Source of the DNA: Pocillopora damicornis
Taxonomy: Eukaryota
Assembly: GCF_003704095.1 (NCBI RefSeq)
Contig: NW_020846475.1
Location: forward strand, 558,001-622,000
DNA length: 64,000 nucleotides
Direction: 5' to 3'
Notes under the pieces: model-generated
What the model was told of the DNA's origin: nothing
Seen by the model: the letters and a program-made list of their open reading frames with translations, nothing else
The model's database searches: none
Shown here: piece after piece, positions 1-64,000 of the stretch
Layout of the letters: every line of letters starts with the position of its first letter
Numbering within the stretch: the first letter of the stretch is position 1
Program-made: the position numbers and the translations under genes

Positions 1-1132
1 GACAAGCATCCGCTGTTAGACACAAAGCAGCTTTTACACGATATATTAGGATGTGGACCTTCGATGTTTATCAGGAATTGTTGAACAAAACCCGAAATTT
101 GAAATAGACCACATCATATTTAAACATCGAAAAAAACTCCTTTTTCCGGGCATTTTTAGTGGTAATAATTTTTCCCGAACTGAGGCCGGGGCCCCTGTAA
201 CGAAATTTGAGCATATAATTTTGGAATTGTTAGAACCTCCCAGAATTCTCTTGTAAGAATTTAGACTTTGCAATCAGTATTGTATTACTCACTGAAAAAA
301 GGAACGAGAAGAAAAGTAAGACTATAAATTTTTGTGAAATTTTTTTAGTTTGTCTATTTGTATGCTTTTTCCATTTTTATTGCCAAACAATCTAAAATTA
401 TTTTCTCCTGGAACGCAATTGACATCCAAAACATGTCTTCCCGCCGATCACATTGTAAAAAAAACTCTGACGTAATCTGTTAACCTACTAAAATAACGTG
501 CTGTGAATACTTGATATACTGTTAATACACAGTTGTTTCGCTTGGAGCCCTCAATTTCCTTTCCTGAAGTTTAAATTGGCTTTTGCATTTTTCAATGACA
601 TCGACAGAAAAAATAGTTTGCAAAATAATTTCGTAACGGTTGCTGTCGCTTGTTGCGCAGAAACTACCGAGACATATTTTATGAAATATTAACGTTCAGA
701 ATAAACATGGTTCTTAAAAGATTTCTTAGCTTTGCCACTGTGATTTACCTCTCTCTAAGGAGGTGAAACGCTTTTATTTTTTCTTGACTTACTCGCTGAA
801 ACTTTACGTATTTTAAAATTATATTCTTGGTATTATAACGCGTACTCCAAAATCAATTTAACACCGCTTTTGATTTACCTCCCGTGCAATAATCCTTCCG
901 CCAGACAAATCCGCTCTCATCCAATTTCAAAGGATACGTGGTAACAGACGGATCTGCGCAATTTGTGTTGAGCCGATGAAAACATTTTAACAGTTGTGGG
1001 CGTCAATCCTGCTTTTAAAGCATTCTAATGAGGCCCCCTTCTCATTGAACGCTGATACCTGTGATATCAGGAACTGGTCTAGTTGAGGGCCACGCGTGGA
1101 AAAAAAGCAAACAAACAGTCCTTGCATTCGAC

Positions 1133-3073
1133 ATGGCCAGATTTCTGTTGCTAGTGGGCGCGATTACTTCAATCTTTTGTCAAGGTGTAATAGCCAAATT
1201 ACGTTGTTGCGGTGAATTTTCCGCGCAGCAAGAAGAACAACTGAGGAATCTACTGAAACAAGAGGCAGGGTCGTTGAGACAGGGCATGCAAATGATGTGT
1301 CCTAGAAGTCCAGGTAAGCTATAAACAAGAACTTGTCTTTCAGTTTGCCTTGCTTATCAGACCGTTTGTCAAAAAATAAAAGTGCTTTCAATCAAGGCGA
1401 ATATTCTTCGTTAAAAAGACATCTGATTACAAGCAAACTACAGTTTGAACTTATTCCATTCTCGAGGGATTTCTTTAACGAGGCACGTCTAGAAAGAAAG
1501 GCGTTTAGGACCAGTTGAGCTTAAAGAATTTCTGATATGCTGACATTTCTTGACTATTTTACTCTCAAATTTGTTTTACACATCCAACCGAGGATAACAA
1601 GAAAACTTTTTCTTTCATAGAGAAAGAGAGGTTCATAGAGACATGCTTGCCAAATTCAGAGTTCATAAATGTCGAAATATAATTCTTGCAAGGCTGCCAA
1701 AATCATATTGTATTTGTTTTTTAGCTTTTATATCGGGAACGTTTCAAACGGTCAGTTTGTAATCCACTATAATCCTTTCCAATCTTAATTATTATCTTTC
1801 ACTTGCACCTCAGTTGATCATTTGGTCAAGGTTCATTTTAGTCAAGCGGTAGCTCCATTTGAAGTCAAATTTAGTCTTGTAAATCGAGCCGACTTGAGCT
1901 GTGATCATGGGGAATAAACACTAGATAAGATCTACAAGAAGATTAAAAAATAACAGTATAATTTATAGATGCCGTGTAAAATTGACTTAGGGAGAGAAAG
2001 ATGGTTACTTTGTAGCTTTTCGTCCGATAAAGAGAAATGATATTTTTTAATCACGAGCGTGAGACAAATAAAAATCTAAATTTCCCACGAGAATTAGAGC
2101 TTCATATCTGCAGATTTTGCATTCAAATTAGATCCTCTAACTCTGAGCTCCAGAGTCCTCGATTGTGAGCAAAGCTCTTTACCAGGTTCGTATTGGGACA
2201 AGCGTCTTGTTTACTTTTAGGATCAGCAACGTCAAGAATTGGCTTCCTTCAAAACGTGCAAACGCTTGTAAAATGTTTATGTGGGCATGGGCTATTCAGA
2301 CTATCGTCTATTTGCAAAAATTCAATAAACCTCCGATTCTTTGTTCGCCTCTCGAATAATTACCAACAATTGAAATTTACGAGCTCACAACGAAAGAATA
2401 GCCTTGAAATAGGCAGTGACAATCATTGAAGAGAATTGCAAACGCTTTTAACCAGATTGAGGAGACCTTCCCAGGTTGTTCTCGGGGAGAGACTTTAACT
2501 TGACCATGCAAAGATCGACTGAATGGTTATTAGCTTTCATGAAAATAACAAAGATGACGTAACTTTTTCATTTCGTTTTCAGGCAAATGGCGAAAATTAA
2601 ATGTGACCAACGCCTGCTTCAGTGCAAATCAAAGTAAACCTGGAATCTTCATTATCCCACAGGAGGGATTTGTCGTCGCTCTCAAAGTTGCCCATATCAG
2701 TGGCAAAGTCACGTGTGAGAAAGACGACTTTCATTCTAAACACGCACATGGTTCGTTTTACAGCAAGTGGGGTTGCTCAATAAATCATCCTTCCATCGGA
2801 ACCACACCCTTGGGGACCTTCATCACCACGTCGTCCAAAGAAATCTTATTCCCACGTGAAAAGTTTATCCGGGACAAGGCGATGTCTGCCTGGTACGCAC
2901 TTCCGGGATTCGGGCCAGATTCCCCATTCCTCGTTTTCCAAGACTTCTCCAATCCAGAATATTTCCAACACGGCCAAGAGCTTCAACTGTGGTACGGCGA
3001 AGTGCTGAAAGGGGTCAGTGTAAATGACAATGATGGCAAAACATGCGCTGAAGTTTATGCCTGGTATCTCTAA
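1133..3073 (+). CDS. Two-exon predicted secreted protein (~223 aa) with an uncharacterised C-terminal Cys/Trp domain
   Basis: Exon 1 1133-1313 has a hydrophobic signal peptide (MARFLLLVGAITSIFCQG) and donor CCAG|GTAAGC, phase 1. Exon 2 2583-3073 follows TTTTCAG and is in frame (GKWRKLNVTNACF...WGC...GQELQLWYGE..NDGKTCAEVYAWYL*). Confidence 0.8.
2040..2237 (-). mobile_element. Degenerate tRNA-derived SINE-like repeat
   Basis: Resembles copies at ~12245-12380 and ~35735-35920 (CACGAGCGTGAGACAAA...CTGAGCT...GGTTCGTATTGGGACAAGCGTC). Confidence 0.55.
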
Positions 3074-4270
3074 AGAACTGGAGTTAATCTTTAATGAACT
3101 TTATTGCAATGCCTTTTAAAACTTTGCAGGGATTAAGTTGAGGTACTTAGACCTTGAGATACTGACCCTAAACTCTCTGAGATCATCATTTCCAATCTTT
3201 TTCATCCGTCACCATCATTGTCAGTTCTTTTCAGATTTATTCTTCCCATTCAATGCGGTATTTTCTCTCTTATCATGCTAGTATTTTGTGGTTCTTTATG
3301 TGACGAGGAAAATTTTGCAGGACGAATGAAATGACTTACATTTTCAACTTCTGTGGCAACTTGAATCGTGTAAAGTAGTGAACCAGCCTGAGAAATTTTT
3401 GATCGACATTTCTTTATTTTATCAGAGGAAGGATCAGTCGAAGGTCGGCGCCATAATGCAGCATAGTTACGCTTGTCTCTTCACTACGCAAACTGCTTTG
3501 ACAAAAAAACTGGTCTCGCGATATGCAGCCAAAAAAAACGTGCAATTTTTGCAGCCTTTTAAGTCATTTTATAGCTGCAATTCGAGAAGATCGGATTATG
3601 TAATGATCATATCTCATGATAGACATGGAAAAAGTTGCCGCGAAAATTGTAAATGATCTGCCAATGTTATTCTTACGAAAGCCGTTTAAAGTTAATTTCA
3701 GAAGCGTTTTAATACTGGGATCAGTCTACTTTAAGAAGCAACAGAGTTAAATTGCAGTTTCAGATTAGAGGATTGAATTTATATGATTATAGGATTGGTG
3801 CTAGTAAGAGCTATTAATTGTTTCAGAAGCACCTTTTGAAAACAAATAAAGCCGCATTATCCAAGATGTGTTGGTTTTAGCTTTTGATAAGGAGTAAGCT
3901 TCGTGGGAAGAATAAAGAGTTGTCGGTAACCAAGTATTGTAGAGGAACTTTTCAAAAGGATTGTCATTTATTGCTTTATAGGGAATTGTCGGCATACGTT
4001 CTGAGGCTTGGTCAAGATCAGTTTTATTCTCTGTGACCACTTAAAACAATGATTGAAATAAAAATTGGTACTTACTTATCACAAATCAAAGGATTAGTGT
4101 CTCGAAATTCAGTACGGCATCGAGTGTAGCCAAGTGGAAGTTTGTATACCCCTGCCCAATTAATGAGGGCGAAATTAAGCCGAGAGAGCCTTCTCGAGCC
4201 AAACTGCAATATGAATAAAGGGTTTAAGTTTCTAAACAAAATGCGGTGCTGCGTCGTTAGGGGGTGTTGC

Positions 4271-4370
4271 AAGGTAATTTGATTTTATCAACTGAGCTGA
4301 TAAAATAAATTGGCCAACGTAAAGAAATTCTAAAGCTGAAGTTTCGAGTGTCAGCCCTTCGCCAGAGTGC
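4271..4370 (-). mobile_element. Penelope-like/retrozyme-type repeat fragment with degenerate hammerhead core
   Basis: The minus strand reads CTCTGGCGAAGGGCTGACACTCGAAACTTCAGC, resembling the CUGANGA-stemII-GAAA hammerhead core of Penelope-associated repeats. Confidence 0.4.
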
Positions 4371-5459
4371 TGAAATATGTTTGGTTTCATTCAATTCAAT
4401 CCTGTCGAGGAACACACTAACTCCGGCCAAAAACAAAGTTTAATATTCCCAAAGCGCAGAGAGTGACGATTTGTCTTCATTTCCTCGAAGAAGAGGAAAA
4501 ATTGACAATATACTCTGCGCACAAGATCCTTTGACATTTTTTAAAACGGAAGTTGTAAACAAGAAAGATAAATGATTAAATCAGTTGTAGCGCATCCTGC
4601 TCAGCTACTTTACATAAACATTTACGCAATCAACGGGAGCTCCGATAAAAATAAAGTATTCGATTCGCGCATAACATCCATTACTTGTAAACCTGTTCAG
4701 CCGTAATAGTTTTACAACTGCCGAGTTGAAGCACGAGTTTCACGTATGACGTATATGGCGGCGGCAAATGGCATAAAGTGAACTCTGATTTCTATTTCGC
4801 TTTTCCTGTAATCCGCCTAAAAATGATCAACCCTTCAGAAAAGTTGCCAAAAAACTTCTCTTTCCCAGTTAAGGCAAATATTTGAAAGAAAGTGTAGGAA
4901 AAGCTAAAAGCCGATGATAAGAAGTTTCTTTAACCCCGTTTACAGTTCATCATGAACGTCGTACTCAACCTCTGTCCTCTTCCATTGGTCTAAATTAAAT
5001 GAAATTTGAAGAACACGATTTCTAGCAAATTAGTTATACCAACAAGGAGATCCAAACGAAAAACATACAATTAATTACTGTTTCAAAACTGTTCTAACTC
5101 AACTGTCGCTTGTCATAGGAGGCACGTCGCCTGTCATCGCCGGTTATTCATCCCTGTGATAAAATTTATCATTACGTTGTTCCTGTCCTGACATTTAAAT
5201 AAGGTGGACATCCTCCCATCTGATAATAAGTCGCTGAACCAATCAGGGGAATCGAAAATTTGGTAATACCGGCAGTTAAATGTCTTATTCCACAATGAAA
5301 AAGATCTGACGATCTCTGCTTCAATTAGTCATCAGAAGTTTTGATTAAAACATCCCTCGATTTAGAACTTTTTGGTCATAATCTGTTGGATTACAGCTTG
5401 GGCACGCATACTAACAAGCGTAGGAGAATTTTGTTTTTGTTAAGTCAGGCAAATTCAAA

Positions 5460-6326
5460 ATGGCAGATCAAGACGACAAGAGGAAACCAATGACTCAATT
5501 GTCTCTACCATCGCGAAGCAGAAGATTGAGATTTCTCCTCATTTGTGGGAATTGCGATATGGTTTCGGTGGCAGACAATGTGAAGAATAACAATACTCGT
5601 ACCCAGGAAGGGAAAAACGTCATTGCAGTGAGTGAAAATCGCAGCGAAGACAAACATAAAACAGATTTAGAGCGACCATTCCTGGAAGTGAAAGAGGAAC
5701 TGAAAAGTACCGAATTACAAGACCAAGATCAATTTGAGAGATTTAATCAAAGGGCGTTTGATCGTAACGACCATGAATCGCGGAATCAAGACGGGATCGA
5801 GAGAATATGTTGGAGTAGTGACCACGGCAAAGGAAATTACAAGGAAAAAATGGAAGTCACACAACAATCACAAGGTGATTTCCAAATTGCAGAAACGTCG
5901 TTACAATTGCATGAACCTGACATGAGTGAGCAAAGTGGAGGAGGCAGAATGCAAGGAAAGCCTGCTTGCATCAGACCAAACCTCACACGACAACGAGTTG
6001 TAGGCTCTGTAGATTCGTTTCAGAGCCAAGGGAAGCTCGTCGGTGAACCTGAAATCCCGACTATGACAATCATTGAGAATTCGTCGAGCGACGAGAACCA
6101 AACTTCCAGCTTAACCAAAGTTAAGACTAATGGGGCTGCGGCTCAGTCAAACAGGGTTGAAGAGAAATCGCCACGGGGTTCATCAATTAGTCCGTGGAGA
6201 CGGGTAGCAGCTCTTAAATGGAAAATGAACAAAGTGCATGTCAAGAAAATGGAGAAAGATGCAGCTGTTGCCAATGAAGAATACGAGATGATGTTAGAGA
6301 ATCTTACGCTGTACGGTGTCCTATGA
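5460..6326 (+). CDS. Intronless 288-aa uncharacterised protein, mostly low-complexity and probably disordered
   Basis: 867-bp uninterrupted ORF in AT-rich DNA with a good start context (AAAATGGC) and Glu/Gln/Ser/Lys-rich composition. No recognisable domain. Confidence 0.65.
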   Translation: MADQDDKRKPMTQLSLPSRSRRLRFLLICGNCDMVSVADNVKNNNTRTQEGKNVIAVSENRSEDKHKTDLERPFLEVKEELKSTELQDQDQFERFNQRAFDRNDHESRNQDGIERICWSSDHGKGNYKEKMEVTQQSQGDFQIAETSLQLHEPDMSEQSGGGRMQGKPACIRPNLTRQRVVGSVDSFQSQGKLVGEPEIPTMTIIENSSSDENQTSSLTKVKTNGAAAQSNRVEEKSPRGSSISPWRRVAALKWKMNKVHVKKMEKDAAVANEEYEMMLENLTLYGVL

Positions 6327-7188
6327 AAATTATCAAGCCCGGGCAATAAGAGAAAAAGGAGGACTAGTGAAATGCAATCACTCAAATCCTTTCGTGTAAG
6401 ATTCATAACTGATTAAGTCCACAGTTTTCTTAGACAATTGAACTTTAATTAATGACCTTTTTCCTCGATTAGCTCCGCAGGCTGCTGTATACAATACTGA
6501 TCTTTCCGGTATGCAACGCGCAGTTGTCACTTGAGCTTGGTTGTCTGACAGAGAGGCAGTGATTAGATTCCACACGAGACTCACACTTCGTTGTTATTTT
6601 CTCGTTTGTATGACACTTGCGACACTACAAATAATTATAATGAAATTCAAAATACCTTCCTTCTTCTAGTATCATGTTCTAAAACGGTACCGAAATATTA
6701 AAGTCAGAGACCCTTCAAAATATCAGTTTCCGGAATAAAAAAAAACTTCTGCTCACCATCTTTACAAGCAAACGATACTTAACCCTGTGCGGCGCAAAAA
6801 TATACGAAAAAAAAGACAGAAAATATCAGATTGCATAAGTAGGATTAAAACTTAAAGGTAAAAAAAGTAGAGAATGGCTATTTCATTTCGTTACGAGTTC
6901 TTAATATTTTTATTATTTACACGAGAAAGCACCTGTACACAAAACTTGCTTATGTACCAAAATATTTTTCACACTGTACTCTACAATTCCAATAAATATA
7001 ACATTTCAAAATGGAAACGCACGAATTGGAGAAAAGAAATAGGACAAGTAATAATTTGGGAATTCAACACAGCACGTTCCAAAAGGCGCTAAGACGAGCG
7101 GTTTGATGAAAACGTTTTCAACGGTCTTGGAACAGGAAATAAATATTGTGACGTAGAGATATTTAATTCCCCTACCAAGCAGCAATGC

Positions 7189-10100
7189 TTATTTTTTCTT
7201 TCCTTTGGCGGGAGTTTTCCTTCCACCTTTAGCAGTAGAAGCACTCTTTCGACTCTTGCTCGGTGACGGAGATCGTTCTCTTTCTTTCGCAGCTTCAGCC
7301 GCCTGTGCTTCCTCTTTTTGTTTCTCTGCCTCTAGGAATTTCTGTCTGTACGCTTCCCGTCTCTGGTTCACCTCGCCCCGCCATTTGTCAGTAGCGGCCT
7401 AGTGAAATAAAGGAGCAAACGGATGAGGGATTGACGGGAAGGGGAGAAAGGGAGATAATGAAAACAAAATAAATAAAAACGGTAGGGCCGGGGAAAGAGA
7501 CGGAGGTGAGATGGAGGGAGGCTGGGGCGAAGGAGCCAACGAAAGGAGCGAGAAAGATGAAAAAGAGATAGAAAGGAATAAGATGGGAAAGGAAGAGAGG
7601 ACAGATATAGAGGCAGGAGAGAGGGAGTTAGTGGTAAGGGGAATAAATGATGAATAAGGAAGGACACTGGGTAAAAGGACAAGATGGGAAGAATTACAGG
7701 TTACCTGACACAAAAAAGAGAAGAAAGAGGCGGAATGGAAAAAGGAAATGGTTGAGGCAGCGAACAAGTATAAAGCACGTAAAATGAAAAAATAATTTTA
7801 AAAGAATTCAGATTGTACCTGTAGTTCTTCAGCTTCCTGTAACTGTCTCTCTTTAGCAGTGTTCCTGTCCAGTCTATCCTGTTCTCTCCTGTTTTCAACT
7901 TCTTTACGCTGAGTTTTAAAAGCTTGCAGTGTTTCTTTTCTTTCCAGCAGCCTTCTTTCTATTTCTTCCTCGTCTAACAACACGGGAACCCCGCCTCGTG
8001 ACCTGGAAAAGAAAACAAGCGGGTTAAGCTACAATATGACTTGTGGTGTTTTCTTCTGGCCCGATGTAGAGTGCAGAAAAATGAAACAAAACAAAGTAAC
8101 ATCCACTATTTCATAATAGTAGAATAAACTCGAGGAAACAAAACACTACAGATCTTACCTGATGGTCTTAGGTTCAGAAAGCGGCTGGAGAATATGATCC
8201 GGTTCCTTAGGGGGTGGTACTAAGGTCAATTCTCCTTGATCTGACTCAGACTGCACTGGTGACGTCACTGTCACTGAAATGAGACGAGAAACGGGAAACT
8301 GAGGAGCTGTCATAGGTGGTAATACTCTTTGAGCCATTAAATCTCATTGTAAAATAACTGACACACAACTGGCGCCCTGATTGGTTAAAAGTCTCGTTAG
8401 AAAATAACTGACATACTACGAACTCCCTGATAGGTCAAAAGTCTCTAATTTATTGCACCAGTAAACTCATAGAAGTTCATTTCATAAAAGCAATAGACAG
8501 CACATTCTATTGGTTTCCCAGTGTAATAACCAACGTTGGGACGTTGGGAGAGCTAGAGAAAACTTTGTAAATCCCTCGCCTGATTTACAAACGTTTCTCG
8601 TCTTTTCCCAACCGATCCTGCGTTGAGTATAGCGCCAGTAAACCGAAAGATAGCGCGGTCTATTGCTCAAATATACACAGTGAACTCACGTATTTCACTA
8701 GAAGCAGTAACATCTTTCTCTTCTTGTTGTTCCTCGTCGCCGTTTTCTTCCTCGATTGCGTCTTTTTCCACCTTAACCATGTGTTCGTTCAAAAACTTTT
8801 GACGGCTTTGTTGGGCCTTAGGAAGTAACAGAAAATATTCTTAAAAAATCATCATAGACCTTGAAAACATTCTGAGTGTTGTAACTGATATTTCGAACTT
8901 TTTCTTGAGTGATGCGTGCACTACCTTCGCCGCTCTGCCCGGTTCAGCGGCTTCCCAAGCTAGCTTCATGGCCTTTATTTCATCTTGCCTTTCTGTGTCC
9001 TTCTTGACCTCAATCTCTTCCTGTACACAACAAAGCAGCAAACACATCAATTCCAGTTTATAATAACATAACAATAACCTTAATCAGTGCACCATACTTT
9101 TGACTATAAACAATGCAGCAAATAAACAAAAGGAGACAAAACCACGTAAAACTTACAGCACTCGCATCAGAAACGATTCTGAGTGTCCAGTTTGGTTTGC
9201 TAGAATCGAATTGTTGCTGTAAAAAAAAAAATAGAAGTTAATGAATTACTCTGAGAAATTAACAAACAAACGCTCAAAGTTACGATCTATTTACCACATC
9301 TATTTATCTTCACAAACGTTCCTTATTCAGGGATGGGTGTCTCTAAATCGTAAAATGTGAGCTTTTCCTAATACACCTTTCCAATTTACCTGTGATGATG
9401 GTCTTGATCCAGCTTGTCCCTTACTTGACCGACTTTCTTTTCCTTCCTTGTTTTTCTTGCCTTTGGACACACTTGCAGACAGTTTATCTCCGCGAGGGGC
9501 GCTTTCCGCAGGGACTAAATATAGTAATAAAATGCATTGAAAAAAAGCTTTACTACTCCTCATTGCTTGGGTTGCCTACACTAGATATCAAGTACGACGA
9601 AATAACTATACCCGAAGGCAAAACGGTTTAAAACCCAAAAACGCAGAAATACCTTCTACGTCTAGTCTGTCAAGGCTCTTGATCAAGGCAACAAAATCCC
9701 AAGCACTCTTGGACAAAGGCCAACTGTCGCGTAAGACCTGGGCTTGAATTATATACTTGTGTATCTGAAACAAAAGTAAAAGGAATAAGCCCTATGTGCT
9801 TTTGCTTTGCGGCAACGCAGCTAACTGTTTGTGATACGCATATGGGGAGAAAAAGTGAATTGGCACCATAGCTTCAGACCAAAAAATGGGAGTCGAATTT
9901 GTTTAGTAACCTAAAGTGATATTTAATCTTTGATAAAGCGATCGTTGGAGTGGTTTAATGTTCTGTGGACAACACGGATTACAAGACAAACGCAAGTCAT
10001 CGCGTGGTAAGGATAGTTTGTATCTTGAAGATGGGGGTAACTGGCGACCTTTGAGAAATGTACTTAAACCACGAACCTTGATTTCAGGCTCCGTATCTTC

Positions 10101-13100
10101 CGTGTCTTCGTCTTCTTTGTCTTCGGAGTCGTCGCAAAGGAGAGGACGAGAGCCTTTCTGCTAAAAGGAAAAGAAAAGTGTTCAAATTAAGTTCACGTTC
10201 ACAGCCGCTGGAAATAAACTTACGACAGCATCATCTGTCCCTGACTCCGAGGCGTTCGTCGCCGTCACAGAATTGTTGTTAGAAGTTGTGTAAAGATGTT
10301 GTTGTAAGAATCTGGTTTTTCTTTTTGTTTATCTCATTCGATGCAACAACAAGAACTGCCAGTACTCACGGTATGTTCGAGAATTCAACTTTAAAAAGAT
10401 TCTATGGAACGTCACATATCAGCTGAAATGTCTGCACTGCACGAATTTGGGCGCTAGGTCACTCACCGATGATCCAGGCCGTGAGGAGTTACTGGACTCC
10501 TTTCCGCTCTTCTTACCACCCTTCCCTTGCATGGGAGAGGCTGCTGCTTTGCGGCTTCCTGACGGAGGTCTCTTGGCCGAGCGGGGGTGGGACGAGGTAG
10601 GAGGGCGCGAACCTGGAAAAACCAACAAATAAGCTTATTAACATCGTGGTCTCGTCCCTAACTGGTTCAGATCTAAGATGCGAACATTCCAGTCGGAGTG
10701 GCCGCTATCTGGGAAAAAGGACATCTAGGTGTAGATTGCAAAAGAACGACTGGTTTAAGAAGAAACAATTTTAAGCAATATTTACGTGTTATTGACCAAG
10801 CGTGAAGGTAAGATGGCTAGATATTGACCGGAAAAAAAGGCTAATATCCTGACATCTTGACCTCACGCTTGGTCAGTAAAGGTATTATTATTTCAAAAGG
10901 ATTTCGCTTTATTAAGAATTAAGAATGACTTGTTTATTTCTAGAGCCGGAAAAGAAAGCCAACTATCTTTGTACCACAATAAATTCACACGAGTCGTTTT
11001 TGTTTTCTTTTTTCTGGACTGTCTTCTGCCGCTTTTTGCGTCTCCATCGCTGACATTGTCCAAGAATAGCCAACTTAGTATTAATTCAATATTTTCATGT
11101 GCGGGATCAAAGGGGGCAATCCCGTACTGGCAGGTAGGCCTATCTTGCCCGCTCGCTTAGCCAATCAACACTTAGGATTCGCTTCATATTGCCCACGGGC
11201 GCTGCCAGCGGTGTAATAAACAACAATATTTACTTTCTAACCTCGTTTTTGTTTTTCATCTTCATCGCCTGTACGGTCGCGGTAAAAAGTAAAAGCAGGG
11301 ATGACTGCATGACTCTTTCCGGTCGTGCTACATACCTCCTGTTCATGATCCAAAATCTTTACAAAAAAAATAAAAAAGTAAATGAAATCGTTTGTAACCC
11401 GCCTGGCGGACAAATGAAAAAAATAAGTCATGGAACATTCGGATAAATGTCAGTTTCTGAACAACAACGCACCTACCCCTCCCCTAACCCATCATTGACC
11501 CTTATTTGTTATTAGTTGACTGTTGTGTGGTTAAGGGAGGGGTAGGTGCGCAGTTGCTCAGATAGGGCCCAGCGTTCTGCTGTCTTTTCCAGGGAAGGGA
11601 AATGATTCCTCGTCATTTTACCTGTAGCTTGATGTACACGTCTGGTTTAGACGTCCCTAGCTGCAAGCTAGCCATGTGATCCTCCTGTACCTTGACTGTG
11701 TACCTAACGCAGCGTACAGAAAATTACTTAGCACCTTAGGAAATGGAAAGCACGTTAGGAAATGTATAGAGAACAGTGTGAAGAATGTGCATACTGGTGT
11801 TAGGATGTAGTACAGGGTTAAGAGTCAAAACACAGTTTATCTTCAAAGTAAGTCAGGTACTGACTGAAGAATTTCATCTACCATCTAACCTGAAAATGAT
11901 GTTGTATTTGTTTGGAATATAATAATCTCTAATCTCCTTGGTGACAAAGTGACTGTTCACTCCCTCTCGTCCAGGGTAGGGTAAGGGTTCTGTAGAACCG
12001 ATCACGCGCAAACGAAACTTTCCCGCCGGGAGAATAGCGTTTGGCGTTCTTGCTTCAGCCACAAACGTGTAACCACGCTGATGAAACAAAGGAAAATCAA
12101 TGACATCAAAAGGTAACATTTGAGCACCACTGAAAACACTAAATAAGCATCAAGTAAGCAACGATGTCGGGTCAATCAGTAACGCCGAGAGCGCCTCTTG
12201 TCCCTACAGGCATCACAAAACAATCACCACCTTACAGAGAGATGTTTTTTCCGTCTTCTCGAGATTGTGCGACAAAGAGAAAATTCTGAGCCCCCATGAA
12301 GAGTCGAACCCGAGAGCTTCAGATTCCGATCTCGGACGCTCTTCCACTGAGCTAAAAACTCTCTTTGGGGAGCTAGGCTACTCTCTCCCTCTCTCTCTCT
12401 CTCTCTCTGTATAAAATAGTTGACAGAATAAGTTACCTTATTCTTCTTTAGGTTATTGGGTGCAACTTTCTGAAAGACCCTGGTCAGTTCTTCCCCCGAG
12501 TCATTGTCTACAACCCGCAACAAACATGTCGGTAAGGTAACGTACAGTTTAGGGACCATGAGCACTGGTTCATCAACGAAGAACACTTCCCTAAAAAAAA
12601 TTCCACAAAAACAAATACTAATTACGTCCAAATATTCCCACAAAATATTCGCCTATCTTATCTCAATGCATTTTCCAATTGCATTATTTGGAAAATTTAT
12701 GCGATTGTGGCAGATGTGTCTATATGCGATCTTGACTGACGAAATTTAGGTTGTCACACGTACAATACGCAACTACGGCACTGATAATAAAATTAAGAAG
12801 CAATTTCACTCGGAGAAATTTGGAAATTTTCCTTCGAGTAACGTCCTTTTGCACTAAGTGCCCTTTCCTAAAGAAATTCCCGCAACGTTTCCGGTCCATT
12901 CCAATCTTCTCAATCCTCAGCCATCCTCGCATAATTTTGGTTTCTTATAATTTTGGAGATTCTCTACCCTAATATAAAGTCACAAAAAAAAAACCGAAAT
13001 AAAAAGCACGGCCTTTTTTCTTACCTAAAAACCACAAACCAAGACTGGGGAGGCTGCTCAGGATACCCCCCGTTGTAGTCAGAGTACGCCACGCGACTCC

Positions 13101-16100
13101 ACTCATCTTTGAAGAAAGGAAACAAAGGGAACAGTTCTGAATCCCGTTTGAACATGAACCTGAAGATCTGAATGGCAAAGCTCTCCAAGTTAGGTTCGAT
13201 AACACCCCAAGCTTTGGACAGAAGCTCCCATACTTTCTGGTGCTCGTCGGTACCTGTGAGAAAAATTTGGAAAATTAATAATCTCGAGAGATGACGAAGT
13301 GATGCGTCCTAGCTCAAAGGTAAGAATTGTTACGAAACATCTCTACAGAAATAATTTTTTGGGGAGTTCGACCATCAGTCGTGATCCATTAGCAACGATT
13401 AAGATGTGTGAGTAACCGCACAAAACAATTTAAACAACTGAGGAGAATAGGAAATAGTGTGGATAGCTTTCTCCGTTATCCGAAAGATTGCTTATTCGTC
13501 AATTGACTCTGAGTGCATGAACCTTTACCAGGTTTACCAACTGTCGGAGTGGGCTTCAAAAAGTTCAAGTTGCCAAGTAGAACTATTGAAGATGGACTCA
13601 GTTGCTTTCTTGCCCATACTCACACAGAACTTGTTTTTTCCCGCCGCGAATGGATCGTCAGATTTTACCTTGTCTTTGTAGCTTTCCAGCACAGGCACTC
13701 GGCTAAAATTTTCTCGTTCGCCTGTTTCATATTCGTCCTCTTCCTTACTGATAATCTCTTATCCTAACCTTTACTAGTGGCCACACATTACACTACAAAG
13801 GCTCAATCACTTCATCGCTGTTTTTCTCTGGTACATTGTTAAAAACTTAAGCGCACCACACCAACCTTTTACGTATGCTCGTGCCAGTTTTCGAAGGAAA
13901 TAACCCCTGAAAGCGGCCTGGATCTTAGTAGCAGCGCCTTCTTCTTCACTGTTTGATGTGCGATCTACCCAAGTGGGAGGTACTGCACCAGCACTCTTAA
14001 CGGCCCGCTTCTTTGTCATTGAACCGATCCTCGTGATCTCCGCTGCTGACAAGGGCCTGTGGCCGACTCGCTGATGCAAGCAGAGAGAGGCTTGGAACTG
14101 AAAAGCTTTCCAGGCAAAGTGCATCGGTAAATCGTAACAATCGGCGAGATGGAATCTGACACTCTTCAGAAGACACCTCATAAAAACCTGATGAAAGTAT
14201 GTACATAAAATTTAAATTTAGTGTAAGCACACTCCACGATCTTAAAGATTCAAGCAATGTGATTGGTTCGCTATCTAGTTCCGATGAACATTCTCCACTC
14301 TCTGGCGAGTGAATAATGCGTGTTTTGAAACCAAAAACTCAATGGCTGAGAAAGACATGCAATTATTAGGTGTGTGGCTCAACGGAGACTAGGAAGCACC
14401 TCGCAAGTTCATTCCACATCCCGTCATTTCGTTTCTATCGTAACGCATCATAAAGCTTTTAACAGAAACATTGTATCCCAGCGTATCCCGCACGGACGTA
14501 TTCCAAAGTGTAGTATTAAATGTGCAATCAATAACCTCACCGTACCTTGTAATGCCTATCTTGAATGTCTTTCGTCTGATCCTTAAGTCCAAGATCCAAG
14601 TCAAACTTCCTGTCAGCAGGAGGATCAGCGAATGATCCAACAAGGCTGCTAACTGACTGAAACACATTCATGGCGTGCTCCAGGAAACGACAACTTTCCT
14701 AGCAGAAAAAAAACACGAGGTGTGTCACCACTTGTCAGCCAGGTTTCCCCGGCTGATTGCAAAAACAGTCATACTATAAGGCGTATTTAATAACGTTTAA
14801 AGAAACGAATTTTTCTTCTTCCTTTAATAACAAAATAAGAACATCACTAACGAGGTTGTCAACCTTAAGGTATAAACATCTTCTTACACCTAGTTCCATA
14901 CTTAATTTCCAAGTCGAGATTTAACTCTAGACAAGAGAGTATAATATCGTTCATAATATCTTGCTCTGGATGTGCTACAAACGTAGTTCTGATGGACACG
15001 TGTAAGACATTGATTAGTTCTGTACACGTACCTTTGTGAGACAAGTCATTACTGTGTCTTCGTCGCCATAAACAAATGGCGTCTGTGAAGCCATTTCCAC
15101 GTGATAACCGTGAGGGGCTTGGACAAGAAATCTTAACACGTGACGCCTACAAAGATAGAACGTGAGAGAAACGTAATAAGACGTTGTGTTTCCTGTTATT
15201 TCATTTGCGGCTTCGAAACCTTTTCCTTTTGCTCTAATTTTCCATAAATTCCTAGAGAAGAGCGAAACTAATAACTAAAATCCCGCTCCTATGAGATTAT
15301 GAGATATCTGTACAGAGTCCCTATGTTTGGTTAATCGGTTTGGAATGCCACGTGCAAATTCCCCCCTTTCCCCCTCCCCCCCGAAAAAAAAGGAAAACCC
15401 AGCAAGGATCTCTGTACAATAGATTGTAATCATGAAACCTTTTGCTGAAGATTCCAGACCTATCGGTACCTACCCCGGCGGTAGAACAAGGACGGCTGCC
15501 TTGGTGCCTGAAGTGCGAATGCGTAGAATTGGCTGACCCGTCACCAGGCTCTTCCAAGAGTACGGTTCCGCAACGAGTAAGCCTGGGGTGGGTGGTACAG
15601 GTTTCTCCTCAACCTGAGCTGCTTCCCTTGGATCTGCTAAAAACAGAGAACAGAAACAATAGACTTGTAACACAGAAACATTGGTTTACACCACGCAGGT
15701 AGGTTCCCACGCTCACAGCTTAAAATGATCATCAATCCTATTTCACAATATTTGGATTAAGAACCTTTGTCATACCTCGAAAAAAAACTGTTCACCAAAA
15801 AATTGGAGTACTTTTCAGTAACATATGAACGAAGAATCATCACAAATAGGTTTTACGCTGCTGCCAATAATGGATTTTTCAGGGAACATTTGGGTTGTTT
15901 CAGACAAGTTTAAAGAAGTCACGTTCAGATGTTTGTGATAAGCGGCTTTCGTTCCATTTTGTATGTTTCTGCTGTTAAATGACCATTACTATGATTCACA
16001 GAAGGTTTGGCTTTCACCCTCCTTCACGTTACTGAATAGCGCATCTACACGTCGAAATAACTTCTACACGATGATATTGGTTTAAATGTTGCTATAATAC

Positions 16101-19100
16101 AATATAAGCCCTGAATCCAAAGAACCTACCTCAGCTTACTGTAAAATACTTGGTTGACGTAAATAGGCGACAACTTGCTAACTACATTTACATATAAGTA
16201 AGCTCTACTGTTCAGTTCTCACCTGTTACTACGCTATTAGAATCCTTTTCCTTTTCCTTTTCCTTATCTCTTTCTCTGATAACGGGCTGCGGTGGATCAA
16301 GCCACCTAGAGAAAGCAGTGAAGCTTACCACAATTTCGATGGGTTTCAGACTGTCAACAAACAGGAACGGTGGGGGTGGGTCTTGATTTTGACTTAGTCC
16401 ACCAAACGAACCGTGATATGGTGACGGACTGAGCCCTGTGGCCTTCCCAGGTGCAGGCGTAGTTGCTGTGACTGACGAGGCTGGTATCAGGCCTGACTTT
16501 TTACTAACATGACTGGTCATTGCAACATTCTGGAAATTAACAAGATTTAGGCCAGAAATGAAAAAAGTTTACAGAGATAAGCTTCACAAGGAGGTGTGTG
16601 CTGGATTTTGTTGGTTCCCAGTGCGAAGGTTTGAGGGAAACATGGAAAGCGTAAGGGCAATAGTCAAATTTTGCAAAGACGTCAAACTTCCCGGTTCAAG
16701 AAAAACGCAAAATGCCTCGCCCACGACCTAATTGCAGCCAGGGCTTGAACCCTCAGCTCTTTTGAACCAGAATCTTGCGTGTTAGGTGGCCATTGAGACA
16801 ACACGTCTTGCTTATATTAGAAAAGTGGAGTAATTGTGAAACCTCTAATGATCCTCTTTGTCCAAAATGTTAAGGCGGAGTTAGAAATATTATAACGAGC
16901 GTGGTTACACGTGCAGAACGAAGCAATCTAACAGTGCTTGGTGGAAAAATTAAATGAAATTAGGTGGACGAGAAGGAATAAGGTGAATTTGTGATAATTT
17001 TGTTGTTGATGAAAAACTCACAGATAGCAACGACATTTCACTTTCTTGTCTTTTAAGCCTACGTCCCATAACAGAGGACATCTTCCTTTCAGATGTCACG
17101 GAATTGTGATGATGTTGGTGATGATGATGAACATTAATAGGAATGAAAACCCAGCTCTGACAATAATTCATGCATTAGTATGTATCAATTAGTATGTTTT
17201 ACTTGTATCTATTTTCTTTAGTTTAACTCTTTTACACTATCTACAATGCTAGGCGTGTGATGATCGTCGGGGAGAGAGTAGCTCAACATGCTGCTGGATT
17301 AAAGAGACAAACAGGACACTAAATGAGGGTAAAACAGTTACGGTATTAACACTAAGCACGATAAACTCACTTTACTAACCGATACACCACGTTTGAAATA
17401 AGAAACAACGTCATAACAACAACAAAAACAACCACAACAACAGAACTGAAGATAAGTGCATATGTTGTATTAGTTTTAGGGAAGCATTTCAAAATTACTC
17501 GGTCACCAACAGCCAAACTGAACAAACATTTGGCAACAAGGGAGAAGTAGGCAGCTGCCATAATCAAAAGCAATCAAAAGATGGATTTGTATTTAAAGAC
17601 CACAGCTACAGCAGAATAAGGAGTTCAAATGTAATGTCAATTTAAAAGGATTCGGCTTGAAAGTTTTCAGGTGCAGCTTCAGACAAACATAGCACCAGAA
17701 ATGTAAAGTACAATGACTCAGTGAAAGCCAGTTTGGTGACAAGCAGAGGGGAATCACCATGTTGAAAAAGAACGATATAGAGAACGATAAAAGAGATATA
17801 AAGGTGAAAAAGATCATTTTGCTTTTAAAACATCAGTAAGAAATCCCAGTTGAAAACGGCGACAAGCAGAAAAGACACGAGCAAAGCAATAGAAGATACA
17901 TGTACCTCTAAAGGGCTTGAGTAAGTTATTTCCACTTCTGAGATTAAAGATTGGTTTAGAGATGAACACTTATCAATGTGAGAGAAAGAAACAAACATAT
18001 TGTTAGAGACTTTAAATGTTACATATGTTAAAAAAGTTAAAGGTTATCTTTGGGATATTGTTAGNNNNNNNNNNNNNNNNNNNNNNNNNNNNNNNNNNNN
18101 NNNNNNNNNNNNNNNNNNNNNNNNNNNNNNNNNNNNNNNNNNNNNNNNNNNNNNNNNNNNNNNNAAGTACAAGTGTACTTATCTTCAGTTTTTAATTTTC
18201 GTATGTAAGTAACTTGAAAAATAAACTGTGTAGTGGGAGAAAACGACGAAAATAACAACAACCAAAAACAAAACCAAACAAACAAAGTAACAAAAAGCAC
18301 TTACTTTTGATCAAATCTCCGGGTTTTTCCATCCTTGACATTCTTCGACTTGCCTTGGGTGACAGACCACCCGACTTGGTTCTCTCTGGTTTGTCCACAA
18401 CACTCAGTTTGCTACCACTTCTACTTTTATCACTCTTGTCAGGACTTTTAAGCAACTTATCTTTCTCTCCTTTGTCACTCTTTGCTGATTTTTCTCTCTC
18501 TTTTGATTTAGAAGAATCCTTGGTACTTGGACGGTCTCGAAGGCTTTCACGGCTCTCTTTGCTTTCTTGATCTGGCTTGAGTTCATCGTTTTCTAGTCTT
18601 GGCGTTGAAGTCTTGGACTTTTCGTCCTTAATGAATAGATCGGGAAAAAAATACGAATCTGTGATCATGTACACAAAGATAAATGCAAGAGTTTCATCAT
18701 AAGCCGGTCTAACGTCGCCTATAAAACCTCTTACCGCCGTCTGTTTAGCCTGCAAACTGGCTCTCGCGTTTGGGTTTCACCTTCGGCTCCTGTACAAGCA
18801 TAGCGACCTATTGTTGTACACCGTCGGCAGCCGTTTAGGGAAAAAGTTATTGAGATCCCTGTACATGTAATGGTGAATACGTACAATATTTGCTCTACTT
18901 TCTAGGAGTTACAGTACTTTTACTTATCTTTATAAAACACTGTTATTGAAGCACTTTAACTGCTAAATACAATTCTCTCATCACACATTTTTCAGTGGTC
19001 AGTTTAATGTCACTTTAATATCAACTTCTCTAATTTGTAAAATCAAAGAGAGGGGAGCTACAGAGTAGATCGATGTTAGAAGATACTCACACATGTGGTG

Positions 19101-22100
19101 ACACAAGGCCTGCATGCAGAGCTTTTTAATTACGGCTGTAGGAAAAAAATAACCTGCCAAAAAAATGCCATAAGAATTCTGGTGGCATTTCATTTTGCGT
19201 TTATCTTCTTCTATAGGATCTAATCTGCACAGATCAAGGACTATGGTTATTATAGGACATAAATTCTGTAGTACCTCTTTAACAGCGGCACCATCATCAC
19301 TAAGCCCTTCTCTCTTTTCACCTGAAGTCTTCTCAGCGACATCCTCACCCTCCCCACCCTCTGTCTTTTCTCCATTGTCTTTATCGCCTTCTTCAAGTAT
19401 CTCACCCATTGGCTTCTCAGGACGATATTTTAACCACCTCACAGGGGTCCTGAAAAGCAACAAGAAGTTTTGCAGTTTTAAAAGCGACTTGCTTTCTTGT
19501 CTGTGTAATAAAATAATACAAAATGACGAGAAGATATGAGTGTTTCATGGTTAAATTTTCACCTCTAAGTGACCACTCAATGTTTTATGTACGGTGTAAT
19601 ATTTCTTTCAGTCTACTATAATCATTTGTATCAAATGACCTGTACGCTTTCATTCAAAAACGTTAGACAAATATCTCCGTATGAGAGGCGTAGGCGATGC
19701 CGTAAGCGATGCCGTAAGCAGGGACGGAAAAATGCGAATAGACTCGCTAGATGCGAGTTGAAAAAAGAAAAAGAAAATGAGAAAGAGCGACGGTAACATG
19801 ATACAGTGCTTATTGAATGAATCAAGTCATGCCGGACGGGACAATGATTGGCCCTCGGTCGGTCATAGCGTAAGAATCTCGCCGCGCTCAGCCCGTACGT
19901 CATGACCTTGAGCCAAACATTTCAGTCTTCCCATTCACTTAAAAAGTACAAAGAGAGCTGAACAAGATCAATCTTATTCCTACATACTTTGCTCTGCTGA
20001 CAGGTATGGGGCTGACTTTGTGATTAAGAAAGGGAGATACAACTTCTAAGAACTGTGGATCCTTGGGAGGTTCTGGTGGAGTCAGCGCTGGCTCCACGGG
20101 CTGCTTCTTCTTCTTCTGCCGAATAAGCTTCCATCGAGGGATCTGAACTGGAGGCGGAGGAGGAACCAAGGGGCAGTCCCTAACTGTCGTCAACAAGACA
20201 GGGTGTGGGTGGTTATGTGACAAACCAGATTGTCGCAGTTTCTCAGATGCATCAGCCTTAAGAGAGGACAACAAAATTTTCTGTTAATAAAGGCAAACAC
20301 TCAACCTTGCTCTCAAGGAATTTTTTTTCAACAAACAAATTTTAAATGTGGTGTACATAAGAGCAACCAATCTCTAAATTTGATTACTACCAGCAAAAAG
20401 ACCAAAAGATCCGCTGGAAACAGAGAGGAGAAATAATCTAAAAGTCCTCTCAAGATGTGTCATAAATTACCATTCTTGACTAATGAACGTTTCTGATTTC
20501 ATCTCAGGGTTGGTAACATTTTTTTGTGGGGTACATGTACCGATGCACCTCAAAAAGTTCTCTACCACCCTTACTGGAGTGATTGATTAAGCTGCAAACA
20601 AACAAACCTAACAAGTACATATGGTGTGCTGTGAGTGATCATAATAAGCATGTCACAGAAAATTATTGAATATTTGGAAGTGAGTAACAGAAATACGACT
20701 TGCGTTGCCAATGTAAGTAAGTTTAGTGTTTAAATAAAGTTACTGACAGAAATGAATGATATGTTCTTATGCAGCAGACCGCCACGTACTTACCATTTCT
20801 TTAAGAACAGAATGTCTCATTGGCATATTGGGTGGATGGGAATAACTGGCAAAAATCACAAACTCTGGCTCCTTTGGTACGTCAACAAGATATGCAGCTG
20901 GAGTGGCTGGAACAAAATAATGTGATCCATCAATTCAATTGCAGATAGCATGCTGGTGGCCACCTTGGAAGTGACTAATTTACATGTGGATTCAACACAA
21001 AATTGCACTGATGAGTTGAATCAATCAAAATTGTCAATTTTTAATAAAAAAAATTTTTCATGTCTGTGAAGAAAGGTGTAACACAAAATCAGAAAATGGA
21101 GAATGACTCCCTGGCATGCTGTGAAGAAGAAGTCCACTCTCTCTCCCAAATTCATGACATTTATACAAACTATTTTCATTTTCCTTTCAATTGATGAAAA
21201 AATGAATATTGCCAACCATACAATCAATTGGGTACCACAACATAACATCAGTTTTATCCAGTCACAAAAGAAACTGTAAAAACTCATGCTCCTTTAATGG
21301 TAGTGTGAAATTTTCTCAGTGACATTATTGAGTCTTTTCAATAAACTTTTGAGATGCCAAATATTTATCAGCATGTACAGATTATATCTATCAAAGTTAC
21401 AAAAAGTCAGCAAACCTTTGTCTTTCTCCTTCTCCTTCTCTTTCTTTTCTTTTTCTCTCTCAACTTTCTCAGGGACTTGACTTTTCTCAGACTTTGTGGA
21501 TTTTCTTTCCTTGTCTCTGTCGTCCTTTTTTCTGCATTCTGTGGCATGTTGTTTCTTTTCCTCTGGTGGTGGAGTGTTCTCAAGTTTCCAGCGAGGCAAT
21601 GTTTGGAGTAGCAGTTTCCAGATTTCACCAGTATGACCACACCTTGGGGACACAAAAACCAAAGACATTTTGCAATTTTGCTCATGCACACCAGCCTACA
21701 TCCGTGCTTAGTATCTCAGTTTTCTTTCTTGCTGAAACAATATTGATGAGATTAACAGAACTTATCTTTTAATCTCTCACTTCAAGGCATCCCCTATTAA
21801 CAAGCATACCCAAAGCTGCATTAAGTCTAGGCTCACAGTTCTGAATTGATAGAGCATGAAAATGCATTCGCTCACAGCACATACATGTAGCAGGAGTGGA
21901 AAAGCTTGTTACCTCAGTGGAATAATCTCTGGCATCCACCCTGTGAGGGCATGAACCACAGTGAAGTCACCAAACTCACAAGCATTATAACCACCAGCAT
22001 AACTAAAGAGAAAACAAAAAAAAAAGACATGCTTAGAAATTTGAACTTCATTTAAAAGCATTGCTTAAAGCGTGGTTTAAATTGTTTAAATTTCTTAAGT

Positions 22101-25100
22101 TTCAATTGCTTCTTAAATGTACACAATTCAAGTAACTTCCATGCTTCATGCAAGCTGCAACCATTTAGGTCACCATAGAAAAAGATATATTTTGGTTATA
22201 AAATTTGCAGTAAAAGTTGCCACTTTGGCAACCTGTGTTGGGTGGTCAGACATGTAGCAAGAGATAATGTTTTTCCTTCACAATGTTTCCAGCATATGGT
22301 TAAAGTTGGATAGGCTTTTGCCAAGAACACTTATTATATCTTGTCATTGTCTTTTGCAGAATATTGCTTCTGCCTTAGTTGTGCAAATACTGTGCTTTAG
22401 AGTGTCTCAAAAATCTTAAAAAAGGATTGCTGGCCATACTGCCTATATTCAAAGATTGGTATAGTGTCACAATAACAACCCTATTTCATCATTTCAAGTC
22501 ACCTAAAAGTGACTTTGGAAAAACTTGAGTTACACTGTAGGAGCACCAAACTAATAAGAGAGAAATCATGCTTACTCTAATGAAGCCACTTTAATGAGAG
22601 CTTTTGACAGTAACATGGGCCATAATTCATGCTCATTAGGTGAAGCAGGTAACATAAGTTTGCCATCCTCATCAAAGGGCATCCAGTCATCAACTGTTAC
22701 TTTCCGCCAAGTACCCTAAAAAGACCATCACATTCCAATAGTCACTTAAATGTTCTTTTAAAAGAAAATGAAATATAATTACACAATCAAAAGGGCAAGA
22801 AGATAGTGACCAATGAGAAAAAAGAATTATAACAGCTCTTGCAAGGTCTACACGATTATTGCTTCACACATTGAACATGCCTTCCCATTCTTTAACTTTT
22901 GTTTATGGACTGCAACTTTATCTTAGTTTGAATCATACAGGGGCAAAAAAAAAAAATAGAACGTAGCCAACTTAAGCTAAATGTATCCTCACAGGACAAA
23001 TTTGGTCAATAATACATTTAAATATCAAATGAACAAATCCTCACAACAAAGAATTTTGCAATGGCAGGAACAAAGCAAGCAATTGTGCTTGCATACCCCT
23101 GTGCGAGAGGACTATCTTCCAGAGTTACTCAAGTGCAGTATCCTATCAGAACACACAACCATGAATGTTTTATCTTGAGGAGAAGTGAAGAACCACCTTC
23201 ATGAAATAAAATTCAATATGACAGAAGTGTTAACTCACCATCCAGAATATTCTAACACAGTACTTCCCTCCAGGGTTATAAACAGGAAGAGGACTGCCTT
23301 TAGTTTTCTCTTTTGGCCAAATGTGATTCCATGGTTTCCATGTGTTGTCTTCTAACAGAGCATCTTTGTCTTTCTCTCCTCTGTCTTTATCCTTCTCCTT
23401 GTCCCTCTCTTTATCAGCTTTGTTGCTCTCCTTGGTATCTTTAGCACCTTTGACAGTCTCTATTGGGTCTACTTTAAAGTGAAGTTTCCATAAGCACATC
23501 ACCTGACCTATGATACATCGAAGCAGCTGCAAAAACACATTCTGTGTCAGAATCATCTACTACTGACAATAAAATTAATGATCTCACTCTTTTAGAGTGT
23601 ATATTACATTTATTTGATACATTTACCTGTAAATACCTGTATGATAATCATAGACTGGGAGGATATCCACGCCAAGAAAATGATGAGCCACAGAAATTGA
23701 AAAGGGCCAAGGTTCAAGAAGCCCATGAACCAAAACAAGTAAAGGAACTCTAATAAATCCAAGGTTTATTTTAAGGAGGATCAAGAGGGTGGAGGAAAGT
23801 TTCAACACCAAGAAACAAACATTTATTATTGAATAAGGGGTATGAATCACCAGGGTCCAACTACTGTATTTTCTGGCAAGTACAGTGTAATAAGTATATA
23901 CCATTAGTTATATGTAGGTGCATCAATCACAGTTCTACTGAAAAGTAAACAAGGATTGGCATCATACCTCACTGTTGGTCAAATGATCATTCACTGAAAG
24001 TAAATCTATCTCCTCTGCCAGACTTTTTGGATCAACAACAACTGGTGACTGAAGTGGTAAATAAAGGACACATTTTCTTGACAGTGTTTTACTTCAGTTC
24101 TTGAAGGTGTTAAAATATTATAATTCAAAAACATAATCTGCATGAGAATTTTCAGCAATTGAAATGACTTTAAAAGATACATGCCGAGACCAAGAAATCA
24201 TAGAAAGACACCATACTAGACTACATTTAGGCCAACACAACATGGCTTGACTGTTTTTGCACAAAAATCTATAAAGTACACCCTGTATGTAGATCTACTG
24301 TGGAGAAGTCAACACATAGCATTGGTTCAACTCAAGCTCCAAAAATTAAGAGATAAGAAACATTTCATCAAGTACCAGCCACACCCTTTTTTTCTAAGGA
24401 ATATATGACGAATAGCTTAAGTGGCTTATTGACAGAATCATTAGAAATAAACTGAATGACTCATGTGTACCTTTTCCAACATAAACTCAACAGGTTTCTT
24501 CCAGTGATCCACATAAGACTTAATTGAAGATGGTAAATCTACCCTTCCTTCAGGATCCTCATAAGGATGCTGTGAAAGGCATTTAGGTAGTAGTTGTTAG
24601 TGGAATATAAACCTTTGAATGCACTAAAGTGATGTATAATTCTCTAGTTATTATATATTTATCTTAAAGACAGGTGAAAATTTAATGTTTTGTGTTAAGA
24701 CTAAAATAATTTCCTTACTAGATTTGGACTTTTGCCCTTTTCTTTTTCTTTTGGTTTGTGTGATGTATCCTGAAAAATAATAAAGCAAAAAAAATAAGGG
24801 TGATTTGATTTACATTAATCCAGTAGCTCTACTGGTAGTTTCAGCCTTATATTTCAATATTATACAGGGTGAGATTGTAGTCAGTTCCAATGGATTGTGT
24901 GGGCAGTAAGTGGTGATTGAATTATGTTCAATAAAATCTGGTTGGTTTTTCAATCTATAGAATTGATATCTAAATGAATAAGGTAAAAGACTTCAAAATA
25001 ATAATGCAAAAGTACTCTAAAGTTAATATCATAACTGAATTGCCACAGATCACCCTTAAAGTCCTACAAGTTTACAACATTACGGTACACTGTCTTTGCA

Positions 25101-28100
25101 ATTTTTTCTTCATTTGTAAACCACATTAGACTGTAGATTTAACACAGATGTTATTCAGATGTCTTGTAAGTACAGTCATTTTTCAAGTACCCATTTTTCC
25201 TGACCAATATCTTGTTCTGTCCACTCAGGCCAGATGACAATGGGTGCTTTGGCCTTTTTGTTTTTTTCATCTTTTTCATTCAGTGATCCTACCACACTAG
25301 GTGCCACTGACTGCCTATAGAAAAAACAATGCACATCACATTGTAAGAGAAACTGCTATCATAAAAATTAATCAAACATGAAAGGACAAAGTAACTGTGC
25401 CTCATACAGTTTGTTAATAACCAATTCTAGCACTGTGGAGGACAATGTAATTTGTGACAGTATTATTCAAGACTCTCATTTCTTAAATTCCTATTGTTCA
25501 AGTTGTTTGAATTATGTACATGTCTTAGATAAAAGTATCCAACAAGCTACAATGTACAGTAATCCAGTAAGTTGTTAGAAAGAATTACATGGATGGTAAG
25601 TACCAAATCCTGTCTTGCCAATACATACAACTACATGATTGTACATACATGTACATATAAAAATAAATATATTTTAACCCTATGATACCAAAGAAGCAAT
25701 GCTGTTACACCTTCGTAATTTAGTGCTCCCAGGATTAAGCAAATGACTCATCTTGCCCACAAAAACGTCTTTCACTGTATCAAACAACAGTTCTTGTTTG
25801 TTACAGTAGAACTTAGGGACAGTCAGACTCAACAAATTGCAAATAAAAATATCGTCTGACTGTAGACTTCTCAACAAGGTGTCTTAGCAACCCAGCTATT
25901 CCAAAATCAAATGAAAAAATGTTGACAAAAGGCAAATTTACATATGATGGCTTCAAAACTTGATGTAAAACAGATTAGTTACTATGAAGAACAATTGAGG
26001 ATCTACTCTCAAGATCTATCACTTTTTGGCTTTTGGTAAGGTTAGTATGTTGAGATTCATGAATTGCATTTCAAAAACAAGCTGAAGAGGGATTCCAACA
26101 TCTTATAATTCACTGCATGATGAAACTAATTGAGAAAACTTGTAATCAGATAATGTCAAGATTAACCAGCCTTGTGTAACAATTATTCACCAAAGGCAAA
26201 GTGAGTAATCCCCTAGATGAAGTCAAAGAGATTATTCCACACCATTATCTTTGCCTTTGGCAAATAATTAAATGTACAGTATAATTGCTCAGGTGCTTTC
26301 AAATTCTGTTTAAATTCATTTCGGGATTAAAACCATTCTGTAAATAAAGAAAGCTTTGCACATATTTTGCTATAACTGTTTTGATTACTTGTATCATGCT
26401 TGTTTCTAGAATTAGGTAAGTTCATTTATTATAACTAAATACAGCAGCAAAAAAATTGTGTTACCCCAAACTTAATGGTATTTTTTGTGCTCTTCAGAAT
26501 TGAATTTTCTGTTATTGCATTTATCACTTCCTCCGAAACATTGACAAGTTAAATAGGAGGCAGCCGTTGTGAAATTCAGTGCCCCTGTTATAGTCACTTC
26601 ACACAAAGTAATTATGGCAAGGTATGATGCAATCCTCAACCAATCAGAGCATGTGAATTTATAATTATCTGAGTAATTATACCAGAGGCCAGATAAGAAG
26701 TTCTTAATTCTTAGAGCATCTAACAAGAACTGTAGAGTACAGAAAATCCATTGCTCTGTACAGAAAATCCATCTCTCTGTTCAATTATGGCAATAATGTA
26801 TACATAAATTTTTATGGTATCAATACTGAGCATCAGTTACATTATGAAAAAAATCTTCTAACACATTGTACATGACAAGGCATGCATGCAGGTATACATG
26901 TTCAAGCCATACATGGCCATTGTGCTGATAAACTAACGCAAATTTCAATGTACAAGAAGTTCACTTCACCTTAGATTAATTAACAATGTCACTGAAAAGG
27001 ATTATTAATTTCTCTGTGTATAAAAGTACAATAACTCTCTGTTGGTCTAACTCAATTATGAAATAACTTGAAAAAGGAAATTATAGGCTTAGAAAACAAT
27101 GCAAAATCATGTGGGAATTGAAATAACTTGAAATTATACTGAATTAATGCTCAGAATTATGTTTGCAAGGCTTCTCAAACATCAACAGTAACTACATCCA
27201 GAGAAACTGCAACATAATGTAAGGTTTTTACAAACTAAACAATGGAAAAGTAGAGAGAGATGCGTACAGCTTTCAAGGCTCTTTATGATAAAAAGTTAAT
27301 CATTCTTCCCTAAGTCATTCTGAATGAATGATTAGAAAATTGTGACATTATGAAAAATTATGCAGATCTGCTTTTAAGAATTCACTCTAATCACCCATGT
27401 ATGTAAATGAAGTGTGTTTGTTTGTATTGTGCCAAGGCTTCAAAAGTAAACAATGATATTCTAAAAGGGCTTTTGCAAAAGATATCCAGCCTTTGTTATT
27501 GGTAGCAAAAATAAATATGCCAATTTTGACAGCAAATTGAAATTCTGTCAAACCAAATATTATTACAGCCATGTGGCAATAAACGAGTTAATATCGAAAA
27601 TGAACACACATATTAAAAAAGAAAAGCTGTAAAGGCTCTGAAAGACATACAGAAGTATAAAAAACAACTGGATCAAAAGAAACGTACAATTATTGCTTTT
27701 GTCCCTGAGATTCGCAGGGTCCTAAAAGTTAAACATCGATAGTCCCGGTAAGTTAAAAATGATTGAAGGTAATGTGGTCCTTTATATTCACGAGGCAAAA
27801 ACCGCTAGTCGAATTCATAATTTAATTGATTCGTGCAGCTCATTCTATCTATCGTAAGAGATTAAGTATTGAGAAAGACAATCGGTTGATCGACTCCAAA
27901 AACCAGATCCCATGTATGGTAGCTGTAACAGATTTTACACCTCACGTGAATATTTCGCACGCAAAGAAATGAATCCAGCTAACTCAAGCAGGTGTTGCAT
28001 CTGTTCCTGTGTGTATTGAAACAGTAGAAAAGAAAAAAATTTCTTCAACTTGCCTAAATTTGGCGGAGGATACCGTGGCGAGTCTCAAATCCTTCCACTG

Positions 28101-29056
28101 AGATCCTCGTGAACTCATCTTTCGCGAAATTTAGAAGGGGAACCAGTGACCTCACATTCAACTTATTGCTATCACAACAACAGACGAACTTGTTTGCAAG
28201 CTTAATATCCCGTTGCCTTTAGTTGACAGCACTTATTTGTTAACGTGCCAAATTGTGTTAAGATCGCGCGCAATACGATGGTCTTTTTGTCTTATTTAAT
28301 TTCACTATTGTTCTCATGGAAACCATCCCGAAGAGTTTTACCACAAGGAACCTAATACCTCAAAGTCACAACCTATAATTAGTGCTGAACGTCACAAAAC
28401 GTTATCTGCCTCAATATTGCATTCAGGAAACAAGATGAAATACAGTTAAGAACATACTCGCATTTCTAACGTTGTTTTTTGTCATGGACCAACGATTGTA
28501 AGCTCAAAGTAAAGCTGTGTAGGAGCTCATTATTTATGTGTGAAATCCCGGTGAGACTCTCACAAATTGACTTGATTTCTTTGTTTTCAAAGGGAAAAGG
28601 CGAGATACCTTTGGTAGAATATTATTTCAAAATGCAGTGAAAGTAAAGGCTGAAAATAAATAACAACATTCGACCGAAAACTCTTTAAAATAATCAGGTT
28701 GTGTATCTTGATGAGATGAACCGAAAATATTACAGTCTCTGACTAACTTACACCAAACCTGTTTCAACTATCTACAAATGCTCCAAGCTACCTAAACTCT
28801 TGATGTAATGAAAACTTTATCCATAGTTATACTTCTATATAACTTAGACTTCTATGTTAAATATATATTAACAATCTAGGTCGAGAATTGTCCAAGATGT
28901 CCGCATGGATCAAGTTTGAAGGTCATGTCATTTTCAATGCGAAGTTTGCCGGGCATCGAGTCAAAACAGAAATAAATTTCCTTACTCTGGAATGGTTCTG
29001 GCAGCAGAGGCAACTCTCTCTTTGGATTCTTTCTTCTTCATTGCCTTAGAGGCCAT
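7189..29056 (-). CDS. ADGB: Androglobin (calpain-like domain, circularly permuted globin split by IQ motif, coiled-coil tail); >30 exons
   Basis: N-terminus MASKAMKKKE (exon 28986-29056). WPEWTEQDIGQEKW at 25191-25314. Calpain-like motifs: PVYNPGGKYCVRIFWM|GTWRKVTVDDWMP..ELWPMLLSKALIK (23239-23526, 22576-22715) and HALTGWMPE (21913-22002). Globin ESCRFLEH at 14546-14698, IQ motif AATKIQAAFRGYFLRK at 13866-14187, globin A-C part at 13026-13253, GYTFVAEA at 11890-12078. Last exon 7189-7398 ends in TAA. At least one exon is probably lost in the gap at 18065-18164. Confidence 0.93.
7400..7760. repeat. Purine-rich (GA) low-complexity tract in the last ADGB intron
   Basis: Strong G/A strand bias that produces several spurious Ser/Phe/Leu/Pro ORFs on the minus strand. 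Confidence 0.7.
10780..11222. mobile_element. Non-autonomous interspersed repeat with internal inverted repeat, in an ADGB intron
   Basis: Inverted pair TTGACCAAGCGTGA...TCACGCTTGGTCA; CpG-richer than the flanking intron. Confidence 0.5.
11451..11562. mobile_element. Short foldback/MITE-like element
   Basis: Inverted arms CGCACCTACCCCTCCC / GGGAGGGGTAGGTGCG. Confidence 0.65.
12245..12380 (-). mobile_element. tRNA-derived SINE with Pol III A and B boxes, next to (CT)n
   Basis: Minus strand TAGCTCAGTGGAAGAGCGTCC (A box)...GGGTTCGACTC (B box). No complete cloverleaf. Related copies elsewhere in the window. Confidence 0.7.
18065..18164. other. Assembly gap (100 N) inside ADGB
   Basis: Run of N. 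Confidence 0.99.
28054..28118 (-). CDS. ADGB: Candidate alternative ADGB first coding exon (MSSRGSQWKDLRLATVSSAKF-R) with GC donor
   Basis: ATG at 28118, 65 nt, ends AG|GCAAGT in phase 2, compatible with exon 2 at 25314. Lies in a CpG-rich patch. Confidence 0.4.
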
Positions 29057-29122
29057 ATTTATCCAAATTTTCAAGTATTTTGGATTTTGAACAAAAGTTG
29101 ATCTTCAACAAAGCAAAGATTT

Positions 29123-29136
29123 GTTGTCACGTCAAC
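29123..29136 (-). promoter_or_regulatory. X-box-like (RFX) imperfect palindrome GTTGACGTGACAAC
   Basis: About 70 nt upstream of the ADGB MASK start codon; degenerate match to GTNRCC-N0-3-RGYAAC. Confidence 0.35.
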
Positions 29137-29595
29137 CGATGATACTCTCCTCAGTACCACTCGGCCAAGTTAAACGCGCTGGATTGGGTTCCGCAATAGG
29201 GGTTGGGGCATGTTGGGTTGGGGTCGGATAGGTAGAAGCAAAATCACCAGTGTAGCCTTCTTCTTATTTCTTCTTATTCCTTGAATTTCTAGGAAACTTT
29301 GAAAAGTATAATGGAAATGAAAACTGGAAAAAAAATGAAATGTTATTTTTTCGGTTTTTTCAGATTCCCAGTAGCTGAGTAGCTACAGGGGCTCCTAGTA
29401 GCTACACATGGTTCAAGGCGGAGGCTTCCGCTTCTTGTAATTAATATTTACAAAAAAGGAGAAAAATTTGGCGTCAGTTACCCTTTAAATCACGTTTTCC
29501 ATCATGTAAAATAATCGTAAGACACATCATGTGAAAACCAATGAAATGAAACACCCACCGAGCAGTGTTTCTCATTTCCCCTAATGACTACTTAC

Positions 29596-29771
29596 GGTGT
29601 CTTCTTAGTCGGCGACGGAGAGTCGCCACTAGTCTTAAGCTTCCATTGCGACAGTCGACTTTTGAGCACCTTTGTTCTCAGCACTTCTGAATGTAGGTTG
29701 CTTATCGCGGAGCCCGATCTTGGTGATACCGCTGACGAGCGGGGACTGGTCGGAGTAAATCGGGCATCCAT
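29596..29771 (-). CDS. ADGB: Candidate alternative ADGB first coding exon (MDARFTPTSPRSS...PSPTKKT-P)
   Basis: ATG at 29771, 176-nt open frame, consensus donor CC|GTAAGT in phase 2, compatible with exon 2. Confidence 0.5.
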
Positions 29772-29911
29772 GCTGGCTTAAACGACAGCAGAAGGGCTCT
29801 GTGATAGATTTTCAGAAAAATATTGATTAAATCAAATCTAATAAGGATCCAAGTAGATAAGGGCTTAGTCCGGTACATTTAGCTTCAAGAGATAGCACTA
29901 ATGCTACTCTC

Positions 29912-29957
29912 NNNNNNNNNNNNNNNNNNNNNNNNNNNNNNNNNNNNNNNNNNNNNN
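29912..29957. other. Assembly gap
   Basis: Run of N. Confidence 0.99.
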
Positions 29958-30435
29958 GCAACACGCCGGTACTCAATCATGTATTCCTGGGTGGTTAGAG
30001 GACGGAAAGATTCTGTTTCTAGTCCAAGAGCACAAAAATATGTATGACCAGGGCTCGAATTGCAATCCATCGAACTAAGTCTGGAGCGCAAGCCCCAAAA
30101 ATGATAATCTAAAATTCATTTTATGAATTGAAATGACGAAGAACTTTATGGGTACGGCCATATTTGTAACGAAAAAAACAAATGCGCTTTGTGAAGGCGA
30201 GTCATTTGCTTAATTTGGCTTTAAATTTAATTTCAAGGCTATCAACGAAATTAGACTGAGAATTAAAAACATACAGATCAAAAATAGGATAACTGATGTC
30301 ACATTTCTTTGATCATCAAGAATTCATTTCAGTCTGAATGTGAATCAGTCTACTTTAGTTTTGGAAACGCTAGACGAAGAATCAAACTTTGAACATTATC
30401 CGCTGGTCTTCCTTGAAAAAGTTGGATTAAGAAAA

Positions 30436-30467
<32 letters not shown>

Positions 30468-32300
30468 TTTAATTTTACCTTTGAGACAGTGTGATGTTTC
30501 TGGGGACTTGCAGCGTTTCTGTAACGAAGACAGCAAATAACTTAAGCGCATTCAGTGTACGTTGTTGACTAATTTAAATTTTTTAATGTTATGATTGTAA
30601 TAAATTTTCGTTGTAACATGTATCTTATACTGATTCAAGGATCAATTTATGAAAAATGAATTTAAGCATCGACGAAAATCATCTTTAAGAAGCTCATCAC
30701 ACACTGCTAACTTAAACCAACATATCTTTCCTTCTTCGTTTTGTTATTCATTGCGAGAGTTCTCGGTAACTTACAATTAGTGTAGCATCATGACGACTAG
30801 TATCGCACCGATGATGGGTTGTATCGGATCGCATTTCTTTTAGTTTAGTGAATAAAAAATAAAAGTCTCACTTTGCTTCTCCAAGATGCGTTATCAAGAT
30901 GCCACTTCGAATGCACTGTTGGAAGTCCTCGACTCTTCAAACTTCGTGCATAATATTTTCATGCGGGCATAATTAAACCACTTCTTATATTAAACAGATT
31001 GTGTAACAAGTCTTCCAAAGTTTCCTCCAGCTGCGGTGTCAAATGATTTTCAATGGCATAAAACCACCTGCTGATAACTAAATATGGTATAAGCCTTAGA
31101 ATTGGCGCATAGTGGAGGCGGGACTTTGGGGCTTTAAAGCGTTTATTTGTTGTGTAACCATTAAGTTATTTTGTTACCTTGTCGCTGAATTTGATTGACA
31201 ATTATAATCGATGAGCTCGATGAGAAAAGTGTTTAGTATAACTGCAACGGGTGATTATCAGTGACTATAGTGTTTTTTAAGTTTGTTTTCGCTTCGAAAA
31301 AAAAAAAGGAATAACAAGATCACCTTTTTAATAACAGTACTTCAGTATTGTAAATTACCACCGTACATGAGCCAACTCTTCTCTAAGCCTTTAATTTTGA
31401 TTCACTTAAAAAAAAAGGAAAAAACAGGCGCTGCGAAGTCTGTTCCATGTCAAGTCCGTTCATACCGTTCTTGGAAAAAGTGCAACATTCTGCTATTTTT
31501 CAAAAATTAGACTGGACTGGACTGGATGTTGTTATTCGTGCAGTTCTTAAAACCTATCCACTTAACGATGAATTAAAACGCTAGGGAGAGTTTACATACT
31601 GAACAATCCTGGAAGTCAAAGGCGTTACTGTGAAGCTCCTAAAACTGTAAACACCGGACATCTTTTAGAAATGTGAGTGAATTAAGGAAAAAAAGCCAAC
31701 GAAGCGTGAGAAATTTTTAGCTGAACGCACTAATTTTGGTTTTGAGGTTTGTTTACATGACCTGATCTCTCATATAAAAACATATAAACAGCATTACATA
31801 ACGTCTGTACGACACAATTAACAATGCACAACATAAATAAATAACACGATAAATATCGCAGACACATCTTTTAAGGTGATAGCTAGACAATAACGGCCAG
31901 TTACTCTCCGCACTTTCCCGCCGCATGAAGATGAATAGAGGGGAAAAAACCATGAGGAAACGGGAAAGTGTTGTGTATTCTGGTAACGAGAAGGTATTGT
32001 GACAGAAAACAAAATACCTTCATTTTTTTTAAATTCCATCTTATGCACAGAATCTTAATAATAATGATATTTATTAATTCAATATTTCGCAAATGTAAAT
32101 TTACTATTTTACAGCTGCGCATTACAAAATCTTATTATCTCCTCAGAGATCATCGTCAGGCCTTTGTACCGTAACAAAAATACAGGGCCATTTTAAGCGC
32201 GTACTGGCGTTACCTAAAAAGTATATACACGTCTCCAATTTCTCAAAATAATATCTGAATTTTTTAGGTACGACTGGCTCTAAATCGGGCTCTGTTCGGC

Positions 32301-35300
32301 ATGGCTGTCTTGCTATTCAAAGCATTCACCGCTGTACTGCTGATATCATTTGGATTTTCCATGGTTCATGGATACTTGTTGACTGTATTGCACACGAACG
32401 ACCATCATGGCCGATTCGAAGAAACAGACACCAGCGGTGGCCTTTGCTTCCCGAGATTGGCAAAAGCAGGAGAGTGTTTTGGTGGAGTGGCGAGGAGAGC
32501 CACTATGATAAAAAAGATTCGAGCGGAGGAGAAAAACGTGCTGCTTCTCTCTGGCGGAGACGTGTTTACGGGAACGCTGTGGTATCTAGCCTATCGTGGA
32601 AATGCTTCAAGGAAATTCATGAATGAACTTGGATATGACGCCATGGTATACAGTTTTTTTTTCCACTTTAATTCATACCGGTTTAAATAGCATGATTAGT
32701 GAGCCAAGGCCTGTTATCGATCGAGGACATCGATTCACGCAAGTTGTCGTGAGTGCCCTTTGCACCTGTGCTAGAATTTTAGCGGGGACCTTTGTTCACA
32801 AATACTTTCCAAAAAGGCAGAATTTGTAGGTTATGAATTAAGCGGTCGCTAATCACAGATTTTCTTAAACAAAACTAGACTGAGTGAACTCGAGTTTTAA
32901 GCCCACCCCAGTCCCTCAGAAACTCTTTACCAACGGTTGCTAGTAATCCGGACTGCCAGTCTTTTGACGATGGGCAGGCGATGCAAAGTTTCCTATGGAG
33001 AAAAGGAGCTAGGATAAGAGACTCCAAGAGACTCCCAAAACACACCCTGTCTCCCTCGCGTCTCGTTCTCGTTCTCGTTCCAAATCTCTAAATTTTTGAA
33101 CGGAGCAGACCACCGGAAATCGAAGAAGTCCTGGTAAGAGCATGGAAGAAAATACACCATCGACCTGCTCCAGTCCATGTAAAGAACTAAGCATTCTATA
33201 GATACTTCCAGTATTACTTAAAATCTCTTGGTGATTGCACAAGATCTTGAACACTCCTGTCCCGAACCCAGAACAAGAACAAGGCGCTACTTCTTAATTT
33301 TTATTTCCTGCTCGCTTGTCGAACTAAGCTGAGAGGAAAAAGGGCTGCTCGTAAACTAATCTCCTTTTCCCTTTCTGTTAGGCCCTCGGAAATCACGAAT
33401 TTGACGACGGTGTTGACAATCTCGTTGCCTTCCTAAAAGCTGTGAATTTCTCCGTTGTGGTTTCAAACTTGAATGTCTCCTTGGAGCCGAGCTGGCCTAA
33501 GTCGCCTCCACTCTTTGTTAGGTCAAAGGTCTTTGACGTTGGAGGCGAAAAAATTGGAATTGTGGGATATGTACTGCAAAAAACGCCAAAGTGAGCAAAT
33601 GTTCTAATAACTTGCATAGCTGGCGGAATTACGCGCGCAATTGCTTTATATTAAAACAAGTAGAGAATTCCTGAAGGCCTCAGTACGCTCAGAGTCAAGA
33701 GATGATGTTTCATGATCATCAAGTGACTGCGAGAAGGCCCTTATTATTGTCGCTTCGGCAAGAGTGTTTCTTCGCCCGCGGGAAAGTACGAGGCTAAGAG
33801 TAACACGAGTCGGCGAGAGGTCTGGTAAGGTACTAGCATTTATTATTAGTGCCAGACCCTTAGCAAACCTCTGCCCGACTCGTCTAAAATCTTCCCGGGG
33901 TCGGAAAAACGCGCGTCTTTCAACGATAATAATGATTGCACACAGGCTATCTCATACACAAAATTTGTAGCCGCGAGATGGTTTGCAGTCAATCTACAGG
34001 ACTTGTATCGTTTAATGTACGAAATGAGCATAAGCTCAGATATTTTGAAAGACCAAAGCCAGGAAGTAGTAAACCAGGCAAATAAATGAATACGCAAATG
34101 AGTAAATAAATAATATAATTAAGCAGAGCAAAGATTCAGAGCCCTTTTGTTGCGAACGTGATCTTCTTGCAGAATGGTAATGTCACAGCTTTGACTTATT
34201 ATTGACTGAGAAGCTAACTGCACGTGAAATTAGGAAAAAGAACACAACAGTCTCCTATCATTCGTTGGAATATCGTAGTTGGAATGTAGCGTAACGCAGT
34301 GGCTAATTAAGGTTGCTACGCTAACGATAAGAAGCAGAAGACTAGTTGCTTCAGGGGGAAGAAGAATGTTGTTTTATGCATTCTCAAATTTGTTCATGTT
34401 TTATACATACATGGTTAATACTCATGCACTATCCATCATATTAAGAAAAAACACACGAACTAAGGAAACACCTTTATTGACATTTTTCCTAAGATATATT
34501 TTTTACATTTGTCTATGAAAGGGTTTCCAAACCTGGTCCAGGACCAAACGTGAAATTTCTACCCGAGGTAGAATCACTCAAGAGTGCTGTGCAGGAGCTA
34601 AAAAAGCAGAACATCAATAAGATCATTGCTGTGGGCCACTCTGGTATTGATATGGACAAGAAAATTGCTAAAGAAGTGGATGGAGTCGACATAGTGGTGG
34701 GTGGACATACTAACACCTTCCTTTACACAGGTAATAGTCGTATTAGAACCAAACATTTAGAATTATAGATTTCCTTTGTTCTGTAAGTTATGTGATATTT
34801 ATTACTAAGATCTCGCCAAGAAATAAGTGTTATCGCTCTAGGAATTCTATTCAATTGTATCTTCCATTTTGGTAGACATCGAATTTCGACGCTGCCGCGA
34901 AAGGGCAGCAAGCATCGTGGTATAACTAATTTCCAGCTTCATATATTTCCGCTACATCCAATGGCTCAATTCCATTCCAGGTGGAGATGAGGAGGGGGGG
35001 GAGGTATGAAATTTTTCATACCTCTTGTAAGGCTCTGTAGTATTCTTCTGATACCCTCACTGACAGTCAATTCAGTGGCACTCAATTTTCTATCGTCTCC
35101 TCGGCTTTATATACTCTGTCGGCGGCGACTGATGCCCCCTTTGTTCACCCTGAAAACTATGTTCTCCCTCAAAATCCTCCACCCCTCCCCCTCCGAGGCG
35201 GTAAATAAAGACTGGTTCCTGAACTTCTCGCATGAATCTGTTCGATTTCTTCCTACCATGCAACATTTTAGGTACCCCACCCTCCACGCAAAAGCCCTAC

Positions 35301-37696
35301 GGCCCGTATCCTCTAGTGATTACGCCAGACAGTGATCCTGATGGTAAAGTGCTGGTTGTTCAAGATTATAAGTACGGTAAATGTCTAGGACGTTTAAACG
35401 TCGAGTTTGATGGTGATGGTAAACTTACTTCCTGGAATGGGAATCCCATAATACTGGACAATTCGGTAGCGAAGGATCCAACAATAGAGCGAGAAGTTCA
35501 AGAGATGAAGGCTAAAGTGACCGAACTTGTTGACGTGAGTATCAATTCTTGTTTATGAGCTTCATAAGTCAGTATCAGAGGGAGCTGCCAGGTTTAAAGC
35601 TTGGATTTCAATTCGCTGTACAAACCTGGAATCTGTCTGGATTAAAAAAAAAGAAAAAGAAATAAAGACGGATAAAAAAATACTTAAAAAAATTAAACAC
35701 TGAAAAACGTAACGACTCAAAATGAGGTGAGATGATTTCTCATCTTATCACGAACGCGAGACAAAGAAAAACTTTTTAAAACCCTATTAGGAGTCGATAC
35801 TTAAACCTCTGGATTCCGCTCGCCTACGGTCCTCCATTAATGAGCTACAGGGAAATTTTCAGTGAGTTAGGCCATTACCAAGTTCATGTGTGACACGTTT
35901 CTTGCAGTCTGCTTGGACTAAAAAAATCACTTCATGAGGACTTTTTTGAACAGGCCACGTAAGCTCTTCATTTTACATAAATACGAGATAACGCAAAAAA
36001 AAAAAAGAAAAAACTGTTTTTACAATTTAGTTTAAAGTGGGCACGAGTTTCGTCTTCCTCAACGCTGAAAAACCAGACTGTCTGTTGAAAGAATGCAATT
36101 TGGGTAACCTTTTTACGGATGCCTTTGTTTTCCACAACGCTAACCTGACTGCCAGTGAAACTCAGTGGACTGAAGCGAGTATTGCAATTCAGAATAGTGG
36201 CAGCATTACAGCATCAATGTTCGTCAGTGCTCAAGGTAAAAGTCAACCTGACCTCGTTCCCAGGGTCCTCTCTCTTCTTTTGGCGAGAAAATACTTTCTC
36301 GAGAGAGGACCCTTGGAACGAGGCTGAGTAAGAGTATGTTTATTAAGAGAAAGGGGGAGAGGTGGTTGTCATTCCATGCTCGTAATTGCGTCACAAAATA
36401 AGAGAGTATCTACCCGACGGAGCAAATTTTAAGTTGAAGAAACGTTTTCTTCGCAGAACCGGTTTAGGATCTAATCAAAGTTACCTTTCTCAAAATATAT
36501 GTCTAACAAGCCTTGTTGCTGTATTCAACAAAATTGTCTTTTCTGGGCGGGGTAATTTTCTTAAATATTTCGAAGGGGAATAATTTCGAGAGAAGAAAAC
36601 TACGAGGAATGTAAGGAAAGGAAATTAAAAATAAAATCGTATTATTTACAGCCAGATACTTTCGGTATTCACAAACTGACACGAGTTCGGTTAATTTCAT
36701 GCATAGAGATTTTTCAACTAATTTTTTTTCCCGCTTATATTTCTCCTACACAGAAGCTGTCACTTACGGTTACGTTGTGAACAGCTTCCCGTATAGAAAT
36801 ACTGTCGATATTGTGGAACTCACGGGCGAGGATCTTACGCTGGTCTTCGAACAAGTAGCTACATTGTACGATAAAAACGACCCCAGCAATTCATTTCTAC
36901 AAGTCTCAGGTAATTGTGTGCTTTTTTCTAAAAGTTTAAACATCATTTGGGTTAATTTTAATCGAAAGCCAGGAATTGCATCGATTATGCTTTGCTTCGC
37001 CCTCCGATTGGTCCAGAGAACTCGTGCTGCCCTTTCAACAAATCAGATACAAAACTTAAAGCAGCCGCAACTTGGACACCCGCGTTTTCCCGCGCTTCTC
37101 ATTGTTTGATATTATTTGGCTCTTCTATTCTGATTAGGCATTGTGTTTGATCAGGTTTTGGTTTGCAAGAACTCGTCGATGGGCGAGTAGAACATAGTTA
37201 AATGAAGGCGATGAATTTTGACTGCTAAATAACATTGCCTACGGTGTGCATGCTCCAGAAAGGAGTTCAATAAACTTTTTCTCACTGCTTTCTAGGACTC
37301 AGAGTAAAGTACGACATGAGAAAGCCTGAAGGTAGCCGAGTCGTAGAAATCCAGGTCCGCTGTGCTTCCTGTAGATTCCCTTCTTATCAACCAGTAGTCC
37401 TGTCCACTGTTTACAAAGTGATCCTCTCGTCCTACATTGTCCGAGGTGGAGCGGGTCTGACTGCCATTGACGAGAAGAAACTTTCTCATCAAGTTGGTAA
37501 CAATACCGTCGACAGAGTGATTGCAAACTATTTCAAGGCAAAATCGCCCATTATGACAGGCGTAGAGGGCAGGATAACTTTTATGAACGACAATGACGAC
37601 AAGCTCTGTGTGAATGGGGTGAACACGTTCGGATTGCGTTTCCCTCTGCTAATTGGTGCCATAACATCATCAGTTTTTAGGGCAATTTTCAACTGA
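32301..37696 (+). CDS. Ecto-5'-nucleotidase (CD73/NT5E-family)-like protein with signal peptide and likely GPI tail; 7 exons
   Basis: Exons 32301-32645, 33382-33590, 34522-34730, 35272-35534, 36031-36235, 36754-36909, 37296-37696. Motifs LHTNDHHGRFEE, GGDVFTGT, ALGNHEFD, VGHSG, VVGGHTNTFLY, ECNLGN, FLQVSG, EGRI; hydrophobic C-terminus. Confidence 0.92.
35735..35920 (-). mobile_element. Degenerate tRNA-derived SINE copy
   Basis: Similar to the copies at 12245-12380 and 2040-2237. Confidence 0.55.
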
Positions 37697-37777
37697 GTGT
37701 CGAAAGTAATCCGAGATTGCCTTGCTTTTGCTTTACTTTGCTCTGTGATTGGCCCAGAAAATTACTATAGTAATAAC

Positions 37778-37842
<65 letters not shown>

Positions 37843-38036
37843 TTAAAAACAACAGTCTATACAGGAGGCTCACGGGACTCTCTACTTAACACCAATCATG
37901 ACTTGGATTGCTTGTTTTAACCTTGAGTTCTCGTGAACTCTTCAGGATATCTTCGTTCTCTCTGATCGCCCTTTGTAAATACTTGAACACAGTACTTTGG
38001 TTTTGTTTTTATGACACTCAATGGAGAAGCGCTCTA
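37678..38036. mobile_element. TA-flanked MITE-like element overlapping the nucleotidase stop codon, containing (AAT)n
   Basis: Imperfect terminal inverted repeats TAGGGCAATTTTCAACTGAGTGTCGAAA / TTTATGACACTCAATGGAGAAGCGCTCTA. Related fragments at ~36955-37170 and ~51030-51290. Confidence 0.6.
37771..37840. repeat. (AAT)n microsatellite
   Basis: About 20 or more AAT units. Confidence 0.95.
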
Positions 38037-38937
38037 AACGTGTTCAACTGAGCCCAGATAACTGGTTATATGAACGTTTGTTTCACAAACGTAAGAATAC
38101 TTCTTATCTCAATTTTCAGTTGAACTTGTATCGATTATAAGTAGTAATAAGCTAGTTTGTTTATCACTGAAGATGTCACATGTAGTTTGTGATGGTAAAC
38201 TTTTAATTGCAGTTGTAAATGCATCCTATAAAGTAAAAGTCAACTTGCGAGCATTTGAAAAGTACACCCACGCTTCTGTTTCAGAGATAAACGAACAAAA
38301 CCTCTTTAGTTTCTTCAATAGAACAGTTTAACACTCTTACTGATTGGTAAGAACAGTGACAGCTCATCTAGGGTTTCTTTAACAGAAAAATCCAAGTTTT
38401 ACCACAAGGAAGGTGTGCAGCCTTTCCCTTAACATCAGGAAATGTCGTTTGTACAGTATGAATTGACTAGGAACAACCTAGCAGCAGAGCGCGCTAACAT
38501 CACAGAAAGATTCTGATCTAAACTCCGAATTTTTCCGATAGCTATAACACCAACTGTAAACAGCCTGCGTGTGGTATTAGCGACTCCTTTGCCGTAGAGC
38601 TTCCCCTGTCAAAAAACCATGTAGCTTCAGTCCATAAGACGCCGTTTTCCATAAAAGTGATTGTAATTTTACTAACATGACTCAGATTATTCTCACCGTT
38701 GATGTGGAGGTTGTTGAAAGAGAAGAAATTTACAGTGTAAACAACCTCACTAGATCTCACCGCCTAAGTGTTTCCTAAATGAAGAAAGAACTGGGTTCGC
38801 TAATTAGGGTAGTAAAGGCCTCCTCTACAAGACTATTTTGAGAAACTTTGCTTCTGATAAGGATAGTTTAACAGTACAAGGCTAAAAGGATTTTCACAGA
38901 TGATATTTTAACTGATAGGCTATTTTCTCAAGAACTT

Positions 38938-47894
<8,957 letters not shown>

Positions 47895-47949
47895 TGCATG
47901 AAGTGAAAACAAATTTTCCCTCGTGGCGAACACAAGCTGACAATCGGAA

Positions 47950-48010
47950 CAAAATGGCGTGCGTATTCCCCGCCAAATTCTCGTGTCACATGATTTGAAT
48001 AGACCAATCA
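47950..48010. promoter_or_regulatory. RBBP4 proximal promoter with E2F-like, CHR-like, CCAAT and YY1-like motifs
   Basis: AAAATGGCG at 47951, TTCCCCGCCAAA at 47966, GTCACATGA at 47985, TTTGAA at 47994, CCAAT at 48004; CpG-rich. Confidence 0.5.
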
Positions 48011-49098
48011 CATATCGCTGGTGATGGCAACCGCTGTCGCAGCCAAGGTTTGGGACTCAGGCCTTTTCGAGGGTCACGCAACGACTTAGAAAATTATGAA
48101 TGGAATTCGCGAAAATATGTTGTTTTCTGGCTTAGAAGTTATGGGTTGGAATGTATTACCCACTATTCTGCAGCGATGGTGATAGTGTGGTGGATAGCGA
48201 TAAGCATCATAATTTTCAAAAGACCATTCGTGATTATTTTTTCAGATACCGGAAACGAGGTTCAGTCGGGGTAGACGCTGTTACCTGATTTGAGTAAGGA
48301 ATATCCAAGCTGATCGATTTTAAAATTCGTGATTAGAATATTAGCTGTGTGAGATCTTAGAAATTTGACGATGTCTCTCACTTTTTTTACGGTCTGACCG
48401 GTTGACCTTTTCAGCAAATAGGCTTTCAAAGCTACATACTTCAAATGTATACCAAACCTCGAATGTCACTCACTTGAAAGAATTGATTCCCTCGGAATCT
48501 GCTTACAGGTACATGATAAACTGACACATGTGATTGGACGAGATGCCTAAGGCACCTTTTTTTTAGGGAAACTGAATTAGTTGTCACTTTTATCAGAGCA
48601 TATTCTTATATGGCTTACAAACATCTGAGTTTGTTAAACTTTCAAGCTTTGTGGGCGTGTAACAGAGAACACAACACATCATCATCTCGGTTGGTAAAAG
48701 ATCTAACAAGATTTCTACAAGGGTTTTTATGTATTTAGTAATTATTCTCAATTTTTCCTTTTTTTTTTAAAGTTTGGCCCCTTTACGAGGAATTATAGAA
48801 ATAAACTGAAAAAGCGAGGAATAAGGAGAAATCTAAGTAGCCATAAGCGAGAATTTGCAAACTATTTTTTATTTCTATGCGACAGTACGAAATTATTTGA
48901 TATCCTCTTAGTCGTTTTAAGTACGTTTTAACGTTATTGAAAAGTTAATGATTCAAACTGACTATTTTTAAGACCTGAAACTAGCAAATAATTTTCTTAA
49001 CATCCATGGATTCATGAGTTTTTGCATGGGTTATAGCGTATGATCGTATGCATGTCTTTCACTTCTTGAATCACCTCTCTTTCAGGTCTTTCCAAAAA

Positions 49099-52000
49099 AT
49101 GTGGCTTCTTTGTCTTTTTTGTTCAGTAATCCTCCTGTTCGCAGTTGAAACAGGTAATTTGGTATTTGTTAGAAAGACAGTCGAGCCGTCCCACACACCA
49201 TGCGTTCACTGCTTTTCGGCCGTGCTTTTGCAGTTATCAAATAAACGACTGATATAAATTGTTCATGAAACAAAACTGATCGGTGAAGGTAGCAAAGGAT
49301 TTATAGTCATTCATAAGTTGTTTTTTCGTTTACTTTGGTTTTTAAATATTTTCATTTAAAGCCGAGGGCACTAGAGGAAACCCTTAACTCTCCACGTTGC
49401 AGTGTTAAGGAAGTTCTGATAAGGGAACCATCTTAATCGTTCCACATCAAAAACTATTTTGTTTCAAAATCCAGTCACGAGGCTCTGCATAAGTTTATTA
49501 TTTTTTTGTAAGTTTTTTTTTTGATGATCTGTTGTCTGTTAAATTCTCCCTGATTGGTTGAGACCCTCATTCAAGTACCCGAATCTCGAATCCCAAATTG
49601 TGGCCCTGATGTATATATCTCTACGGCGTACAAAACAGAAGTCAGTAGGTGCGTGTGTATATGTTTTAAAGGTGTTTGAGACTTTCGGTAGTGCACGAGG
49701 GAAGAGGTATTTTTTGCGCGCTTGTGCTTGCTTGTGCTCACCAACGCTTGATGAAAAACGCAAAAAAGCCATATTCCTGTTTGAATTTAGACACTACCGC
49801 CACTTCCTCTGTTGAGCCATTGTGTCTTGCATCAGCGGAGTCCACCCGAAGTGGTCTTGCCACCATCCTGGATAAAGTGAAACGTGTCTACTTCCAACAG
49901 CTTCACCCAGAGACGATTCACGAGATGAGTCCGAAATCACCCGAAAATATCCGAAAGTATTTTCAGCCTTACGATCCCAGCCCAAATGCTATCAAGGGAA
50001 GAACTGATGAAGCCATGAAGTTATATCGAGAGCTAAAGGCTTTAAAAATCAATAAAAAGTTGTTGAAGCTGAGAGAGCGTAAGGCTGTTCATATGGCCAG
50101 TGCCATTTTGTTGAATAACTACGGCTGGAATCCATACAACCAGGACTACTACGCTGGGGAATGGCTTTCAGGACCAAACCTGCTCTGCTGGGAGCCTGTT
50201 TGTAGCGTGTTTCCAAACCTAAATGGCGTTTTGCCTCATTTCAAACCAAAAAATGTGGCCGATTTAGAAACATTGAAGGGACTTATCGAAAAATACAGTC
50301 TAATATTTGACAGGTACGTGGAGAATTGGAAACTTGGAGTCCGCACAGGATATGTAAGAACCTACAAAGCATGTAAAGTGGGTGTACATGTTCTCAAGAA
50401 CCAAAAATATAAAGGAATGGAAACAGAGCAAGGTTTGTATCGGCTCACTACTTTGTATCACCGAAACCACTGAAACAAATAATGCTGCGCCCGATTACTA
50501 ATTCTAGTTTAGAAGATAAGTCGTGACTACCCTTTGAGTCAGACTGGCACTGTCCATTTTATATTTTACATTTATAGGTAAAAAAGTACCCTTCTAAAAT
50601 GATGATAATAAAAATGCTTCCTTTTTTCATATGCCCTCAGTCAGTAGATCTAACTAAACGCTTTAGTTTATATTACTGCTCAGGAATTCTCTTCGGGGAA
50701 TTGGTGTAAATTTCGCAAAAGAAGTCCGCTGCGTTGAGTAAACAGCAAAAATATCACTTAATGGTTTCCTTTTTCTCCCGCACAAGGAATTTATGATCAG
50801 GAGTTTGCAAAGACTCTTCTGAAACCAGAATTCTTCGAAAGTCTCACAAAGGCCATGAAGGATACTTGGACGGCAAAGTACCAGAACACTGTAGAGGAAT
50901 ACTTCAAGCAGTCTATACTGCAGAACATCGGAATACCTGTTACTCGTATGATAAGGTAAAGGTTAAGGAACTATATACGGATCTTCCGGCCCTAGGCCAT
51001 GCACACAACTTCCTTGAAAACTTTAATTTGTTCTGTTATGCTGCTGCGCTCTGCTCTATACTCTTTCTATTCTCCTCATTCAGAGCACATGTCTCAATCC
51101 ATCTATTGCAAAGCTGAAATTAATCGCGACTTGGTTACTCGTGTTTTTCTCGTCTTTCGGGCAGTTCGGTTGTTCAGTCGTCGCCATTAGCTCCTTGGTA
51201 TAATTTCCCTTGTCCTGATTGGCTATTGTACCAAGTTACCTTTTCAGTTTTGTCTTTAAAAGACTCGCATGAAATTCCCTCCCGGGGCTAAAATATGGTA
51301 TATTTCATCCACTTGTGATCAACGATGTTAAATAGACACATTTCGCTGTGTTTCTAATTTCGCGATAGTTACCTTGAGAATGAATACTTATGTAACTGCC
51401 CCAATCAAGAGGAAGTGTTGAGTGGCTTGGGTAAACTTCCACTCCGTTACTTCATAAAGAAAGAGACTCTTCAAAAACTTCCCAACGGGCAGAGACTCAG
51501 CGGAGCCAGGACGTATCAGAGGCTCATGAGGTTCTTTACTACAATGGACGTTTCTCCGGCGCAGCTCAGGACTAAAGCTGTAGGGAGGCTATCCGAGCTG
51601 TATAGAAAGGTATGAAGGAAACGGGGCGGAAGGGGAGAGAGGAGTGGGACATATCTGAACAGACAAGCTGACGGACAGACTGGCTGATTGACACACAGAT
51701 GACTAAAAGCCTGACAAAGTGACAAACTGTAAGAATGACAGACCGATAGCCCGTAAAAGTCATAGACTGAAAGAATGAAAGACTGACAGTCTTACGGGTT
51801 GACAAAATGATGGATTGATACACTAAGCAAAATGACAAAATAATAGGAGGGCAGACCAACAGACCGAAGGACTGACTACTTGACTGACCGACAGATCGAC
51901 AAACTTGTAAATGGTCAACAGACTGTCGAACTCAAAGACTGACAGAATGTCAGATAGACAAACTCGAGAATTCACAGACAGACAAACCATCAGACCGACA

Positions 52001-54465
52001 TACTAACAAAACGACTCCGTGGCTGACAAAATGACAGATTGACAGTTTAAAATTTCATACTGGCAGACCGATGGATTGAAAACCAGATTGATCAACAATG
52101 TTAAACGGACACATTCATATATCAGATTTTATACATTGACAGCACTTACTAAACGGCCAATGATAATTACTTGTCTCAGTAATTAATGACTCCGTACCTG
52201 ACTGATTGCGGCTATTTTCGTTCTTTCTGCAGGTTGTCATTCTTGCGAAGTTGTACACCAAGGAACAGAATAAGAATACCGCTATCAACAAGTTAAAAAA
52301 AGTGTTGCGGAATCGTGATCAGTGGTTCAACAACCAGCCGTTTCCTAGCAGCGAGAGTGGTGAGGACGCCTTCGTTATGTGCCACGACACGGCGAGTGCG
52401 CAGGTTCATTGCCCCGAGAGATGGAAAGCCTTGCAATCGTGAATTAAAAATACTAACAGAGTGCGTAAAGCAACTGTTTATTTACCATTTGACGGCTTAA
52501 GACGTGTCTATTAACCAAGAAATTTTCATTTTTGTACGCCTGCGAAAATTTTGTAAACATGATACTGAAAGGTCAGGGGTCCTGTGGAAGATGATATTTG
52601 AACCGTGCAATTTCTGGTGCACACACTACTTAATTTAACTCGAAAATATAATTTGCACGTTATTTAGGAACTGAAGACTTTCCTCCAAAAGTCGCTAAAT
52701 GCGTCAGGTGTCAATAATTATTTATTCTTATTTATTAACCATTAAAATGAAAGGTACGTTGGCTCTCTCCGAGTCTGAGTCACCTGTTTCATTTAAAGAG
52801 ACAAGACGCGATAAAATCAAATTCACATTTTGTTTGACTGGATACACTAATACTTTAACAGAACAGTTCTTTACTTTCACCTTGTAATAATCATTGCTAT
52901 TGTAGGTCATGAAAACAAAAGTAAAGCCAGTCATTGACACACTCTTTTATAGTAGTGGTCGTAAGAAAACCGTCCCTGCCTGTTCCTTGGAGGTCACAGC
53001 AGATTTCCATCCTTTTGTCAGCTATCATGCCTACGGGGTCGGATCCAAGGATTGCACATCAAAGAGCACACAATATCTGCCATTTTTCATGGACAAGTTT
53101 GGTCCAAAATGGACGGAATATACCACAACAGCTCACGAACAACTTCCTGGACACCAACTGGAGGTTGGTGAAGTTCAGTTGGTGATTTGAGTAAATCTTT
53201 CAACAAAGTCTCTACCTTTTCTCTTTTAGAAAGATAAGATACACGACATGCCAAATTATTCTGTCCAGGTAAAATGTTTTTGACTAGACGCATACCTGAG
53301 TGTACTCAGGCGCTGGTAATGGTGAAATCTAGGCGCCGTTTTCATAGTAAACTACATTTGTTTCTTGTCTAAATTTTATTTGCATGCTTTTTTTTTTTTT
53401 TTTTTCAAAATTGAGATAAAACAAAACATCTGTTTGAAGAGGAAAGAGATGACTGATATCAACATTGATCTCAACTACCTAAAATCGATAGGTTCAGAGC
53501 TATGTCGAGTATTTTGAAGACAGCTGCGAAGATGCCATTCATTGGCTGGGAGCCTTCAACTACTTCCCAGGATTCACCGAAGGGTGGACAACTTACATTG
53601 AGTACGAGCTGCTGCCTCAAGACTCCAATCTTTATTCAGATACTTCAGACAAGGAGGTGTTGCTACAGAAGTACGGCATGATCTACTACCAGGTAATTAT
53701 GAAAACCCAGAAAGAGAGGTTCATAAATGAAGGGAGCTAAGCAAGATTCAGCAAAGTTGTGCCTCTAAGTTTGGAGGACTCTGAAGTCAGTCTTCCTGAG
53801 AAATATTGAAAACTTTGAATTGAGAAGGTGAATCCGAGCCATGTCATGAGTCCATGCGCTCTATTTGTTGAGGTTAAGAGATCAGCTTATTTCCCTACCA
53901 TGGTTTCAGACATATCTTTGAGAGAGATATCTTTGCTCATTCGTTAAGTTCCCATGCTCTATTCAAGAACTCTCTTACTCCGTCAAGAACTCCCTTAATC
54001 TGGCCCGGCGTACTAACTCGAACATCTTAAGACGGGAAATATTCTATTTACATTCCGTTAAAAAAAAAAAGTTTATGGGGCGTTTCTTTCGTTTGTCAAC
54101 AGATTTTAGCCGCCCTTCGCATTATTGTTGACATCGATCTAAACTATTACGACAAGACAACTTCTGATGCGCTGTATCTGTACAAGCTGTACGCCTGGGA
54201 AGACAATACAGACCTAGCACAAAAAGATATCTTGAGATCACAAGCCCTACCAGGATTTGTAGCCAGCTATGTGTTTGGTCAAATGGAAATCTCCCGTGTC
54301 AGGGGCATGGCCGAGAGAGGACTGGGGCGAGATTTCAACTTGAAAGATTTTCATTACGAGGTGTTACGCCTGGGAGAATATCCCTTAGGGTACTTAGAGG
54401 AACACATACGGGCCTATATTGCTTGTAAGAAAAACCCCGATCGCGATGAATGTAAAGAGTTTTAG
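49099..54465 (+). pseudogene. DUF885-family secreted putative metallopeptidase, copy A; one in-frame TGA (52440-52442), so pseudogene or null allele unless a sequencing error
   Basis: Exons 49099-49153 (signal peptide MWLLCLFCSVILLFA), 49791-50432, 50787-50955, 51369-51609, 52233-52460, 52906-53163, 53492-53692, 54103-54465. DUF885 motifs TAHEQLPGHQLE, FTEGWTTYIE, IVDIDL, PGFVASYVFGQMEI..R..AERGLGRDFNLKDFHYEVLRLGEYPL. Confidence 0.8.
51650..52110. repeat. Degenerate (GACA/GACT)n low-complexity repeat in an intron
   Basis: Dense GACAGA/GACTGAC units. Confidence 0.7.
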
Positions 54466-55898
54466 AAGACTAAGTTTGTAGTCTAATCTATGGATATTGT
54501 GTTCAAAGCGCAGTTCTGATTGAATGGGAATAAACAGCTAAAGGGCCTCATTAGGTCACGTTTCAATTTATTAAAGGCCTCTGACTAAACTAATTTAATT
54601 CGTCATTATCTTTGGGGGTTCAGAGTCACTGAGTAATTCCAGAAAACCTTTGATAATCTTCTACTTTTTGGAAACATACGGTTATTCCCCCAAGCTTACT
54701 GAAGGCCAAGAAACCAACATACCCCTGCCTTGAGGCACTGGCAAAAAAAGGTTCGCACTATTTTCTGTGCTGAATTAAATTCTCCAGAGAGATAATTCTT
54801 TTGTTAATTTTGAGACAGTACAAAACATGATACTGGGAGAAAAAAAAAATTTCAAAGTTTGCGTGAGAAAAAGATTAACACGCCAAATTACAACCTGCGA
54901 ATAATCTGAGTCTTAAAGATTGACATTGGAATTCTCCAACTGTTCAAGGTCTTTAATTTCACACGCACGAATGCATTTTGTCATCTGAAAATGCTCTCAA
55001 GAAGCCTTTTTCCTAGCCAAATCATCCCTCATAAAGTTCTATGAAAGCTGCAAACAATAAAGTCGAAAAAGAAATGAAAATTTGCTGGCTGTAGACATGT
55101 TGTCAGAATATCTTCTGCTCAACGTGAGAATATATTCTTACTAAACATAAACATTTTCCTTTTGATCGACGCCACTTTTCAAATGAAGTTATAAAAATCA
55201 TTGTGAATTTGATTGACAAAGCCGTGATGAATTTTGAGAAATTGAAGTAACGAACTTTTGGAGCCTGGAAGGATCGACATAAATGGTTTCCCACTGAGTA
55301 ACGCGCAGGTGTCAGTTGTTCATATGAATAAAAGATACCAAATATGGCAATTATGGAAATTCTTTCTCGAGTGGGCGAGGTTTGTGACTTCACTTAATCT
55401 TATAATCCACAATAGGCGAAAGAAGAATAAAGTTGACTCCATGGTATCTGGCTGGTGGCAAAGCATATTCTACAGTTGAAATGTTTTGGGACATTTGGAG
55501 CCGCTCGTATTGAAAGGTCAGTACAAGGTAGGGTGCCATTGACTATAATTTTGGTTAAGTAGTTTTTTGCGTCACCTTTTTAAGCATTTAAGTACCGAAT
55601 AAACTATCTCCTTAAGTGCGAATTGTTACACTAAGAACGGACAGTTTCTAAAATCATTCTAGACGTGACTGAAGTTGAGACGTATGGGGTTCATGGGGAA
55701 ATGATGGACAGTAACTGTCAAAAGAACGACGTTTAGTATTGATCCTAAATCAATTGTGATGCGCTTTATTGCAAATCCTGTCACAAGTCTCAGAAATTTT
55801 CATATAATTTTGCAACTTTGTGTAAAAGACATATAAATAGCACTAACCACAATGCTGATGCGTTTCTAATAAATTCGTAATTTTCTTTCAATTTACAG

Positions 55899-58800
55899 AT
55901 GAGGTTGACGATACAGCTTTTTCGCTTCCTTGGCTCAGCGATTCTCCTACTCGCTGTTTTGAAAGGTACAGTTCAACCTTTATTAAGCAGTCACTCTCAG
56001 TAAACAGCCAGATGATCGTTCAATTGCAGCTGCCTGATTAACAGAGGTTCACCATAATTTAAAGGGGCAAAAAGTCATCTCGCAACAAAATTAACAGGAC
56101 AATTTACACATCTTTGCTAAAAATTACAATAACTCGAGATATATCAAAGGTAATGAACAAGGAATGATCGCGCAATAAGCAGACCAGTAATTTTCTCGGT
56201 TGTAATTCAACAAGGTGGCCTTTTAATAGAGGAGAATTACGACAGAATCAAATATTTGTGTTATCCAAAAGGATGACCACTTCAAGGAGAGACCCTTTGA
56301 ATGTATATGGAAAGGATTTTTTTAAACGACCACAGGTCAAAGTTTTAGTTTTTTTATACGGACTTATCACTCAGATGCATTTACCACTTGTTGCAAAGCA
56401 GGTGAACCATTGATGTTAAAGATAATGAATAAGGGCTGACTATAGAAATGAAGGGTGTAACGTGGCAATCGCTATGCTCAGAGAGCATTTTGGCTTAGTT
56501 CCTCTGAGATAATCCTCTTTTATACTAAAAATTCTAAAATATACCTGAATATTTAAAAATAAAAGTGTTTTCACCATGATTGTTTTCTTCCATAGCATCA
56601 TTCGCTCTTCGATTTCCTCCACAAAAAGTACATGACAGCGATGGTAAGGTGACAGTCTTTTTGGACACCTTCTTATGTAATAAACTTTAAATATTCTCAA
56701 AGATGCAAATGAACACTTGGCGTACATGTACGCGGACGAGGATGGCTAGTGATTCCATTGATTATTTTTAACATAGTATCCGCAGTAAAAGCTAGAGTGA
56801 CAGTGTTATGTCGGGAGGAGCCCTGGAAATGGAGTTAAGAATTCTTCCCTCTTTCTGAAATATAAACATCCCGTATAATGCTTGAACGTGTCCTTTAGTA
56901 GCATGTCGTAATGATGTGGGATATTGATCAAATGAAGCCTTTAAGTGCTACTGTGGTTCTTTCTTTATTCACTCCGAGCTTTCGCCGTTCTACGACATCA
57001 TCAGGGAGGACGATAAAATATTTGCGCTATGGTTTTAAACGTTGGAGATGCCACTGTAAATTAGCAGTGATTAATTTAAGATTGTTTACAGTGGCACCTC
57101 CAACGTTTAAAACCATAGCGCAAATATTTTATCGTCCTCTCTGATGATGCCGTAGAACGGCGAAAGCTCGGAGTGAATAAAGAAAGAACCACAGTAGCAC
57201 TTAAAGGCGTCATTTGATCAATATCCCATCCCGTATAATCTTTATTGTTTACTGAAGCTGCTTATATAGTTTTATCAGCATGAATAATTCCATTTCTTGG
57301 ATATACTAACGATGTGATTCTTCTGTTTTCTCCAGAAACTTCTTCAGACGCGTCCTTATGTCAATCATCATCTGAGGCCACGCGCTCCCAACTCACAGAA
57401 TTGTTAGCCGAGATACAACAAACCTTTTTCTATCAGCTTCACCCAGAGCATATTGCCAGGATGGCTGAGGTAACACCCGAACTAATCAGAGAGCATTTCC
57501 AACCCTTCGATCCAAGTCCGGATGCCATTAAACGCAGAACCGACAAGGCCTTAGAACTACGTCGGAGACTCAACACTTTGCAAATCGACACAAAGAAGTT
57601 AAAGCTGAGAGAGCGTAAAGCCATTCATGTGGCTAGTGATGTTCTGTTAGCCCAGGGATGGGATCCGTACGGCATGAATTATTACTCTGGAGATTGGCTT
57701 TTGGGACCGAACTTATTTTGCTGGCAACCTGTTTGTCAGGTGTTCGGAAATTTGAACAGTGTTTTTTCTCACTTTAAACCGGACAATATGGACAAGTTAG
57801 AGAGACTGAAGACCCTTTTCGAGCAGTACCATCAAGTATTTGAAAGATACGTGGAGAACTGGAAACTTGGAGCGCGTTCAGGGTATCTGAGGCCTTTTAA
57901 AGCTTGTAAAGCGGCCGTATTCGCTGTGAAATACAAGAAATATAGAGAAATGGCGATAAATGGTGAATCAGGTTAGTGAAAAGTCACTTCATGATTATCT
58001 TTTATAAGAAAAGCAAACCATTTCCTTATAATGCCAGCGCTAGATCTTTTTCGAAATTACCAATGTTATAAACAAACTAGAATAAATATTGGCTCATAAG
58101 AAACTACTATTTTGACTTTGTGTTCTTTGCGCTGCCACCCCAGCTAAGTAATGTGCCTCTCGTTTCATATGGACTCGTTACAGGTACTGTTGAGCTGACT
58201 AACGAGCAAGTCGTTAAGATTTTCTTTTCCCACAAACCCACAGTCATTGACACAGTTCTTGATTGCACAATCGATTCTTAGTTAGAGAACTGAATCCCTC
58301 TAAAAGTTATCATCCGTCAAGAATTCTGGTTGTTGCACTTCATACTGATCAATCTTCTTTACATTTTCTCCTCTGAAAGGAATATACAAGCAACCGTTTG
58401 CCAACATTCTTTTAAATTCTGGCTTCTTCGCCAGCCTCTCCAAGTCTGTGAACGATACTTGGGAGGAGAAACACCAAGAGAATGTCAAGGAGTTTTTCAA
58501 ACAGTCTCTTGAAAACAACATTGCAAAGCCCGTTGTGAGAATGCTAAGGTACCTGACGACATGTTTTTACGCTTTTTACATATTGGAGACAATTTATAAC
58601 TAATCCGCCATTCTCATGGTTTTTTCATGAAATAAATTTCTTGAAAACCAAGCGAAAATATGAGCCGCAATTTAAGCAACTGACAGAAAAGAGGCCTGAA
58701 AAAAATTCAGGCTCCGACGGGATTTGAGCCCGTACTTCCCAGGTACTAGCTGGGGAACTTCTACAACTGAGCTACAAAGCCATACAGATTCCTTTACGGC

Positions 58801-61628
58801 AAAGAAAAACCCTTTCATGATTCTAACATGTGGCTTCATTGCCCAGTTGGCAGGCGNNNNNNNNNNNNNNNNNNNNNNNNNNNNNNNNNNNNNNNNNNNN
58901 NNNNNNNNNNNNNNNNNNNNNNNNNNNNNNNNNNNNNNNNNNNNNNNNNNNNNNNNATACTGAAGAACAGCAAGAGCACGTCGCTGTCGATAAGTTCAAA
59001 GAAATTCTCGGAAATTCTAACATGTGGTTTAACAGTAGGACTTTTCCTACCAGCGAGAGCGACGAAGATGCTTTTATAAAGTGTAGTGACTCAGAAAGTG
59101 CGGAGGAATTCTGCCCCAAGCGCTGGGAAGCTATGCAAAAATGGATGGAGAACACCAAAGACGTACGTTATGAAAAACCAATAAACTCCTCCCTGGCTAA
59201 AAGATATCCTATCTTTCTAACTCGGTATAAACCAGTACATCCGTTGGAACAAATTTATCCACTTTTGGTTCACGAGGCCAGTTTTTTCGTTATGAGATTT
59301 TTCGACTTGCGCCTTTTTCCAACTATGTCAAGGGTAAAAAGTTAAAATTTCAAACTTGAATCCTCAGAATTACCTGATCATTATTCATATTTCGGAAAGA
59401 AATCTGTTAAACAAGGAATGCTATTGTCCCACGCTCGTGTAGGGTTTGTGCGAGCAGGCTAATCGAAATGTGATCACCACAACAAAGCGTGAATGGGCAA
59501 CATGGCTCATCAAAAAGTCGTGGCCACTTAGCTTAAGTAACCATAAATGAGCTGGGCCCAGTTGTATAAAGGCCGGATAATGCTATATATCCAACGGATA
59601 AATCACTATACAGCGGATAAGTGATGGCAAAACGTGTAGCGTCATCCATCGGATAGAGATTTATCATGGCTGTGGATAGCGTTATCTGATCTTCGAACAA
59701 CCAGGGCCTGGAATAGATTCTAGGGTATGCTGTAGACCTGTAACTGCCTTTATATTGCAGACCATGACGAACCACATCACACCAGTCCTCGCAGCCAACT
59801 TTCACAGCAGTGGGCCCAAGAAAACTATTCCTGTTTGTGGGGTAGACCTTTATGCATCGTTCCAGCCTTATGCTAGTTATCATTCTTACGGTATAGGAGC
59901 AAAGGACTGCTCATATAAAGGAAGCCAGGCGCTACCGTTTTTTATGGACCGATTTGGCCCAAAATGGACGGAATATACCACCACAGCTCATGAGCAAATG
60001 CCCGGGCATCATTTGGAGGTTAGTGACTTTCGTTGAATCTTGACGGTGTTATGTTTAACTTTGTTTGGTAAATAGTTAGGCAAATCCCAAGAAGCATCGA
60101 AACACCAGTGCTGGTGAAATTAGAAGACAGAGGAGAGAAATGAGATTGAAAACCCATGTTCAGCTGTTTCCTCTTTCTGAGGCCTTTACACCGTGACTAT
60201 AGCTAGAAAGACGCTTCTCGGGTTTACACAACAAGGGAACTTTGATAGTTGCACTTATTAAGGTGGCTTACTCTTACTTGTAATGATGCGAAGTAAACTA
60301 CGGTCATCAGACCAATTGGTTAGTAAAAGAAAGTTAAGCGCATATTGGGCTAGGTTGTTAGCCGCTGTTCGGGAATATGAGCCCGCGCTAATGTTACACT
60401 ATTTACCTTTGCAGGTTCAGAGTTACACGGAATATTTTCAGGACAGTTGCAAAGATCCCATTCACTGGTTGGGAGCCTACAATTATTTTCCAGGGTTTAC
60501 CGAAGGCTGGACGACTTACACTGAGTACCAACTGCTGCCTCAAGACACGAACCTTTACTCAGACACTTCCAACAAGGAGGTGTTGCTACAGAAATACGGC
60601 ATGATCTACTACCAGGTAATTATGTGCAAACGAAACAAGGGGCTGTAAAGCGAGGTGCTGCAAAAATCGATGTCATTTTGTAAAGCCAACTAATATGTGT
60701 AAACGTTCAGATCAATCGTTGATATTTCGTGTAAGTACACGAGGGACGAGAAAGACGAGGTACCTGTTAGCTTTTTTTCTAGGTTCGCATTAAGGCTGAA
60801 GTAAATTGTGAGAAGGAGAGACCAATGGGATAGGAGTTTCACCTGCAAAGGTTGATTGTCATTCGGACACAGACATATGCATAAGATCGACCACACAAGC
60901 CAACGTATAGCCTATTCCAAGCTTGCAGCTAGTAAAACGGAGCGAAATAGAAAACAGCGACAGAGTGAAGAAGAGGGGGGTTCGGGCGACCCGACCCAGA
61001 CCTCCATCTTTTTTTCACTCCCTCGCTACTGGATCCTACTATCGCACCGTTTATTGTTACACTTCGTTTTACTAACTGAAAGCCCGGAACAGGTTAGCTA
61101 ACGGAATAACACTTGGATCATCATTTTATTTGTCGTTTACGATAGCTTCCAATTAAAATGTTAGTGATTCTACACCTCTCTGCACCGAATGATTGGCAAA
61201 GTCTCGTTAGGTCGCTACAATTTTTACTTGTTATTAATAAAATACTTTGTTGTTTTATTGCACAGCTCTTAGCCGCTCTGCGCGCTGTTGTAGACATTGA
61301 CCTAAACTATTATCAGAAGTCAGCATTCGATGCCCTCCGTATGTACAAACAGTATGTCTGGGAGGACAACACGGACCAGGCAAAGAAAGATATCATAAGG
61401 TCAGAAGGTTTGCCGGGACAGGTAGCCAGCTACGTGTCTGGTCAACTGGAAATCTCTCGCCTCAGGAGTTTAGCCGAGAGGGAGCTGGGTCAAGATTTCG
61501 ATCTGAAGGATTTTCATTACGAGGTATTACGTCAGGGGGAGATACCGTTGAGATACTTGGATGAACACATAAAAGCTTATATCGCCTGTAAGAAAAACCC
61601 GTCTCTCGAGGAATGTGGAGAATTTTAA
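55899..61628 (+). CDS. DUF885-family secreted putative metallopeptidase, copy B (exon 4 hidden in a gap)
   Basis: Exons 55899-55965 (signal peptide), 57336-57971, 58380-58548, [gap], to 59162, 59761-60018, 60415-60615, 61266-61628. Visible intron positions and phases match copy A. Motifs TAHEQMPGHHLE, FTEGWTTYTE, PGQVASYVSGQLEISRLR..AERELGQDFDLKDFHYEVLRQGEIPL. Confidence 0.88.
56917..57228. repeat. Long near-perfect inverted repeat (144-bp arms, 24-nt spacer)
   Basis: Arm 56917-57060 is the reverse complement of 57085-57228, with 4 mismatches counted by eye. Confidence 0.95.
58660..58856 (-). mobile_element. tRNA-derived SINE-like repeat running into the gap
   Basis: Minus strand GTAGCTCAGTTGTAGAAG...GGGCTCAAATCCCG (A/B-box-like). 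A related degenerate copy lies at ~42510-42650. Confidence 0.5.
58857..58956. other. Assembly gap (100 N) hiding DUF885-B exon 4 and the start of exon 5
   Basis: Run of N; the corresponding exon is present in copy A. Confidence 0.95.
59555..59708. mobile_element. Harbinger-like MITE with internal GGATA repeats
   Basis: Ends GGCCCAGTTGT / ACAACCAGGGCC; sibling at 39553. Confidence 0.65.
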
Positions 61629-63134
61629 AATGAATGAGAATGAAAGCTGTGCTAATGTTAAATGAAAATAAAGGAGAGAGAAAATATAAAGTTGTCTGAG
61701 AAATTGTTAGAAAGATCGACCGAGTGAGTGTTCCAGTAATCAAGCTGAGTAAACATCCAGTCAGGCAATAAGGCAGGTTTTCTACGTACAGAAATTAGAC
61801 CTTTAGCGAGCGAAATTGCAATAACTTACTGACTGTTTCGAGTTTAGAGTGACATAACTCAAAAATATTGGTTGGCAAAAAATGCCAATACGAATACGGC
61901 GAATAGTTCTTTTTCGACAAAGCACATGGCCGATGTCCCGGATGTTGACGTCGAAATATAGGCTTCACACATGCACTTATCAAAATAACTTATACGTATA
62001 ATCCACGATTATTGAAATTATTCAAACCCGTTCCACCCTCAACCCTCCCCCTTAGCTCAGGTTTATGCCCTTTTTGCTATGATGTGCTCTGTAATTCGCG
62101 ATGATAAAAAATGTTAGACCCTCTTCCTCCCTCTTTCTTTGCTCAGTTCTGCGTCTGTTATCCTGTGATGAAGTCTAATGTATTATACTATTGTTAGTAT
62201 CATGGAATTAGTGACAGAAGACTTCACGCTGCTGAAAGGACTTTTTTTCGGGTTGTGGCATAACAATATTTGTTTCCAATGTTGCCAGGATGGTATCGTT
62301 TTATTTAAGTAAACAAACCCACGCGCGCATACGTCGGAGTATTACGTGGGAAGAACCTGTGATGACTGTGGTTTTCCGAGCTGAGAAGCGTAATAAAATG
62401 CCAAGGGGGTATTTTTAGACTGCCCATCCAGATGAAACAGAAACAGCTTTTATGCCAAATGTTTACATGGTCAGCCTGAGTAAGTTGGAACGACAAACTT
62501 TCATAGTAACAATAGCAATATGCTTGCATCACACCGATAAATATGCTTTTAACAACGCCAGGGATTAAGATGAGCCCATGTTGATTATTAACCGATGCCA
62601 AAATTGGTTGGAAATAAGACATATTGGTGTTCTTATTGTCCTGGGACAACATCAAAACGTTGAGTCAAAACTGCCTCGACGCCTTTTAAGCACGATTTTA
62701 TGTTTGGAAAAAATCTATCTATTTCTGATTTAGCACCTACCAAGATCGATGAACAAACTCATCCGCCTGATTTTGCGTTAACCAACACTGAATAATACTC
62801 TGCACCAGGATCAAGCTGTTGATCCAAATCTGATTGCCCTTCAGACCCACTTTGGGCTGAAATAGTATTCCACTGGAATAGCTGACATTGCCATTTTTTA
62901 AAAAATCTTTGATTCTGAAGGAGCACGTTTTTTTGGTCCCAAATTAGATAAAATGAGGAGGGAAGTTTCAACAATTTCCGTTTCACCTGCACTGAATGAC
63001 GCTTGAATGACGTCATGCGTTAATTTCCCAGAGAACTTCCTTTGTTGAAGTCTGTTCATGTCAATCCGACTTAATGAAATATGTCACCAAAAATATGAAA
63101 AACATGTTCTCAATTTTATATTGTCCTTTTAGTG

Positions 63135-63346
63135 TTAACCCTTTAACCCCCATAAGTGACCAAGACAGAATTTCTCCTCACAATATCAATACAATCTCAA
63201 GCAGACAAGTGATGGGAATAAAAAAATATATCAATTAGGAGATTAAAAGTTGATCCAATATCAAATTCTCCCAGCTAACATCACAAGAATTGTATGGCAG
63301 ATAGTAAGGAGTATTATTTATGAGATCTTGGGTGTTAAAGGGTTAT
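63135..63346. mobile_element. TTAA-type MITE, uninterrupted copy
   Basis: TTAACCCTTTAAC...GTTAAAGGGTTA; high similarity to 39804-40161 minus the nested insert. Confidence 0.8.
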
Positions 63347-64000
63347 GCATAAGTTTTTGACATCTTCGTCTATCGGTAGATGATGTTAGTCTTGAAGGAA
63401 CTTGTTAGTTTATTTAAAACCGCAGATTACGTAGGGAAGGGCCGATACGATCTATTAAATGCGAAAAATAATACAGTAACACACCAGTAATTCCCTGATT
63501 GAAGTTCTTTAAGGACTTGTTCCAAGACTTGACACTTGATTTAATATCAGGTGAACTCACGGGTCCGTGACAACGTCTAAACATTTAGATGTTCGTGAAT
63601 TACAAAGCAAAAATCGTTCATAGACATCATTAATCTTTTATGGGTAAAGATCAATCTACACCAGCCGAAAAAAATTGTGAAATGTTAAGATAATCGGTGA
63701 AATTTATACATGCCAAGCTCTAAGCAAGTACACCACCGTTAATTCAATGTAAAAGTTTGAAAGTAGAGTGGCTAATTTCCTTCTAGCTTATTTACTTCCG
63801 TACTTCTCTGTAAAATTATCGGAATTTAAAAGAAAAGCAACACGGTCGGACAAAAAAAACCTATCACTTATGCGTGAGAATCTTTGTTTGTATGCTGACG
63901 TGATGAATGTCACTCTTCAACGGAAGATCGACTTATAGTGACGTCACTTAAATGTTAAGCGTCAGACAACACAGTACAGAAAACAAAACAAACCTTACTG

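What the first reader, a model, noticed from the sequence alone, without database searches (positions are those of the whole stretch)
13026..14698. Androglobin globin domain has distal His and CD1 Phe but apparently no proximal F8 His
Exon 14546-14698 translates ESCRFLEHAMNVFQSVSSLVGSFADPPADRKFDLDLGLKDQTKDIQDRHYK. Against human ADGB as recalled (ESCRFTEQ...LKDLQTAHYP...AQHFRVF; E7 Gln, F8 His), E7 here is His. The F-helix segment is shorter, Pro-broken and His-free, and the only later His (RHYKVF) aligns with the helix-G His. Exon 13026-13253 has LFPFFKDE where human has SYPCYQDE, giving a canonical CD1 Phe and no partner Cys for the intradomain disulfide. Inference: a heme-less pseudoglobin or an unconventional heme ligation mode.
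Basis: partly seen in the sequence, partly recalled or inferred. Interest (0 to 1): 0.7.

Follow-up and report, generated by a model that had tools for sequence, protein, structure and literature searches.

The report
Cnidarian androglobin lost its heme histidine
In this stony coral, and in every coral, sea anemone and jellyfish checked, the cilia protein androglobin lacks the histidine that normally holds heme iron, so its globin part likely works as a heme-free calmodulin-carrying scaffold, which matters because anemones are being proposed as models for the heme-binding human protein.

Summary
The minus-strand gene is an expressed stony-coral androglobin. RNA contigs from 4 of 4 runs splice exon 14546-14698 whole, with no extra letters. 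The His in RHYK is G4, not F8: it is placed there by alignment to hemoglobin, by an AlphaFold model and by the ancestral G7.0 intron. The F helix is replaced by a Pro/Gly-broken segment. None of 11 cnidarian species has the F8 His, against 66 of 77 named bilaterians and 5 of 5 named choanoflagellate proteins, so it was likely lost in early cnidarians. E7 His, CD1 Phe and the missing disulfide are ancestral or common, not coral novelties. The new segment is conserved across anthozoans, while the jellyfish domain evolves faster. Best reading (0.6): a heme-free globin scaffold presenting the IQ motif to calmodulin in the ciliary C1b projection. Rival (0.25): heme held by E7 His. Insect androglobins are a published precedent for loss. 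I found the cnidarian case in no paper searched, but could not read Hoogewijs 2012. The scan had not reported it on other DNA; it had noted shark E7 His.

The parts
14546..14698 (-). Exon encoding globin helices D/E, the segment replacing helix F, and G1-G6
14675..14677 (-). E7 (distal) His codon
14567..14626 (-). Segment replacing helix F (E7+17 to +36; DPP...LDLGL motif); no His; not helical in the model
14579..14581 (-). Asp codon at the ungapped F8 position (E7+32)
14552..14554 (-). His of RHYK = helix position G4, not F8
14188..14545 (-). Phase-0 intron between G6 and G7 = ancestral globin G7.0 intron position
   Evidence: G7.0 conservation from PMC7457136 passages
13866..14187 (-). Exon encoding rest of helix G, helix H, linker and IQ motif
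13891..13923 (-). IQ calmodulin-binding motif
   Evidence: Pfam IQ E 1.1e-05
13025..13253 (-). Exon encoding helices A-C, CD corner and start of androglobin domain IV
13162..13164 (-). B10 Phe codon
13120..13122 (-). CD1 Phe codon; the Cys978-equivalent two codons on (13116-13114) is Phe
15032..15636 (-). Two exons (15474-15636, 15032-15146) of androglobin domain II upstream of the globin
12437..12590 (-). Exon of androglobin domain IV downstream of the globin

Best explanation
This coral androglobin keeps the permuted globin fold and IQ motif but has no F helix histidine, a state shared by all cnidarians sampled, and it likely binds no heme and works as a structural module that presents its IQ helix to calmodulin in the ciliary central apparatus. 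Shown: the sequence, its splicing, the absence of a His between helices E and G, and the distribution across species. Predicted: helices A, B, C, E, G and H fold, while the F region is an ordered non-helical loop. Inferred: the His was lost once in early cnidarians; the conserved Leu-x-Leu-Gly-Leu segment packs into the empty heme crevice; E7 His, B10 Phe and CD1 Phe are ancestral residues kept for packing; the protein sits in the C1b projection with SPEF2 and calmodulin as in mammals and ciliates.
For: F8 His in 0 of 11 cnidarian species, 66 of 77 named bilaterians (two unalignable ecdysozoan rows left out) and 5 of 5 named choanoflagellate proteins (S. rosetta by offset only). Cnidarians form one clade, support 0.999. 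Matched AlphaFold models: the coral has no helix at residues 33-53 (pLDDT 86-92) and the RHYK His lies in helix 54-79; the annelid Owenia has helix 37-51 ending on its His. A profile alignment to hemoglobin alpha puts HYKVF at G4-G8, and the G7.0 intron agrees. The jellyfish globin is relaxed: 43/99 identical at 118/140 flank identity, against 57/104 and 70/104 in His-bearing bilaterian pairs of similar flank identity; Rhopilema has also lost E7 His. A strict IQ motif is in 11 of 11 cnidarians. Human calmodulin binding and centrosome targeting survive F8/E7 mutation (PMC9249397 and PMC13696810 passages). Globin-less androglobins serve in C1b (PMC8175508, PMC13331133), and the two chytrid hits lack the domain.
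Against: No heme-binding measurement exists. In anthozoans the globin is not diverging faster than in His-bearing animals (globin/flank distance ratio 1.5-2.5 against 1.4-3.6). The distal pocket is canonical (B10, B14, CD1 Phe, E7 His in 10 of 11 cnidarians), whereas hexapods that lost F8 also lost E7 (PMC7457136 passage). AlphaFold models carry no heme, and the human apo model also fills the heme space (PMC11077535), so the model cannot separate 'no heme' from 'apo'. No named sponge, ctenophore, placozoan or hydrozoan sequence was retrieved, so a single cnidarian-stem loss rests on anthozoans and two scyphozoans. The ciliary location is inferred from orthologues.
Confidence: 0.6

Rival explanations
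1. Anthozoan androglobin still binds heme, with the retained E7 His as the axial ligand from the distal side, possibly helped by G4 His, and the new loop closes the proximal face.
For: E7 His in 10 of 11 and G4 His in 11 of 11 cnidarians; B10/B14/CD1/CD3 all Phe in the seven hexacorallians tabulated. The remodelled segment is conserved: 18/20 with Montipora and 13/20 with Nematostella. Heme transfer to the distal His is reported for Hb M Iwate (bioRxiv 10.1101/2021.03.28.437393 passage). Lamprey independently shows E7 His with a Pro-rich, out-of-register F region.
Against: E7 His is ancestral and sits in a generally conserved stretch. G4 His is equally conserved in animals that have F8 His. 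No cnidarian-wide gain of a new ligand residue was found: G5 is Tyr or Phe, and the H-helix His is anthozoan-only and aligns far from the iron (position recalled from globin structure). Hb M Iwate keeps helix F and is unstable. The jellyfish domain is relaxed.
Confidence: 0.25
2. The pocket is kept but holds a non-heme hydrophobic ligand (fatty acid or bilin), as in RsbR-type or phycocyanin-type globins.
For: Non-heme globin folds with other ligands exist (PMC8717448 passages). The anthozoan pocket lining is conserved and hydrophobic.
Against: No conserved basic residue or Cys at the F8 or E7 position (Asp, Arg, Asn, Glu or Ser at F8). The fold search ranks heme globins first and RsbR only 24th (Z 3.8), although all these Z values are low.
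Confidence: 0.1
3. Artefact: an assembly error, a missed micro-exon or a misalignment hides a normal F8 His.
For: The gap position is ambiguous. Dendronephthya has two His in the segment (+24, +35).
Against: 4 of 4 RNA runs splice the exon whole. The same state is found in 11 species and in two further metagenome exons. The Dendronephthya His are out of register and unshared. The G7.0 intron and the model fix RHYK in helix G.
Confidence: 0.03

Closest known systems
Human androglobin globin domain (Reeder et al. 2024, PMC11077535; parts 1-3 of 7 and supplement part 3 read)
   Same: Same domain order (calpain, domain II, globin D-H, IQ, A-C, domains IV and V), same E7 and CD1 register, Cys787-equivalent present.
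   Different: Human: F8 His824, E7 Gln792, CD1 Tyr976, Cys787-Cys978 disulfide proposed, binds heme and NO in vitro. Coral: no F8 His or F helix, E7 His, CD1 Phe, no Cys978 partner.
Hexapod androglobins with degenerate globin domains (Prothmann et al. 2020, PMC7457136; passages and Data Sheet 2 text read, its alignment is a picture)
   Same: Androglobin orthologues that lack the F8 His.
   Different: Hexapods lost both E7 and F8 and the domain is barely recognisable. The anthozoan domain is well conserved, keeps E7 His, B10 and CD1 Phe and still hits globins (Pfam Globin E 0.0087, under the cut-off; globins top the fold search).
Globin-less androglobin/FAP42 of ciliates, algae and chytrids (PMC8175508, PMC13331133; passages and named sections read)
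   Same: Ciliary C1b protein that does its job without a heme site.
   Different: These lack the globin altogether; the coral protein keeps the fold and the IQ motif.
Non-heme globin folds RsbR, phycocyanin, photoglobin (PMC8717448 passages)
   Same: Globin fold without the proximal His.
   Different: Prokaryotic or algal, not permuted, with their own ligand-binding residues that are not seen here.
Hb M Iwate (alpha His87Tyr)
   Same: Loss of F8 His with E7 His present; heme reported to move to the distal His when reduced.
   Different: A point variant with helix F intact, whereas here helix F itself is replaced.

Membership tests
Androglobin (ADGB) | N-terminal calpain-like domain plus androglobin domains II, IV, V | tested here: met
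   Pfam hits over cut-off on P0289, which is identical to the window over the globin region; exon hits
Androglobin (ADGB) | Circularly permuted globin: D-H, then IQ, then A-C | tested here: met
   E-H profile hits hemoglobins E 1e-8; A-C exon gives 8 of 8 globin hits, each weak, E 0.18-1.4; IQ between them
Androglobin (ADGB) | Single-copy gene | tested here: met
   One match in the own genome with the IQ exon (lower bound)
Androglobin (ADGB) | Location in the C1b projection of motile cilia; calmodulin binding | not testable with these tools
   Inferred from orthologues
Heme-binding globins | Proximal His at F8 on helix F | tested here: not met
Heme-binding globins | CD1 Phe (or Tyr) | tested here: met
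Heme-binding globins | E7 His/Gln | tested here: met
Heme-binding globins | 3-over-3 helical fold | tested here: inconclusive
   Model pLDDT 87 with helices A, B, C, E, G, H but no F; best structural matches cytoglobin and neuroglobin Z 5.8, rmsd 3.7-3.9, 95-96 aligned; the His-bearing control scored no better (best Z 4.4); Foldseek nothing under E 0.001
Heme-binding globins | Binds heme | not testable with these tools
   Needs recombinant protein
Non-heme globin folds (RsbR, phycocyanin) | Family-specific ligand residue (Arg or Tyr at the F8 analogue, Cys at the E7 analogue) | tested here: not met
   F8 position is Asp and varies among cnidarians; E7 is His (features)

The most novel reading that the evidence does not exclude
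Anthozoan androglobin is a naturally evolved globin that has discarded helix F yet still binds heme through its distal E7 histidine, an inside-out ligation kept since corals, anemones and soft corals split, giving their cilia a gas or redox sensor of a new geometry.
Probability: 0.2. Interest if true: 0.8.

Novelty: new variant of a known kind. Interest (0 to 1): 0.5.

Why it matters
Whether androglobin's heme matters for cilia and sperm is open: the human domain binds heme and NO in vitro, but its known cell-level activities survive loss of the heme ligands. A 2026 paper (PMC13331133) credits the globin with possible O2- or redox-sensitive roles and names cnidarians as an interesting taxon for functional work; its main text has 0 occurrences of 'histidine' or 'proximal'. 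If cnidarian androglobin is heme-free, an animal phylum runs its cilia and sperm without that site, and Nematostella would test the scaffold role but not the heme role. If it still binds heme, it is a globin ligated without helix F. One recombinant protein decides between the two.

Tried and rejected
Missed micro-exon or assembly slip: rejected. RHYK His as F8: rejected. E7 His as a compensating gain: rejected, it is ancestral or widespread. Loss of the disulfide as a coral feature: rejected; both Cys occur together in only 1 of 14 bony vertebrates sampled and in no invertebrate. A second intact androglobin copy: one match only. Sequence search of solved structures with the E-F exon gave one chance hit; no animal androglobin is in that copy, only FAP42 and calpains. 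Fold-search Z-scores do not separate coral from control, so they are no evidence on helix F. Foldseek found nothing. Named sponge, ctenophore, placozoan and hydrozoan orthologues were sought (names) and none was identified; two unnamed His-less proteins (P0281, P0176) could not be placed. The Atlas gave only androglobin clusters, scores under 0.9. Hoogewijs et al. 2012 is not held and may show the Nematostella state in its alignment. Literature searches. No complex prediction was run, since an IQ-calmodulin pair is a textbook case and heme cannot be scored.
Full report
What the locus is. The finding lies in a minus-strand, multi-exon gene. The exon 14546-14698 translates as quoted. Its closest named relatives are androglobins of stony corals, and the spliced globin region is identical to database proteins labelled Pocillopora damicornis androglobin-like. 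That protein carries the calpain, androglobin II, IV and V and IQ Pfam families over or near cut-off, and a sub-threshold Globin hit. One copy was found in the genome.

Noticed in passing
P0325/P0142 (lamprey androglobin): Lamprey keeps E7 His and CD1 Phe but has a Pro-rich F region without an in-register His, an apparent independent parallel to the cnidarian state.
   Followed up: partly
P0018, P0019, P0117, P0108, P0096, P0113, P0112: His-to-Tyr at F8 in seven bilaterian species (two sea cucumbers, a land snail, an acoel, two sharks, gar); Tyr could ligate iron as in Hb M.
   Followed up: partly
P0203 (Strigamia maritima, UniRef T1J9C4): A centipede androglobin-like protein with Ile at F8, although PMC7457136 reports no Adgb in arthropods outside hexapods.
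   Followed up: partly
P0212, P0245, P0260 (Mylnosiga fluctuans): Three divergent globin-bearing androglobins (about 32% identical) under one choanoflagellate label, against the described single-copy rule; paralogues or a mixed transcriptome.
   Followed up: no
P0281/P0186 (unnamed, JGI): A 1357-residue androglobin with globin domain but no F8 His, called as one ORF on contigs up to 19.7 kb; lineage unresolved.
   Followed up: partly
window 13025-13253; P0280: The coral A-C exon has no B12.2 intron, while a Salpingoeca urceolata isoform reads off into unrelated sequence right at B12, which looks like a retained B12.2 intron.
   Followed up: no
P0290 (Pocillopora verrucosa model): Helix G is replaced by unrelated sequence after the G7.0 intron; probably a mis-spliced gene model.
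   Followed up: no
window about 49670-61000 (+): Tandem, intron-split genes of the bacterial DUF885 family (Pfam E 4e-19 at 54031-54462, E 8e-4 at 57284-57973) in a coral genome.
   Followed up: partly
window about 32250-37700 (+): A 5'-nucleotidase gene (Pfam 5_nucleotid_C at 37274-37693).
   Followed up: partly
window 41303-41530 (-): WD40 exon; it resembles RBBP4/7 from recall (Pfam WD40).
   Followed up: no
window 5424-6323 (+) and 2558-3070 (+): A 300-codon and a 171-codon open frame without Pfam hit; the first lies just beyond the 3' end of androglobin on the opposite strand.
   Followed up: no
window 18065-18164, 29912-29957, 58857-58956: Three runs of N; none touches the globin exons.
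   Followed up: yes
G000 contigs C2278, C155, C3534, C545, C2431, C464, C77, C4130: 15 exon matches to Pfam Globin elsewhere in the genome, several clustered; ordinary globins were not examined further.
   Followed up: no

Follow-up and report, generated by a model that had tools for sequence, protein, structure and literature searches.

Could a tandem pair of genes in a coral encode secreted zinc peptidases of the DUF885 family? This question is raised by the window analysed here, that is, the whole stretch of 64,000 nucleotides of Pocillopora damicornis DNA, in which a first-pass annotation had recognised two tandem plus-strand paralogues of this family. Both are present where it had placed them, and they are termed copies A and B below (Table 1). 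The best joint explanation, to which we assign a probability of about 0.6, is that A and B are eight-exon, tandemly duplicated coral genes encoding extracytoplasmic gluzincin-type zinc peptidases. It should be noted that they are real animal genes that have been annotated previously, not new discoveries, and that animal DUF885 proteins have already been reported, for example, a protein of 599 residues in a spider venom proteome (PMC7682650) and another in a gastropod venom gland (PMC11359391).

The existing annotation of the locus is nevertheless incorrect. A and B are fused into one gene in the GenBank model pdam_00004022, whereas copy A is given in RefSeq as two fragments, divided at a premature stop. 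Three P. damicornis database entries (P0151, P0169 and P0170) are identical to exons of the window, and P0151 is the fused A+B model of the locus. Both predicted signal-peptide exons are omitted from the RefSeq and GenBank models.

Table 1. Coordinates (window numbering) of the two DUF885 genes and the features within them.
Feature	Position	Strand	Evidence or remark
A + B pair, head-to-tail tandem paralogues	49099-61628	+	GT-AG-spliced
A exon 1, predicted	49099..49153	+	ATG and signal-peptide-like hydrophobic stretch; phase-1 donor CAG/gtaatt
A exon 2, N-terminal lobe	49791..50432	+	ORF, splice sites; within deposited models matching DUF885
A exon 3	50787..50955	+	Splice sites, phases; phase-2 end; protein 100% identical to the P. 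meandrina locus
A exon 4	51369..51609	+	Splice sites, phases; RNA junction at 3' end
A exon 5	52233..52460	+	Ends at ancestral donor AGA/gtgcgt; RNA contig (run X11) spans 52231-52461
A in-frame TGA in exon 5, at conserved Trp codon	52440..52442	+	P. meandrina, B and relatives compared
A exon 6, HEQLPGHQLE at end	52906..53163	+	Pfam DUF885 positions 300-378; splice sites
A exon 7, EGW motif	53492..53692	+	Motif, splice sites
A exon 8 and stop codon, DUF885 C-terminal signature	54103..54465	+	Pfam 51.3 bits (part tested)
B exon 1, predicted	55899..55965	+	ATG and signal-peptide-like stretch; phase-1 donor AAG/gtacag
B exon 2	57336..57962	+	Pfam DUF885 positions 18-141, E 7e-4; splice sites
B exon 3	58380..58548	+	Splice sites; phase-2 end like A exon 3
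Assembly gap in B	58857..58956	.	Part of intron 3, exon 4, intron 4 and opening codons of exon 5 hidden
B exon 5, 3' part only	58959..59162	+	Starts at first whole codon past gap; donor GAC/gtacgt
B exon 6, HEQMPGHHLE at end	59761..60018	+	Pfam DUF885 positions 298-377
B exon 7, EGW motif	60415..60615	+	Motif, splice sites
B exon 8 and stop codon	61266..61628	+	Pfam 89.1 bits; PDB 3o0y E 2e-7

The assignment to DUF885, a family of the Pfam clan Peptidase_MA, was confirmed by the Pfam profile PF05960, whose curated gathering score is 32.4 bits: P0151, P0169 and P0170 reach 347.8, 128.6 and 39.2 bits, respectively. Among the exon translations the two exons 8 match the profile with the scores in Table 1, and exons 2 and 6 match weakly. 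A Pfam search of the locus models at E values up to 0.01 returned PF05960 only, and no M32, M3 or M2 match. The family profile also finds the crystal structures 3o0y (1e-148), 3iuk and 3u24 in the PDB, and in a search of representatives with B exon 8 as the query, 2898 clusters at 50% identity matched this single exon, the mark of a large family. The motifs described from the letters alone are likewise found, namely HEQLPGHQ in A and HEQMPGHH in B (aligned with HEGVPGHHLQ of 3iuk), EGW in both, and a C-terminal signature with the R..D, RY..PGQ..SY and FH motifs in both copies; the cysteines number 13 in A and 11 in B, compared with 14 in the closest relatives. Based on an alignment of 58 family members, all the near-invariant residues are present in B, and all in A except that Gln replaces the second His of HH. 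At least 56 of the 58 sequences, among them bilaterians, cnidarians and rows taken as bacterial, retain the His, Glu and His of the motif together with the EGW Glu, and the distance from the first His of HExxPGHH to the Glu of EGW (EGWxxY) is 39 residues. The motif is not the canonical single-helix HExxH, since HExxPGH has two extra residues. In a survey of zinc sites, IPR010281 is among the annotations specific to one zinc-site class in solved structures (PMC4539273).

Copy A has the eight exons proposed for it, with all introns GT..AG, consistent phases and a total exon length divisible by three. Two of its junctions are supported by RNA: 51609 is joined to 52233 across a GT..AG intron in a spliced contig (run X11), and the exon 7/8 junction is found in a poly-A RNA contig (X1), with the loose letters ATCTACTAC before 54100. 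On the whole, the RNA contigs covering A are thin, and most of them are unspliced. The first-pass annotation had overlooked a premature stop in exon 5 of A and the loss of coding sequence to the gap in B. In exon 5 of A the codons read TCG TGA ATT, whereas those at the P. meandrina locus (L018) read TCG TGG ATT, so that the sister species is free of the nonsense codon; Trp is likewise found at this position in B and in each relative examined. RefSeq XP_027051601.1 terminates at this codon, and the assembled A would end at 438 residues. Because the nonsense codon lies ahead of the catalytic half, this individual or haplotype probably has no functional copy A.

For copy B, every assembled exon is open and all the conserved residues are present, and B is probably the working gene, although its exon 4 is unread in the assembly. 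The left edge of the gap is in intron 3 and the right edge is within exon 5, about 8 codons in; the fragment of exon 5 begins to match A exon 5 at about the ninth codon of the latter. At the sister-species locus the corresponding stretch is about 2.07 kb long, compared with 310 read bases and 100 N in the window, which means that about 1.75 kb is really missing and that the flanks are not continuous. Any ORF listed as running through the N stretch is therefore an artefact.

What would these proteins look like? The fold was tested on the AF2 model of a close relative, P0002 (pLDDT 93.2, with a membrane helix at 25-50), in place of A and B. The model matches the DUF885 crystal structures of bacterial lipoproteins from Colwellia (3o0y), Arthrobacter (3iuk) and Shewanella (3u24) with Z scores of 27-35 (34.6, 28.5 and 26.9, respectively) over 516-564 residues, although the identity over the structure is only 14-16%. 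These proteins share the family, HExxPGHH and EGW with the coral ones, while the coral proteins have extra inserts and intron-bearing genes, and the bacterial sequences sampled other than the PDB entries have a single Cys. The matches to characterised peptidases lie at Z 10-13, a weak range for helical folds. Among them the best is MATCAP (PDB 7z5g; Z 13.3, 256 residues), the microtubule-associated tyrosine carboxypeptidase, which belongs to a different Pfam family, is cytosolic, and matches by its catalytic lobe only, with 11% identity. MATCAP is a gluzincin with a lengthened non-canonical His-Glu...His motif. Then come M32, M3 and M2 peptidases with Z 9-12.5 over 330-377 residues (BsuCP of M32, 3hq2, 12.5; oligoendopeptidase F, 11.7; neurolysin, 10.2; ACE, about 9; also Pyrococcus 1k9x and T. 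cruzi 3dwc of M32, and Pz peptidase A). They have a two-lobed helical architecture with the site in the cleft and, as in our reading of the coral proteins, a Glu as third ligand downstream of the His motif; however, their motif is the canonical HExxH, the identity is 9-13%, and the likeness to M32 is structural only. In the P0002 model, HE closes one helix and HH opens the next. The predicted metal and catalytic site would consist of the His and Glu of HExxPGH, the His after Pro-Gly and the Glu of EGW, and would be placed in the cleft between two helical lobes. Such a two-lobed cleft architecture suggests short-peptide substrates, and, judging from the model, the function is likely that of an extracytoplasmic zinc carboxy- or oligopeptidase. 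Coral DUF885 proteins, if active ectopeptidases, would be candidate processors of peptides on the coral surface, within the gut cavity or where coral and symbiont meet.

Are the products secreted? In most of the cnidarian relatives sampled, the N-terminus carries a strongly hydrophobic stretch and the cysteines number 9-18. The named anthozoan DUF885 proteins that form a clade in common with A and B (Oculina patagonica LOC144667449, an Acropora muricata protein, and Nematostella vectensis LOC5504853 and A7RSD2) measure 760-830 residues and comprise an N-terminal tail and a membrane helix, along with 6-15 N-glycosylation sequons; the closest have about 56-64% identity to A and B, and these proteins share with A and B the Cys pattern, the motifs and, by inference, the fold. 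A and B lack the anchor, are predicted to have a signal peptide encoded by a separate exon, and carry hardly any sequons. In A, part of the juxtamembrane KKPY stretch of the relatives survives in the ORF upstream of the exon 2 acceptor. The membrane anchor of the closest sampled relatives (on a type II reading) appears to have been swapped in A and B for a short signal-peptide exon, in which case they would be soluble secreted forms. For the signal peptides claimed earlier, phase-compatible hydrophobic exons are predicted in both copies, but in the RNA contigs no joint across intron 1 was found for A or B.

Three alternatives concern what the proteins do and where. A and B may have lost the anchor, start at an internal ATG and act within the cell, which is unlikely: the deposited A models begin at such an ATG (MKNAKK) and have no signal peptide, no intron 1 joint was found in the RNA contigs, and sequons are depleted, with none in A and one in B compared with 9-15 in the five closest relatives, or 1 in 1275 residues against 6.4 in shuffles (P 0.008), which could mean a different compartment. 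However, loss by drift should leave the sequons at the chance level and not below it, and A and B retain the 11-13 Cys of their ectodomain relatives. Moreover, no ATG precedes the conserved N-terminal region in the ORF of B exon 2, and an upstream start exon is therefore needed; in each copy a single ATG-led hydrophobic mini-exon ends at a consensus donor of matching phase, the exon of B being the sole non-hairpin candidate within 54470-57330, and the two exons resemble each other. A and B could also be peptidase-like in fold but pseudoenzymes, serving as extracellular binding or scaffold proteins. No biochemical function or enzymatic activity of DUF885 in any organism was found in the literature searched, HExxPGHH is non-canonical and split, copy A has lost the second His, and a bacterial DUF885 protein has been pulled down as a vitronectin binder (PMC10281475). 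We nevertheless consider this quite improbable, since the conservation of H, E, H and the EGW Glu noted above is typical of a working catalytic site, and the best non-DUF885 match, MATCAP, is an active carboxypeptidase. It is similarly improbable that the locus is decaying, with A a pseudogene, B perhaps another, and no present function in P. damicornis. The TGA and the thin RNA contigs over A speak for it, as do the in-frame stops in about 10 of the roughly 30 family loci of the genome and the amino-acid divergence of A from P. meandrina, about twice that of B. Against it, A and B have pN/pS values of 0.25 and 0.06, respectively, relative to P. meandrina, by which purifying selection is shown on both coding sequences; the assembled exons of B are intact, and in P. 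meandrina neither copy is interrupted, its B having an exon-4-like ORF as well. With one disabling change only and this pN/pS, the loss of A would be recent, allelic or a base-call error.

The last alternative is bacterial contamination or a very recent bacterial transfer. Pfam names the family as bacterial, and on the C-terminal exon bacterial proteins score nearly as high as mollusc ones. However, each gene has seven GT-AG introns and the G+C content of the rest of the window, about 30 intron-bearing paralogues are present in the genome, the cnidarian clade has a long stem in the tree, and P. meandrina carries an orthologous tandem pair on a 5.8 Mb contig, with a WD40 gene adjoining. This alternative is therefore ruled out by intron structure and synteny and retains a negligible probability. 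The first-pass annotation had refrained from claiming recent horizontal transfer, and the introns, the animal neighbours, the P. meandrina pair and the relatives in Acropora, Oculina, Nematostella, Actinia and Exaiptasia agree with this caution.

The preferred reading, coral genes for extracytoplasmic zinc peptidases, leaves the question of origin. In the sequence tree A and B form a sister pair (SH-aLRT 99), as expected from the proposed local duplication, inside a cnidarian clade (support 100) near the Oculina and Acropora proteins; their clade within DUF885 extends across the anthozoans and is strongly diverged and expanded. In the free tree the bilaterian DUF885 proteins fall outside the cnidarian clade, among the rows taken as bacterial. 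The bilaterian proteins (from molluscs, Lineus, Owenia and Limulus, and the spider venom protein of PMC7682650) share the family with the coral ones and, where examined, have a hydrophobic signal-peptide-like N-terminus, but they have about 18-20% identity to the coral clade compared with about 35% to bacterial proteins. A single animal DUF885 clade is not rejected (AU p 0.346), and the tree does not discriminate between an old gene transfer and vertical descent with patchy retention. A broader scenario can be offered only tentatively and is, in our judgement, unlikely: the anthozoan clade would be a large and as yet undescribed family of cell-surface and secreted zinc carboxy- or oligopeptidases with a split HExxPGHH metal motif and about 30 Pocillopora loci, mostly membrane-anchored (type II reading) with A and B as soluble offshoots, which entered or diverged in cnidarians separately from the bacterial-like mollusc, nemertean and chelicerate DUF885 proteins, that is, by two bacterial-to-animal acquisitions. 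Corals carry an expanded, diverged and mostly membrane-anchored branch of a family that has also been met with in the venoms and venom glands of animals. Finally, about 30 DUF885 C-terminal exons were found in the P. damicornis genome; the pair accounts for two of these loci, and the special extracellular system once proposed for it is not upheld.

Two genes of the DUF885 family (Pfam PF05960), here termed copies A and B, are located head-to-tail on the + strand between 49.1 and 61.6 kb of the window, and their forward-frame open segments pair up between the copies. They are real animal DUF885 genes, already (badly) annotated, and two among many copies in the genome. Their exons share 67-85% DNA identity and the introns are unalignable, so the duplication is old and local. 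The tandem duplicated pair that the first-pass annotation had placed at 49099-61628 is therefore borne out, and so is its claim of eight exons in copy A: the modelled exons total 2157 coding bases, or 719 codons with the stop counted, every intron has GT..AG ends, and the phases agree. The exon coordinates of both copies are listed in the table.

Exon models of the two tandem DUF885 copies (window positions)
Feature	Position	Strand	Basis or remark
A exon 1 (predicted)	49099-49153	+	hydrophobic mini-exon, ATG-led
A exon 2	49791-50432	+	ORF and splice sites
A exon 3	50787-50955	+	ORF and splice sites
A exon 4	51369-51609	+	3' junction RNA-supported (X11)
A exon 5	52233-52460	+	contains in-frame TGA, 52440-52442
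A exon 6	52906-53163	+	ORF and splice sites
A exon 7	53492-53692	+	exon 7/8 junction RNA-supported (X1)
A exon 8	54103-54465	+	PF05960, 51.3 bits
B exon 1 (predicted)	55899-55965	+	hydrophobic mini-exon, ATG-led
B exon 2	57336-57962	+	ORF and splice sites
B exon 3	58380-58548	+	ORF and splice sites
B exon 4			missing from the assembled letters
B exon 5	3' end 59162	+	5'-truncated by gap
B exon 6	59761-60018	+	ORF and splice sites
B exon 7	60415-60615	+	ORF and splice sites
B exon 8	61266-61628	+	PF05960, 89.1 bits

Besides the translations of exon 8, those of exons 6 and 2 gave weaker matches to PF05960. The whole-protein analyses rest on the deposited models and a close relative (P0002) rather than on self-joined exons. 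Of the deposited models, GenBank RMX39595.1 (pdam_00004022; P0151) scores 347.8 bits, and RefSeq XP_027051601.1 (P0170) and XP_027051654.1 (P0169) score 39.2 and 128.6 bits, all above the cut-off of 32.4. The NCBIfam search returned no match, and the deep-branching relative P0091, used as a query, returned one match. The RNA contigs were compared with copy A, where two junctions are supported: run X11 joins 51609 to 52233, and run X1 covers the exon 7/8 junction, its contig carrying nine letters from the end of exon 7 ahead of 54100. The remaining RNA pieces are mostly thin, intronic or unspliced and derive from related strains (95-99% identity); the comparison is uninformative for intron 1 and for the expression level.

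In the present assembly, copy A is broken and copy B is incomplete. Exon 5 of copy A reads CAA TCG TGA ATT, while the TGA site encodes Trp in copy B and in the relatives examined, and the orthologue in the sister species Pocillopora meandrina has TGG, a single G/A difference. The TGA may be a fixed change, an allele or a base-call error. As assembled, copy A would end after 438 residues, ahead of the half with the HExxPGH and EGW motifs. Two splicings that avoid the TGA were considered. One uses donor 52438 with acceptor 52953, and the other, adopted in the GenBank model, uses the upstream donor 52403, by which the conserved CPxRW segment is lost. Either one would remove conserved residues, the CPxRW segment or the helix following it among them, and neither was adopted because the ancestral donor is the one used in the sister species. 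Against P. meandrina, copy A has a pN/pS of 0.25 and copy B one of 0.06; both were constrained until recently, B more strongly.

For copy B, the letters to the left of the gap (up to 58856) belong to intron 3, since exon 3 ends at 58548, and the first codon after the gap already lies within exon 5, about eight codons in when compared with A. The orthologous tandem locus of P. meandrina (L018) is free of N runs and contains an ORF between B exons 3 and 5 that is 60% identical to A exon 4. There the interval from exon 3 to exon 5 is about 2.07 kb, where the window has 310 read bases and 100 N. Consequently, roughly 1.75 kb is lacking at the gap, its flanks are not contiguous, and ORFs running across it are artefacts. 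Note that the P. meandrina locus served only for the presence of the exon-4-like ORF and for the interval length, and the gap was kept unfilled.

The deposited models of this locus have faults. The GenBank model P0151 (1279 residues) is identical to the window exons and merges the two copies into a single protein. Such mis-modelling was seen at both 49099-61628 and L018:6001-19097: the GenBank fusion of A with B affects P. damicornis and P. meandrina alike, and in both fused models exon 3 runs directly into mid-exon 5, skipping B exon 4, although the P. meandrina DNA has an exon-4-like ORF. RefSeq breaks copy A into two fragments at the premature stop, XP_027051601.1 (433 residues) and XP_027051654.1 (272 residues), the first of which terminates at the TGA codon.

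Copy B requires an upstream start exon, because no ATG precedes the conserved region in the ORF of its exon 2. In each copy there is one hydrophobic ATG-led mini-exon with a consensus phase-1 donor and a matching exon 2 acceptor, and the peptides from A and B are alike. The signal peptides of both copies are predictions, and putative secretion is a reasonable reading. Upstream of the exon 2 acceptor of A, the ORF at 49670-49790 carries a KKPY juxtamembrane remnant and the short remainder of a hydrophobic segment; the two align with the membrane anchor of an Oculina relative. This stretch may be a relic of an ancestral single-exon N-terminus, and on the basis of these remnants A and B appear to derive from an ancestor with a membrane anchor. 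As for N-glycosylation sequons, counted on the deposited model P0151, A has none and B has one, versus 9-15 in the nearest membrane-anchored relatives. Shuffles of A and B together have a mean of 6.4 (P 0.008); as the observed count is below the chance level, simple drift once the anchor was gone does not account for it. In addition, intron 1 of B contains an inverted repeat at 56867-57239, whose 144-nt arms (56917-57060 and 57085-57228) are 97% complementary and 24 nt apart. Perfect 13-nt direct repeats border it on either side (56867-56879 and 57227-57239), and the whole resembles a small insertion of the foldback or MITE type.

The HExxPGH and EGW motifs reported in the first-pass annotation were found again among the near-invariant residues of a 58-row alignment, which are, in P0002 numbering, H563, E564, P567, G568, H569 and H570, as well as E602, G603, W604, Y607, R645, D649, R684 and Y695. 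Copy B keeps all of them, and copy A all save H570, where it has Gln. P0002 is 61% identical to A and 56% to the fused model P0151; its AlphaFold model (pLDDT 93.2) has a membrane helix at 25-50, and in it HE closes one helix and HH opens the next. The best structural matches are the bacterial DUF885 entries 3o0y, 3iuk and 3u24 (Z 34.6, 28.5 and 26.9). Below them, with only moderate Z for helical folds, come MATCAP (13.3), the M32 carboxypeptidase BsuCP (12.5), oligoendopeptidase F (11.7), neurolysin (10.2) and ACE (about 9), all of which point to a two-lobed gluzincin oligopeptidase/carboxypeptidase architecture. From this architecture, we infer that A and B are probably extracytoplasmic zinc carboxy- or oligopeptidases. 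Within the papers searchable, activity was reported for no DUF885 member; putative proteolysis by A and B is a reasonable reading.

Searched against representatives, B exon 8 matched 2898 clusters (E up to 0.001). The named best matches are cnidarian (Nematostella, Exaiptasia, Actinia, Acropora, Oculina and Pocillopora), with molluscs and bacteria coming next at about 1e-11. A second animal DUF885 group consists of proteins from molluscs, Owenia, Lineus, Limulus and a shrimp; it shares about 35% identity with bacterial proteins and only about 18-20% with the coral clade. In a tree of 59 rows, the cnidarian rows fall into a single clade (100) on a long stem, in which A and B are sisters (99) adjoining an Oculina protein. 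A bilaterian clade (100; P0076, P0149, P0261 and others) falls, behind two 95 branches, among rows taken as bacterial, which are mostly metagenome or genome proteins judged bacterial partly from a few names (Collimonas, Sphingomonadales). The mollusc, nemertean, annelid and chelicerate proteins are thus apart from the cnidarian clade in the free tree. However, in an AU test on a 29-row subset rather than on the 59-row tree, the tree with all animals together was 3.65 log-likelihood units worse (p 0.346). The test thus does not reject one clade of all animals, and one origin or two are both compatible with these data. In the ESM Atlas, a DUF885 cluster of 211 members contains eukaryotes only, with Cnidaria as the commonest phylum. 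Elsewhere, the Dictyostelium DUF885 has been listed as a candidate bacterial transfer (PMC3188802), a DUF885 protein is among the abundant components of the venom proteome of a pholcid spider, where M32-like folds were remarked (PMC7682650), and another is part of a venom-gland set from Raphitoma (PMC11359391).

A PF05960 search of the 234.35 Mb P. damicornis assembly, in which the window spans C3110:558001-622000, gave 71 exon matches, with about 30 C-terminal exons, about ten of which contain in-frame stops. At least 14 form an array on contig C788 (358-455 kb). These exons represent a large, partly decaying expansion of the family in this coral. The paralogues read are also multi-exon; the long open frames considered as an intronless full-length paralogue resolved into N runs or genes of the usual multi-exon kind. 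Both paralogue loci with a readable 5' exon (L013 and L015) encode a hydrophobic, membrane-anchor-like N-terminal stretch. Further DUF885 C-terminal exons are located on contigs C2784, C2502, C1390 and C1708.
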